Shown here: positions 1 to 64,000 of the stretch, piece by piece
Position numbering within the stretch: position 1 is the stretch's first letter
How the letters are laid out: each line of letters begins with the position of its first letter
NCBI GenBank assembly: GCA_002269645.1
Contig: NIVC01001527.1
Location: 8,141-72,140, forward strand
Direction of reading: 5' to 3'
Length of the DNA: 64,000 bases
From: Macrostomum lignano
Taxonomy: Eukaryota
Position numbers and translations under genes: made by a program
The notes under the pieces: model-generated
Database searches by the model: none
What the model was told of the DNA's origin: nothing
The model's input: the letters and a program-made list of their open reading frames with translations, nothing else

Positions 1-4
1 AACT

Positions 5-742
5 ATGAAAATTCCTTTCACAGACACCTTACTGACTTTTATGACCAAGAACCAAGAGAAAATCTCCGAGAAGCAGCTAAAGAACTACAGAAATCTAGTG
101 ACTTTTTCTCTTGTTAGAGATATAGAAATACTAAAGGTCCCAGAAGTTCTGAAACACATGTACGATAGCGGTGTCAACCTGACTAAATTCAAAAAGTACA
201 AGCACTTTAAACAATGGTTCGATTTGCCAGATCAGGCGGAAGTCATAAAATATCTAGAACAACAACAGCAACAACAACCACAACCACAGCAGCAGCAACA
301 TTTCACAGAAGTACTCAGGCAACTGGAAAATGCAGATCCGACTCAAGTAGCTAAATATAAAAATGATCACCCAGATGCCTGGCAACACTTAGAACAACAC
401 TCTCCAGATCGAATGAACAGAATCAAGCAAAGAGTTTTCACACCTCAACAAAGACAGGCACCACATGACAGTTCCATCTCTGAAAGTGAGCAGTCTTTTG
501 CATCACCTCCCCAGCAGCTACAAGCCCAACCAACTCCACAACCCCAAGACCAACCGCCCTCAACAGGAAAAGGAATTTCTGAAATCTACAAGCGAGTAGC
601 GGTTCTTCTAGGAGCAGCAAAGACCGGAATGAAAGATGAAAATAGAAAAGAATTTGTCAACATCCTGGACAAAATGATGGAAAAGAAGTATATTGACAAA
701 CGGGCGAGAGAGCTTCTGCTTTCGCGGTTCAACAAAAAATAA
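5..742 (+). CDS. Polinton accessory protein (Q/P-rich linker, helical C-terminal domain)
   Basis: 245-aa ORF. The C-terminus GKGISEIYKRVAVLLGAAKTGMKDENRKEFVNILDKMMEKKYI resembles, from recall, a helical domain recurrent in Polinton proteins. Not database-checked. Confidence 0.7.
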   Translation: MKIPFTDTLLTFMTKNQEKISEKQLKNYRNLVTFSLVRDIEILKVPEVLKHMYDSGVNLTKFKKYKHFKQWFDLPDQAEVIKYLEQQQQQQPQPQQQQHFTEVLRQLENADPTQVAKYKNDHPDAWQHLEQHSPDRMNRIKQRVFTPQQRQAPHDSSISESEQSFASPPQQLQAQPTPQPQDQPPSTGKGISEIYKRVAVLLGAAKTGMKDENRKEFVNILDKMMEKKYIDKRARELLLSRFNKK

Positions 743-758
743 TTTATTTCAAGTAAAA

Positions 759-1148
759 ATGCCGATTATTTTTGAGAAAGACGTGGACAAATACTATGAC
801 AAAGAGGAACTTAATCTCATTAAACGCGGATCTGGACTTTTCCCTGCAGGCCACTATCCAAGAAAAGAACGCTCTGGGAATGGCCTTGCCGATTTGATCG
901 CTCAGGGGGCCAAGATTTTTAAGGTCATTGGAGAGAACAAAGAGAACATCAAGAACGTTGCCGAAGCGGCTGGCAGTGTAGCCACAGCAGCCAAAAAGAT
1001 AAAGGATACTGTAACACCTAAACAAGAGATTCAGCCTCCACTGGCCCCGCTGGCTCCATTGGCCCCAAATCCAGACAGTGTGGACCCTGCAGTCTATGAG
1101 AAGATGAGGGCTAGCATTAAAAAAGGAAGTGGTTTCAAATTTGACTAA
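759..1148 (+). CDS. small Polinton protein, candidate virion core/cement precursor
   Basis: ATG at 759 in AAAAATG context, 129 aa. Contains three GxG motifs (KRGSG, RSGNG, KKGSG) and a PLAPLAPLAP segment. Confidence 0.7.
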   Translation: MPIIFEKDVDKYYDKEELNLIKRGSGLFPAGHYPRKERSGNGLADLIAQGAKIFKVIGENKENIKNVAEAAGSVATAAKKIKDTVTPKQEIQPPLAPLAPLAPNPDSVDPAVYEKMRASIKKGSGFKFD

Positions 1149-1174
1149 AGGGTACTTTCCGAGGGTACAAGACT

Positions 1175-1321
1175 AGTCCCGAAATGACACATCTAAGTCC
1201 CAAAATGACACATCTAAGTCCCGAAATGACACATCTAAGTCCCGAAATGACACAATTAAGTACCAAAATGACACATCTAAGTCCCAAAATGACACATCTA
1301 AGTCCCGAAATGACACATCTA
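1175..1321 (+). repeat. 7 x 21-bp tandem repeat (AGTCCCGAAATGACACATCTA)
   Basis: 147 bp = 7 units, directly upstream of the ATPase. Translates as MTHLSP(E/K) repeats in frame with the ATPase. Confidence 0.95.
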
Positions 1322-1360
1322 AATTATTTATTATTTAAATTTTTTTTTATCATAGAAAAA

Positions 1361-2161
1361 ATGGACTTTTCAAACGACTTCAATCCTCACTGGACGCGTA
1401 ATCAGATTAAGTTTTCTCATCACGAGTCAATTCCGAGTCACTTCAGATGCATTGTTGTTGGTTCATCAGGTTCAGGTAAAACATTCAGAGTCTTTAACAT
1501 GCTTCTTAGACCTGGCTTTATCGACTATGACACTCTGCACATCTACTCTCCCACACTGTATCAAGATGAGTATAAAATGTTGATTTCTGGATTGCAAAAC
1601 AAACTGCACAAAGAGGACATTATTGCATGTTTTAATAACCAAATGAGCCTTCCCAGTAACCCTGAAATTGTAGCTGCTGAATATGCAAAGCACCTCAAAG
1701 ACAATGAAAAATGGCAGAACATTAAAGTGTTCACCTATGGAGATCCACAGGCTGATCCAAAGACCAAACTTCTACCCCAACCAGATGAGCTAGAAAAGGG
1801 GAGAAAGCATTTGATCGTCTTTGATGATTGTATGACAGGCCCACAGAAGCAGATAGAAAACTATTTTACAAGAGGGCGACATAACAATTGCAATGTAATT
1901 TACATTGCACAGAATTGGTTCGAGCTCCCGAACAAAACAATTCGTGGGAACTGCAATCTGATTCTCCTGTTTCCAACCATTCCACAGGACAGGCTAAAAA
2001 GATTTTACAATGAGGTCATTGCGCCTGCCTATTTCATAAATCCAACAAAAAACTCAAGCAGAAAGATTTCACAAGAGGAATTCGTTAATCTTTGCTATGA
2101 CAAGTGGAATCAGCCTTACCAGTTTGTGATTATCAGCAAAGAAAAAAGAACTGTAATTTAA
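1361..2161 (+). CDS. A32/FtsK-like genome packaging ATPase
   Basis: Walker A GSSGSGKT, Walker B LIVFDD, and A32-type motif TRGRHNNCNVIYIAQ. The likely start is the ATG at 1361 (AAAAAATG). Confidence 0.93.
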   Translation: MDFSNDFNPHWTRNQIKFSHHESIPSHFRCIVVGSSGSGKTFRVFNMLLRPGFIDYDTLHIYSPTLYQDEYKMLISGLQNKLHKEDIIACFNNQMSLPSNPEIVAAEYAKHLKDNEKWQNIKVFTYGDPQADPKTKLLPQPDELEKGRKHLIVFDDCMTGPQKQIENYFTRGRHNNCNVIYIAQNWFELPNKTIRGNCNLILLFPTIPQDRLKRFYNEVIAPAYFINPTKNSSRKISQEEFVNLCYDKWNQPYQFVIISKEKRTVI

Positions 2162-2177
2162 AATTTGCTATTAAAAG

Positions 2178-2996
2178 ATGTCGATAAACTTTGCAGGTGA
2201 ATCCATTTCTGGCAACAGCGCTCTTACATCAGCTCAGATATCCATCCTTGACAGGCGATATATCAACAGCGACGAAAAGATCCCAGAGATCAAACTGAAT
2301 AAAAACAGACTGAAAGCCCTAGAGCGCTCCATGCACCAGTTGCAAATAAACATGGAAGATCTCAGGCTTAAAGTAGCTAGGCAGAAGTTTGAAAGTGATA
2401 AGCTTTATGCGCCGTTGTTAAACGCAACTAATGAACTAAGGTCAGAAATAACTTCGATAGTCTCGCTAATCAACGGCTTGAGATCATCAGTTAATCTTCT
2501 GGGAAATTCCACTGATAGACGGATGCGTATTCTCGAAGGAGGAGTTTTCACAAACACAGCTAAAGTAAATAATTTAGAAGAGTTCATGAACCAGTCAACA
2601 GCGTTGCATGATAGAATTAAAGAAAACGTCGCAACCAACACAGGTAAAGTCAATACTTTAGAAGAGTTCATGACTCAGTCAACATCGTTGCATGATCGAA
2701 TCAAAGAAAGACTTGATGCATTAGAGAGAAACGATGTATCACACAGTAGCTATCTAAACGGAATGTATAGCTCTTGGGGTAAAATAATAAGGAGGCTTGA
2801 TCGTCTGGAGAGAACACTCAATCTTCGTGATATTGCTATTGATGAAGCAGAATCTGCTGCTCGTCCGGTCATGTCTACAGATCGAGTAGAAGGAGCTCTG
2901 GACCCCGACGGAGTAATCCGGCACGCTCTCAAACGTCAGCCGCCCAGCCGCTGCCTGCTGGACTCGCGATCCTCCGGCGTCAAGAGAGCCGCCTAG
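2178..2996 (+). CDS. coiled-coil protein of the Polinton (possible fibre/stalk)
   Basis: 272-aa ORF with heptad-rich character and an internal 28-aa (84-bp) duplication at 2550-2717. Function is inference only. Confidence 0.65.
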   Translation: MSINFAGESISGNSALTSAQISILDRRYINSDEKIPEIKLNKNRLKALERSMHQLQINMEDLRLKVARQKFESDKLYAPLLNATNELRSEITSIVSLINGLRSSVNLLGNSTDRRMRILEGGVFTNTAKVNNLEEFMNQSTALHDRIKENVATNTGKVNTLEEFMTQSTSLHDRIKERLDALERNDVSHSSYLNGMYSSWGKIIRRLDRLERTLNLRDIAIDEAESAARPVMSTDRVEGALDPDGVIRHALKRQPPSRCLLDSRSSGVKRAA

Positions 2997-3088
2997 ACAA
3001 CCGGCGGTGCAGATGGAATTATCAAAAAGAAAACAGATCTTTCAACCGGATAGTTTTATAATTTTTTTTATTTTTTCTAGAGAAAAAA

Positions 3089-3838
3089 ATGGCCCAACAA
3101 AATTCTCTATACGATCAGTCTCAATATGCTGAACCTAAAATACCGACAGCACCAAACTCAATGGCACCGAATTCGAACACACAAAACCTGGCACCGAATC
3201 TGAATGCATCGAATCTGAATGCACCTCAATATTCAGACCGACTTTACCCCCTCATTACTTGTAACTCTCAGCAGTTTCGACTGGTGGAGATTCAAAAAAT
3301 GCGCGATGATCTTGAAAAAAATATTTTCCACAACACAAAGAAAATTAAGCGCTATGACAACCACTGTAAATTTTTCGACTACAGCAATATGATTCTAGGA
3401 TCTGTGTCTGTTCTATCTGGATCTGCTGCAGCTGTCTCAGTGTTGCCAGCCATCACAGCCCCAATCGCAATTCCACTTGGTTCAGTAGGTGCTGCATGTG
3501 GACTTATTTCAGCAATTACTGGAGCAGTAGCGCGAAACAGGCGAAAAAAACTAAAGCAGCTACAGGAGAAGCAAGTAAAAGAGAAAGGGGTGCACACATC
3601 AATCATAGGGTACATTTCAAGGGCAATCGAGGATAAGTTCATTTCAGAGGATGAGTTCAAAACCATTCAGGATCTTTATGAACAATCAATTCGAATGAAC
3701 TTGAACATGGTCGGTACTGATGACATGAGTCAGCTGAAAAATGAACTCGAGAAAGTTTTTCAACATTATGTGGAAAGAAAGTCGGCGAAAAATTCGGCAA
3801 GAAATTCGGCAAGAAGGACGACGAGGAATGCACAATGA
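3089..3838 (+). CDS. Polinton membrane protein with hydrophobic hairpin and N-terminal PTAP/LYPL motifs
   Basis: 249 aa. FRLVEI helix, then a ~47-aa hydrophobic Gly/Ala-rich segment (MILGSVSV...AITGAV), a basic stretch RNRRKKLK and ISEDEF. From recall this architecture recurs in animal Polintons. Confidence 0.75.
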   Translation: MAQQNSLYDQSQYAEPKIPTAPNSMAPNSNTQNLAPNLNASNLNAPQYSDRLYPLITCNSQQFRLVEIQKMRDDLEKNIFHNTKKIKRYDNHCKFFDYSNMILGSVSVLSGSAAAVSVLPAITAPIAIPLGSVGAACGLISAITGAVARNRRKKLKQLQEKQVKEKGVHTSIIGYISRAIEDKFISEDEFKTIQDLYEQSIRMNLNMVGTDDMSQLKNELEKVFQHYVERKSAKNSARNSARRTTRNAQ

Positions 3839-3841
3839 ACC

Positions 3842-4236
3842 CTATGAAACACAGCCAAGAATAATTTCCTTGTAGGTCTTTCGTGTTTTGGTCATTGCAT
3901 ACAAAACAGTCATGCACAGCTCACCGCAAATATCACTGCTAAGACCTTGGAGAATAAAGTCTGAGCGATAAATTTTTTTTTTTTCCCTTCATATAATTTC
4001 TTAGCTCTTCTGGTACTCCGTCCCATAGCTATCGAAGTAATAACACTTGTGCTTGCGATCGGGATCAATCACCCAGCAAACCCAATGAGATCCTGGCTTA
4101 TCGGTGGTGTCAAAGTTCATGATGCCGCATTCCTTTCTTAGAGGAAAATCGGCAGAGTGTCCCTCATAAATATTCCTCTAAAGTTTGGGATTTCCAGTTC
4201 GTTAGCCAAATCTTCGAGAAAGTTATTTGTTGTCAT
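3842..4236 (-). pseudogene. adenain-like (Ulp1/adenoviral C5-type) cysteine protease, three apparent frameshifts
   Basis: Not in the ORF track. Manual reconstruction: MTTNNFLEDLANELEIPNFRGIFMRDTLP/FPLRKECGIMNFDTTDKPGSHWVCWVIDPDRKHKCYYFDSYG/GVPEELRNYMKGKKK/IYRSDFILQGLSSDICGELCMTVLY...VS*. His (GSHW), Asp (YFDS), Gln and Cys (ICG) are present. Indels at ~4148, ~4023 and the T12 run at 3973-3984. Confidence 0.88.
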
Positions 4237-4309
4237 TTTTTATGAGGTTTATTAAACTTTATCTTAAACCTAAACCCAACCTCCACCTCCTAAACCCAAC
4301 CTCCTAAGC

Positions 4310-7300
4310 TTAATCTCCACCTCCTAAACCTAACCTCCAGTGCCCGAACGGTAGACTGTTGATATTGTCATCAAAAATGAATCTCTTGTTATCTGCACCT
4401 GACAGTCCAATCTTCTTTTGCCGAATTGTGTGAATAATATGGTTTTTGGATTGTAGCTTTGAGAACTCATGTGATGTCTTTTTGTTGCAATTCAAGGCGT
4501 CTCTGTATTCAGCTTCATTAATTTCCTTCCTAACGACGCGTTTCGGAATTCCCTTTGATTTTTTATTGGGTCTGACGACTCACATTTTACAAAATAGGAC
4601 TTTGCTCTCAACCCAATGAATTCAGTGATTATGTCACCAGCAATCTCGTCCTTCATTTTCCCAATCACTTTCTTGTTAGTGGCGTCAAACACTTGATCGC
4701 CATTCTGTGTCCTGAAAGATTCATCATACTCAGACAAGTCAAACAAATCTTTTTGCTGCAGCATGTCCTGATAAATATCTTCTGTTTGAATTCCATAATA
4801 AAACTGTCTGTGTCAGTGTACAAGAGTTTCATTTTATCCTTGTACTGCTGCTTCATGTCATAGAAGAACTGGTACATCAGACGTTTTGATTCGTCGAGAA
4901 CAGTGACACCTGTATAGATCGGCTTGCGCAGCGTCACCTTGGTTTTGTAAAATATGATCACACCTAAGTAGCTATTAAAGATATGGAGTTCTTTGAATGT
5001 TGGCTTTGACATATTTGCCTGAATAACAGCAGGCTCTGATGAGGTAACAAGTTTCAGGTTTGTTCTTTTCCGCTCATTCTCAAGAGTCTTGCCATAGACA
5101 GAGTTGTTGGCCAACTTAAAGAGGTTCTTGTCAAAGTCGTTGGTTGCTTTGGTCCTAAACTGGGTGTTCTTATCAATGTAGGGTTTCATCCACGCTTCCT
5201 CTGTAAATGTAAGAGCCCGTGAACTATGGTGACCCTGCAACCAAGTGAGATAAAATACTGAAGCAGTTTGTAATGGATTTTGTAACGTGTCTTGTTGTTT
5301 AGATTCTGTGTTAGTTTCTCTGTATGTTCTTTTTCTGTTCCTGACAGGTGCCAAGTTCCATTATTATCATTGGGAGTTTCGATTATTTTCGGGCACTTGA
5401 TGTTCTCTGGGAAGGGTGGAAAGTCAGAGAAATAGTCGTGAAGCTCTGGTGGAATGTAAACATCAACTTCATAAATGGCAGCCAATGAAAAGTCCCACTT
5501 TAGTTCTGATGAGGGTAGCCATCGAAAATCTGGAAGATCTTGACTCATCGCCCACCCGTAGAGATTATTAGCGTCCAAGTAAGTAATGTAGTTTGAGGGC
5601 TGCTCCTTATTGTAAGATTCAATGTAGGGATTGTTTGCTTTTGCATACCTGTTAACGCAAATTGAGATTCCCCCTCGCTTTGACGATTCGACAAAATTGT
5701 ACATGTCAATGTCTGTAAGAAGTTCAATGTACCAATCTGGATCTTGATCCCATTTCATTTTAAGCAAAGATTCCCAGCTAGTGGCAGGCAGAGACACATA
5801 ATGTGCTGGATCGAGGCCATATGCTGTGTACCAGGTGTATCTGAAGGTTTCAAACACATCGGCCAGCAGAAACACATCTGTGAAGAGGTAAAGCAGGTGA
5901 TACTGGAAGAAGTTTTGACAATTAAAGTAATTATAGACATGCTTCGCGTGCTCATAGTCTTTGTCAGAGATTCCAGAGTCTGTTAGCTTTGAAAAGAACT
6001 TTTCTTGTGGTGGCAAACCTTCTTCAAATACGTGATACCCAGTAATATTTTCATAGGGGTAGAAGCCTTTGGTTCTCAGGAGTTTAAATGATTCATCACT
6101 GTTGTTAATTTTACTTGCAAACATCTTTGTATATGTACATTGTTCATCTTTTAGATTCTTGCTTAGTTCGTCTAGACTGGCAGCTAGAAATTGATATGAA
6201 TCCTTCAGTCTTATTTTACCTGTACCCGAATTATCCTGTTTAATATCAACACACTTAAACTTCTCCTTGTTCTCTGCGATGCAGTCAAGGTGTATGTCTG
6301 GAATCATGCCGATTTTTTCAACTATTAAATGCATGTCATAGTTCTTTGCGTTGTGACAAAATATCGTTAGATCATGAATGTTCGATTTTAGCTTTAGATT
6401 ACAGGTGTTATGCGCTGCACCTCTAAATTTCCCAGTAAAGTGGCAGTGGTCCCTAACGGTGGGGTTTTTAATATTAGTGCAAGTTAAATGTTTCCTGCAG
6501 ATGTGGCAATGAGTTGCTGATAGGAAATTGCTTTCATCCTCCTCAGTCATCATTATTGGAACAGGTTGAAGGGTGCTAATCACTCTTTGCAACTCTAACA
6601 TTCTGGCAATAAACAGCTCCACACACTGCTCTCCAAAGAAATAATTATACTCAACAAGTCCTTTTGTAGTAATAAAGGCATATGCTACTGAATTGGGGAC
6701 ATGTTTTTGAGTTTGAGTTTGTTTTTGAGTTGGAGTTTGTTTTTGTGTTTCCGGCATGATTGAGCATTCGAAATCAGCATATACAACAAATGGGAGCTTC
6801 TCCATCTTGTGATAGTTCTTAAACCGAAGATACTTCTCTTCAGCTGAAGGAAGAGAGCAGTTGGTCGGGTGATCCTCGCATGATAATTCATGCTCTGCTA
6901 GTTTTTCAAAGCGTTCAGGTCCACTGTAATGCTTAAGGCACAAGCGGCAGATGGCAACAGCCTCGTGATGATTATTCAATTGCTTGTGAATGAGTCTTGA
7001 AAGATCTTTAATCCAAACATAGTGAGCCTCCTCTAGTAAATTACCAATCACTAGAAGATCCACTTCAATCCGCCTTTTCCCCTCAGGATCTAAAACGTCT
7101 TTGCTACATCTGACCGGTTGAACTTTCTCAGTTTTTTCACTCCACTCAAAGACTGTGATTCTAATTTTGTTATTAAACACCTCTTCTAGTTTTGGGATCT
7201 GAGAGATCGCCAAGCCTCCTTTGTCAAACCTGATTCCCTTCTTTTCGCATTCGATGAGATAGTAGTTGAAATAATTTTGATAATTTGAGGTTCTTTCGGG

Positions 7301-8164
7301 GTGGTGAGGGACACTATTATGAAAAAGTGCAGAAAGAACTGCCCATAGAGCACAGCAATTGTCTTTATTTTTAACATTTATGCAAGCTTTTTTACCGGCT
7401 AGCTTATGCGGGAGCTCTATATAAGAGGAGGCTTTAAGTGGGTCATATTTCATGACCATGACAGTCGCTCTTTGAATCCCTCCCACGACCCATCCGGAAC
7501 CTCTGGATGTAAACGCTTCAATTTTCTTAGTGACATCTTGAAGGAAAGGATCCAGTGTGTCAGTAGGGGTGAATGGTTTTGCCTTTGTTGTCATGTAATA
7601 CTCGAGATGCTCAGTGGGTTTCGCAGGCATATAAAACGCAATCTTGAATGATATCTGTAGTTTAAAGGTCTTGCGTGTTTTGAGTGTGTGATCAACAACT
7701 GATTGGATGCTGTCTTTATAGTCGTAGATGTTTGCGGTGGTACCGTTGGTGCCGTTTATTGGGATTGTGTGCTCTATGTAATGTTCTGTAAACTTCCTCT
7801 GTGCAAAATTAATCTCTTCAATGGCAAGCTCCAACTCTTTTAAATGGATTAATTGCTCTAATTTCTCTTGTTCCTGCTTATTTTGTGGGTACTTTGCTTT
7901 TTCACCAGTGAGAGTTTCGTATTTGTTAACTAAGTTGCGACTCCTCTCTTGGTGTTCCTTTGCAGAATTTTTTATAGGCGCATACTGGTTGGATTCTAAT
8001 TGATTGATGATTTCCAACTGTTTTTCATAGCTTCCCAGGTGACCAGGGTCTGTGTTGAACCTTTGTTTGCATGCTTCTCTTAGTAAATTACTTTTGTCTT
8101 GAAATGAGACGCCTTTTGAAAAATATCTGTTGACTAAATCTTTTGCTGGATTAGCTTTTGGCAT
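4310..8164 (-). CDS. polB: protein-primed family B DNA polymerase (pPolB) with EndoVII-like insert; three 1-nt deletions
   Basis: Exonuclease motifs [13 protein letters not shown] and [10 protein letters not shown]; polymerase motifs [20 protein letters not shown] and YTDTDS; RDHCH...AHNTCN Zn/HNH insert. Track ORFs 5186-8164, 4665-5354, 4492-4764 and 4310-4495 join into one protein when one base is added at each of ~5219, ~4786 and ~4560. Confidence 0.95.
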
Positions 8165-8288
8165 TTTTTTCTATAAAATAAAAAAAAATTTTGAGGGTGA
8201 CCACCCTGATAGAAAAGTTGAACTGTTTCTACATCCTATAAGTAGTGTTAGGTTTATGAAGCTGGATAAAGTGGGGTTTTAAACCTCA

Positions 8289-8747
8289 TCACATGCGCAT
8301 TATTGTAAACCCAGCATTGTGCAGTGTCATGATAGCTTTGACAATGTCAGACTTGCTTATAGAATTTTCATTCTCACAATCATCACGATCCGGGCAGCCC
8401 TCAGGGCAGCCCTCTCCTGCCTTAATTGTTATACCTTTGTCTCTTGCAATCTTTTGCAATTCTAGCTGGTGGGCTCTATCATTCCCAGCTTTAACAGCAG
8501 TTGCTACACCTCCAGCTACACCACCTGCGGCACTCACAGCGCCTGCAATGATCGGAATAAGAGCTGCTAATGGTAGGATTCCTCCTGACTTTTCATCTGT
8601 GATGCTGTGTCTTTGTTCATTACATTGAACTATTTGCTGCACGGGATCGACTTTTACTTTGGCACCTTTTATTGATATAAGACCTGGTTTCTTTGATTCA
8701 ATGATTTTATTGAGTTTATTGATGGTTCTGGTTTCAATCTTTGTCAT
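8289..8747 (-). CDS. adenovirus pX (pre-mu)-like membrane-active/core protein
   Basis: GGILPLAALIPIIAGAVSAAGGVA closely matches the adenovirus pX C-terminal motif as I recall it (GGILPLLIPLIAAAIGAVPGIA). Confidence 0.75.
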   Translation of the reverse strand: MTKIETRTINKLNKIIESKKPGLISIKGAKVKVDPVQQIVQCNEQRHSITDEKSGGILPLAALIPIIAGAVSAAGGVAGGVATAVKAGNDRAHQLELQKIARDKGITIKAGEGCPEGCPDRDDCENENSISKSDIVKAIMTLHNAGFTIMRM

Positions 8748-8763
8748 TTTTTATTTTAATATT

Positions 8764-9469
8764 TTAATTAATTTCCGTGTCAGCTGGTATTACTAGGAGT
8801 TCAGCTCTAGTGAATGACCGTGTGGGGGATTTAGGGTTAAAGGCCTGAGATAAAAAGTAATAGTCACCGGAGTCGGAGGTAAAATGTCTGTCTATTTTAT
8901 GTACATCAAGGCTGAAGTATGGATCTGTAGCTCTTCTTTTGGTGTCTTTCTCTAGCTCTCCATGTAGATATAAAAAGCGTAGAAACTCAGAGTTTGTCAG
9001 TATGTATGGTGATTCAACTCCTGGAAGCTTAGGGTAGTTCGAGGTGTCTGTTCTAAGAGATGACTTAAGTTCGACAGTGTCTTGTTTAATTGCATGGGAT
9101 GGTTTCAATCCAGTCATGCGTGTGACTTCATTGTTCAGTTGCTCTATAACAGTGGGGAGCCGGTCTGTCCACTTGGTATAGTATTGGCCACTTTTTAGTT
9201 TCAGCTCTTCAGCTGTCTGCTTAGTGAATAGCCTCTTGGCTAGAGTTAGATTGAATCTCTCAACGTACGCTTGGTCTCTGTGCAAGTTTGTTCTGCCATA
9301 GCGAATCTCTGTGTCATGCTTATGTAGAAGTGATTTCACTGCACCCATGAATTCTTTGCCAGGATCAGTCATAAAGGTTTCAGGGTAGCTAAGGGGTGAG
9401 TTTTTATAAATATCTTGGAGGGCGGCTGCAACTGCTTCTGACTTCTTCGTCTTGAGTGGGCGAGCTTCC
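8764..9469 (-). CDS. int: retroviral-type (rve) integrase, 3' part
   Basis: The frame is open upstream of the track ORF up to the insertion: (K)EARPLKTKKSEAVAAALQDIYKNSPLSYPETFMTDPGKEF...YVERFNLTL. Second Asp and Glu of the DDE triad are present. Confidence 0.93.
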
Positions 9470-10560
9470 TTCCCACTAAAAACGGGTTATCGGATTGACA
9501 TCGGAATCTGGCCGGATTTTAGCAGGGCAATCGGAATCTGGTGGAACTAGATTTGCAAGCAAAAAAACGATGAAAAATGTGCTCCAATGACATCCAAAAA
9601 CTACACAAAGTATTTCCTGGCTTTCTTTGCTTCTCGGAAGCACCCCGGAAACATACCGGAATATGAGGCTCCATATTCCGACCGGAATTTACACTGCACC
9701 CGAGCCGTCACTTTCCGACAATAATTTTGAACGCAAGCTTCGCAAAAATATCAGCATACTTATCAACTAGTATGATGACTGTCCACTTTGAAGAAAAAAC
9801 TCTTTTAGACGGGAATTCTGCGCCCTCGCAATTTGCAAGAAGAACAGCTAGCAAGCTTTGTTTTACGCGATCAAGTGTTGAAGCTATTGACCAGTTTAAT
9901 TTGCACACTTCCATTTTCACTAATTTGCGCTCGCTTGGAACATCAGCTCTTTTGAACACAGCTCCTTTAGCCAACACAGGACAGTGAGACCACAACTTTG
10001 AACTCTCTGCAACTTCATCTGTGGTTACACGCAAATACTATACTAGTATGCTACTCCTTTCGTTCATTTAGTGCATTTCTTTAGTCTCCTATTATCTTGT
10101 ATGCTTGAATTTTTTACTGGCGGACTATATAATCGCTAATTTCAGTAATAAAATATATTATTATTGTTTATTTGTGATAACAGCTAGCCAAAACTATTAT
10201 ACTATACCTAAAAAGAACAATTTGGTATACTGCAATACTGCATAGTGAGTTTTGACCATAGTGGCACTTGCAGAAGCTTATTAATATTTGAGTACAGTAT
10301 ATGATAGGCACCAATTGTCCAGCTATACATAATATATACTGACATTGTACTATACTCATAGCCAGTTTCAATTCAGACCATCGCAAAGTAGTAAACAAGG
10401 GCCAATTCTATAAATTCTATCTAGTGCTAGTCCTAGATTTCTCATATTGAAAGAGACTGCAAATTAAAATAATTGACTACATTGTGTACTAAAAACATAT
10501 AAGGCAAAAGCTAGTTCTAATAATAAATAAGTATTGTCATTTATTGATTAATTTGATTTA

Positions 10561-12471
10561 ATGGCTTTGCCAAGTCGTGCATCAAATAGACAGGTAGCCA
10601 GGGAAATGCAAGAAATACTACAAGAGCTTCCGACGATTGGGGCTACAAATATTGAGGCTAGGCTAGATCTAGAAAATGTGATGGGACAAAATGAAGATAC
10701 AAAGAGCAATGCTGAGCCTGAAGAGACATTCTTTGATGCAGTGGGTCCAATGCCAATGGACTTTGATAGCCAAATGCATGCTCTTTTTGAGGAAGAAATG
10801 GATGAAGAAGTTGAAGAACAAGATGACTCTCTTGGCTATAATAGACCTCCGCCACTTACTTTGGTGCAAGAGTTACTATTGTTTTACATAACATTCAATA
10901 TTACTAGTGCTGCCATGAATTACCTACTTCGGCTTTTGGCTCGTTTCTTCACTGACATACCCACTTCTGTCTACATGCTTAAGAGGCAGTGTCCAAGCAC
11001 AGAGATCACGAGGTTCAATGTCAATAATGGTCATGTTGCCTTTCTCTCCATTGTGGACAATTTGAAATTTTTACTTGATTCCAAAATCCTTACAATTCCA
11101 TCTGGAATTACAAACTTCTTTGTTTCCTTAAGGGTAAATGTTGATGGTCTTCCTTTATTCAAGTCATCTAGAATCAATCTTTGGCCTATATTGATGCTAG
11201 TAAATAATTGTTTTAGACCTGTGCCATTTGGCCTTTTTTGTGGCATTGGAAAGCCTGACCTACATGTCTTCTTAGAAAGGTTTTGTTCTGAAATTGCAGG
11301 TCTACAGAATGGTTTTGACTATAATATGAAAAGAATTTTTATTAAGTCAATTGTCTTTATCTGTGACACACCTGCTAGAAACTTTATTCAATGTTTGAAA
11401 GGTCATTCCAGTTATCTTGGCTGTAGTTGGTGTCGTCAAGTAGGAAATTACACAGGTGACAGAATTTGTTTTTCTAATACCATTGCAGAGGCTCGAACAA
11501 ATCAAGATTATGAACAAGGGCGTGAAAATAACCAACTTGGTATTTCTCCACTAGCCAGGATTGTTCCAATGTATTCCAATTTTGTACCCGACCCAATGCA
11601 TATTGTCTACTTAGGGGTTGTAAAGAAGTTGCTCAAATTTTACTTCCTTGGAGCAAAGCACATTCGACTTGCTTGCAAGTTGTCATCCCAATTAAAAGAG
11701 GAAATAAATAGAAAAATAATGTATATTAAGGAATTTGTTCCTTCAGATTTTCAAAGACGGCTTCGCACTTTTGCTGACATTGAATACTTTAAAGCAACGG
11801 AATTCCGCCAATGTCTTTTGTACTTTGGTCCGTTCCTTTTTAAGAATACCTTGCCAAAGGTCTACTTTAATCATTATCTATTATTGCATTGGTCAATTTC
11901 AGTCCTTAATTCACCTGAGTACTGTGAAATTTATTTTGATGCTGCTGAGGCTTGTTTGAAAAAGTTTGTTGCTGAGGCACCAAGCCTATATTACAACAGT
12001 GTAGTTTCTTATAATTGGCATGCTCTGTTGCACCTTCCTGAGTTTGTGCAAATGTATGGCCCACTTGACACGTTTTCAGCTTTCCCTTTTGAAAACTACT
12101 TGCAATTGATCAAGAAGAGAATTCGTTGTACCAATCATGTTTTTGCCCAATCTGTCAACCAGTTGTTGAATGTGAGATTTTTATATTCTAATGACAAGTT
12201 GGGTGACATTGGTTTTACTAATAAGAGTCCTAATAACTGTGCTATTGTTGATGGAAAGGTTGTCATTGTCACCAATTTAAATGATGGTCTTATTTCAGGC
12301 CAGGTTCTCACATTTGATAGAAGCCTTTATTCCTATCCATATCCATCAAAATCAATTGGCATAGGCTACTATAAGCATTCAAAGACATTTGTATCCAACT
12401 TGCAACCTTCTAAGAAGGCCATTCTAATTCCCTTTGGCGGAGACTATCTGGTCATTCCTTGCATCAAGTAA
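10561..12471 (+). CDS. EnSpm/CACTA-type DDE transposase
   Basis: Intact 636 aa. Motifs VNVDGLPLFKSS..LWPIL, FICDTPAR, KGHSSYLGCSWC, DPMHIVYLG, KATEFRQ, HALLHLP..YGPL...SAFPFEN. Confidence 0.92.
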   Translation: MALPSRASNRQVAREMQEILQELPTIGATNIEARLDLENVMGQNEDTKSNAEPEETFFDAVGPMPMDFDSQMHALFEEEMDEEVEEQDDSLGYNRPPPLTLVQELLLFYITFNITSAAMNYLLRLLARFFTDIPTSVYMLKRQCPSTEITRFNVNNGHVAFLSIVDNLKFLLDSKILTIPSGITNFFVSLRVNVDGLPLFKSSRINLWPILMLVNNCFRPVPFGLFCGIGKPDLHVFLERFCSEIAGLQNGFDYNMKRIFIKSIVFICDTPARNFIQCLKGHSSYLGCSWCRQVGNYTGDRICFSNTIAEARTNQDYEQGRENNQLGISPLARIVPMYSNFVPDPMHIVYLGVVKKLLKFYFLGAKHIRLACKLSSQLKEEINRKIMYIKEFVPSDFQRRLRTFADIEYFKATEFRQCLLYFGPFLFKNTLPKVYFNHYLLLHWSISVLNSPEYCEIYFDAAEACLKKFVAEAPSLYYNSVVSYNWHALLHLPEFVQMYGPLDTFSAFPFENYLQLIKKRIRCTNHVFAQSVNQLLNVRFLYSNDKLGDIGFTNKSPNNCAIVDGKVVIVTNLNDGLISGQVLTFDRSLYSYPYPSKSIGIGYYKHSKTFVSNLQPSKKAILIPFGGDYLVIPCIK

Positions 12472-13172
12472 ATCAAGTTATTTGCCTGAAGTCCATCGTC
12501 CATAATTGTGTCTTGCCTAAGTTGTTTACAAATGTAATTGTGTATACAGTCAGCAAATATAATTTAATTAGGTCTAGAATAAAAAAATATATAATTCCAT
12601 ATATATTATATAATATTGAAGTAGTATAGCCATTATAGCCATTAACAAACTAAAGCATTTGTTCGGATCATGGTATGAAATAAGATGATCATTATTATTT
12701 TTATTATTATTATTAATTAATTTTATTACAAAAAACAATTATTATTGTTTTGTATAATTTCTATGCTTTATTATAACCTTCCTAAGTGCTTGCAAATATG
12801 AGTACGTATTATTTAAGTAATGTGTCCTTCAATGTGAATGTCCTAGTCAGACTATTTATGATTTTTGTGGCAGAATTCTAGTGTAAATGTATTTTGACAA
12901 GTTGTCTACTAGTAAGTTAGCAAGTAGCAATAGGCCCCTATGAACAATTCAATAAACATTTTTTGTGTATCCTCTAAATTTGTAACTCACTTGTTCCAAT
13001 GGAATAATTACATGTTATGTGCCATATTATGCTGTAAAAACTTTAGTTACTGCTTGGCCAACATTACACCACAATGAGTAAATAGTCCTTCTTAGTACAT
13101 GCAGTGTCTTGTGCAGTTGCTAAATCATTAAATAATAAAACTTTAGTTCAGTAATCTTGTTGCAGTGACTCA

Positions 13173-15683
13173 ATGAAGTTTATTGTGTATTTTACCTCTG
13201 ACTATGAAGTAATAGAAGCTGATGAGGAAGATTGCCTTCTTGGCTCTTTTACTAAGTGGACTATTGAGCAATGGAGGCAAGTGGACAAACTTGAAGAAGT
13301 TCATATTCAGGTAATATATAATGACAAGTTGGAAGATTGCATTGTTTTGCAAGTTGTTCCACATGCCTGTGACACCAGTGACACTGTTGCCATGCTACGA
13401 GCTGTGGTCAAAGAGAAGCACTATCGTCCAAGCAAGCTACTAAAGATTCTGCCAGATCGTGTTCGATCCAACAAAAGACAGACATTTCCTCCTATGAAGA
13501 ATCTTGAGACAGACAATGATGCAACAGATATTGATGCTGTAAGTATAATGTAAAATAATATTTAATTTAATATTTAGTATACAACTAAGGTCTGCCACGT
13601 GCGTTAATATAAAATATAAAATAATATAATTGTAGGTTGCTGATGCAGCCAGCCATGGACAAGCCAACCGGGGTCCCACACAGAGAAGTGAATCATTGTC
13701 TGGGTCTTCTGGTGTTGTTTGCCTCCCTCCACTGCCAACTCTGCAAGCTTCGGGAATTGCAGAAGTACGTGCTTACATTTGTGTCTATTTAAAAATGTCA
13801 AGCATTTATAGTCTTTATGTATTCATGCATTTGGAGTACAGTATGCTTATTAATTTCAAATTATTGCACTTGGCAGTTTGCCAGACATATTACAAAATGA
13901 TTGAGACAGTTTTAATAGTTTGGATTTTATTCTTTTCTTTAATTTCTCTAATCTAACACTGTCTTCACCTCACCCCAATGCCAGGCTAGCGTGACGGCTT
14001 GTTGTCACACATCACATTGTTATGTTTATATCTATACACCTCTGTTATGTCTGCATCATCTCATTCAATGCGTGTATGGTTACTGTTGAGTATATCATTT
14101 CTCCTACTATGTTACAGATTAACGTGCTGAGAAAAAAATTATCTATTCTAATCATTTCTTTACCAACCCAGGCCTACGACGGCACAATGGCGCAGAGCAC
14201 TGTCAGGAAACTTCAGAACCGCACCTCCATGGCACCTCCACCAGAACCGCAGTCGATCGACAGCCCAGCCTTTGAGCGACTGCACCCTCAAGCAGCTCTC
14301 AATTCGTCTGGAAGCTCGACGCCTACTCGACACCCGTCTAGGCAGTTTTCGTGCACTCCAACTTCAGCCCCAAGAGCCAGCTTCTCGCGCGAACAGCTGC
14401 GACAGCCTGCGCAGGTAATTTGTAAAACTCGTTTCATGAAGTCTTGCAACAGTTTTTTTCAGAACTTGCCACGGTTTCTAACGAAAATTTAATCCACAGT
14501 TTTCAGCTCTGCCTCAGCTGGAAACGCAAGCCAGAAGCCAGGTTGAGGCTTGTGGGTACACGTGGGGATCTGTTGAAGGTAATGGAGTTATTGTTATTGA
14601 CGCTGAGATAGCAGTAGTTGACAACAGCCGCAAAATGTAACTGGTGACCAGCGCACACTCGTTGCTTGAACAGCTAGGTGGATGAAATCGACAGCGTCTA
14701 GCTTGGAACTGGCACGTAAATTGAAGTTAATTTACTATGCAACTTTCAACTCATTATTCAGGGCTCTACTGTCTGCAGCTCTTGAGCATTCGCGAACTCA
14801 TGAAGCTAAAGGCCACGATTGAGTCGTCCAGTCTCCGGGGAGCTGCTGCGGCACCCACGCTCGAAATTCCATTCGGGCTTCCTGTCGCAAATGAGGCCGA
14901 CCTCAACAGTGCAGTCGAGAAGATTTCTGCCAGTGCGGAGGCCAAGACTGCGCTGGTTAGTTAATATCTTATGAGCATTTCTCTTACTATTAAACTTCCA
15001 CCATGCGTTCGGAACTTCGGTACTGTAGACTCGGGGAAATGGTCCAGACGCTTTCATGTGTGAATTTTAGACTTCGTTCATTCAGAAAAAGTGCCTGGGC
15101 CCTTCTGTGACTCAGTCTGTTCGCTATGCGATGAACGAGCTTCTGGCGCGAGACTTCCAGCAGCGCTTCAATCGCACTGGCGGCAAGGATGCCCGAGGCC
15201 GTGGCCAACAAGAGAACTCCAAGATGTCTTTCGACAAGTGCTTTGGAGGGATTGTGAAGGGTAGGTTATGCTTTACTGTCGCATATGTACCAATTACCAG
15301 AGTTGATTCTTAATAGTGATATCAATAGTGATATACTGTCTGATACAACGTACTGATAAATGTACGGGGTGGGTACTGCCATAACCATACGTATTCATGC
15401 CGTAATTCATACATGTATTTCTCTCAGGTCAACAGTTGTGGACTTGACAACCTGCTTATGTTGTGATTGTCAAATTTCAGACGCGTTGGGCTCTTCATTT
15501 ACGCTGCACGACATCAATAAGGCAATCGAACGGTTCTTCGATGGCGTCCGGAAGCGTCGAAGCCACGAGGGATCAGCTGAATCGGACGTGGCCGGCGGGC
15601 ATGGCGCCCCCACTCCAAGCAGGCGTCGCTCGACGATGCGAGTGCAACGCATATCCGACAGCACTGACGAGGAAAATATGTAA
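13173..15683 (+). CDS. spliced accessory gene of the CMC element, DUF4806-like C-terminus
   Basis: GT-AG exons ~13173-13538, 13636-13764, 14172-14414, ~14500-14580 (uncertain), ~14762-14955, ~15086-15260 and ~15480-15683. The C-terminus LPVANEADL...SVRYAMNELL...FNRTG...KMSF...INKAIERFFDGVRKR fits my recall of DUF4806. Confidence 0.72.
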
Positions 15684-16555
15684 CTTGGTGGCATAGTAAA
15701 AAATTGTCCCTTTCGTCGAAACTTCGCGCTAACTTAAATTTTAACTGCTCCGAGACCGAAATGCTAGTGTAGTACAACTGGGTTTGAAGGCCGCGAATTT
15801 GAACAGTTTCACTACAGCAATTTAACGTCTTCAGTTCACTCGCAGCGCAGCGCCTTACAATTGTTCACTCGATTGCAGCGCGCTTTTCAAACTGGTGCGA
15901 TTATATTTTAATTAGACAACGATTAAAATAATTTATAATTAATATTTGCTTTATTTTCAAGGGTCAAAAAAGTAGAAATTAATAACATAATAATGCTATT
16001 TGCAATTGCTATAGTTACTATATAGCAACAATTAAATATTTAGTGCAATTTTAACAGAACATTTTCAGCCGCACTACACTAGGCCTAATCAAATTGACCT
16101 AACAACTATAAAATACTTGTCGAACTGTCTCCAACCTGCACCCTATTAGTGACTGCTTTGGTGGCCCACCACGCGTTGCTGCAATGTTCTATTTTGTAAA
16201 CACTAAATAAACACTTATTATTCCTTTCCATCTGCTGCCATTGAGCAATTTTGTATTTGATGTAAAATGATGCACACCCGGTCTTTGTGTCATTGAATTT
16301 TCAGACGGGATCGGGCTGTCTAAATGTACATGCGTGACTGCGTGTACACTGATCTTCGGCTACATTGTAGCACATGCATGTTTGTACTCGCTTTGTGCTT
16401 CGTCATTTATATCAGCTCGGAAAGTGAAACGAAAAGCTCTGGATGAGTCCGATCGTCAAATCCGATCAGAATCCGAATGGATTTCCCGGGACAAATTTCC
16501 ACTCGGTTTCCGAGCTGCATTTCCGATCGGAATCCGACCAAGCTTTTTTAGTGGG

Positions 16556-16845
16556 TTATATCTGGAAGCAATGTCAATAATTGTAAGAGCATACTTGTAG
16601 CCTGAGTCGTTGGGGAGAAACAAAAGATCTGCTTGGTGCGCTTCATTAGGTTTATAGATGCTAAAGTGAGGTCTTGTAAATTTTACTGGTGGGAAATAGA
16701 CTTGAAAGACAGCCTGCTTAGAGAGCCACTTTTCTACTTTTGCTTTTGGTTCCTTACTTAGTTCTGCGAGTTTGGTGACTGCATTTTTTCCTACAAAGAA
16801 TCCTTTGTCGCTGTAGTAGAGTTTTTTAAGTTTCTGATCTGTCAT
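16556..16845 (-). CDS. int: retroviral-type integrase, 5' part
   Basis: MTDQKLKKLYY...HQADLLFLP...YALTIIDIASRY. Removing the insertion and one TT copy gives TAT AAG GAA GCT (Y-K-E-A) and a continuous 331-aa ORF. Confidence 0.93.
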
Positions 16846-16875
16846 TTTTTTAAAAAGAAAATTTAAAATAAAATA

Positions 16876-17403
16876 ATGCAACGCTCTGGTGGTAAGTTAG
16901 ATTCACATGGACTGATAGAAAAGCTTCCTCATCCAAACAAAGGCTGGACACTTCCCGGCTATAAATATTGCGGGCCTTTGAATCCACTTGAAATACAGTT
17001 AGATAAAAACAATAATCCACATCCTGGGCATGAGCCTGTGAACGAGCTAGACTCTGTCTGCATGTGGCACGATGTTAAATATAGAGATTTTCCTGAGGAG
17101 AAGAATCGCTGGGACAAAGAAATGCTTAAGAGACTAGACAATATAGGGGCTTCAAGCGGATTTCGTGAGTCGATTGCTCGGAAGCTAGTTAAAGCTGTTA
17201 TTTTTAGTAAGGCAAAGTTGGGTTTGGGGGTTCAAGGCGAAGGTGGGTGTTTGGGGAGAGAGGGCGGGTGTGCGGAAAGAGAGGGCGGAGGCTTGGAAGC
17301 AGGGTTTATTTTGTGTGCTCCTAACAAGAAATTGGGAAGACTGCTGAAAGAGCTGGGGGTAGAGAGAGCGCGCGTGGGGGGGGGAGAGAGATTTTCACTT
17401 TAA
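16876..17403 (+). CDS. parvovirus VP1u-like phospholipase A2 protein
   Basis: LPGYKYCGPLN Ca-binding loop, EPVNELDSVCMWHDVKY catalytic HDxxY helix and a downstream Asp (RWDKEM); Gly-rich tail. Confidence 0.88.
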   Translation: MQRSGGKLDSHGLIEKLPHPNKGWTLPGYKYCGPLNPLEIQLDKNNNPHPGHEPVNELDSVCMWHDVKYRDFPEEKNRWDKEMLKRLDNIGASSGFRESIARKLVKAVIFSKAKLGLGVQGEGGCLGREGGCAEREGGGLEAGFILCAPNKKLGRLLKELGVERARVGGGERFSL

Positions 17404-17508
17404 CTGAGCCCAGCCGGGGAAGAATTCCGTCTCGAGTGAAGGCCAGAATGCAAAGGATTTCGGCCTCGCGCGAGGCCAAAATGAAAACGATTTTGGCCTT
17501 TCAGTTTT

Positions 17509-17745
17509 TTAACGCAATTGCTTAATGATTTCTGCAAAGTTATAGTAGCTGTCGTAATCTTTTACATAGGTTACTCCATACTTATGAAACCAGTGTCTTT
17601 GGAGAGCTAGATTAATATTAGGGACATTGATATGAACGTCGGGCCAATATTTTTTCATGTATTCGCTGCATTCTAGTTTGCATCGGTACTTGGATTTGTA
17701 CAATGGATGAGTATAATAGGAACCTGGAGAGACAACTGGAAACAT
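17509..17745 (-). CDS. small Tyr/His/Trp-rich hypothetical Polinton protein
   Basis: 78-aa ORF with the same poly-A ATG context as the other element genes. No family recognised. Confidence 0.5.
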   Translation of the reverse strand: MFPVVSPGSYYTHPLYKSKYRCKLECSEYMKKYWPDVHINVPNINLALQRHWFHKYGVTYVKDYDSYYNFAEIIKQLR

Positions 17746-17946
17746 TTTTTTATTAAGAATTTAATTTTTTTTCAAAGGGTAAGGACCCTGGGTTAGGGGG
17801 TTTAAAGTCTTTGGGATCAGGTTTCGCCGCTTCGGATTGAATGTGGGGAGAATGCAGATTATTTTCTGATTGTTTCTGGGTGGATGTTAGTGGATTATGT
17901 CAGTGTCAATGAGCATAACAGGTGTTAGTGGACACCTGTTATGCAC

Positions 17947-18202
17947 TGATTCTGTCAGGGATAATATGGATGGATTTAATACGATTATGTTCGAAGTTTT
18001 CGGAGCAAGTGCGACCCCTCCACTTTTTCATGATTCTGTCGGGGATAATATGGATGGATTTAATGGGATTATGGAGGACGTTTTGTGAGCGAGTGCGACC
18101 CCCTTTTTTTTCTGATTCTGTCAGGGATAATATGGATGGATTTAGGTGGATTATGGAGGACGTGAAAAATTTTGTCCCAGAAGCCCCCTCATGCCTTCTA
18201 CT
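17947..18202. repeat. three ~83-bp direct repeats in the presumed right terminal inverted repeat of the Polinton
   Basis: TGATTCTGTC(A/G)GGGATAATATGGATGGATTT starts at 17947, 18031 and 18113; the region ends in CTTCTACT. Confidence 0.7.
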
Positions 18203-18588
18203 CAAGGATGTGAAAGCAAACTGCTTAATCACAAGGATAAATTTTGAATTAAAGGAGGAAGGAAAGATTCCCCGAGTTGTAATCCAATATTGATTTGGCA
18301 TATGATAGTTATTAATTAGGCAATATTGATTATCTGTAAATTTTGTGTACAGTAAAACAAAGGTTTCTGAGGTATTTTTCATTTTTCGTGAAATCTTTGT
18401 AAATATAAAGAATTTTACAATTATTAAAACATTCCAGACTTCTAATTAAAATTAAAACACTTGCTATTAAATTTTTTTATCAGAATCAGCTGATTATTTA
18501 TATTAATATAAAACTCACGTAGAGGTCAAATACTTTTTCAACTATACCTGTACACCTGTTTTTCGTTGTCAATGGGTGCACGAATTAA

Positions 18589-21568
18589 ATGGTTGGAATC
18601 GAAGACGAAGATAGTAAGGAGTTAGAAGGTGCATCATTTGATCCAGATTCACTGAACAATTTGTTTGAAAATATTCTGATTACCCTATCGCAACTCACTA
18701 CTGAATCATCCGGGCCTGGCCCTGATCGTAACTCTAACGAAGAAAACCAAGATCAAAATCAAAGGAGGCGCACTCGACCAAATTCATCTCGCAGTCAATT
18801 TGACGCTTCAGACGATAATTCGTCATCTCGTCTAACTGATTCATTCTCATCAGCTAGTGTCAGCAGCAAAATGACCATTTTGCCTAAAAAGAAGGCACAC
18901 AAGGAAAGAAATGAGCAACGCGAGCATCGCCATCATGCTCATGGTGCTTCCTCGTCTCAGGCTGCAGGTTATTCTGAATATCCTTCACCAGATTTTGGCC
19001 AAGAACCAGCCCGCATGCCACACCCTGAGATAGATCATCGCTCTGGAAACTTGTCTGATGTTATTCATGGGCATGGACATCATCACCCGAGTGGCTTTCA
19101 ACCGCAGTCGCACAATTTTGCGGAATTGCCAAACGCCGAGGCCTACAGACAGCCATTTGGCGATAGGTCTGCCACATCAAGCTCTTCTATGAATGTTCGC
19201 CATGAAAGAAATGTTATAGGCTCCAGAAAAGAGAGGCCATCAGCTCAGTATGATTTGGAAAGTGGTTGTCATGCCAAAAAGAGGTGCTTGTCTCCTGGCT
19301 TTTCTGACAAAAATTTTCCACCTAGTCAGCAAGGTGCTTCTTGTGGGCTTCCTGCCCATCAAGGATTATATCAGTCATCTCATCCACAGGCCCTTCTGCC
19401 TGGCTCATCAGCTCAAGAAGACATTTGCAACTCTGATGATAATAATAGTGAAGATGAATACTATGGCAATATCACTAGGAAAACTATTGAGGTAAGCAAT
19501 TAATTTAGTTTTTTTCATTTCAAGTTTTAAAGTATAGTATAGTTTTATTAAGTTTTATTAGTATATTCAACATTTTTTATTAGATAATTAGGCCTAGGCT
19601 AGGCCAATATAGAATTTTGAGATTTTTCAGATTTGATATTATAAAGAATACAATATAAGATTCAATTGCAACTTTAAGACTTTGGAATTTATTTATTTTG
19701 AAACTTGCATAAAATCTAATAATAATAGGGTAGGGCCTAATATTAAAAAAAGTATTTGTTACACTCATTTGAATTTTCAAGTATTTATTTGAATTTATTA
19801 TTATAAGTGAGGCAATAAACAATAACTATAAAATGAAAAGCATTGTATTTAACCTCAAAAGTTAATGTCTATTGAGTAGAGGTCAGATAGGATTGAAATC
19901 TTCGGGCTGGATCGGGATTGGGAATAATTATTTTCTTGGGATTGGGATCGGGATTCAAGAATCGGGATCAGGTTTTTTAGTGTATTGTCCATGTAAAGTT
20001 AAACAAAATTGAAAAAAGATTGTCAAGATCAAAAAGTAAAACACAACAAAATTGATATGAAGTTTTGTAACCAACAAAGTAAATAATGTAACGAGTACAA
20101 GTTGAAGCAAAATACCTTAAGTAATCACTAATTCTATAAATTTTTAATCAAAAGACCTATTTCCAAATCTTGAGTTTTAAGGGTCAGGATTCTGGTCCCA
20201 TGGGAATTCAATTTTCTTCGGGATCCTGAGATTTCGAGATCGGGATCAGGATCCTGTCCGACCTCTACTATTAAATGTATTTTCTAATGATAAGATTATA
20301 TTAGTATTTGCAAAATCATAATAAGTCAACTTGTATATTATTTTACAATTGATTGCAATAATGTAATAGATTATAATATTAGCCTAGTTATTCTTATCTA
20401 ACAATCTGAAAAGAAAGAATAAAATTACAATTATATTTCTGGCTATGCATTTATTCCTTATTTTACTAATTTACATATTGTTACTTCCCTTTACAAAAAT
20501 GTGTTTTTTATCTTGGATTCTTGTCACTTTTTTAAATTTAAATTAAATCACAAGTCACAATCTCAAACATCAGTTGTGAGATTGAAATATTGTCCAACCT
20601 TAAAGGATGATAAGTTATCTTTATATAATATATATAAATATATATTCTACTTAGTACCTATTAGGTATACTTTTCCAAAAAAATCAAATTACAATAAAAT
20701 AGAATGAATGTCAATAGTTTTTTCAATAAACAAAAAATTAGATTTAAACCTATGCTTTAGGCAAGTTAGGCCCATTTGTATTAAAAGTCTTTAATTTATC
20801 TATTACAAGCTGTTGAAACCCGCGGATTTTGAACCCGGGGAATTCCAATCCCCGGAACTATTTTTGCATGTATTCTGAAATCTAAGGCCATACACAAACA
20901 AAAACTTGTTAATAGTTAGTAGGATAGAGGTAGACATAAAATGGAGCACATTCGTGTAAAATTAGGGTTTGAGACATTGTTGGCTGGGGTACTGCGCAGA
21001 ATGTCAGGCAATGTCTGTCTGACTCTAAAACATATATTGCTAAACTCTGGTCTCTCCCTGACTCTCCCTATGTCCCTTGGATCCTTTAAAATTTCTATCG
21101 TCTCTTTGTTTCCTCTCATCTCTCTCGTCCCTCGTCTCTCCTCTCTCCTCTCTCCCCTCTTCTCTCGTATCTTCCCTCATCTCTCTTCTCTTTCATCTCT
21201 CTTATCTCATCTCTTGTCTCTTCTTTTCTCTCTCCTCTCCTCTCTCCTCTCTACTTTTTCGTTTTCTCTCTCCTCTCTCCTCTCTCCCCTCTCCTCTCTC
21301 CTCTCACCCCCTCTTCTCTCTGATCTTCCTTCTCCTTTCTATTCTTTTCTCTCTTCTCTTAACTCTCTCCTCTAATCTCTCATCTCTCCCCTCTTCTCTC
21401 GTCTCTTCCCTCACCTCTTTTCTCTCTCTCGTCTTTGCTCTCTCATCTTTCCTTTCTCTTCTTTTATCTTTTCTCTCTTATCTCTTCTCATTTCTCTCTG
21501 CTCCCCTTCTCTCTCTCTCTATCTCTCTCTCTCTCTCTCTCTCTTCTCTGTCTCTCTCTCTTATCTCT

Positions 21569-21651
<83 letters not shown>

Positions 21652-22091
21652 TCTCTCTTATCTCTCCTCCTCTCTCTACTCTCTACCCTCTCCATTCTCC
21701 TCTTTCCTCTCCTCTCTCCTCACTCACTTCTCTACCTTTGTCTCTCCTCTCTCCTCTCCTCTCTCCTATCTTCTTTCGTATCTTCCCTCATCTCTCTTCT
21801 CTTTCATATCTCTTATCTCATCTCTTCCCTTTTCTTTTCTCTCTCCTCTCCTTTCTCCTCTCTACTTTTTCGTTTTCTCTCTTCTCCTCTCTCTCCTCTC
21901 TCCCCTCGTCTCTCGTCTCTTCTCTCACCTCTTTCCTCTCTCTCCTCTCATTTCTTTTCTTGTTTTATCTCTTCTCTCTCCCCTCGTCGCTCGTCTCTTC
22001 CCTCACCTCTCTTCTCTCTTGTCTGCGTTTTTATTTCTCCTTTCTCTTCTTTTATCTTTTCTCTCTTATCTCTTCTCGTTTCTCTCTGCTC

Positions 22092-22167
<76 letters not shown>

Positions 22168-25100
22168 TCTCCTCTCCCATCTCTCTTCTCCTCTCTACTC
22201 TCTCCCTTCTTCATTCTCCTATTTCCTCTTCTCTCCCTGTCTCTCCTCTCTCCTCTAGTCTCTGTAATCTCTTCTCTCTTATCTCTCCTCTGTTCTCTCT
22301 ACTCTCCCATCTCTCGTCTGTTCACCCTCATCTCTGCTCTCTCATCTGTCATCTTTACTCTCTAATACGTTCTCTCACTTATCTCCTCTGTACTCTTCTC
22401 TTTCACCTCTTCTGACTCCTCTCTTTCCTTACTCCTCTCTTCTTTTCTCTTCCCTCTTCTATACTCTCTCTCCTCTAATATCTTCTCTCGTCTCTCTGCA
22501 CTCTCCTCTCACCTTTTTCATCTCTCATCTTTACTCTCTCATCTCTCATTTCATTTGTCTCATCTCTACAATCTCATCTCTCCTTTCTCCCCTCTTCTTA
22601 CACCCCTCTCTTATCTCTATCTCTTCTCTTCTCACTCCTCTCTCCCCCTCTTATCTCCTCTCTTCTCTATCCTTTCTACTCTCTCCTCTCCTCTTGACCC
22701 TCTGTCATCTTCTTTCTGCTCTCTCATCTCTACTCTCTTCTCACTCTTCTCTACTCTCCTCTCATCGATCCTCTGTCTCATCTCTCCCCTCTTCTCACCT
22801 TTACTCTTTCCTCTCCCTCCTTTCTCCCCTCCTCTCGCTTCTTCCTCCCTTCTTCTCTGCTCTCTCCTCACCACTTGTCTCTCCTCTTATCTTCCATGTT
22901 TTCTCTTATCCCCGTCTCGCCTCTCCTCTCTTCTAATAGTCTATTCCTTCCTTTCCACTCTCATCTGGCCCGCACATAAGCTGGATTCTTTATCTGGCTT
23001 TTGAAGTAAAAGTCTGCCGATCCCTGCTTCGAAAGCCAGTTTGTGGGACGTACTACTCTCATCGTTATTCTCATGCTTTGATCACGTCATCTTTCTTGCC
23101 AATTTGCAGCCCTGAAAGGAATTTGTGTATCTTCAGCTCCACTGCAGTCTGCATCAGTCTAACAACCAATGAAATATGCATTTCTTAGGCCATTTAAATT
23201 TCAAAGTACTTTTAAGAGAAACTTAAAATTTCAATGGTGTGCCTAATTTAGTAGGGTTGTATTTCATTGCATCGCATCGCCTTTTCATAAATCTTTCGCT
23301 TTTACAAACCATGCTGGATTCCCTCGATTTGCCAATTGCCATCCACTGTTAAACTGCTGCAGAGTTTGCCAATACAGAGGGGAGGGCAGTGGTTAGAATT
23401 TCTCACTAAACCGTCATGGCTAAACGTAGCCTCTCCACTCTCGGGGTGCAGAGAAGGCTATAAATAAAGTTATTCCAAAACACTGTACATTTGCTATGTA
23501 CATTCAGTCCTATCGCCTGACCCTTCGTCTGGGCTGGGGGAATGAGCGAGTGAGAGGCACAAACAACAGAAAAAGCAGACAAAATTCACATGCTTACAGT
23601 TTCTGTCCTGATTGAGATACAGAGTTGAGACTTTACATGTAGGCAGAGAATGAGTCAATAAAGAATTGTGTCAAATTTGAAGTCAATCGCTTCACGTGGA
23701 GCAAAACTATGGCAGCCGAAAGTTAGGCATTTCAAAACCTACTCACACCCTTTGCCCAGATCGGGAAAGAGAGGCAGGCGGGCGGAGGTTGGGGTGGCTG
23801 CCTCGCTGAAAAAAACAGCCAAACTTTAAAAGTGCACAGCGCCGTTTAGGATTAACTTTCAGACTCGAAATTTTACATGATTGTGCCAAAATAGTTTAAG
23901 ATTATCTGTGTCAAATTTGAAGAGAATCGGTAGAAGTGGAGCGGCGCTATGGAGGATTTAGTGAAAAAATTGCGCATTTTGAGCAGTTTTTTGCACTTTT
24001 AGGTAGGAAGACTCAAATTTAGGAAATTAAAAGGTAGCCTAAGACATTCTCCGTAGTAAGTTTAGGGTGGGTGTAAAGTTTGGTGTAATTTGGTTGAGCG
24101 GTTTGGGAGTCCATAGCGAAGTAATTTGTCCACAGACAGACAGACAGAGTTTTGATTTTTATAGGTAGAGATTAATATGTGATAGGCCTCTTTCTCCTGT
24201 CCTTACAAATATCCTATCACTGAGTTACCAGCTGTTGTAGGGTAGGCTACTTTCTAACTCCTATTTTCTGGTTCCCAAAGCTGTTGTTGCAGGGTTAAAC
24301 TTCTCTCTATTAATGTACTTTTGTATCAATGTTCTTATACTTATTGGTAATGTGACTACTTCTCTATTTACTTCTATATTGGTAGCATCTACTTATCTTA
24401 TTGGTAGCATCTGTACATGTATTGTACTCTCTGGCCTGAGTGGTCTAATGGCATTGTCTACTCTATTTATTCCTATAAGTTTTCTCTCAGTCCTGGGCAT
24501 TCCCTGGATCAGAGGGTCACAGCCTTGTGCATTTTCCCTGAGGCACTTTTCCTGCCCTGTGGCGATCTTACTACTCTATAGTGCTTTTCTGCCCTGAGGT
24601 GATTCTTGCTTTTAGTGGTTTCTGATACTCCCAACAAGGGGCTTAATACTATAGAAATGAATAAGCCAAGTAAAAATGCTTAGGATTTTTTTTGAGTGGA
24701 CTAATTGTCACGATCTTACTTGAGCAAGCGAGCAGTTGCTTTTCCTGGCCCATTCTGGGCTCCTATTTATACCAATCAGGCAATGTATTTATAACAAACT
24801 TTTTAATTTTGTAGAATATTATTTGAGTGCATAGCACTTAAACAAAATTATTACTGTTTGGCAGACATTTAAATAAGTACTATATTTTCTAAGAAAGTTG
24901 TACACAACAAAATATTCTATATTATAAAGGCTAGATATACTATAGTGTTTCATATATATTTTTAATCAATTTTATCTTTAGATTTGGCTTGCTATGACAG
25001 CCTTTGAAAAAAATTCAAATTTGGAACTGACAAAATGTAACTAAAATTTTATCTAAGACTTAGACTATTTTGTCTAACAATAAAGTCTTAGGTCTTTTAT

Positions 25101-28100
25101 TATTTAAAAAAACAAAAATAATCTAACATGATCTTAACTATAACTATGAAATAACTATAATTAAATCCAAACACATCAAAAAATATTAAACCCATCCAAC
25201 TTTTAATCTTAAGTGTACTATTTATGTGGTAAATTATTTTTTCATGCTTTATTTTCTAATTTTTTTGACACAACCTGTTCACTATATCCCTTTTTCCCAC
25301 AGGATGAAGAAAAATTCGCCCAGATGATGGAAAAGAAAGGCTGGTGCATCAAGCAGATGGCCAGCGATGGCGCCTGCCTGTTCAGGGCTGTTGCGGACCA
25401 GATTTATGGTGACCAGGAAATGCATGACGAGGTGCGGCTCTGTGTATTTGCTGGGTGCATTCAAATATGGCGCTTATTAGCATGGGTAGCTTTCTAGCCA
25501 GCCTCCCAGATTCCCAGTTGCTGGGCCAGCTTCCCAGAGCCTCAGTTACTGGGCCAGCCTCCCAGATCCTCAGTTGCTGGGCCAGCCTCCCAGATCCTCA
25601 GTTACTGGGCCAGCCTCCCAGATCCTCAGTTGCTGGGCAGCCTCCCAGATCCTCAGCTGCTGGGCCAGCCTCCCAGATCCTCAGTTGCTGGGCCAGCCTC
25701 CCAGATCCTCAGTTGCTGGGCCAGCCTCCCAGATCCTCAGCTGCTGGGCCAGCCTCCCAGATCCTCAGCTGCTGGGCCAGCCTCTAAACCTCAGTTTGTG
25801 GCTGAGCCTCCCAGATCCTCAGTTGCTGGGCCAGCCTCCCAGATCCTCAGTTGCTGAGTCAGCCTCCCAGATCCTCAGCTGCTGGGCCAGCCTCCCAGAT
25901 CCTCAGCTGCTGGGCCAGCCTCCCAGATCCTCAGCTGCTGGGCCAGCCTCTAAACCTCAGTTTGTGGCTGAGCCTCCCAGATCCTCAGTTGCTGGGCCAG
26001 CCTCCCAGATCCTCAGTTGCTGAGTCAGCCTCCCAGATCCTCAGCTGCTTGGCCAGCCTCCCAGATCCTCAGCTGCTGGGCCAGCCTCTAAACCTCAGTT
26101 TGTGGCTGAGCCTCCCAGATCCTCAGTTCCTGGATGGCCGCTTGTTAAGGGGCAAACAGTCTACTTAGAAAACCAATGAATCGCAATGCATTCTCACAAA
26201 ACAGGTCCGCACAAACTGCCTAAACTACATGAGCAAGAACGAGGAGCACTTCTCCCAGTACGTCACGGAGGACTTTGCCAAGTACATCGCTAGAAAGCGC
26301 AACGTGCATTGCCATGGCAACCATTTGGAGATTCAAGCTCTGGCCGAAGTCTATAACAGACCGATTGAAATCTACTACTACGATATCGGTGCGAATTGTT
26401 TATGCTTTTTATTCATTTTCATAGTTTAAAAAATAAATCACTACGCGAGCATTGAGTCTAAAAACACTAAACAGTCGCTAGACATTGCCTTTGCAATTTA
26501 ATCAGATTGTTTAGCGGCTGTTCAAAGTAACAATAACCAGGGATTCCCCTTCTTCAATGTACATCTGCTTGGTTTTCGTGCAATAAATAGGGGATTCCCT
26601 TTATTCAATGTATATCTGATTGGTTGACGTGCAATAAGCGGGATTCCCCTTATTCAATGTACATCTGAGTGATTCAAGGCGTACCATAAACAGGGATTCC
26701 CCTTATTCAATCTACATCTGATTGGTTGGCTTAGAATACGCAGGGGATTCCCCTTATTCAATGCACATCTGATTGGTTGGCTTAGAATACGCAGGGGATT
26801 CCCTTTATTCAATGCACATCTGATTGGTTGGCTTAGAATACGCAGGGGATTCCCCTTATTTAATGCACATCTGATTGGTTGACTTAGAATACGCAGGGGA
26901 TTCCCCTTATTCAATGAACATCTGATTGGTTGGCTTAGAATACGCAGGGGATTCCCCTTATTCAATGAACATCTGATTGGTTGGCTTAGAATACGCAGGG
27001 GATTCCCCTTATTCAATGTACATCTGAGTGATTAAGGTACAATAAACAGGGATTCCCCTAATGCAATCTAAATCTGATTGGTGTGCCATTGCGTGATAAT
27101 TAATCCGTATAATATTCGATCTTGTTAATTAATTAACCTACTCCGCAGAGCCTCGCAACGTGTTTCACGGCGAATACAAGACCGATTATCCGCCCATCCG
27201 GCTGAGCTATCACGGCAGCGTTCACTACAATTCGATCAGGGAGCCGTACTCCGCCACTGTCGGCATCGGCCTCGGGCTGCCGGAGTTCGAACCCGGCCTG
27301 GCCGACAAGCAGCTGCTGTCTGAGGCGATCAAACGATCAGAAGAGAATCAAATTGAGGAGGCCATGCTGAAAGATAAAATGCGCGATACTGATTGGGATT
27401 TAATGCAGAGCCAGATTGAGAATCAGATTGCGGAGGAGAGCTACAAGGAATACGTGAATTCCCGGCTCGGAGGTTCGTGCTGCAGTTTTCATGTTTGTCC
27501 TGATCCGCAATAGATTTTGCTTTGTATTTCTGTCTGTCTATCTGTCTGTCTGTGTCTGTCCGTGCTGTCTGTCTGCCTGTCTGTGTCTGTCCGTGCTGTC
27601 TGTCTGCCTGTCTGTGTCTGTCTGTCTGCTTGTGTCTGTCTGCCTGTCTGTTTGTGTCTGTCTGTCTGCCCGTGTGCGTCTTGCGATGACTGTAAGCTGA
27701 ATGTAAGGCAGACAGACAGACAGACCCACAATTAAACAGACTAAAACGCTTTCAGGCAGACAGTCGAAGACAGTAATGAGTCATTGCTCAAAGGTACAAA
27801 CCAAATTCAATTTCCATCCAACCATATAAAGGCTCGAATGCGTCATCCGCTGCCGCCTGCGGCGGAGGCGGTAGTGGGGTGGGTGTCGGAGGCGGCGGCT
27901 TCGCAGCCGGCACTGGCAGGCGAAGCCCCCGTTCGAAGCAGCAGCAGCACCAGCTGCTGCCCCTGTCGCCTCGGGGCTCCCCTCCGATCTCCGCTGCTGC
28001 CGTTGTCGGCTCTCCGCGAACTCCTCCGCCGCCAACTTCGATCGGCGCCTCCGCCGCCGCAGTTGTTGGCGACTTCGCCGATGCCGGATTGGCGGCCGCG

Positions 28101-28346
28101 GCGTCGACGGCGTCGGCGTCTCCCGCAGCTCGTTCATCGTCGACAATGCCAATGCCGGCGACGAATCTTGTCGACTACCTGCCAGCCGAGATGTCAGACT
28201 GGGACGAGAACGCCATACTGGCCAGGGCGCTGGCGGAGTCCACTCTGCACTATTACGAATCTATGCGGAGGGACAGCTCCGAGGGACAGGGCGCCGCCGC
28301 TTCTTCGTACGACTCTGGTCAGCCTGGCTGCTCTAAGCACAGCTAG
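18589..28346 (+). CDS. OTUD5: OTU-domain deubiquitinase OTUD5/DUBA orthologue (5 exons)
   Basis: Exons 18589-19491, 25303-25431, 26205-26388, 27149-27472 and 27832-28346 with compatible phases. Motifs [44 protein letters not shown] and a UIM-like [14 protein letters not shown]. Confidence 0.92.
19877..20267. mobile_element. hAT-type MITE in OTUD5 intron 1
   Basis: TIRs TAGAGGTCAGATAGGAT / ATCCTGTCCGACCTCTA. Degenerate 8-bp TSD CTATTGAG / CTATTAAA (6/8). Internal CGGGAT repeats. Confidence 0.65.
21090..22940. repeat. ~1.85-kb polypyrimidine (CT)n-derived low-complexity tract
   Basis: Almost pure C/T with pure (CT)n cores near 21510-21645 and 22095-22165. Confidence 0.95.
23600..24172 (+). 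mobile_element. probable non-autonomous Helentron/Helitron-like element
   Basis: Repeated GTGTCAAATTTGAAG..AATCG blocks and a 3' end ACAGACAGACAGACAG...TTTTATAGGTAGAGATT, as in HINE/DINE-1-like elements. Boundaries uncertain. Confidence 0.4.
25497..26130. repeat. 28-bp minisatellite in OTUD5 intron 2
   Basis: Unit CTGGGCCAGCCTCCCAGATCCTCAG(T/C)TG. Confidence 0.9.
26540..27075. repeat. 51-bp minisatellite in OTUD5 intron 3
   Basis: Unit GGGGATTCCCCTTATTCAATGCACATCTGATTGGTTGGCTTAGAATACGCA. Confidence 0.9.
27526..27725. repeat. (TGTC)n microsatellite in OTUD5 intron 4
   Basis: Degenerate TGTC/GACA runs. Confidence 0.9.
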
Positions 28347-28669
28347 AGCTCTGCTCTGATAATCGGGTGGAGATTGGAGATTTCTACTCAGCAGTAAGAG
28401 TTCATCATTATCATTCATTTATAGACAATGTGGCAACTTTTCTGACATCTATGCTTGTTTTCGTCTGGTCTGAATTAAACTGCTTAAAATAATTATTTAG
28501 GCTCTGAAAACTTGCGCTCAGTTAGTGCGTTAAAGCTTAGCTTAGCTGCTTGACATGAGTGACGTCATAGCTTAATAAGTCAAGGACCCAATGGTTGTGC
28601 TAGCGTGGCTTATGTAGAGAACTTTAGGATTTTGGCTTCAAAATAGGATTTTTGGTAGCTTAAATGGAG

Positions 28670-29461
28670 AACTTCTGGTAGCATAAATAGAGGACTTCTG
28701 GTAGCTTAAATAGAGGACTTCTGGTAGCTTAAATAGAGGACTTCTGGTAGCTTAAATAGAGGACTTCTGGTAGCTTAAATAGAGGACTTCTAGTAGCTTA
28801 AATAGAGGACTTCTGGTAGCTTAAATAGAGGACTTCTGGTAGCTTAAATAGAGGACTTCTGGTAGCTTAAATAGAGGACTTCTAGTAGCCTAAGTAGAGG
28901 ACTTCTAGTAGCCTAAGTAGAGGACTTCTGGTAGCTTAAACAGTGGACTTTTGGTAGCTTAAACAGTGGACTTCTGGTAGCTTAAACAATGGACTTCTGG
29001 TAGCTTAAACAGTGGGACTTCAGGTAGCTTAAACAATGGACTTCTGGTAGCTTCAACTGAGGACTGGTAGCCTAAGTAGAGGACTTCTGGTAGCTTAAAC
29101 AGTGACTTCTGGTAGCCTACGTAGAGGACTTCTGATAGCTTCAACAGTGGACTTCTGGTAACTTAGATAAGGAAGTTCACAGTGGACTTCTGGTAACTTA
29201 GATAAGGAAGTTCACAGTGGACTTCTGGTAACTTAGATAAGGAAGTTCACAGTGGACTTCTGGTAACTTAGATAAGGAAGTTCACAGTGGACTTCTGGTA
29301 ACTTAGATAAGGAAGTTCACAGTGGACTTCTGGTAACTTAGATAAGGAAGTTCACAGTGGACTTCTGGTAACTTAGATAAGGAAGTTCACAGTGGACTTC
29401 TAGTAACTTAGATAAGGAAGTTCACAGTGGACTTCTGGTAACTTAGATAAGGAAGTTCACA
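28670..29461. repeat. 23-bp array followed by a related 35-bp array
   Basis: TTCTGGTAGCTTAAATAGAGGAC to ~29150, then CAGTGGACTTCTGGTAACTTAGATAAGGAAGTTCA. Confidence 0.92.
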
Positions 29462-32400
29462 GAATTACCAGACAAAATTAAATTTCTGTCTCCTAAATCC
29501 AAATTTATTCATGGATATATAAATGACAAAATAGTTATTTTAAAGTTTGCCTTTCCCTCTCCCGAAGGTCGCTTTGTGTGCTTTCGTTATTCATTTAATT
29601 TAATTTGCTATTTTTGTTTTTTTAATGTCAATTTATTAATTCATTTCTGATGATCGTTGTCTTTGCTTTCAGTGTGGTCGGTTTAAATCGCAAGATCTTG
29701 GATGATAGTTTCTTTTCCGTTTTTTTTGTTTAAATTGTTTGCTTTTCCAGTGTCGCTTTTTTGTAGTTTTCATGGGATTGTAATATTCCTGATAATATTC
29801 ACTTATATCGGCTTATTATATAGTTAACTATCTTACTTTCTTTTAAACAGAACTTCAAATTTAGGTTTAGCAATAAAAATAATTCTGGTTTTGTTATTAA
29901 GAACTAGATAATTTCAGGGTCGGGTATGCTTGTCTAGCTACCTTGGAAGTGAATTTTCAGCTAGTTGTACTTTAATTTGAAACACGCTCGTAGTTTCCAT
30001 TTGAAACGTGTCAAGTTCTGCTGTTTTCGTATCATATTTTTTTCTGTATAAACTATACTGTTCACTATTAGCTAGTAATACTCCTCCAAATGTGTGAACT
30101 ACACTGCTGTTGTTAGGGTTTTTGTTTGGTCATAGTAAAACTTGTCTTTTTGTTCTCCTTTAAGCTGCTTAGTTATGCACACCATTCTCTATCTCCCAAC
30201 TGTTGCTTTTTATGCGATGTTAATATTAAAACTTTACTGCTTTTACGTACAAAAGTAGTCTTGAAATGCTTTGTTTCAGTGCCCTCCTGCAGACTCCCTT
30301 CCAGAATGCGATTTTTGTTTTAATTAATTGAAATATCCGGCTCTTTCTAAACTTCAATAAATCTATATATATCTGAAATGGCACTCGCATGCCGACATAT
30401 ATTTATGTATGGAATGCAGACTTGGTATAAATATATATGCTTTATAATACTATTCACCCAGTTTGCTAATATGCGATCTATAAAAACTTTAGTCTTTGTT
30501 TTCCGAACTCACTGTTTTGCTTACTAGGTAGAAATTTATAAGAAATTTTAGCTAAACTCTAGCAGTATTCAAGAAGAAAGTTTCTTTTTTATCGGCGGCT
30601 AGACTTCTGTATTTGCAAATAGTTGTAAAGAAGCGCCGCGAAACTAAGTAAGAAAATATGCTATATAAATAACTGGCTATAAAGGATTCTTAGACCTAAC
30701 GCGATCAAGTTAGGTCAGTTTATAAACTTAATTAACAAAAACGTAAAATTTTGCAAGCACATTTTTGTCAAATGTAGACTAGTATAATGTCCCATACAGA
30801 CGAATCGTAGACATTAAGAATAGGGGGAAATATCTTTATTCTGTGCATAGTCAACTGCTAAGTAAATTATTTAGTTACTTAGCGAGCACTTAAGCTTGGC
30901 ATAATAGTTTTTAAATAATGGTAGCACTCTGTGCAATCAAAATACTTAAATTTTCCGGCTTGTATTGTACGTGTGTTTTGAAATTGGGTCAGCTGATTTA
31001 ATCGAGCGCGATATTTAAACTTCCACGAAATCAAGTGCAATAAATTTTCTCTGACTTTCTTAGAACATGTAATATTTGGCCTGTAACTGTGAATATTAAA
31101 GTGAACGGTTGTTTTTCAGTTCGATTGATCTGTAATCATAATTTATTTTTTTATTTAATCTTGTATCATTGGATTCAAATATTAGATTCAAAGATTCAAA
31201 TTAGATTTAAATTTATACATTTTCTGGTCTCTACAATTGTGTGCAGACTATCTATCAATAAATGCTTGTGCACTCTATATTATTTTGTATTTATGCAAAA
31301 AGCTCTCTCATGTTCAGTTAAATCAGTTATTTTATAACTGAACATGAAAGTTTTTTATCCCAGAATTTATATTCACACTTTACTGACTGAAGTATACTTA
31401 ATCATTAATGTACAAATTTATAGTTTAGCTATGCTTACAGGTTTAAAGCCTGTCAATTTAGCCCATTTATGATATTGATAGTAATAGTATATTTATCATT
31501 ATCAAATATTCCATTTTAAATCTTTTTCATTATTATAAATGAGGATTTTCTCTTTAGAAAAGTTTTAAATCAATAAATAATAATAATAAATATAATAATT
31601 ACAAGAATCATAAATTGGATATATAATGACTTTGAATCTAGACTAAACACTTAAATCATAAAATGCTCAAATATTTAATTTTGTTCTTTTGTCTATAGTA
31701 TAGATTAGGCCTAAGTAACATGATTTATGTATTAAAAAGACTTTATTAGGCTTAAGAACAAGTATTTAAAAAGTATTTAATCGTGTTTAAATGTTATAAT
31801 ATTATAATATAATATATATAACTTCAAGGCACTTTTATTCTATATAACTAAAAAATACTCAGCTAAATAATTTTTAATATAAAGGGAAATTGTATAATTT
31901 GGCCTAATTTAATTATCTTAATTGTTTAAATAGTATAGGGCCTATCTCAATTTTATTACTAATGATAGCCTATTATTAGTAATTTGTATATATGTACTTA
32001 TATAATTTTTATAAAAATGAAAAATAAAAAAACAATGAAAAGCTCCCCTCCCTAGATCTTATTCTTATTATAGACCTCATTTTTATAGACTATTTGCATT
32101 TATTTAGCTTTTATGGACTAAATGAAAGTTTAAGTTCTATTACTTTTTGAGTTTTCAAATAGGCCTAGTTTTGTTCTTATGAAATTTTCCTAATATTTTA
32201 AGTATAATTATTGCATGAATATTTTAGTAATATTTTAAATTTTAACTATTATTAATTCTTTATTAAGAATATAGGCTTTGCTTCTTATAGGAGTGCACTT
32301 CTTTCTGTATTTTGTTTTTTAAATCAATAAATGCTAGTTGTTCTTCTGTTAAAGTTGAGAACTATTTTTAATTGCAAATGTGTCATTGCTAGCCAACTAT

Positions 32401-33647
32401 TACAAAGTCCAATCCAATCCAAAGATCATAAAATTGACAGTCTAAAAAGAGAAAAGATAAGAAGGAAATGCACAAAATCCATGATAGATAATAGGAAAAA
32501 GTAAAATGGAAAGTGCAGTACAAAGAAACAAAAAAAGAGAAGGCAAAACAAAAAGAGAAACAAAAACAAAGTAACAAAGGCAGCAAACTAAGTTGCACAA
32601 GGATTGGGTGAGTCACAAAACGAAGTCACACAGCTGGTGTGACTTCATAGGTCATATATGCATGTTTTATTGCAATTGTACTTTTCAACCAAAGATTTCT
32701 ATCAACCAAGAAAGTTCCCAAAGCTCTGGCTCGCGGCTGTTCAATGAAGTATTATTTGGCCCACTCTCTAAAAAGTTTGCCCACCCCTGGCTAATCGAAG
32801 ATATTCGCACTGGATACAGACAGCCTCCAGCTGGGTAGGTAGGTGGTTGGGCCGACACTTGAGGCTTCCTCTTTCTCATCGATCTTGTGCCTCACTCAAC
32901 AAACCTCCCTCATCACTCGCGATGCACTCTAGTGACATTCAGCGGTCTCGGCTGGGGGGGGGGCACTCAGGCAGACTGGGACTGCCACTGGCTGGCAACT
33001 ATTTAAATGAATGATTCTGTCTCTGTGTACACTTGACGGATTTGACTCGTGTCTAATCTGTCTCGGCTCGGCTCTCTTCCCCTCTCCCTCTCTTCAACTG
33101 CACGCCTCGCTCCTAGTCCTGCCCAACCCTGACAGTTTGTTTCAGTTCCAATCACGCCATGCGGCCGCTTCGGGAATTCGGATGGTTCCTCACTTTTTAA
33201 TTGGCTGCTGCCCGATCAGCCACATTCGAGCGTTCTTGCTTTCTTCTTCCTGCGCCGCGGCCTCTACTCTTTTAGCTGAGCCAGTAGGTTGCTGAAAGCG
33301 CATTGGCTGCTGGGCCACTACTACCTTCCTCTCCCCCTGTTCTCCCCCTTCCCCGTCTCCTGTCAAATTCCAACCAGCTGCTTATAAAATCTGTTTGAGG
33401 CTCCTCCGTATTTGTTTGGGCGGGCCTAAAACTAGCTTTCTACAGTTCTAATAAGTGGCTTATGTGACCTAGGCTATTTTAGTTTTTGAAGAGTTTTCGA
33501 AGCAGAGAAAAAACTATTTTAACCGACTTTAAATATAGCCTGCGAAGAAAAGGTAAAAAAACATTAATTTTTGTACTTGTTTCATTACTTTCTTGTAAAT
33601 CTGGTTAAATGAAGGTTTATTAGTCTCTAGGCGCTTCAACTCCTTGC

Positions 33648-34165
<518 letters not shown>

Positions 34166-34180
34166 GCTGTCAATCTACAG

Positions 34181-34366
34181 CAACTAGCATCGCCTGTGCC
34201 GCCGCTAACATTTGCAGCATGGGCCTGGAAGAGAGTCGACCCGTTGGCTCGCTGTACAGCGGCTCCGCCCCGGCTTCAGCCGGTCCGAAATCTGTCAGAC
34301 GCCGGTCTGTGTCCTGGGGCAGCATTCACCGGTGCTCGCTGAACGAGTGGGCCCGGGGTCACCACG
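34181..34366 (+). CDS. probable internal exon, possibly of the downstream SOCS-box gene
   Basis: TCTACAG acceptor and GTGAGT donor, GC-rich open frame (TSIACAAANICSMGLEESRP...RRRSVSWGSIHRC...), phase 1 end compatible with the exon at 43807. Confidence 0.45.
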
Positions 34367-34559
34367 GTGAGTCAGATATATGTGCTCGCATGCCCTGTGT
34401 CCAGTTTATATTTGTCTTCACTGATGTCGGACTGTTTAAACATACTAACCCTAACCTGCTGTTGTGCGAGTACGATATAATGGACTGGAAAGTCTGCTGT
34501 TTAGACTGACAGCAGGCAAACAGACTGTAAGACTGATTGATTGGCAGAAGGAAACAGAC

Positions 34560-35290
34560 AGTAAGACAGGCAGTGTCAGAGACTTTGATAGACATTTAAA
34601 GACATAGACTTACAGACTCCAACAGACAAAATGATAGGCAGACTCCAACAGAAAATGCTACAGAAGACTCTAACAGACAATGCGACAGACAGACTGACAT
34701 ACTCCAACAGACAAAACGACTGACTGACTGACAGACTCCAAAAGACAATGTGACAGACAGACTGACAGACTCCAAGTCCAAAAGACAATGTGACAGACAG
34801 ACTGACAGACTCCAAGTCCAAAAGACAATGTGACAGACAGACTGACAGACTCCAACAGACAATGTGACAGACAGACTGACAGACTCCAACAGACAATGTG
34901 ACAGACTGACTGACAGACTCCAACCGACAAAACGACAGACTGATTGACAGACTCCAACAGACAATGTGACAGACAGACTGACAGACTCCAACAGTCAATG
35001 TGACAGACAGACTGACAGACTCCAACAGACAGTGCTACAGAAAAGACTCCAACAGACAATACGACAGAGAGGCTCTGACAGACAATTATTTCCAGACAGA
35101 CTGACAGACTCCAACAGACAATGTGACAGACAGACTGACAGACTCCAATAGACTATGTGACAGACAGACTGACAGACTCCAACAGACAGTGCTACAGAAA
35201 AGACTCCAACATACAATGCGACAGAGAGACTCTGACAGACAATAACCGAGTGATAGGCTCTGAACAGACAGTAAGACAGAAAGAACCCCA
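34560..35290. repeat. GACA-derived complex minisatellite (~30-32 bp)
   Basis: GACTCCAACAGACAATGTGACAGACAGACTGACA-like units. Confidence 0.88.
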
Positions 35291-35857
35291 CAGACAACAA
35301 GAGAGTTAAATAGAATTGTCTGTTAATTGGAATAAGCAGTTTATTTCACAAAGATTTAATGCAGCTTACGTTAATTGCTAATGTACGGGCTACATTGCTA
35401 ATGAGAAAGGAAACAATAACAAAGGAAAGTAGCATTTAAGCACAAGCCGCTTAAAACGCTCAGACTTGAAGTATTTTTCATAGCATGGAAAAGTTACTTG
35501 AGTCTAAATCGAGTGGAAGTCTTCGGTTGAGCTGGAGAAAGAATGAAAGCGGATGATGACCGTCGCAAATCACGTGATTCGACTTCCATTGACTCGCTGG
35601 CTTCTTAAAAAGTTTTTTCTTCCTTAACAAAGGAAGTTCTATGAATATTATACTAGCAGCTAGCTGAAATATGCTTCAGACTAACCGCTTTACGCTGAGA
35701 TCAAGGACCAAGCATATTCTTGTTGCCGGAGCGATCGACTAAGTGCTACTTTAACTTAAAGAATACTCACCGTCACCTACATTGTTCGAGTCTCCTCCAA
35801 GTATTTTGTTGCAAGCCAAGTAAGTAAATACTTGACATGACATGTCATTTTCTCTGA

Positions 35858-36570
35858 TCCTATCTTGAGGATTTGAGTCTCCTATGATCCCATATCGAAG
35901 ATTCGAGTCTGCTCTGATTCCGTCTTGAGGATTTGAGTCTCCTGTGATCCTATCTTGGGGATTTGAGTCTCCTCTGACCCCATCTTGGGGATTTGAGTTT
36001 CCTATGATCCCATATCGAGGATTTGAGTCTCCTATGATCCCATATCGAAGATTTGAATCTCCTATGATCCTATCTTGGGGATTTGAGTTTCCTATGATCC
36101 CATATCGAGGATTCGAGTCTGCTCTGATTCCTTCTTGAGGATTTGAGTCTGCTATGATCCTATCTTGGGGATTTGAGTCTCCTATGATCCCATATCGAGG
36201 ATTTGAGTCTCCTATGATCCCATATCGAAGATTTGAATCTCCTATGATCCTATCTTGGGGATTTGAGTTTCCTATGATCCCATATCGAGGATTCGAGTCT
36301 GCTCTGATTCCTTCTTGAGGATTTGAGTCTGCTATGATCCTATCTTGGGGATTTGAGTCTCCTCTGACCCCATCTTGGGGATTTGAGTTTCCTTTGATCC
36401 CATATCGAGGATTTGAGCCTCCTATAATCCCATATCGAAGAGTTGTGTCTCCTATGATCTTATCTTGAGGATTTGAGTTTCCTATGATCCCATATCGAGG
36501 ATTTGAGTCTCCTATGATCCCATCTTGAGGATTTGAGTCTCCTATGATCCCATCTAGGTCATTTGAGCCT
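35858..36570. repeat. 30-bp minisatellite with a 180-bp higher-order duplication
   Basis: Unit CTATGATCCCATATCGAGGATTTGAGTCTC; 36061-36180 is identical to 36241-36360. Open on the minus strand as 10-aa GIIGDSNPRY repeats. Confidence 0.92.
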
Positions 36571-37245
36571 CCTCTGGCCGTAATTATGGGAGCAGGAACT
36601 TTTAAATACCTTATGCTAAAGGATTTGTGCGTGAGGGAGAGGCAGATCACCAACCCACTGATCTTAATTACAATGCTCGAGTGCTAATCGATTCCATCTC
36701 GTTGAGCAGCATTCTATTAGGCTAGTTCCGTCAGTTTTAAACTGTTCTGACAGTTTTCCACCCGCTAGTCGTCACCTTGCCTATACTAGACTGGGCCCTC
36801 CTCTACTGCAGATCTTTTGCTACTTCAGTGCTAACCGGTTCCTTCTGTTTGCTCTGCATTCTCAGTTTGGATGCTGCTGCTTGCCCTGACCTTCTCTCCC
36901 GTCTCTTCCAAACCGCCCCCACTTCCTCACCCCTTGAGGCCGACTCACCCGAGTCGATGGATTTGAGACCCGCCAGATCGATTGGGGTGAAATGGGCCGT
37001 CGGGCAGGCAGATAAGAGGCGTGTGGGGGCGATGGAGACAGGACTGTCATCGAACTTGCTTTTCAACTGTCTCATCCAGCCAGTGCTCAACGGCCTGTGC
37101 TCAGTGCTAGGCGTACTCTAGTAATTTCTGTCAGCCTGAGTAATTTTATCAGCAAAATGCAAACTTTTTTGTGCTATTCGAAAGTTTCAATTGGCATAAT
37201 TTAGCTATAGTTGGAGTTTCATATTTTGTGTATTTGAGTCGCCTT

Positions 37246-37290
<45 letters not shown>

Positions 37291-37629
37291 CCGCCACTCT
37301 CCCTCTCATCTCTTTTTCCCTTTTTCGAGATTCCCTGTCAAACTCTTCCTTATACAAGTCACTCGCGCAGTCCCCCTAATAAGCGGCAATTGAGTTACCC
37401 ATGCAGAGCGGGCGCACTTCCTCGAATTCCTTTCGTACTTGCTCAGCGCGCTAAAAAGGGGGCTTAGCGGCGCGAGAAACTTCTACAGAAAGTCGATGAT
37501 TCTTAATCAAGCTATAGTGCTCTCCTTCGGCTTTCTGGGCTGGCTTATTCTTGTGTAGATTGCTGCTGTCCTGCCTGCTTCTCGATCTGCTTTTGGGGTG
37601 TTCTATCAGCTTAGTAAAGATTCTCCAGC

Positions 37630-37669
37630 TGTATCTATTTATCTATCTATCTATCTATCTATCTATCTG

Positions 37670-37746
<77 letters not shown>

Positions 37747-37770
37747 ATATATATATATCTATCTATCTAT
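37630..37770. repeat. (TCTA)n microsatellite
   Basis: Direct observation. Confidence 0.95.
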
Positions 37771-38994
37771 CTGTGTGCTTCTCTCCCTTCAATCACTTGC
37801 TCCCAATATCCCCCAATCGACATCGCACTTTCACGTTTTCCAAGACTTGTATTCCCATCACCGACAGAAGCACAGTCCCGCTATTCCCGAATCCGGAGCC
37901 GAAATTTCAAGCCGAGCTCTCCATCCCTTGCCCCTAGGCGTGGAGCAGCTTCTGAGCCGAGTGGGGAAGTATTGCATTAACACTGTCGGTCTTGCTTCAA
38001 TGAACCCGGGGCCTGCGTACTCGAGAGTCTGCACTCGATTTCCTCAGCGTTTGTCTTATTTTTCTTCTATCTCATTTACGCCTGTAGGCGCTGGAGCCTC
38101 GATTTAGATTAATCTTCTCAGCCTCTCTGCATCATCTCCATTCTGTGTCACCTCGATTTTCTATTAGCGGCCTTCAGATCCCGGCAAGCGGGTCCCCGGG
38201 TCTTATCATTATTCGCTGCTTCTTACTTCAGCTCTTCTGCTCTGCTCACTTGAGCTCGATTTCTTCCAATCTGTCTCTCGGCCTCTTGTGCGCCAGATCA
38301 AGGACTCTTTCTTTCTTCTCTAGCGATATTGACTCCAGTGTAATCAGAGTAATCGTACTGACAAGTATAATTTATTGATTTATTTTTAGGCAATTGTCCG
38401 TAATTTCCTGAACTGGAATTCGTTTCTGTGTAAATTTGTTTTTAAAAATTCTAATATCAGTTTACCTGAGCTTCCAATCCAGATATTTTGCCTGTGGTCC
38501 TTGATATATGCTGATTTCCAAATCTCGTGCCAGAGGTCCTTGATATATGTTGATGTGAGAAAGTCCTGCACGGGTTTACTCGAGTTTCCAGTCCAAATCT
38601 CTTGCCAGTGGTCCTTGATAATATGTTGGTTTCTAATGTAAATCTCTTGCCGGTGGTCCTTGATATACTCGTATGTTGATTACATCCATGTTTTCTATTA
38701 TCGGCTTTCCTGTTTATGAATTATCATAATCTACTAGATTCCCTTGTGACCGTCTACAAATGTCCGTCCCATAATACTCATTATTGCATGCATCATGATT
38801 CGTCACGTTCCGGTATTGAATAATGATCCAAATAAAAAAGCAGCGATTATCTTATTCCTTTGATCAGGCAGTTTTGGTGTCTTTGAAAAATTCACCAATG
38901 CACGAGTGACGATAAATCTACAATTGAAAACTCTACGATTCGTGACCGAGCATTAGGAAATTTTTGTGGAAAACTTCTAAACTTAATATCCAGA

Positions 38995-39790
38995 ATGAGT
39001 CTCATGACCCAATATAGGGCTCATGACCCAAAATGAGGCTTATGGCCCAGGATGACTCTCATGGCACAAAATGGAGGCCCATGACCCAGGATGACTCTAA
39101 TGGCACAAAATGGAGGCCCATGACCCAAGATGAGTCTCATGACCCAGGATAGGGCTCATGACCCAGAATGAGGCTCATGACCCAGGATAGGGCTCATGAC
39201 CCAGGATAGGGCTCATGACCCAGGATAGGGCTCATGACCCAGGATAGGGCTCATGACCCAGGATAGTGCTCATGACCCAGGATAGTGCTCATGACCCAGG
39301 ATAGGGCTCATGACCCAGGATAGGGCTCATGACCCAGGATAGGGCTCATGACCCAGGATAGGGCTCATGACCCAGGATAGGGCTCATGACCCAGGATAGG
39401 GCTCATGACCCAGGATAGGGCTCATGACCCAGGATAGTGCTCATGACCCAGGATAGTGCTCATGACCCAGGATAGGGCTCATGACCCAGGATAGGGCTCA
39501 TGACCCAGGATAGGGCTCATGACCCAGGATAGGGCTCATGACCCAGGATAGGGCTCATGACCCAGGATAGGGCTCATGACCCAGGATAGGGCTCATGACC
39601 CAGGATAGGGCTCATGAACCAGGATAGGGCTCATGACCCAGGATAGTGCTCATGACCCAGGATAGTGCTCATGACCCAGGATAGGGCTCATGACCCAGGA
39701 TAGGGCTCATGACCCAGGATAGGGCTCATGAACCAGGATGAGACTCATGACCCAGTACAGGGCTCACCACCCAGGCTCATGCCCCAAGAT
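38995..39790. repeat. 19-bp minisatellite
   Basis: Unit GACCCAGGATAGGGCTCAT, homogeneous core with degenerate edges. Confidence 0.95.
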
Positions 39791-40423
39791 ATGGCTTCTA
39801 ACCCAAGACAATTTATCCTGGGAGTTCGACAAATGATCAGAATATTGTTTTAAAGATGCCAATGGCTGCTGGGGTCTCCTAAAAGAGGAAGACCCACTCT
39901 CTTCAAACACTATTCTATTCGTAGTTTATCGTACCGAATACCCGATACAGTCGGCAAAACTTTACTGCTCATAAATTATTGTCAAAGCCCCGCAATTTGG
40001 TTGTTTTTATCCTCCCTCCTACCGCGGCTCGGTAATTTGCTTTGAAGTTTCGGTAGAAAAAGATAAGCCTTCTAGATTAAGGAAAACTCTGAAAAAACAG
40101 ACTCACATTGCGGTCCCATCATTAATTCCCCATCGCAAGCATCCCGATTCCCAAGCTCCTCTGCAGCTCGCTTATGCACTCCCAAAGGGGATTACTGGTA
40201 CCTATCTTATCTCTAACTCGCTGTGTTTTGGCTTATATTACAGTCTAAGGCTTTCTAAAATTAAACTAAGCAGGAAGGAAGTGGCCGTGTACTAATAACT
40301 GTCTCTAGGTATGCTATTATTAACCTGCTTTCCAGTGAGATTGCGTGCTTCGCTAGGTATTGAAGACTTGCTTTACTAATGCGCTTGTTAGTTGCTAGTC
40401 AGGTGTCTGCTCCAGCCTCTCTC

Positions 40424-40848
40424 GCACTCTAATCCTCTCTCACTCACTCTAATCCTTTCTCATTCACTCTAATCCTTTCTCACTCACTCTAATCCTTTCT
40501 CACCCACTCTAATCCTTTCTCACCCACTCTAATCCTTTCTCACCCACTCTAATCCTTTCTCATTCACTCTAATCCTTTCTCACCCACTCTAATCCTTTTT
40601 CATTCACTCTAATCCTTTCTCACCCACTCTAATCCTTTCTCATTCACTCTAATCCTTTCTCACCCACTCTAATCCTTTCTCACCCACTCTAATCCTTTCT
40701 CACCCACTCTAATCCTTTCTCACCCACTCTAATCCTTTCTCACCCACTCTAATCCTTTCTCACCCACTCTAATCCTTTCTCACCCACTCTAATCCTTTCT
40801 CACCCACTCTAATCCTTTCTCACCCACTCTAATCCTTTCTCACCCACT
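40424..40848. repeat. 20-bp minisatellite
   Basis: Unit CACTCTAATCCTTTCTCACC. Confidence 0.95.
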
Positions 40849-42684
40849 AGCTCACTCTTTTTCTCTCCACTTCTCTGTTTTCAGTGATGTTTTCATTCGT
40901 TTTAGTTTGTTGCAATTCCGATATTTACGAGTATACGAGTACTTCAGCATGGAGTTATTGCTTAGCGACAAACACCTAACGGAATCAATTCCCGAAGTCT
41001 AATTAGCACAGTAATAAATCTGTCCTTTAGCGATGACTACAGTTAATGCACAGGCTGTTAGGCAACTAGCACTTATAATAGCAACAAGAACACTAAATCT
41101 TTGGCTAAAGTACATTCTGTCTGTCTGTCTGCCAAAAGTGCACAGGCATAGATGCAGAGATATTTCCCTAATGATTTGCGCGAAGTCTTCACTGGCCATA
41201 ACTCATTAATTTATATGTTTATTGTTGTTCGTTAGCCATTTCTGCACGAGCTGCACTGGTAGAAGAACTGGTATATGTACATTACGTTATTGTAGACTGA
41301 TTGATGGCTACAAAATAGTTTTGCCTAAATAGCTGGCCTAATTTAAGCTGCCAGATTTTATGGAGTCTAATAATGCTTGTTTACTACTCTTTCATTTATG
41401 GACAAGTCTTTTGGGATTTGATTGCTAGGAATTTCAGTTTTTATGTTAACTCTGCCACGTGCACTCTTTCAGCGACGATAAAAGATAGAAAATTTGGATG
41501 GATTTGGAGATAGCGGAAAGATGCTATGAGATGGAAGAGATTAGATGATAGGCGCGGGATTAAGGGATAGAAAAGATTGGGGTTAGAAGGGATGGGAAGA
41601 TTGATAGGAAGATAGAAGGGATGGGAGATAGAAGGGATGGGGAGATAGATGGGAAGATAGTTGGGATTGGAGATTCAAGGAATGGGGAGATAGACTGGGT
41701 TGGGAGATGAAAGGGATGGGAGATAGAAGGGATAGGAAGATAGGAGGGATAGGGTGATATATGGGAAGATGGGAGGGGCGAAAGAACTAATCAGCTATTT
41801 CTATACCGGCATGTTTTTCAGCAAGCGAAGTCAGCACACTGCTATTGGCATTTTGGTCAGCGAGGCTTCAGTTAAAAAAAACCAAGCAAGGATGGGTTTC
41901 TTTGACAGTTGCTGTCCCAATGCCAGAATGGAAGCATTAGTATTGGCTTATTATAGGTCTTAGGGCATATATTTATGCTAACATTCTGTGGGTTGGCATT
42001 TCTTTTATCGTCTCTTAATAAGATGCGTATTGTTTTAGGTAGGCTAGATTAGCTAGCTTGCACTTTCTAAGAGAGCCAGATTTTGTAGCGTACACTTGCT
42101 TAGTGACTAGATGGAATAATAGCCCCATAAATTTTATTATTTTCCTATATTCAGATAAGCGACTTCTCCTTCCAAATAGGAAATATGCCTGAATTGGGGG
42201 TGCGCTTTGCCGGAATCTCGCAGCCTCCTTTAAGAATTGCTAATCAGAGCGGAACAGTGAGGCCCGGAAATTCTATTAGCGGGTCCAATTCTTCTTAATA
42301 AGTCGCCTGCGCAGGGAGAATCTAATGGGAAGAAAATCAGTTCCAGGATATCAAAGTAGGTCGAACTAATCCCATTGGGGATTTTCCTCTCCCTCTCTTT
42401 CGACCGACTTTTCCTCCTAGATTTTTCTTGTGTACCAGCCTATGATTTCTTCTTCTGTGCCACTAATGAAGCCGGTCTCTTTCTTTCGGTGCAGGTGTGC
42501 ACACGCGCACTTTAAATCCTGTTCATGGCGCTTCTGGCTTGCTTTTGTCTGGTTTCTGCAACTTTTCAGCTTTTCTTCAATCAAAGGTCGTTCTAATAGT
42601 TTTTTTGTTATTTTCTTTTCAAATTTATTCTTTTTTCGGATAGTTATCTGCGGCACAAATCGAAATTTCGCACTTTATACGGAA

Positions 42685-42965
42685 GTATATTCGACGCTAC
42701 ATATCGGCTAAAAACTAATTTATTTTTCTGACGCTACATATCGGTTAATATTTGATTTGTATTTCTGACGCAACATATCAGCTAAAATTTGATTTATATT
42801 TCTGACGCTACATATCAGCTAAAATTTGATTTATATTTCTGACGCTACATATCTGCTAATATTTGATTTATATTTCTGACACTACATATCGGCTAAAAAG
42901 TAGTTTATATTTCTTACGCTACATATCGGCAAAATAAATTTATATTTCTGACGCTACATATCGGC
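42685..42965. repeat. 37-bp minisatellite
   Basis: Unit TCTGACGCTACATATCGGCTAAAATTTGATTTATATT. Confidence 0.88.
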
Positions 42966-43419
42966 TACACTCCCAGATAGTTTAATGTTGCCGTCGAAAT
43001 ATTTATTCTGCTTATGAATTCAGAAACTGAGCTGCCCCGTTCCAATATAAATTTCCCACGGCCTTGTAAAACTCAAACTCAAAAAAATATGTCAGGTGTC
43101 ACGCGAACCCCCGCCCTGGATGTTTTTATCCGACGGCAAAATTCAGACGCTCACATAATTTAATCAGAGTCGGCGGCTGTGGATAGACTTGCGTGACTGG
43201 CTTTGTATAAAATGCAATATGCAGTGAACCATTACAGGAATATTTATATATATATATATATAATATGACGAAATTACTTCAAGGAAAGGCACGCTTCGAT
43301 ACTTTGAAAAGCTTGCATCCTGTGGTGCCGATTTAGGTGATACTTTGAGCATAAAAATAACGCATTGGCATTAGCATCTGCTGTGTTATTAGATGCCAGT
43401 CTTAATGATTGAAATCAGC

Positions 43420-43790
43420 CCAATCAATACGACCAAAACCAAGCAAGTCTGTATGATCAAAACCGAGCAAGTCTGTATGACCAAAACCAAGAAAGTCTGT
43501 ATGACCAAAACCAAGCCAGTCTGCATGAGCAAAACCGAGCCACACTGTATGACCAATACCGAGTCCGACTATGACCAAAGCCAAGACAGAGTTTATGTCC
43601 AGAATGACCAGAACGAATCCAGTGTGTGTGTGTGACCAGAATGAATCCAGTCTATATGACCAGAATGAATCCAGTCTGTATGACCATAACGAATCCAGTC
43701 TATATGACCAGAATGAATCCAGTCTGTATGGCCAGAAAGAATCCAGTCTATATGACCAGAATGAAATCCATTCTGTATGACCCTGTAACA
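43420..43790. repeat. degenerate 24-bp repeat
   Basis: TATGACCAGAATGAATCCAGTCTG-like units. Confidence 0.8.
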
Positions 43791-43806
43791 ACTGCAACTC
43801 CCACAG

Positions 43807-46800
43807 AGGCTGCAAACTTCGATCAGTCTGTGCTCTCATGCTCATCAAAGCTCTGCAGCGAATGCTTCCCAGGATTCTGCATCCACCAGCAGACTCTGAT
43901 CCCGATTTCTAAGAAATGCACCACATCCGGCTGCGGCTCCAGGCCACCTAAGCGAGCGAAATTTGCTCGAATGGCTGAGCACTTCGAGTACAATCATATA
44001 CCCGCTCATTTGTCTTCGATTCAGGTGAGTCGCGTGCGCGCGTGAAAATTAAAAGTATTAATAACCCCCCTTCGAATCTCCGAATAAGTAAAACCAATCA
44101 ACACCAAATTAAGAGGACGAATGACTCCTAATATAAGGAGAACAGATGACCCCAGATAAAGGAGGACAAATGACCCCAGATAAAGGAGGACGAATGATCC
44201 CAGATAAAGGAGGACAAATGACCCCAGATAAAGGAGGACAAATGACCCCAGATAAAGGAGGACAAATGACCCCAGATAAAGGAGGACAAATGACCCCAGA
44301 TAAAGGAGGACGAATGATCCCAGATAAAGGAGGACAAATGATCCCAGATAAAGGAGGACAAATGACCCCAGATAAAGGAGGACGAATGATCCCAGATAAA
44401 GGAGGACGAATGACCCCGGATAAAGGAGGACAAATGACCCCGGATAAAGGAGGAAAAATGACCCCAGATAAAGGAGGACAAATGACCCCAGATAAAGGAG
44501 GACAAATGACCCCAGATAAAGGAGGACATATGACCCCAGATAAAGGAGGACAAATGACCCCAGATAAAGGAGGACAAATGACCCCCATATTACATCAAAC
44601 AACTCTGACAAATGGCCCCAAACGAAGAGGACCCCGGATCTATGTATGACTGCGTGTTTTTGAGTTTTCAATTTTTTACCATATTTAAGCAACCCTCTGC
44701 AATAATCTTGTATTTTTGCAGAACTTCCACGTCAAGTCCGTCCTATGCTACCGTGGCCACCTAATTGTGCTGCACCTGGTTCGCAACATGGCCTCTCAAT
44801 TCGGCCTGGTGGATCTGCAGATTAACAAATTTCTCGGCATATTTGGCAAACAATTCACCGAATTCTCGGTCGAACTAGTACGCGGCGAAATCGCACCGGA
44901 CGAGACTAAATGCTTGGTTTTGATGCCCTCAGTCAGGTACCCGCATTTTGACGTGCTGCACCTGTACGATTTGCGGACCAAGGAGGCTCTGTCAGAGGTT
45001 GGTTACTAGGGGCTTATTGGTATATTTACCAACACTTTCACCGATCCTAATTCACCTATTCACCGATCCTAATTCACCTATTCACCGATCCTAATTCACC
45101 TATTCACCGATCTTAATTCACTTATTCACCGATCTTAATTCACTTATTCACCGATCCTAATTTACCTATTCACCGATCCTCATTCACCTAGTTACCGATC
45201 CTAATTCACCTATTCACCGATCCTAATTCACCTATTCACCGATCCTAATATTCACCTATTCACCGATCCTAATTCACCGATCCTAATTCACCTATTCACC
45301 GATCCTAATATTCACCTATTCACCGATCCTAATTCACCTATTTACCGATCCTAATTCACCTATTCGCCGATATTAATTCACCTATTCACCGATCCTAATT
45401 CACCTATTCACCGATCCTAATTCACCTATTCACTGATCCTAATTCACCTATTCACCGATCCTAATTCACCTATTCACCGATCCTAATTCACCTATTCACC
45501 GATCCTAATTCACCTATTCACCCATCCTAATTCACCTATTCACCCATCCTAATTCACCTATTCACCGATCCTAATTCACCTATTCACCGATCCTAATTCA
45601 CCTATTCACCGATCCTAATTTACCTATTCACCGATCTTAATTCACCTATTCACCGATCCTTATCCACCCATTTACATGTACCAATACTGAAGCATCCATT
45701 CACCAATACTGAAGCATCCATTCACCAATACTGAAGCATCAATACACCAATACTGAAGCATCCATTCACCAATACTGAAGCATCCATTCACCAATACTGA
45801 AGCATCCATTCACCAATACTGAAGCATCCATTCACCAATACTGAAGCATCCATTCACCAATACTGAAGCATCCATTCACCAATACTGAAGCATCCATTCA
45901 CCAATACTGAAGCATCCATTCACCAATACTGAAGCATCCATTCACCAATACTGAAGCATCCATTCACCAATACTGAAGCATCCATTCACCAATACTGAAG
46001 CATCCATTCACCAATACTGAAGCATCCATTCACCAATACTGAAGCATCCATTCACCAATACTGAAGCATCCATTCACCAATACTGAAGCATCCATTCACC
46101 AGTCCCGCTCCACGTATTCACCAATTCTCATCCACCCATTCACCGTCGCCCCACCGCAGCTGATGATTCCCCGCGCCGGCTGCCTATTCGCATTCGATCC
46201 CCGCTTTGCCAACCTCCGCCTGGCTGCCACCAATTTCGGCCGGGTGTCATCGACCGCCTCCTCCGGTGGCTCCACTGCCGGCAACAACGCGCAGCACCAG
46301 CACCCGCTCCGGGCCGCCACGCCGAGAGCCGCCGCCGCCGCTGCTGCCGCCGCTGCCGCAGCAGCTGCCGCCGCTTCAGGCGGCATCTGCGTGTTGGACT
46401 GTCACAAATGGCTGCGACTTCGCACTTCGCCGCTCGGCCTGCCGCCTGATCAAACTGTTCGACGGCTTCTGTACACCAAGGCTGGTCATCTGCTGCTGGC
46501 GGTTACTACTGAGACTGCCGAGTGCCTCTGCTCTGGCGGAGGTGGCGGCGGCGGTGGCGGCGGCGGAGGTGGTGGTGGTGGTCGTCGCTCAAGGTGATTT
46601 TTATACTTTTGTCAAACTGAAGTCAGAGTGGTGCTGACCAATCAAACTGCAGGAAGAGTTGGAGTTTAGTCTCGACCAATCAGAACACGAGAAGGGATAG
46701 AGAGAGACTGCCAATCCTAGTCTCGACCAATCAGAACACGAGAAGGGATAGAGAGAGACTGCCAATCCTAGTCTCGACCAATCAGAACACGAGAAGGGAT

Positions 46801-47911
46801 AGAGAGAGACTGCCAATCCTAGTCTCAACCAATCAGAACACGAGAAGGGATAGAGAGAGACTGCCAATCCTAGTCTCGACCAATCAGAACACGAGAAGGG
46901 ATAGAGAGAGACTGCCAATCCTAGTCTCGACCAATGAGAACACTAGAGAGAACAGAGAGAGATCCAATTGGAAATTAAAAAACTTTCTAGGCAGCCACTG
47001 GCCTGTCAGCTAGTCGCGTTCAACTCGGACACCCTGGTCCGTGTCTACTGCCTTCGCTACAGCCGCTATGCCTGCCCGCTGCACAGCTGCCCGGCTAATT
47101 ACACGCCGGTGCTGTCCAGATGCGGATCCAGAATTGCCTACGCAACTAATTTCACCTATGGCTCAGCGGCTTCTAGTGGCACAACTAGCGTTGCCGTGGC
47201 TTCAATTAATTCGACTGTTGGCGTTGCCGGACCTCCTGGACTGGCTGCAGGGCTCGGCTTGGCGACCGGTTCGACTTCTAGCGAGTGTTCGGTTATGGTT
47301 AGACAGCTGCCGCAGCCCCTCACTCTCAGGGCGATGGCTAGGGAGGTCATCTTGCAGGTAACCTGGGATGATACCCGAGTATATTGCCACCTGTGTGTGT
47401 GAAATACCTGGGTATATTTTCATATGTGTGTGATAGATACCTGGGTATTGTCACCTGTGTTTGTGTGATAACTACCTGGGTATTGTCACCTGTGTGATAG
47501 ATACCTGGGTATTGTCACCTGCGTGTGTGTGATAGATACCTGGGTATATTGTCACCTGTGTGTGATAGATACCTGGGTATATTGTCACCTGTGTGATAGA
47601 TACCTGAGTATTGTACCAGTGTGATATATACCTGGGTATATTGTCACCTGTGTGATAGATACCTAAGTATTGTACCAGTGTGATATATACCTGGGTATTG
47701 TCATCTGTGTAGTATAGACGCCATGGTATTGTCACCGTAACTTACGTGTACACCCGAACCCCACTCACTCCGCCAGATGTGGCCAGACCAGTACCTGTGC
47801 AATCAAGTGCTGTTGCCAAGGCGACTGCAGAGCTACTTGAAATTCTTGCCCGATTTCACCTGCGCCGGATCTTGCCTATCCAGGTCCAGCTCTACGGCTA
47901 CCAGCTATTGA
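43807..47911 (+). CDS. SOCS-box protein with probable beta-propeller-like N-terminal region (3' exons)
   Basis: Phase-compatible exons 43807-44024, 44722-44997, 46160-46593, 46991-47357 and 47777-47911. The C-terminus PLTLRAMAREVILQ|MWPDQYLCNQVLLPRRLQSYLKF has BC-box and cullin-box spacing. Poly-Ala and poly-Gly inserts. 5' end unresolved. Confidence 0.78.
44118..44590. repeat. 24-bp intronic minisatellite
   Basis: Unit ATGACCCCAGATAAAGGAGGACAA. Confidence 0.95.
45038..46098. repeat. two adjacent 22-bp intronic minisatellites
   Basis: TTCACCGATCCTAATTCACCTA to ~45660, then CCAATACTGAAGCATCCATTCA. Confidence 0.95.
46670..46935. repeat. 51-bp intronic minisatellite
   Basis: Unit TCTCGACCAATCAGAACACGAGAAGGGATAGAGAGAGACTGCCAATCCTAG, ~5 copies. 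Confidence 0.93.
47380..47720. repeat. ~28-30-bp intronic minisatellite
   Basis: GTGTGATAGATACCTGGGTATTGTCACCT-like units. Confidence 0.85.
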
Positions 47912-49257
47912 GGATGGCTAATGTTGATGACTACCGATATGTATCGATATCAATATTTATTTAGGCTGTATCTTAGCTAGCGTGCAACCAGCGTGTTTAG
48001 AGAACGATCATAAACTGTTTTTGAAATGAATAAGTAAAATATTAATATTTCGTTACCTAGATTTCATGCTCACCGATTCGAATAAAAAGTATGCACAAGC
48101 GTATATTCAGCTCTAACAGCCGATATTTAGCGAACTTTTTAATTTTCCTATATTAAGCTAGTGTAGTTACAAACTAGAATATGCTTTGTAGGGAGTTTTG
48201 TTTGCTTTCTACTTATCTTATTCATTTATTTATGTGCATGTACTCGTTCCTACAGATATCCCTAGCCCTGTTTTTTCATTTGTCATTCGTCAATAAAATT
48301 TGAACTCGTGCCATATCGATTCTTTTTATTCTTATAATCGAGGAATTCGTTTTAATAACTGTAAATAGTTTTGGCGCGAATTCAAGTTTTTTTGGCAACT
48401 GTCATAGCTGCACTAAAATTCAGTTTACATTAATTTTTTGTTTTTTTACTAAAATTGCTTTTATTCTTTGTTTTAATACCTTGATGCAGTTTTTTGTGTT
48501 AATAAATGTCAATTTCCTTTGGTTTTATAATTCATTTTTTGTTTAAACGGTTTTCCCGCGAATTCATGGCTTCTTTGTAAATTTTATCCAGCAGTTTTTT
48601 GCTATATCCACTGCTTATACTATTAAACTGTTTAGAAGGTGTACATTTTTGTTTAATGTATTTTTTAATCATCCATTTTGTTGTTTTCCGGCATTATTTG
48701 TTTTACTGTTTTTGTAACTATTCATTTTTAACGAAGAGTTTTTCGCTTTAAAAAATCTCCCTTAGTTTTTTCGCTGGCATTTTATTGAATCTAATTCTTC
48801 AATGTATCTTTTCAAAAATATGGATTTTCATCGATCGTCCTGCTTTTGTATAAACAGACAAATTTCAGTCCTTATGCTTGTTGTCTTAATTTCTTTTTTT
48901 CTTATCTCTTCCGTTAACTTTTTTATTTTGAACCCCACCGCAGCACTTTCCCTATTCGAGACTTAGTTTGGATTTTTGTGGTAAATATTATCGGTGTTAA
49001 TATCTGATTTATTGCCTGCTGTGTTTTCTCATTTTAATGCTTCTCTGTTAATAACTTTTTTCATAAGACTGTTTTAATCATAATAACCTTTATATATATA
49101 AGTTCGGATTGTTATACATATATATATATATATGTACTGCTTCTAAACGGTACGCCCTGTGCAGATTTGTTTTTTTAATGTTTCTTCATGATTTTGCCTG
49201 CCAGAACACCTGTTCAAGCAATTGACAAATTGTGTTCTAGATAAATCAGCCACCTAG

Positions 49258-49550
49258 CCCACGTCCCGCACCCACCCCCACGCCCCGCACCCACCCCACG
49301 CCCCGCACCCACCCCACGCCCCGCACCCACCCCACGCCCCGCACCCACCCCACGCCCCGCACCCACCCCACGCCCGCACCCACCCCACGCCCCGCACCCA
49401 CCCCACGCCCCGCACCAACCATACGCCCCATGCCCACCCACACGCCCGCACCCACCCCACGCCCGCACCCACCTCCATGCCCGCACCCACCTCCATGCCC
49501 CGCACCCACCTCCATGCCCCGCACCCACCTCACGCCCCGCACCCACTCCA
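49258..49550. repeat. 18-bp C-rich minisatellite (G-rich on the minus strand)
   Basis: Unit CCCCACGCCCCGCACCCA. Confidence 0.92.
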
Positions 49551-50507
49551 CTCCGCAGTAATCTCACTTCCTTCACCGATAGCTTTCCATTTTGTAGAAA
49601 ATCTGTAAACAATGACCCATATTGTTTTGAGTTCTAGTTCTTATTGCAGATTTGTTTTAGTTGTTTCAATACGATGCAATGAAAACTGTTCTTTCAAGTC
49701 TTTATTCTCCAGTTTGGTACAAAGTAGATCCTAAGCGTGATCGAATAATATACTGAAAATTTTCATTATATTATTTGGTTTGAATTACTGCAATCCTGCA
49801 AATAATTGTGAGCACACTTGCATAACTTGCTGGTAACATGTATTGTATTTTATGCTTGACTTGCTGCTGAAATATTATTGCAGTTTCATATTAATTTGTG
49901 TGAGCGCTTTTTAGATTTTCCGTTTTTGTGTTCCGTTGATTTTTTACTTATAGTTCACATTATTATTATTGTCTGACTCACAAGTTTTTATGTTTTAGTC
50001 CGAATTACACTACTTGTGTAAGTAGCAAAGCTGTAATGTGTGGCTTGTAAGTTTTGTTTTTATTATATACAAGGTAACCATATCGGTTTGTAGTAGTTGC
50101 TGGATGTTTGCCCTGTGTGGGCTAATAAATAATAAACAATAAAATAATGCAGAGCTAGTAAAGTGAAGTTTTAATTTATTTGTTCGTTTATTATTATTAC
50201 TTTTTTAATATAGTGGGTTAGTTACGTATACATTGTATTGACTATTGATATAAATTGAAATATGAACTGTATACTTGATATCAGCTAATGACAGTTTCAT
50301 CATTGCAGGATAACAGACAGAGAAAAATAAATTTAGTTTGTTCAATTTTTAAAACAACTTCTACCAACAGCTGTGTTATAATAGGGACTAGACTAGAATA
50401 ACACCGTGAGTTTATTTCTGATCAGTTCACCAGAACAATAAAAATGGCGTCGTTTTGTCTCATGAGACGGCTCACAAGTGCTTGAAGATGCAGCAATTAT
50501 TCATAAA

Positions 50508-52192
50508 TTATCTACGACTGAAAATCAGCCGATAATCTCCGGGCACTCGCAGTGATCCCATGTGTCCCCTGAGGATGTCGTCCTTCTTTGCCGCACTCTC
50601 CGGCTCCGGCCGCACCCGGTACCGCTGCATGATGGCCGTGAAGAACAGGAAAATCTCCATTCGCGCCAGAGACTCGCCAACGCAAGAGCGCCGACCAATC
50701 AGGAACGGGATGAGGTACGGACTGCTCCGGTAGCGACCTTTGTTGTCGAGAAAGTGCTCAGGGTAGAACTCGTTCGGTCTCTCCCAGTACTCGGCTCGGT
50801 GGTGGACGCCGTAAACCAGTGGGATGATGATCGCATCGCTCGGGATTCGGTAGCCGTGGAAGGTTGCGTCTTCCACTGAGCGATGGAAAACTCCGATGGC
50901 AGCCAGCGAGGCTTTTCTGTAGGTCTCGTCGATGACAGCGCTGGTGTAGTGCAGTTCTGTCCTGTCCTGCATCCGTGGACGCCTCGATTGACCGACGACG
51001 GAGTCGAGCTCGTTCTGGACTCGGTCCTGCACCTCCGGATAGAAGGCCATGTAGAGCAGCAGCCACTCCATCGATCGGGCGGTCGTGTCAGTGCCGGCCA
51101 GGTAGAACTCGAAGCACACTCGGATGAGCTGGAACTCCTTGAACGTCTCAAAGTCGCCAGCCTTCTCAGCCTTGCGCTTCTCCTGTTGTAAAATTTACGA
51201 AATGGTTTAGCACTAATTGGTTTACTTTTATACTAGTGCTGGTCTTCGGACCAAATTCTAAATTCTTCCAGCGGTCTCACCTGGATGTACGCATCGCACA
51301 GGCAGGTGGGCTGCACATCGGACCCAGCCGGCATCGCCGCCTCCCGCAGTCGGATCTGCTGGCGAAAGAACTCGTTCAGGTATTCGACATCGCGAAACAC
51401 CCGCGTAGACATCGGTATGATGTCCAGCAGCTTCTCGGCGGCCGGGAACAGAAAGCAGGCGGTCTCGGAGATGCCCGACTCCAGCGTGGCCGCGATCAGG
51501 CTGGTCACCTTCTTGAAGTCGGGATCGTCGCGGTGAAACCGCCTGCCAAGCGTCATCTCGGTGATGACGGAATTCACGGCCAGCAGAAATGTGTCCAGAG
51601 TTTTCACCGGCTGCGCAGCCTCCGCTGCCTCGTCCAGCTGCTGCAGCAGCGGCTCCAGCTGGTCCTCGATCATGCCAACCGCCTTGGAGCCGGAGAACCC
51701 GATCTCACGCAGGGTCCTCAAACTCAGTCGTCTCTGATGGCACCAGACTTTGCCTTCGACTAGAAATATGCCACAGTTCCTGGTCATCTTCTCAAACAGG
51801 CGCAGTCTTGGCCTGCCCGCAAACACCGGGTCGTCCAGCATCTCCTTCATCAGCGGATAGGAGTTCACTACCACAAACAGTCGGCCGCCCAGATAGAACG
51901 AGCACAAGTCGCCGTACTTCTGGCATTCCTTCTGCATCGTCAGGTGCAGGCACAGGGCGTCGGCCCAGGGCAGTCGCCCCAGCAGCGGCACCCCGACAGG
52001 CCCGGGCGGCAGGTCGCGAGCTCGCCTCCAGCTGCAGTAGGCTGCGTAGGCGGCGGCGGCGGCTGCCACGGCTACCATCGCCGTAGCTGCCGAGCACATT
52101 GTCGAACTGCTGGACGTCGAACTCGAAGCCAAGCCGGTGACCGCCAGCGTCCAGTGCAGCCAGTCGGTGAACAGTTGGCGATGCGGTTGCAT
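50508..52192 (-). CDS. cytochrome P450, CYP2 clan (paralog 1, two exons)
   Basis: Exons 52192-51281 and 51182-50508 (98-nt GT-AG intron). Motifs PPGP, WxxxR, AGTDTT, ETYR, PEHF and the heme motif FLIGRRSCVG. The start could instead be the Met at 52099. Confidence 0.94.
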
Positions 52193-52761
52193 TGCAGTTT
52201 GGCTTATGTAGGCTGTCTTATTAGATGGCGAACAGACGAAGGCGTAAAGGGAGCGGTTACTGTCTAGCGGAGCGGCGCTTGTCCTTCATTAGATAGTCCT
52301 CGGGTTAAGGGGGGGGGAGACTCCCAGCCAACCGGGTGTGTGTCTGCGGGTGGCCAGTTGTGCCTTAGCTTTTTAGCCAATTGTGTTTGCCAAAGAAAGC
52401 TCTCGACAGGGTGCTATTTTTATATCTGCGTCTGTCTAACCGCGCTTACGCAGCGAGTATTTGCGCATTGCTGCTGCATGGGTTCGTCAAGTTTATTCAC
52501 ACAAGCTCAGGGCGCAAATACCGCAGACAAGAAATGGAAGAATCCATGCCGAAATTTAATTTGTTTCCCAAAACGATTCTGAATTAGACTAGACAATGTA
52601 ACCTTGTAGAGTGCGACTGCAGCGGAGTATAGTGTAAAAAACAGTCAATATTTTTAATCGCGTGATCTTAGTTTCTTAAATAATTTGTTTCCATTTAAAT
52701 GAGACGGTACGGCAACTAGAGTTCAGTCTGGATCATTTTGCTAAAAACCGCTCATTGACCC

Positions 52762-53487
52762 CTAGAAAAGCCACTAAATGACTACTAGAAAAGCCACTAA
52801 ATGACTACTAAAAAAGCCACTGAATGACTACTAGAAAAGCCACTAATTGACTACTAGAAAAGCCACTAATTGACTACTAGAAAAGCCACTAATTGACTAC
52901 TAGAAAAGCCACTAATTGACTACTAGAAAAGCCACTAATTGACTACTAGAAAAGCCACTAATTGACTACTAGAAAAGCCACTAATTGACTACTAGAAAAG
53001 CCACTAAATGACTACTAGAAAAGCCACTGAATGACTACTAGAAAAGCCACTAATTGACTACTAGAAAAGCCACTAAATGACTACTAGAAAAGCCACTGAA
53101 TGACTACTAGAAAAGCCACTAATTGACTACTAGAAAAGCCACTAAATGACTACTAGAAAAGCCACTGAATGACTATTAGAAAAGCCACTAATTGACTACT
53201 AGAAAAGCCACTAATTGACTACTAGAAAAGCCACTAATTGACTACTAGAAAAGCCACTAATTGACTACTAGAAAAGCCACTGAATGACTACTAGAAAAGC
53301 CACTAATTGACTACTAGAAAAGCCACTAAATGACTACTAGAAAAGCCACTGAATGACTACTAGAAAAGCCACTAATTGACTACTAGAAAAGCCACTAATT
53401 GACTACTAGAAAAGCCACTAATTGACTACTAGAAAAGCCACTAAATGACTACTAGAAAAGCCACTAATTGACTACTAGAATAGCCAC
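52762..53487. repeat. 23-bp minisatellite upstream of CYP paralog 1
   Basis: Unit GACTACTAGAAAAGCCACTAATT. Confidence 0.95.
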
Positions 53488-55059
53488 TACATGTAATTGA
53501 CTAGGAGCTTGACTTGGCTAAAAAGCCCCTAGAAGCTTGTTATAAAAATCAATGAAAAATCGTCAGAAAGCACAACATTTCCAAACGAATACTAGCAATA
53601 ACTTGCTGTCTGAGACCAATACCGTCCTCTAGTACAGACAACAGAATTCTTGTGTCTCTAGACCCTGAATTCGTGGCTTTTTGACCTTATACCTATTTAT
53701 CCCATTCAACACCATCACCACTGAAAGCCAGTCCAGTAGGCTTACTAATTTAAGGTTTAAGGTCAGACGGCTTGACCCAAGGTACGAGCAATATCATATA
53801 CGAAATCCGCTTTGCTGTACAAACGTACGGCACAGCCCGGAGCCTCGTTACTTCACTGTTAGCTTCACCCTGCCCTAACTCTTCCCCCTTAGTGGAAAGG
53901 AGGTTGTTCCCTCCTGAAAGAGGCCGCCTGCGAGTTCGCGCGCACTTTTTAATCATTTTTCATTTTCTGCTACAGGCATAGGCTTTCTTTTTCTAAAACC
54001 AGCTGTGTATAACAAAATCTGCGCAATATTATTAATCCCTGCAGATTCAGTAGAAACTTGCCTAAATTTTTAAGCCTAAATTTTTTCACAATTATGAAAT
54101 TTCACAACTCTAACAATTTACACTCGACATCACAATTTCCAAGCTTCACAACTTCCCTAGCTAGTCTTCCATTGCTGATCTATGTTGGTAACCCGTCTCA
54201 AAAGTAAAATGATCTGGAATTGAGCACTTGGAGGAAATTTGAGCAGTGCATAAGTTCGAGAGGCAAAAGTGCAACAGGTTCAGACGAGTCGCCTAAGTGC
54301 AAAAGGCTAAAATGATATGCAAAGTGAACTTTTGGGGCAGTTGTCAGACACTTGAACTCGGCTCGCCCCTCCGCCAGTCGCGTCATGTCAATAACCCTGG
54401 AACGACACGGATTCAGCTCTCCTCTTTCCTCTCCCTCTCTCTGTCTTTCTTTCTTACCCAGACTTCTCTATATACTCCTCAAGCGCATTTTAAATACTTC
54501 AGTATAATATTGTACGTACTCGAACTCTGAGTCATGGAGTACTAAAACATAGTCCATCTTGATTTATAGTAACTACTTGCAGAAACATTTTCCCAAGATC
54601 TATCTGCAACATAAGCAACAACAACCACAACAATAACAGCTAACAAAACAAAAACCAACAACGAATGTGCACCTATTTCCGCCCACCGGCTGCCTGCAGC
54701 GTCATCAGCAGCACCTCTTATACCTTGGGTTGCTGTATTGTTTAATAGCTAAGCTAAATTCCATGCTAATAGAAATAGTTTTCGCATTCCATGGCTGTTT
54801 AGTTTGTCGAAGCGAGAGAGACAGGTAGAGAGAGACAGAGAGGCTTAGATGAGCTAGTTAGAAAGCACTTGCTTTTATTAAAGTACGCTTGGACTTATCC
54901 AGGGCTGTCTTTTTAACTGTCCCCGCCTTGCAGAGGTGTAGTGTGAGCTTGTGACATAGAAGAAGCAAGATAGAGTAGCTGGTATTCATATGAAATTACA
55001 CAGAATGACATGCGAGTAGTTGTTATGAACGGCAGACACAAGAGGTCACAAGACCTAAA

Positions 55060-55820
55060 ATACGAGTTCAGTGGTCCAGATGCCAGGTTACACTTGTCAC
55101 TAAGCCTAAAATATGAGTTCAATTGTCCAGATGCCAAGTTACACTGGTCACTAAGCCTAAAATATGAGTTCAGTGGTCCAGATGCCAGGTTACACTGGTC
55201 ACTAAGCCTAAAATACGAGTTCAGTGGTCCAGATGCCAGGTTACACTTGTCACTAAGCCTAAAATACGAGTTCAGTGGTCCAGATGCCAAGTTACACTGG
55301 TCACTAAGCCCAAAATACGAGTTCAGTGGACCAGATGCCAAGTTACACTGGTCACTAAGCCCAAAATACGAGTTCAGTTGTCCAGATGTCAAGTTACACT
55401 GGTCACTAAGCCTAAAATATGAGTTCAATTGTCCAGATGCCAAGTTACACTGTTCACTAAGCCTAAAATATGAGTTCAGTGGTCCAGATGCCAGGTTTAC
55501 ACTGGTCACTAAGCCTAAAATACGAGTTCAGTGGTCCAGATGCCAAGTTACACTGGTCACTAAGCCTAAAATACGAGTTCAATTGTCCAGATGTCAAGTT
55601 ACACTGGTCACTAAGGCTAAAATACGAGTTCAATTGTCCAGATGCCAGGTTTACACTGGTCACTAAGCCCAAAATACGAGTTCAGTTGTCCAGATGCCAA
55701 GTTACACTGATCACTAAGCCTAAAATATGAGTTCAGTTGTCCAGATGCCAAGTTACACTGGTCACTAAGCCTAAAATATGAGTTTAGTGGTCCAGATGCC
55801 AGGTTACACTTGTCACTAAA
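55060..55820. repeat. 51-bp minisatellite
   Basis: Unit CACTGGTCACTAAGCCTAAAATACGAGTTCAGTGGTCCAGATGCCAAGTTA. Confidence 0.94.
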
Positions 55821-56819
55821 TATAAATACAAAGTGATAATTAGCAGGGTTTGTCTGCGTCTGTCGTAAGAGTATAGTTATAATCTGTGCTTATTAGTACC
55901 AATAAAAAAATAATTAGCCATTTCATACCATATCACATGTTTTAGAGCTACAATTAGGAGCTTTCATGCCAGTATGAAGACTTTTCTAAGAAATTATATG
56001 GGTGCAATTACAGGCTTTAAGTAAATAGCCATTGAAGAAGACCCGTGGATTCAGTTGCGCTGACCTTCCAGGGTCCACATGCGTTGAGTCATTGAGTCTA
56101 GCTGTAGTTTGCTTGCAGAATTGCGAACCTGTCATTTAGGTATTTTTGAGAGTTGATAGTTTTGAGACCTGAATAATGCCCCACCCTTTAGTGCACTTAA
56201 GCCGCACTGCATTGTAAATTGAGAGGCGAGGGTGAAGGAGACGACCCAGGGTAAAACCCCTGTCACTAATTCTCTGCATAACACCTATTATACTCTGCTG
56301 CCAAAGCATTCGTAGTATGCCCTGAATTCTCTCTCTCTCACGCGGCCCCGCAAGGCCAGTTCACTGCTCTCTGCATGCTAGAAAGCTAACTAACTGCAAG
56401 CGGTGCAGGGTCACGCCCGATACAAATCCGGTACAGAATCAGTTTTTAGACCTCTGGGGTGGGGTGGGGGAGGGGCGGGTGCTACAGGTCGGGCCCTCAG
56501 TAAACAATGGTTGCAGTGTTTCTCACCTTTTGGGAAGCTGTTTACTGCGGTGAGAGAAACCAGCTGCGCCGGGCTTTTATGTGGTTTTTAGGGGCTTTTT
56601 TACGGCAGAGCTAGTCTACACTTTTCTGAACTCGGTGACCTCTGCATTTGGAGCTGTGGAGCCTGTGGCTATGAGGGGGAGATTATTTAGTGCAAATGGC
56701 ACGGAATCAGAGCTTGCACTTTTGCATTTGCATTTGCACTTAAAATACGACACTTTCTTCTGGCATGAAATGAGAGCAAATTTATTCGCGATTCAAACAG
56801 AGTTTTCGCGATTGATTCA

Positions 56820-58806
56820 AATAAAGTCTGTATTTGAATCTATCGCTACAGTCTGTATTTGAATCGGTCTCTACCTGGTAAGTCTGTATTTGAACCTATC
56901 GCTACAGTCTGTATTTGAATCGGTCTCTAAGTCTGTATTTGAATCTGTCTCTAAGTCTGTATTTGAATCTATCGCTACAGTCTTTATTTGAATCGGTCTC
57001 TAAGTCTGTATTTGAATCGGTCTCTAAGTCTGTATTTGAATCGGTCTCTAAGTCTGTATTTGAATCTGTCTGTAAGTCTGTATTTGAATCGGTCTGTAAG
57101 TCTGTATTTGAATCTGTCTCTAAGTCTGTATTTGAATCTATCGCTACAGTCTGTATTTGAATCGGTTTCTAAGTCTGTATTTGAATCGGTCTCTAAGTCT
57201 GTATTTGAATCTGTCTGTAAGACTGTATTTGAATCTGTCTCTAAGTCTGTATTTGAATCTGTCTCTAAGTCTGTATTTGAATCTATCGCTACAGTCTGTA
57301 TTTGAATCGGTTTCTAAGTCTGTATATGAATCGGTCTCTAAGTCTGTATTTGAATCGGTCTCTAAGTCTGTATTTGAATCTGTCTGTAAGTCTGTATTTG
57401 AATCGGTCTGTAAGTCTGTATTTGAATCGGTCTCTAAGTCTGTATTTGAATCTGTCTCTAAGTCTGTATTTGAATCTATCGCTACAGTTTGTATTTGAAT
57501 CAGTATCTAAGTCTGTATTTGAATCTATCGCTACAGTCTGTATTTGAATCAGTATCTAAGTCTGTATTTGAATCTATCGCTACAGTCTGTATTTGAATCG
57601 GTCTCTAAGTCTGTATTTGAACTTCGGTCTCTAAGTCTGTATTTGAATCTGTCTGTAAGTCTGTATTTGAATCTGTCTGTAAGTCTGTATTTGAATCTAT
57701 CGCTACAGTTTGTATTTGAATCAGTATCTAAGTCTGTATTTGAATCTATCGCTACAGTCTGTATTTGAATCAGTATCTAAGTCTGTATTTGAATCTATCG
57801 CTACAGTCTGTATTTGAATCGGTCTGTAAGTCTGTATTAGAATCGGTCTCTCTAAGTCTGTATTTGAATCTGTCTCTAAGTCTGTATTTGAATCTGTCTG
57901 TAAGTCTGTATTTGAATCTGTCTCTAAGTCTGTATTTGAATCTATCGCTACAGTTTGTATTTGAATCAGTATCTAAGTCTGTATTTGAATCTATCGCTAC
58001 AGTCTGTATTTGAATCAGTATCTAAGTCTGTATTTGAATCTATCGCTACAGTCTGTATTTGAATCTATCGCTACAGTCTGTATTTGAATCTATCGCTACA
58101 GTCTGTATTTGAATCGGTCTCTAAGTCTGTATTTGAGTCTATCGCTACAGTCTGTATTTGAATCTGTCCTCTAAATCTGTATTTGAATCTGTCTGTAAGT
58201 CTGTATTTGAATCGGTCTCTCTAAGTCTGTATTTGAATCTGTCTCTAAGTCTGTATTTGAATCTATCGCTACAGTCTGTATTTGAATCTGTCTCTAAGTC
58301 TGTATTTGAATCTATCGCTACAGTCTGTATTTGAATCTGTCTCTAAGTCTGTATTTGAATCTATCGCTACAGTCTGTATTTGAATCTATCGCTACAGTCT
58401 GTATTTGAATCGGTCTCTAAGTCTGTATTTGAGTCTATCGCTACAGTCTGTATTTGAATCTGTCCTCAAAATCTGTATTTGAATCTGTCTGTAAGTCTGT
58501 ATTTGAATCGGTCTCTAAGTCTGTATTTGAATCGGTCTCTAAGTCTGTATTTGAATCGGTCTCTAAGTCTGTATTTGAATCTGTCGCTACAGTCTGTATT
58601 TGAATCGGTCTCTAAGTCTGTATTTGAGTCTATCGCTACAGTCTGTATTTGAATCTGTCCTCAAAATCTGTATTTGAATCTGTCTGTAAGTCTGTATTTG
58701 AATCGGTCTCTAAGTCTGTATTTGAATCGGTCTCTAAGTCTGTATTTGAATCGGTCTCTAAGTCTGTATTTGAATTTCGGTCTCTAAGTCTGTATTTGAA
58801 TCGGTC
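56820..58806. repeat. 2-kb array of interleaved 24/25-bp variants
   Basis: GTCTGTATTTGAATCGGTCTCTAA and GTCTGTATTTGAATCTATCGCTACA. Confidence 0.95.
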
Positions 58807-59189
58807 TAGAGACTTAGAGACTGATTAAAAAAGACTCTAAACTAGGAGGGCAAAATTATTTCGCTAATTGGCTCTTCTGTGCACTAGAAGTTTTGAAGCG
58901 AAAATATTGATACTACGATTGCAAGTTGTGCCTCAATTCTCTCCCGGGGGGATTTCCGGTTCTGCATTCTGTGCGACTTTTTGGACTGGCGAACTGAAGT
59001 AAGTTGGGTCGGTTTAGGGGTGGGGGGAGTTTGTGGGAGACAGAAAAACAAGGAAAGTTCTGAAGAGGCAGGACAAACAGAAAGAATCCGATTGAAAAGT
59101 AGTACGCAGTACTAGAAATTAGAATAGCGTTGTTTATAATGAACGTTTTTGAGCTGAAAGAGTAAATATGAGGGATAGAGAGAGTGGGG

Positions 59190-59590
59190 AGAGTGTTGAG
59201 AAAGAGGACAGCGGAGAGGAGGAGGAGACAGCGGATAGAGGAGGAGACAGCGGATAGAGGAGGAGACAGTGGAGAGGAGGAGAGAGCGGAGAAGAAGAGG
59301 AGACAGCGGATAGAGAAGGGACAGTGGAGAAGAAGAGGAGACAGCGGATAGAGGAGGAGACAGCGGAAAAGAGGAGGAGACAGCGGATAGAGGAGACAGC
59401 GGAGGAGGAGACAGCGGAGAAGAAGAGGGGACAGCGGATAGAGAAGGAGACAGCGGATAAAGGAGACAGCGAAGGAGGAGACAGCGGAGAAGAAGAGGGG
59501 ACAGCGGATAGAGGAGGGAGAAGAAGAGGAGAAAGCGGAGAAGAAGAGGAGACAGCGGATAGAGGAGGAGACAGCGGATAAAGAGGGAGA
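59190..59590. repeat. purine-rich degenerate repeat
   Basis: GAGGAGACAGCGGATAGA-like units. Confidence 0.85.
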
Positions 59591-60074
59591 CTGTTGTGTA
59601 GATAATATTAATGCAATACTTGTGTTTATTAGAAATAGCTAACCCTTTTGCTTCGAAACGAAAGCGCACGCGATGCGCTACTAAGAGTAGGCTACTTACC
59701 ATTTTTGAACCATATGATCATAGGCTGTAGTGTCAGTTTTCGACTGTAAAACGTCGACCTGAATTTATTTTATGTCTATCTGTCAGGGAGTTAAAAGTTA
59801 AAGAACAAAAAAAGCATAAAAGATATCTCTATTTTGTCTGGGAGGACACGATTACACAAAAATACACTAAATTACAATTATCAATTAACTCTTATAAATA
59901 TCTCGTAAGCTCTAAAGTTACTCTTCAGATTTTTATACTTAGCCAGTTAAAACCATTGTATCGGTTACTCGGCTAATGTGCTTCCGTATAAAAAGATAGA
60001 ATAAACTATAGCAGTTAGCTCTTTAGACAGACCGTGATAGTTTTCACTGTGGTCAAGCTCTGATTCAGCTGGCA

Positions 60075-61932
60075 TCAGCGCCGGTCCATCGTGACTTGAT
60101 AGTCGCCGGGAAATACGAAAGCCCCAATTGATCCAGCGAGGATCTCCTCTTTGCGGGCGGCGAACTCCGGCTCTGGCCGCACCCGGTACCGCTGCATGAT
60201 GGCCGTGAAGAACAGGAAAATCTCCATTCGCGCCAGAGACTCGCCAACGCAAGAACGCCGACCAATCAGGAACGGGATGAGGTACGGACTGCTCCGGTAG
60301 CGACCTTCGTCGTCGAGAAAGTGCTCAGGGTAGAACTCGTTCGGTCTCTCCCAGTACTCGGCTCGGTGGTGGACGCCGTAAACCAGTGGGATGATGATCG
60401 CATCGCTCGGGATCCGGTAGCCGTGGAAGGTTGCGTCTTCCACTGAGCGATGGAAAACTCCAGTACCGACCAGCGAGGCCTTTCTGTAGGTCTCGTCGAT
60501 GACAGCGCTGGTGTAGTGCAGTTCTGTCCTGTCCTGCATCCGTGGACGCCTCGATTGACCGACGACGGAGTCGAGCTCGTTCTGGACTCGGTCCTGCACC
60601 TCCGGATAGAAGGCCATGTAGAGCAGCAGCCACTCCATCGATCGGGCGGTCGTGTCAGTGCCGGCCAGGAAGAACTCCATGGTCACTCGGATGATTTGGT
60701 GCTCTTTGAACGTCTCAAAGTCGCCAGCCTTCTCAGCTTGGCGCTTCTCCTGAAATTAGTTGCAGAGCCGAGCAATATGGGGTGACATGATGACACGCGC
60801 TTGAGTAAACAGCCGAATACCTGGCTGTTTTTTTGTCTTCTTCTTTACAAAATGACCACGAAAACTTCTGTAGCAATCCAAAGTAACTGGTTAGGTCTCT
60901 CTATTGTGCTAAGTATTGTGAGAGGGCAAAACGTGTCATCAAAGTCTGTGTGTCTTTGAGAATTCCAAAAAAGCATTAGTAGTTATATATAAGCTCTGTT
61001 TCGGGAGAATCTCGCTGCAGGAAAAATTTATAGATTGATAGCGTTAGATCGAGATGTTACTAGCTCACCTTAATGTAGGCATCGCAGAGGCACTGCGGCT
61101 CAACGCTCTCATCTTTCATCACCGCTTCGCGTTTGCGAATCTGGCACCGAATCATGTCGTGCAGGCGCTCGGTGTCGCTAACAAGACTGCTCGAGGCCGG
61201 CACGAGGTCAGCCAGCCGTTCCATAGCTGGGAACAGGAACTCCACACCTTGAATGATGCCATCTTCTATCAGCTTCTTGACAATGGCGTTCACCAGCTTC
61301 ATAGCTGGATCGTCGGCTTCGAACTTCTGTCCAAGCGTCATCTCCGCGACGATGGCGTTTGAAGCCAGTAGGAAGGTTTCTAGCAGCTGGACTGGCTCGT
61401 ACAGAGCGGCGATCTCGTCAAAGCCGTTGAACATGCTATCGAGCTGTTCGTCTACCATCTCCACCGTCCGCTTTCTAGCGAAGCCGAAGTCGCGTAGAGT
61501 GCGCAGACTTAAGCGTCGCTGCTGATTCCAGACGTCGCCCTCCGTGAAGATGATGCCGCAGCCGCGGGTCAGCTTCTTGAATAGGCGGAGCTGCGGCCTG
61601 CCGGAGAACATCTGACTGTCCAGCATCTCCTTCATCAGCGGGTACGAGTTCACTACAATAACCAGTCGCGAGCCAAGGTAAAACGAACTGATGTCGCCGT
61701 ACTGTTGACAGATCTTCATCATGCTTCGGTGCATCTGGTTGCGACTTATCCATGGCAACCGTCCTAGCACGGGCAGGCCTACGGGTCCGGGCGGCAGGTC
61801 GCGACCCTGTCGCCAAGAGTACAGCATGTACGCCGCGGCAAGTCCCGCGGCCGCTGGTGCCGCTACCGTATAGAAATTATCCCCTAGGAGGCTGGCTAAG
61901 GATTTCGGTAGCATTTCTATGACTCCTTCCAT
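60075..61932 (-). CDS. cytochrome P450, CYP2 clan (paralog 2, two exons)
   Basis: Exons 61932-61069 and 60749-60075 (319-nt intron at the same position as in paralog 1). Motifs PPGP, AGTDTT, ETYR and FLIGRRSCVG. Confidence 0.94.
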
Positions 61933-62599
61933 CTGTAGCTGAGTTTTAGATTCGTCTTTTTGACAGCTGGCAAAGTTTTTTTGTTGTCTTATTTTTTAAA
62001 CTTTTAGAAAATTTTATATCTGCATTTTATATTGCATAAACAATTGACGAATGTACAACGTACCACGAACTTATGCAGCGCTGTGTGTGCACAGGTTTCT
62101 TGGGGGGGGGGGTTGAGATTTTACGTAATGTACGCAGCTACATATACCTTGGAGATGCTGAGAGATTGTGGAGCGCTCAAATACACTGCATGGTCCGAGG
62201 CCTGTACTCGAGTACGCTGCTCCGACCTTGAGCTGGTCCCGAGAGGCTAAAAACGACCCCCAAAGGTAATAGTTTGTAAGGCTAGAGTACAAACAGAGGG
62301 CACGCTGGGATTCTTCAAGGCCATTCAATGATTTTAGTTTAACCCCCATTTTTTCGCGTGCAGCTGTTCGATCAGTTCGCTTAGATTAGTGTCACTTCTA
62401 AGTACAGTATGCACTAATAAACTGCAAGACACAATGGGTCTGCAAAATGTTTTCAACAAAATTTTCTGAAGAAACAAAGCATCTTCTTTAATAGTCCACT
62501 GACCTTGCAGTGTAACAAGCTCTCCAAAGAAGCTTCACAAAAATTGTTGATAAGATTCTGCTTCATGAAAATTTCAACCAGATGACTAGAATGACCGAG

Positions 62600-62912
62600 A
62601 CATCCCATTCTTAGAAACGCAGAGACAGACATCCCATTCCTAGAAACGCCGCGATATCCCAATCATACGTCGTAGAAACACCGAGACATCCATTCCTAGA
62701 AACACCAAGACTTCCCATTCCTAGAAACGCCAAAGCTTCCCATTTCTAGAAACGCCAAAGCTTCCCATTTCTAGAAACGCCGAGACATCCAAATCCTAGA
62801 AACACCAAGACTTCCCATTTCTAGAAACGCAGAGGCATCCCATTCCTAGAAACGCCGCGCACGAGATATCCCATTCTTAGAAACGCCTGGAGACATCCCG
62901 TTCCTAGAAACG
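62600..62912. repeat. ~25-bp degenerate minisatellite
   Basis: CCCATTCCTAGAAACGCCGAGACAT-like units. Confidence 0.85.
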
Positions 62913-63563
62913 TTATCGATTGGCAACAGCTTAATCCGTAGCTGCACTTCAAGTTTGATTCTGGCGTTAAACTTTACATTACCTGGATGGCCTCTTATTC
63001 TCAAGATAATTTGTATAGCTTTACATTACGTATTAGTTAATTTTTTACTCCTATTTTTAGAAACATAAAAAATACACTGATATTCGGCAACCCAACATTA
63101 AATTTAGTTTTCTCTAAATGTTGTATTGCATAGCTACTTGCTGAGTAGCATATCAAGCGCTTATTTCTCTATTATAGAAGGGAGTGTAAAATTGCATAGA
63201 TTTAAAAAAGTAGAAAAAATACCAATGTAGCTACTAAGCTAACAAGTATTACTGTCGAGTCACGGCTTACGCATTGCTAAATTTCAAAACTGGAAGAGAA
63301 CACAGCTTATAATTATTATTTAAGCATAAATCGCAGTTTGCTTCCAGCGCTATTATTTATCTGCTAATAACTACAAAAGAAGAAAGCGTTGAGCCATCCG
63401 AAATACTTCAAGTACTACATCCTGACAAAATCAATGGAGTCAATCTTTCGCTTATACACGGTTTAGGCTGTTGAAATAAATATAAGCTATGATATCAAAG
63501 CTGAATTTTCTCTTAAAAACATGCTTAGAATGTCGCTGGCAAAAGCTGTCCAAAACCAAAGCC

Positions 63564-64000
63564 TTACCGAAGACTTATTATGAGTCGATTTTCACCAGGA
63601 ATTCTCACCGCTCCGAGCTGACCGGTGAGGATCTCCTCTCTGCGGGCCGCGCACTCCGGCTCGGCCGCACCCGGTACCGCTGCATGATGGCCGTGAAGAA
63701 CAGGAAAATCTCCATTCGCGCCAGAGACTCGCCGGGCAGGGCGCCGACCAATCAGGAACGGATGAGGTACGGACTGCTCCGGTAGCGACCTTCGTCGTCG
63801 AGAAAGTGCTCAGGGTAGAACTCGTTCGGTCTCTCCCAGTACTCGGCTCGGTGGTGGACGCCGTACACCAGCGGAAGGATCACAGCATCGCTGGGATCCG
63901 GTAGCGTGGAAATGGGTTTCCTCAACGGCTCGGTGGAACAGACCACAGGCTACCAGCGAAGCTTTTTCTGTAGGTCTCGTCGATGACAGCGCTGGTGTAG
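63564..64000 (-). pseudogene. third CYP2-clan paralog, 3' end, with several 1-nt indels (pseudogene or sequencing error); continues beyond window
   Basis: Reconstructs to YTSAVIDETYRK/ASLVACGLFHRAVEETHFH/YRIP/SDAVILPLVYGVHHRAEYWERPNEFYPEHFLDDEGRYRSSPYLI/FLIGRRPCPGESLARMEIFLFF...LIISLR*. The indels sit in short homopolymer runs. Confidence 0.85.

Follow-up and report, generated by a model that had tools for sequence, protein, structure and literature searches.

A hairpin membrane protein with late-domain-like motifs, a candidate ESCRT-recruiting egress factor, in a decayed Maverick/Polinton of Macrostomum lignano

The window analyzed here, 64,000 nt of Macrostomum lignano contig NIVC01001527.1, begins inside a transposable element that spans 22.5 kb from TIR to TIR. 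The left TIR, the MCP gene and a penton-like gene lie 0.5–4.3 kb upstream of the window, where the original prediction had suggested seeking capsid genes and the left end. The features are as follows (positions are those of the window unless stated).

G000:C1527:3797-7634, upstream of the window: left TIR, 78-aa TIR ORF, split penton-like gene and 428-aa MCP
1..742, plus strand: 3′ part of a 405-aa ORF that starts upstream of the window, function unassigned
759..1148, plus strand: 129-aa ORF (ORF129) that has three Gly-x-Gly sites, the second of them followed by an amphipathic helix
1184..2161, plus strand: A32-like packaging ATPase (Pox_A32, E 5e-6)
2178..2996, plus strand: 272-aa coiled-coil ORF, function unassigned, variable among copies
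3089..3838, plus strand: SLATT-like hairpin membrane protein, 249 aa, candidate ESCRT-recruiting egress factor
3843..4238 (approximate), minus strand: adenain-type cysteine protease, frameshifted here, with its motifs in two frames
4350..8164 (3′ end approximate), minus strand: DNA polymerase B of the protein-primed kind (pPolB), with an endonuclease VII-like insert, in three ORFs
8289..8747, minus strand: stand-alone pX-like protein, 152 aa (Adeno_PX, E 4.5e-7 at residues 52-84, over the cut-off)
about 8764..9469, minus strand: rve integrase, 3′ part (rve E 5e-10 for the ORF of a sister copy)
9470..16555, plus strand: CACTA-like DNA transposon, 7,086 bp, foreign to the Polinton, with short inverted termini and a 2-bp duplication
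10561-12471: transposase-like 636-aa ORF of the CACTA-like insert (DUF4218, E 0.009)
~13165-16400: spliced second gene of the CACTA-like insert, with six GT..AG joints in four of four sequencing runs
about 16556..16845, minus strand: 5′ part of the rve integrase, separated from the 3′ part by the transposon insert
16876..17403, plus strand: parvovirus-type PLA2 (Pfam Phospholip_A2_4, PF08398)
17516..18202, minus strand: right TIR, ~690 bp, overlapping a 78-aa ORF (17509-17745); right terminus at 18202
18203..18208, plus strand: target site duplication CAAGGA, 6 bp

The element is a genuine Maverick/Polinton, an adintovirus with a Beta-type polymerase, present as a decayed chromosomal copy. It carries the gene and end structure common to adintoviruses and Polintoviricetes: TIRs of ~690 bp with the 6-bp duplication CAAGGA at both ends, pPolB, rve integrase, A32 ATPase, adenain and a double-jelly-roll MCP. 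Duplications of 6 bp also flank three of the five other copies in which both ends were read. PolB motifs can be read in the polymerase sequence, which matches its counterpart on a distant Polinton contig with a phmmer E-value of 8e-110; a Pfam search found no PF03175 match in it, and such a divergent PolB outside pfam03175 defines the Beta adintoviruses, while the pfam03175-type PolB and fused PLA2X of the Alpha adintoviruses are both absent. The protease ORF of a sister copy matches Peptidase_C5 (E 3.6e-4).

The polymerase, integrase, ATPase and protease genes predicted earlier were all identified, but the first two and the protease lie in pieces. The description of the element as near-intact has to be dropped, since four core genes are broken: the integrase is cut by the 7,086-bp insert, pPolB is divided among three ORFs, the protease has no single ORF and the penton-like ORF, 287 aa when whole, is here in two pieces of 127 and 153 aa. 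The element does belong to a capsid-encoding Polinton family, which is young, has many copies and has what appears to be a complete capsid gene set. The 428-aa double-jelly-roll MCP (Pfam DJR-like_dom, E 1.5e-4) has a phmmer E-value of 9e-15 to another MCP, itself scoring 9e-54, and its ORF is whole in seven of the nine contig copies that span it; the penton-like ORF, a candidate single-jelly-roll penton, adjoins it in six of nine and has no Pfam match, with E 3e-8 to an equal-sized ORF in a distant Polinton. The integrase, interrupted here, forms a single ORF in eight of the 10 contig copies.

pPolB is a single ORF in none of the 10 contig copies that span it. This favors a reading that we judge quite improbable, namely that the family is now only an intracellular transposon with relic membrane genes, or that the motifs of the hairpin protein discussed below serve as a structural N-cap and have no partner in ESCRT. 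Against it, dN/dS is 0.09–0.13 for the MCP and below 1 for all seven genes tested, which indicates purifying selection on each of them, and many of the single-base breaks in the copies look like assembly noise.

The PLA2 assignment was confirmed by Pfam (E 7e-14, 52.3 bits against a cut-off of 23.9). The protein has a Ca-loop-like YCGP motif, a His-Asp dyad and a second Asp, the features of PF08398, and residues H65, D66, Y69 and D80 do not vary across the 11 aligned sequences (the homologue search was limited to lengths of 96–307 aa). Matches to AAV VP1 are weak (E 0.02–0.7), and dN/dS is 0.17–0.52. The catalytic dyad and the Ca-loop-like motif are shared with the PLA2 of parvovirus VP1u; the PLA2 of the element, however, is a separate small gene and not fused to a capsid protein.

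The pX-like protein likewise scores above the Adeno_PX cut-off, but the match covers just the hydrophobic segment after a conserved KxGG|ILP boundary, so that part of the original assignment holds and the role of a DNA-condensing core protein is unsupported. No Arg-rich DNA-binding peptide of the kind known as mu in adenovirus was seen in the sequence before the Gly-Gly. Like adenovirus pX, the protein has a Gly-Gly site and after it a hydrophobic segment; in the element the pX-like protein is a separate small gene, 10 of its 16 homologues span 94–99% of it at 124–157 aa, and dN/dS is 0.17–0.31. As predicted, the two genes are separate and lie on opposite sides of the integrase, and the Pfam search found no Adeno_PX match, hence no fused pX domain, in the PLA2 of the element. 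The statement that the two are fused elsewhere also proved right, as Alpha adintoviruses have PLA2X (PMC8502044 section 3.2). This literature treats PLA2X as a hallmark of Alpha modules, yet the present element is of Beta type and has an unfused PLA2. One contig of X16 that joins position 8340 to 16879 was considered as a PLA2-pX fusion; with the two genes on opposite strands, we read it as a deletion derivative.

By published analogies, a virion-borne PLA2 and a hydrophobic pX-like peptide released by adenain would breach the endosome on entry. ORF129 is a candidate extra membrane-active virion protein: it has a hydrophobic moment of 0.57 at residues 38-55 and dN/dS of 0.21–0.24 (two pairs), and a family search gave no match. 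PLA2, the pX-like gene and the element itself are ordinary for the group. The presence of three membrane modules is not new: adintoviruses already have three described classes of membrane-active genes, PLA2X, GasderminX and Cupiennin, and SLATT is marked on two adintovirus maps in Fig. S2 (PMC8502044; bioRxiv 10.64898/2026.06.19.733378), with several such genes per adintovirus and PLA2 in Polintons among what is published. The same three modules occur as separate ORFs in locus L026 of a distant Polinton, where the pX likeness (L026:3197-3799) consists of the aligned Gly-Gly-hydrophobic motif only; pairwise BLAST of the pX-like protein, ORF129 and the 405-aa ORF against the L026 ORFs gave nothing significant.

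The hairpin membrane protein was borne out by sequence and model alike. It has one hydrophobic stretch (~residues 101-148), followed directly by the basic RNRRKKLK, and is modeled as a helical hairpin (pLDDT 83.6) with an N-tail that is likely disordered (pLDDT 50–67); dN/dS is 0.23–0.43 (four pairs). The layout, a two-helix hydrophobic hairpin with flanking helices, is that of SLATT proteins, and Foldseek neighbors are iridovirus and giant-virus proteins, several of them annotated SLATT. No curated SLATT cut-off was reached, either by the best family member (SLATT_5, 27.0 against 29.5, E 3.4e-6) or by the window protein (NCBIfam SLATT_1, 16.2 against 41), and we therefore file the protein as SLATT-like only. 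A PDB fold search gave no match at E≤0.001. Homology to RTX/translocator hairpins was rejected, with RTX matches in 28 of 112 family members all under the cut-off and AopB at E 3e-4, as was homology to orbivirus NS3 (two of 112 members match Orbi_NS3, PF01616, at E 0.0022 and 18 bits at best, where the cut-off is 27).

Two motifs lie in the N-tail of the window protein: PTAP at 19-22, which fits the P(T/S)AP consensus, and LYPLI at 52-56, which is not a strict YPxL (Ile stands at this last position in 14 of 119 tails). The suggestion that these are late domains is strongly supported at the family level. A search at E≤1e-3 yielded 188 clusters, of which the best 150 were examined; 125 of these have an N-tail of at least 12 aa and were used for motif counts, and the other 25 were excluded for short or missing tails, although a YP motif was visible in four of those. 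YPxL is present in 87 of 125 tails (shuffle mean 2.05, maximum 8), [LIVMF]YP in 115 (5.9, 15) and P[ST]AP in 54 (0.75, 4), while the six-fold longer remainder of the proteins has 0, 0 and 2, respectively. Among 94 relatives found via the core alone the counts are 64, 87 and 37. Neither motif occurs in any of 25 pX/PLA2 homologues or in any of the element's 11 other ORFs. The YP motif is situated 6–52 residues from the core and PSAP 5–46 residues; PSAP comes first in 31 tails and second in 19, and it undergoes 30 changes on a quick tree, eight of them forced by well-supported branches. Judged by sequence, this floating YPxL and P(S/T)AP pattern is that of ALIX and TSG101 late domains, the respective partners being ALIX for YPxL-type motifs and TSG101 for P(S/T)AP (PMC4452911, PMC8402826). 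The variable position and order, as well as the low pLDDT of the tail, argue against a structural N-cap; the existence of tail-less relatives speaks for it.

We propose, and give an even chance to, a mechanism by analogy with orbivirus NS3: the hairpin protein would recruit host ESCRT via its YPxL-type and P(S/T)AP motifs, letting capsids leave in vesicles without lysis. The hairpin would sit in the plasma membrane or an endosomal one, its two ends cytosolic, a topology suggested because the basic RNRRKKLK follows the hydrophobic stretch and no signal peptide was seen; the N-tail would bind ALIX and TSG101, and the conserved C-terminal helices would dock capsids or oligomerize. NS3 of bluetongue virus (228 aa) carries PSAP and PPRY in its N-tail, has two TM helices and binds the capsid through its C-tail (PMC4452911). 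Common to both are small size, two TM segments and N-terminal late domains including PSAP, and NS3 drives non-lytic release of a non-enveloped virus; the hairpin protein, however, belongs to a DNA element, has YPxL-type in place of PPxY and shows no demonstrable homology, so it is an analogue only. Both ALIX V-domain and TSG101 UEV proteins are encoded in the host genome; complex prediction for the host TSG101 UEV with the PTAP tail gave 0.03, 0.32 and 0.00 in three runs (median 0.03, mark 0.34) and counts neither for nor against binding.

Several observations count against the egress reading. PSAP is missing from 71 of 125 tails, and the YP motif of the window protein itself departs from strict YPxL. 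Polinton capsids are presumably assembled in the nucleus, and a route to cytosolic membranes would need an extra step. The hairpin is weakly hydrophobic (KD19 maximum 1.85), which together with its RTX/translocator likeness suits a pore-former. YPx[LIV] also matches the YxxPhi adaptor-sorting signal. The last two points agree with another explanation, unlikely to our mind if by no means negligible, in which the motifs bind ESCRT for sorting or control of the hairpin protein itself, a pore-forming SLATT for lysis, cell killing or superinfection defence; ALIX/TSG101 or YxxPhi sorting would then time its removal or route it to late endosomes. The SLATT annotation of its Foldseek neighbors and the SLATT_5 score of one member agree with this too, and abortive infection or lytic egress has been proposed for polisuvirus SLATTs (bioRxiv 10.64898/2026.10.13.758929). 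On the other side, 39 of 125 tails carry both late-domain types together (strict patterns), as is typical of budding proteins, and recruiting repair machinery would probably be of little gain to a lytic pore.

An entry role, which we think hardly probable, would make the protein a particle-borne factor that opens a late-endosome pore for genome escape, its motifs aiding back-fusion or endosomal positioning; the same role has been suggested for the SLATTs of cryptophyte PLVs, in which there are no lipases (PMC12220804). The present element already has PLA2 and a pX-like peptide, and the hairpin protein, unlike pX-like, PLA2 and ORF129, has neither a Gly-Gly nor a Gly-x-Gly site, so that it does not resemble an adenain-processed virion protein.

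We found no late domains or ESCRT in the available parts of the adintovirus literature (PMC8502044; bioRxiv 10.64898/2026.06.19.733378), and the late-domain hairpin protein is what appears new here; it may correspond to one of the gene names already published. Published SLATT roles are entry pore, lysis and abortive infection or defence (PMC12220804; bioRxiv 10.64898/2026.10.13.758929). The helix-hairpin-helix 2TM layout, Foldseek likeness and weak HMM similarity are shared with SLATT proteins of PLVs and Nucleocytoviricota; the protein differs in falling below curated cut-offs and in having a late-domain tail, and ESCRT recruitment would offer viral SLATT-like proteins a role other than the pore models.

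Particle formation and release in Polintons is a long-standing question; no virions of Maverick-Polintons have been seen so far, and for the present element we infer virions, their entry and their exit. The conserved late-domain pair offers a cheap direct test and points particle hunters to vesicle fractions over naked capsids. More tentatively, and rather less likely than not, many animal Polintons, perhaps also related PLVs and iridoviruses, may encode an NS3-like, SLATT-like egress protein with ALIX and TSG101 late domains and exit quasi-enveloped in extracellular vesicles. If true, this would explain the scarcity of naked Polinton virions and access to the germ line without tissue killing.

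As for genomic context of the hairpin gene, IMG/VR and a first metagenome scan gave nothing, and a second scan gave seven loci from 198 pattern matches; a look-up of 10 clusters yielded no name for any of them. In two of the seven loci (L025, L026) the gene lies within a Polinton capsid module. Clear Polinton context was seen only for the relatives in L025-L027, a single lineage; there the hairpin protein lacks both tail and motif, which counts against egress. Loci L022, L023 and L028, which carry the motifs, are short; the 425-aa neighbor in L023 has no PDB match (hhalign probability 0.6, model pLDDT 39.9), and the large neighbor in these loci is a candidate capsid (Capsid_N, E 0.013).

None of the sequencing data sets that contain the element is registered as RNA. 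Four sequencing runs, RNA by guess, contain spliced contigs and cover 30 of 30 bins of window positions 1-18300. Their contrast of element over flank recurs in a DNA run because the Polinton family is multi-copy, and the coverage therefore does not demonstrate expression of the element. The CACTA-like transposon makes up ~39% of the span 1-18202, and the contig joint across it was recovered in three of four sequencing runs.

The Maverick/Polinton (adintovirus) that ends at position 18202 of the window belongs to a virus group already known, and this member is broken. It measures 22,546 bp, including 7,086 bp of foreign sequence; CAAGGA adjoins both termini, and the element begins outside the window (G000:C1527:8141-72140), with its left TIR at C1527:3797. 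The upstream sequence, where the original prediction proposed to look for this TIR and capsid genes, also holds a 428-aa MCP (DJR-like, E 1.5e-4; E 9e-15 to another MCP, itself scoring 9e-54) and a penton-like gene in two pieces (127 and 153 aa). The polymerase has no PF03175 match in the Pfam search and is therefore placed as Beta-type by the definition in section 3.1 of PMC8502044. The three membrane-related genes of the prediction agree with the ORF listing, and the PLA2 and pX assignments have Pfam matches.

1184-2161, packaging ATPase (Pox_A32, E 5e-6)
3089-3838, + strand, hairpin protein (ORF listing; no match over cut-off in the Pfam search)
8289-8747, pX-like gene (Adeno_PX, E 4.5e-7, residues 52-84)
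16876-17403, PLA2 gene (Pfam Phospholip_A2_4, E 7e-14)

The element had been called near-intact, which it is not: the integrase is interrupted by a transposon, pPolB consists of three ORFs and the protease lacks a single ORF. The CACTA-like transposon inside the integrase (9470-16555) carries a transposase-like ORF together with a second, spliced gene, whose six GT..AG joints occur in all four runs presumed to be RNA. It is absent from two contigs with the same insertion site, in which the protease ORF is also unbroken; the transposon is therefore specific to one haplotype and arrived after the Polinton did. The penton split recurs in one of the two contigs. Near-identical contigs differ by 15 single-base indels versus 21 mismatches in 6,451 nt, whereas one diverged copy shows 1 single-base indel versus 101 mismatches in 4,429 nt; some frameshifts may thus be artefacts of the assembly, while the transposon and the split in the penton gene look genuine.

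As for the predicted three membrane modules, the genes are present and separate, but they make a variant rather than a new system, because Starrett et al. (PMC8502044) distinguish three membrane-active protein classes, PLA2 being fused to pX in the Alpha modules, and a distant Polinton contig from a metagenome (L026) likewise carries PLA2, pX-like and hairpin genes separately. The PLA2 and pX assignments hold, but both genes were known before. The PLA2 His-Asp dyad, Tyr and second Asp are kept in 11 of 11 aligned sequences. Ten of the 16 matches to the pX-like protein are full-length stand-alone homologues, and their alignment has a conserved Gly-Gly followed by a hydrophobic segment; with adenovirus processing as the model, we infer that adenain would cut there. 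A 129-aa ORF (window 759-1148) that has Gly-x-Gly sites plus an amphipathic helix may encode a fourth membrane-active protein, perhaps akin to Cupiennin or protein VI. An ORF of the same size adjoins the MCP in L026.

The 249-aa hairpin protein was modelled with a pLDDT of 83.6 (112-sequence alignment). Residues 1-57 form a tail of low confidence; next come two helices (58-117 and 124-182) connected by a short turn, and then two C-terminal helices; a hydrophobic stretch (∼101-148) precedes a basic cluster. Among viral proteins, Foldseek ranks uncharacterised ones of iridoviruses first (E 1.5e-6 to 2e-4) and giant-virus proteins next, annotated SLATTs among them. The SLATT HMM scores of the family are under cut-off, hence our label SLATT-like. 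The protein may correspond to the GasderminX, Cupiennin or SLATT of PMC8502044.

The tail of this protein carries PTAP and LYPLI. From the best 150 of 188 clusters of relatives, 25 were dropped (tail <12 aa or no start Met), leaving 125 tails. YPxL occurs in 87 of these (shuffle mean 2.05; 0 in the rest of the proteins), [LIVMF]YP in 115 (5.9; 0) and P[ST]AP in 54 (0.75; 2). The subset found by the core alone (n = 94) gives 64, 87 and 37, respectively. No late-domain motif was found in 25 pX/PLA2 homologues or in 11 other ORFs of the element. The distance to the core floats (YP 6-52 residues, PSAP 5-46), both motif orders occur (31 versus 19), and PSAP changes 30 times on a quick tree, eight of these forced by well-supported branches; at the sequence level such floating, reordering, gain and loss is short linear motif behaviour. 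P(S/T)AP is bound by TSG101 and YPXnL by ALIX (PMC4452911, PMC8402826). The host genome encodes both proteins. Its TSG101 UEV domain (L033:1255-1992) lies in one open frame, and about two positions of its PTAP pocket are not those of the human protein.

We consider the tail motifs probable ESCRT ligands. Against this count the window's own motif, LYPLI, the compatibility of YPx[LIV] with YxxPhi, and the relatives in proven Polinton context (metagenome loci L025-L027), which lack the tail, most relatives having no known context. That the membrane genes are relics or the motifs serve something other than ESCRT is improbable in our estimate. Our preferred reading, to which we give an even chance, takes bluetongue NS3 as its model, a protein of 228 aa that has two TM segments and, near its N-terminus, PSAP and PPRY (PMC4452911): the hairpin tail would recruit ESCRT for non-lytic, vesicle-borne release; PLA2 and the pX peptide would act at entry, after the published analogy. 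For viral SLATTs, published proposals are an entry-pore role (PMC12220804) or abortive infection and lysis (bioRxiv 10.64898/2026.10.13.758929). An ESCRT-sorted pore, which would accommodate the motifs, is a weaker candidate, and an entry pore an improbable one. The prediction was borne out in part as observation and supported in part as interpretation.

Among the best-ranked matches in open-licence papers no Polinton-ESCRT link was found, and the terms Polinton, Maverick and SLATT were absent where sought in related literature; PMC11131425 likewise contained none of the terms looked for in it. Other sources were 10.1101/697771, PMC8097293, PMC11071308, PMC3671162, PMC11071296, 10.64898/2026.06.19.733378, PMC4880917 and PMC9503650. 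The conserved late domains of the hairpin family open Polinton egress to direct test.

The Polinton family is young, abundant and under selection. Searching with the hairpin core, and scoring 150 of 558 candidates, yielded at least 151 matches; identity among the 150 listed was 84-100%. The assembly is about three-fold redundant, with ALIX and TSG101 on three contigs each (C3039/C2509/C1209 and C629/C1162/C1163 of G000) and the window flank on three further, so true insertions are fewer than copies. Among contig copies covering each gene, a single ORF was kept in 7/9 for MCP, 6/9 for penton, 8/10 for integrase and 0/10 for pPolB. The dN/dS values, from pairs that all include this copy and are thus not independent, were 0.09-0.13 for MCP, 0.17-0.31 for pX, 0.17-0.52 for PLA2 (first 118 codons) and 0.23-0.43 for the hairpin gene.

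The TIRs of this copy (window 17516-18202 and L001:1298-1986, L001 being the locus with the left part) are 97-99% alike in the outer 300 bp and 72-87% in the inner 400 bp; those of one other copy are 99.6% identical. At the inner end of each TIR lies a 78-aa ORF (window 17509-17745; L001:1754-1990) of no known family, with dN/dS of 0.23-0.38, i.e. purifying selection; the two in this copy have a mutual dS of 0.59 and dN/dS of 0.29. Alike outer parts with diverged inner parts and ORFs point to recombination between co-existing variants. The 405-aa/129-aa/ATPase block (L001:5166-6383, window 759-2996) has two allelic forms (59-60%, 84% and 87% identity), while MCP is 98-99% identical across copies; modules are thus swapped within the family. 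The 405-aa ORF of a sister copy is interrupted by a retroelement of LINE-like type (APE-RT-RNase H, PWWP/PHD ORF; L015:5355-9500 and L016:3-2147), which is in frame with the N-terminus of that ORF. The flank holds a 304-aa low-complexity ORF (window 18589-19503; no family match in the Pfam search), and the rest of the window (21000-59000) consists of dense minisatellite arrays (19-51 bp units) and CT-rich tracts.

Follow-up and report, generated by a model that had tools for sequence, protein, structure and literature searches.

Polintons are widespread in animal genomes and carry genes between species. Why should the gene for a predicted membrane protein in a Polinton of Macrostomum lignano carry, in its N-terminal tail, P(T/S)AP and YPxnL, the short signals by which HIV-type viruses grip the membrane-cutting machinery of the cell through TSG101 and ALIX, respectively? 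The gene lies in a 64,000-nt stretch of the genome (contig NIVC01001527.1, positions 8,141 to 72,140 of the forward strand), which we call the window and whose positions are used below unless another sequence is named. An earlier note had proposed that the tail recruits ESCRT through PTAP and LYPL, in a lineage assumed to be non-enveloped. The body of that proposal is partly supported, as the motifs are conserved, enriched and restricted to the tail, while two of its details, the label given to the ALIX motif and the word ‘non-enveloped’, need revision.

The assumed Polinton context is borne out by the element itself, which spans about 22.5 kb from G000:C1527:3797, upstream of the window, to window position 18202. 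It is bounded by terminal inverted repeats of about 690 bp and 88% identity with AG..CT ends (AGTAG...CTACT), and a 6-bp target duplication, CAAGGA, flanks it on both sides. Its genes include a packaging ATPase and a double jelly-roll capsid, two of the features by which a Polinton/Maverick is recognized, the capsid match lying below cut-off, alongside pX-like and phospholipase A2 (PLA2) ORFs:

1184 to 2161, plus strand: A32-like packaging ATPase (PF04665, above cut-off)
5186 to 8164, minus strand: large ORF interpreted as the N-terminal portion of a protein-primed DNA polymerase (known motifs; in Pfam, a sub-cut-off Endonuclease_7 match only)
8289 to 8747, minus strand: ORF with an adenovirus pX-like domain (PF05829, above cut-off)
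16876 to 17403, plus strand: parvovirus-like phospholipase A2 (PF08398, E 6.9e-14)
17516 to 18208: right terminal inverted repeat, 88% identical to L031:3797-4485, ending in CTACT and followed by CAAGGA (sequence comparison)
L031:6348-7634 (G000:C1527, upstream of the window): 428-aa double jelly-roll-like capsid ORF (PF21738, E 1.5e-4, below cut-off)

The polymerase, which we take ORF 5186-8164 to be from its motifs, is broken in the window copy because its reading continues in separate ORFs at 4665-5189 and 4492-4764; it gives no DNA_pol_B_2 match, and the integrase is represented by broken ORFs with an rve match of E 0.035 only, whereas the loci of homologues contain clear rve and DNA_pol_B_2 matches. 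The integrase seems to be in two pieces (8764-9372 and 16456-16845, minus strand), parted by a nested segment several kb long at about 9400-16450, which holds a 636-aa ORF (10561-12471) with a weak DUF4218 match that is presumably transposase-like. The ATPase frame opens with a tandem 21-nt repeat encoding MTHLSPx units (1184-1322), and its true start may lie downstream. Immediately 5′ of the membrane-protein gene, a 272-aa coiled-coil ORF without a family match (2178-2996) carries an internal repeat (2550-2625 versus 2634-2709) and is possibly a fibre or partner protein. Contigs from runs that we guess to be RNA cover the Polinton evenly. Host cytochrome P450-like exons, recognized by eye at 50508-52192 and 60075-61932 (minus strand), are unrelated to the element.

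The membrane-protein gene is an open frame of 249 aa (3089-3838, plus strand; translation of 3089-3835), and its translation contains what had been described earlier, PTAP at aa 19-22 and LYPL at aa 52-55 in a tail that precedes a hairpin and a basic patch:

3089 to 3838, plus strand: ORF of 249 aa, member of a Polinton family with a late-domain tail and a hydrophobic helical hairpin (translation, homologues, AlphaFold2)
3143 to 3154, plus strand: PTAP, aa 19-22, candidate P(T/S)AP-type (TSG101 UEV) motif (28/28 parsed copies; family enrichment)
3188 to 3202, plus strand: LAPNL, aa 34-38, aligned by MAFFT with the YPxL of close relatives, inside a 27-nt repeat
3242 to 3256, plus strand: LYPLI, aa 52-56, candidate YPx[L/I]-type (ALIX V domain) motif (LYP[VL]I in 28/28 parsed copies; family enrichment)
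3380 to 3532, plus strand: uncharged hydrophobic hairpin, aa 98-148, with a modelled turn at aa 118-123 (no D/E/K/R; AlphaFold2)
3533 to 3556, plus strand: basic patch RNRRKKLK, aa 149-156, directly after the hairpin (translation)
3632 to 3658, plus strand: conserved helix-loop-helix turn, aa 182-190, with I185 and E189 near-invariant across the family (alignment, AlphaFold2)

In the translation, LYPL (nt 3242-3253) is followed by I56, and the stretch free of D, E, K and R (aa 98-148) is 51 aa long with a top sampled 19-residue Kyte-Doolittle mean of 1.81. AlphaFold2, run on a 66-sequence alignment, gave a mean pLDDT of 81.9 with modelled helices at aa 58-117, 124-182, 187-208 and 212-248, and a tail (aa 1-50) of low confidence (pLDDT about 50–59). 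The model of a distant member, P0190, has an identical layout, the predicted architecture being a disordered tail joined to a helical hairpin. We take the D-x-x-I-S-x-x-E-F loop between two helices (3632-3658) to be EF-hand-like, with putative calcium binding.

At least 150 matching copies of the window protein are present in the same genome (151 matches from the 150 scored of 616 candidates), and 28 copies among the 30 best loci could be parsed for the motifs. All 28 retain PTAP and LYP[VL]I, the second motif reading LYPVI in 27 and LYPLI in the window copy only; the motif is properly LYPxI, which corrects its original name LYPL. When 27 distinct copies were each paired with the window copy, the eight fixed motif codons showed no amino-acid-changing and three silent variants, and the remaining 48 tail codons showed 24 amino-acid-changing and seven silent variants plus deletions over 13 codons, a soft test, since picking the copies by how well they match the query favours intact motifs. 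LAPNL may be a decayed earlier copy of the second motif, as its aligned position within the 27-nt repeat, together with the intact motif adjoining the core, suggests motif turnover with retention.

The window protein belongs to a large family without a Pfam name, which has a disordered N-tail and a long helical hairpin with a hydrophobic tip. A profile search returned 4,367 clusters (50% identity) at E up to 0.001 and 1,218 at E up to 1e-10, and neither Pfam nor PHROGs holds a family above cut-off for the window protein or its family. Annotation of 43 ORFs in 6 of 80 metagenome loci revealed Polinton hallmarks in all six, namely a capsid, an A32 ATPase, an integrase, a polymerase B or a PLA2. 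A superfamily-1-like helicase gene adjoins the integrase in some family-bearing elements (L068:29-1669, L125:355-1260). IMG/VR scans with queries including P0190 returned no relative.

The best match in a PDB sequence search was AopB at E 0.025, with no specific solved fold; no solved structure reached E 0.001 in Foldseek, and VIA-align gave generic coiled coils, with a best Z of 11.3. Below cut-off, 16 of 66 members resemble an RTX N-terminal domain at E up to 0.05, and there are similar likenesses to SLATT 2TM and DUF677; SLATT_1 was found in 3/66 members (best E 0.002) and SLATT_5 in 1/66 (E 3.4e-6), with none in the window protein, and Foldseek matches to SLATT-annotated giant-virus proteins reached E 6e-4 at best and mostly lay above E 0.001. 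Leads in the ESM Atlas were unnamed clusters from viruses and molluscs, and a cluster that is 58% viral with Preplasmiviricota as its commonest phylum (12 members known). For both models, the best Foldseek matches were the uncharacterised invertebrate iridovirus proteins A0A5B8RH66, A0A068QKD3 and S6DF61, at E 5e-9 to 2e-6, 25–26% identity and TM 0.61–0.74 for P0190 and at E 2.5e-6 to 3.6e-5 for the window protein; judged by these models, the three are likely homologues of the Polinton family.

Late-domain motifs are a trait of this family and are confined to its tail. Enrichment of P[TS]AP and YPxL over shuffled tails, to which the earlier note had looked as a check, was found in three sets of homologues. 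Among the first 120 homologues, counted by eye, [LIM]YPx[LI] is present in 117, 109 of which belong to one clade (IYPNL), and P[ST]AP occurs in 9 of the 11 closest homologues versus 0/109 in that clade. In the 100 of 151 representatives that had a core start and a tail of at least 12 aa, [LIMVF]YPx[LI] was found in 59 tails (shuffle mean 0.29) and P[ST]AP in 28 (0.37); PPxY (4/100, shuffle mean 1.44) and YPx3[LI] (2/100, 1.36) were at about shuffle level and were likewise not enriched in the other sets. The 62 of the 151 representatives (50% identity) that are full length, with a median core identity of 33%, gave 48 and 27 for the YP motif and P[ST]AP, respectively, counts that may be inflated because the retrieval profile included the tail. 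Neither motif occurred outside the tail in these 62 (11,285 residues). Nine of the 62 are motif-less, seven of them forming one group on the tree.

Retrieval with the P0190 core and the tail unscored, intended to remove the tail bias, gave 109 hits, of which 17 tail-less ones were dropped and 92 kept. The YP motif [LIMVF]YPx[LI] is present in 82 of these (shuffle mean 0.37, maximum 3) and P[ST]AP in 47 (mean 0.48, maximum 3), with 0/92 carrying a motif outside the tail; once the proteins are clustered by core identity at 60%, the counts are 14/16 and 6/16. Metagenome loci found by core patterns contained a family ORF in 75 of 80 cases, of which 68 were usable: 60 have the YP motif, 20 have P[ST]AP and 17 have both, a combination seen 0 times in shuffles, and by cluster the two motifs are found in 5/7 and 4/7. 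As a control, 218 other ORFs of at least 150 aa in the same metagenome loci (59,893 residues) lacked the YP motif altogether and held P[ST]AP five times, never within the first 60 aa. Around the window gene itself (the upstream 8.3 kb and window 1-9500), 19 other frames of at least 100 aa gave one match only, LYPAL in the capsid frame. This YPxL match in the capsid-like ORF (L031:6348-7634) may be structural, and the hepatitis A capsid uses such motifs. Members with neither motif (P0126, P0127, P0131, P0134, P0157, P0192 and P0263, as well as L079:3624-4160, L083 and L106) comprise one clade and scattered short-tailed proteins, some of which may be broken copies and others true losses.

The order and spacing of the motifs vary across the family. 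With the relaxed patterns YPx[LIV] and [PA][ST]AP applied to 62 tails, the YP motif came first in 21, second in 12 and alone in 19, PSAP was alone in one and nine had neither; the YP motif lies 9 to 54 aa from the core. When the 62 cores are placed on a maximum-likelihood tree, its well-supported branches require no fewer than seven changes for ‘PSAP first’ and five for ‘YP first’; repeated changes of this kind are the behaviour of docking motifs. Consistent with late domains, the motifs match the consensus and are conserved yet position-independent within a segment predicted to be disordered. Y is preceded by I or L in 47/52, giving a family pattern of [IL]-Y-P-x-[LI], and the x residue is most often D (14/52), which yields YPD[LI] as in EIAV p9, whose motif is YPDL. 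The ALIX match had been called imperfect for want of a distal Leu, a description we abandon: LYPxI fits both the family pattern and YPXL/I, a published ALIX/PalA motif as titled in the reference list of PMC2171039.

Both partners are available in the host. The genome encodes a TSG101 UEV domain (three matches at E 6.7e-39; E 2e-42 to human) and ALIX V-domain exons in which the FY pocket segment NLKEGxKFY is retained. In the usual numbering, we take the host UEV to keep T58, Y68, N69, T92, M95, P139 and V141 and to carry His where the human domain has Y63, which belongs to the pocket, and the host ALIX to keep F676. Across the 62 full-length representatives, the N-terminal region has a top 11-residue hydropathy mean of 1.27 (58 of 62 rows, four left out), the median net charge is +3.5 before the hairpin and +4 after it, and the 19-residue hydropathy peak reaches at least 1.6 in 61/62. 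Both ends may be cytosolic, because there is no hydrophobic N-terminal stretch and basic residues flank the hairpin. Judging by its motifs, the tail very probably binds ESCRT.

As to what such binding is for, we lean, on sequence grounds, towards the hairpin protein being an adaptor that would recruit ALIX and TSG101 for the non-lytic exit of capsids wrapped in host membrane. The hairpin would insert from the cytosol with both ends inside, and the tail would bind ALIX-V and TSG101-UEV, bringing in ALIX and ESCRT-I. ESCRT-III would then cut the bud at the endosome or plasma membrane with capsids riding inside, linked to the adaptor by its C-terminal helices or by another viral protein, and the PLA2 and pX-like proteins of the Polinton would serve entry. 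Several observations speak against this reading: nothing found ties the protein to capsids, and ESCRT is also recruited for purposes other than exit; no more than about a third to half of members carry P[ST]AP; there is a motif-less clade, and motif-less members occur beside capsid genes (L079); His replaces human Y63 in the host UEV; the hairpin is rich in small residues and only moderately hydrophobic, like pore-forming hairpins; and no Maverick virions had been seen as of PMC8097293.

By analogy, with no homology found, the family would work most like NS3/NS3A of bluetongue virus. This non-enveloped virus, as described in PMC7409164, has in NS3/NS3A a small membrane protein that crosses the membrane with two segments, carries polybasic motifs and has late domains at its N terminus, among them PSAP, which serves TSG101; the protein drives non-lytic release. 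Whereas capsid binding is shown for NS3, for the Polinton adaptor we infer the link to the capsid. The two also differ in that the partner of PSAP in NS3 is PPRY (NEDD4) and its luminal loop is glycosylated and 21 aa long, whereas the Polinton family pairs P(T/S)AP with YPx[L/I], is not enriched in PPxY and has a modelled turn of about 6 aa. Retroviral Gag likewise joins both kinds of motif within one short, disordered stretch: PMC8402826 gives PTAP and LYPXnL for HIV-1 p6, YPXL for EIAV p9, and YPXnL with ALIX for quasi-enveloped hepatitis A. The retroviral motifs are on the capsid polyprotein, whereas those of the Polinton are on a separate membrane-hairpin protein of a double jelly-roll DNA element.

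It is possible, but unlikely, that the motifs recruit ESCRT for another purpose, sorting the protein or host membrane proteins bound to it into multivesicular bodies or exosomes, whether to turn them over, to remove receptors or to hand them to neighbouring cells. Syntenin and ARRDC1 are examples of ESCRT-dependent sorting. Such a role fits the motif statistics equally well, no capsid link was found, and likely homologues occur in invertebrate iridoviruses, where other proteins would bear late domains if tiger frog virus is a guide; a vertebrate iridovirus uses ESCRT via VP031L, VP065L and VP093L, as reported in PMC4880917. It fits less well with the position of the gene among capsid, ATPase, integrase and PLA2 genes in 6/6 annotated loci, or with the architecture, in which a tail bearing two motifs is joined to a small viral membrane protein of two helices, as in the known egress design of NS3.

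Only a slim chance attaches to the protein being a viroporin or pore-forming lysis factor whose ESCRT motifs tune or divert membrane repair at the plasma membrane, endosome or nuclear envelope. The small-residue hydrophobic hairpin on a long coiled coil, and the sub-cut-off likenesses to the RTX N-terminal domain, SLATT 2TM, DUF677 and AopB, would suit it; but all of these likenesses fall short of a curated cut-off, none of the solved folds stands out as a pore former, and recruited repair machinery would presumably oppose lysis. A pore would not exclude exit, because NS3 combines pore activity with late domains.

That the motifs serve other partners is very improbable. YPx[LI] also matches YxxPhi, and were it such a sorting signal for AP adaptors, with PxAP a generic proline-rich ligand, the protein would merely be a trafficked membrane protein, for which an optional P[ST]AP is what one might expect; however, YxxPhi needs neither Pro after Tyr nor a hydrophobic residue before it, whereas I or L precedes Y in 47/52, and a second ESCRT motif co-occurs in 17/68 loci against 0 in shuffles. 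Chance matches in a proline-rich low-complexity tail can be dismissed, since although P, A, S and T abound in the tails and PPxY and YPx3L stay near shuffle level, within-tail shuffles give at most 4 for either motif against 20 to 82 observed, and the shuffles in three homologue sets and the 218-ORF control refute it.

Among proteins described from the same kind of element, the closest candidates are the accessory, possibly membrane-active GasderminX, PLA2X, Cupiennin and Adintoc of adintoviruses, as set out in the main text of Starrett et al. (PMC8502044). GasderminX, according to that text, typically has a pX-like C-terminal domain, whereas in the Polintons studied here pX-like domains are on separate ORFs, for which reason the family is probably not GasderminX; Adeno_PX (E up to 0.1) had no match in P0001, P0190, P0208, P0231 or P0183, and gasdermin is absent among the Pfam, PDB-sequence and fold matches listed. 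The family may correspond to one of the Adintocs. The available part of PMC8097293 calls the Maverick genes pw and pz uncharacterised. In nematode Mavericks, the fusogen MFUS-1 had already been used to argue for enveloped particles (bioRxiv 10.1101/2022.07.12.499685, in the part available), and to speak of a lineage assumed to be non-enveloped was accordingly too strong. MFUS-1 is an entry protein of nematode elements, whereas the Polinton hairpin family would supply the exit step. Neither ‘ESCRT’ nor ‘late domain’ occurs in the main text of PMC8502044, as available, nor ESCRT or budding in the available text of the MFUS-1 preprint, and in the non-subscription literature searched we found no published link between Polintons, Mavericks or adintoviruses and ESCRT late domains.

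More broadly, we tentatively propose, as a conjecture held less firmly than the adaptor role itself, that the Polintons of animals are DNA viruses of a quasi-enveloped kind, whose particles exit in vesicles, and that they possess a dedicated and widespread ESCRT adaptor, which invertebrate iridoviruses share. Maverick virions were unobserved as of PMC8097293, going by the part of it available, and vesicle exit, if true, would explain the scarcity of free virions and would provide a route for transfer from soma to germline and between species. The conserved two-motif adaptor would be the first concrete exit mechanism for Polintons and points the hunt for particles to the extracellular-vesicle fraction, and it gives a testable function to more than 4,000 sequence clusters and to the uncharacterised iridovirus proteins.
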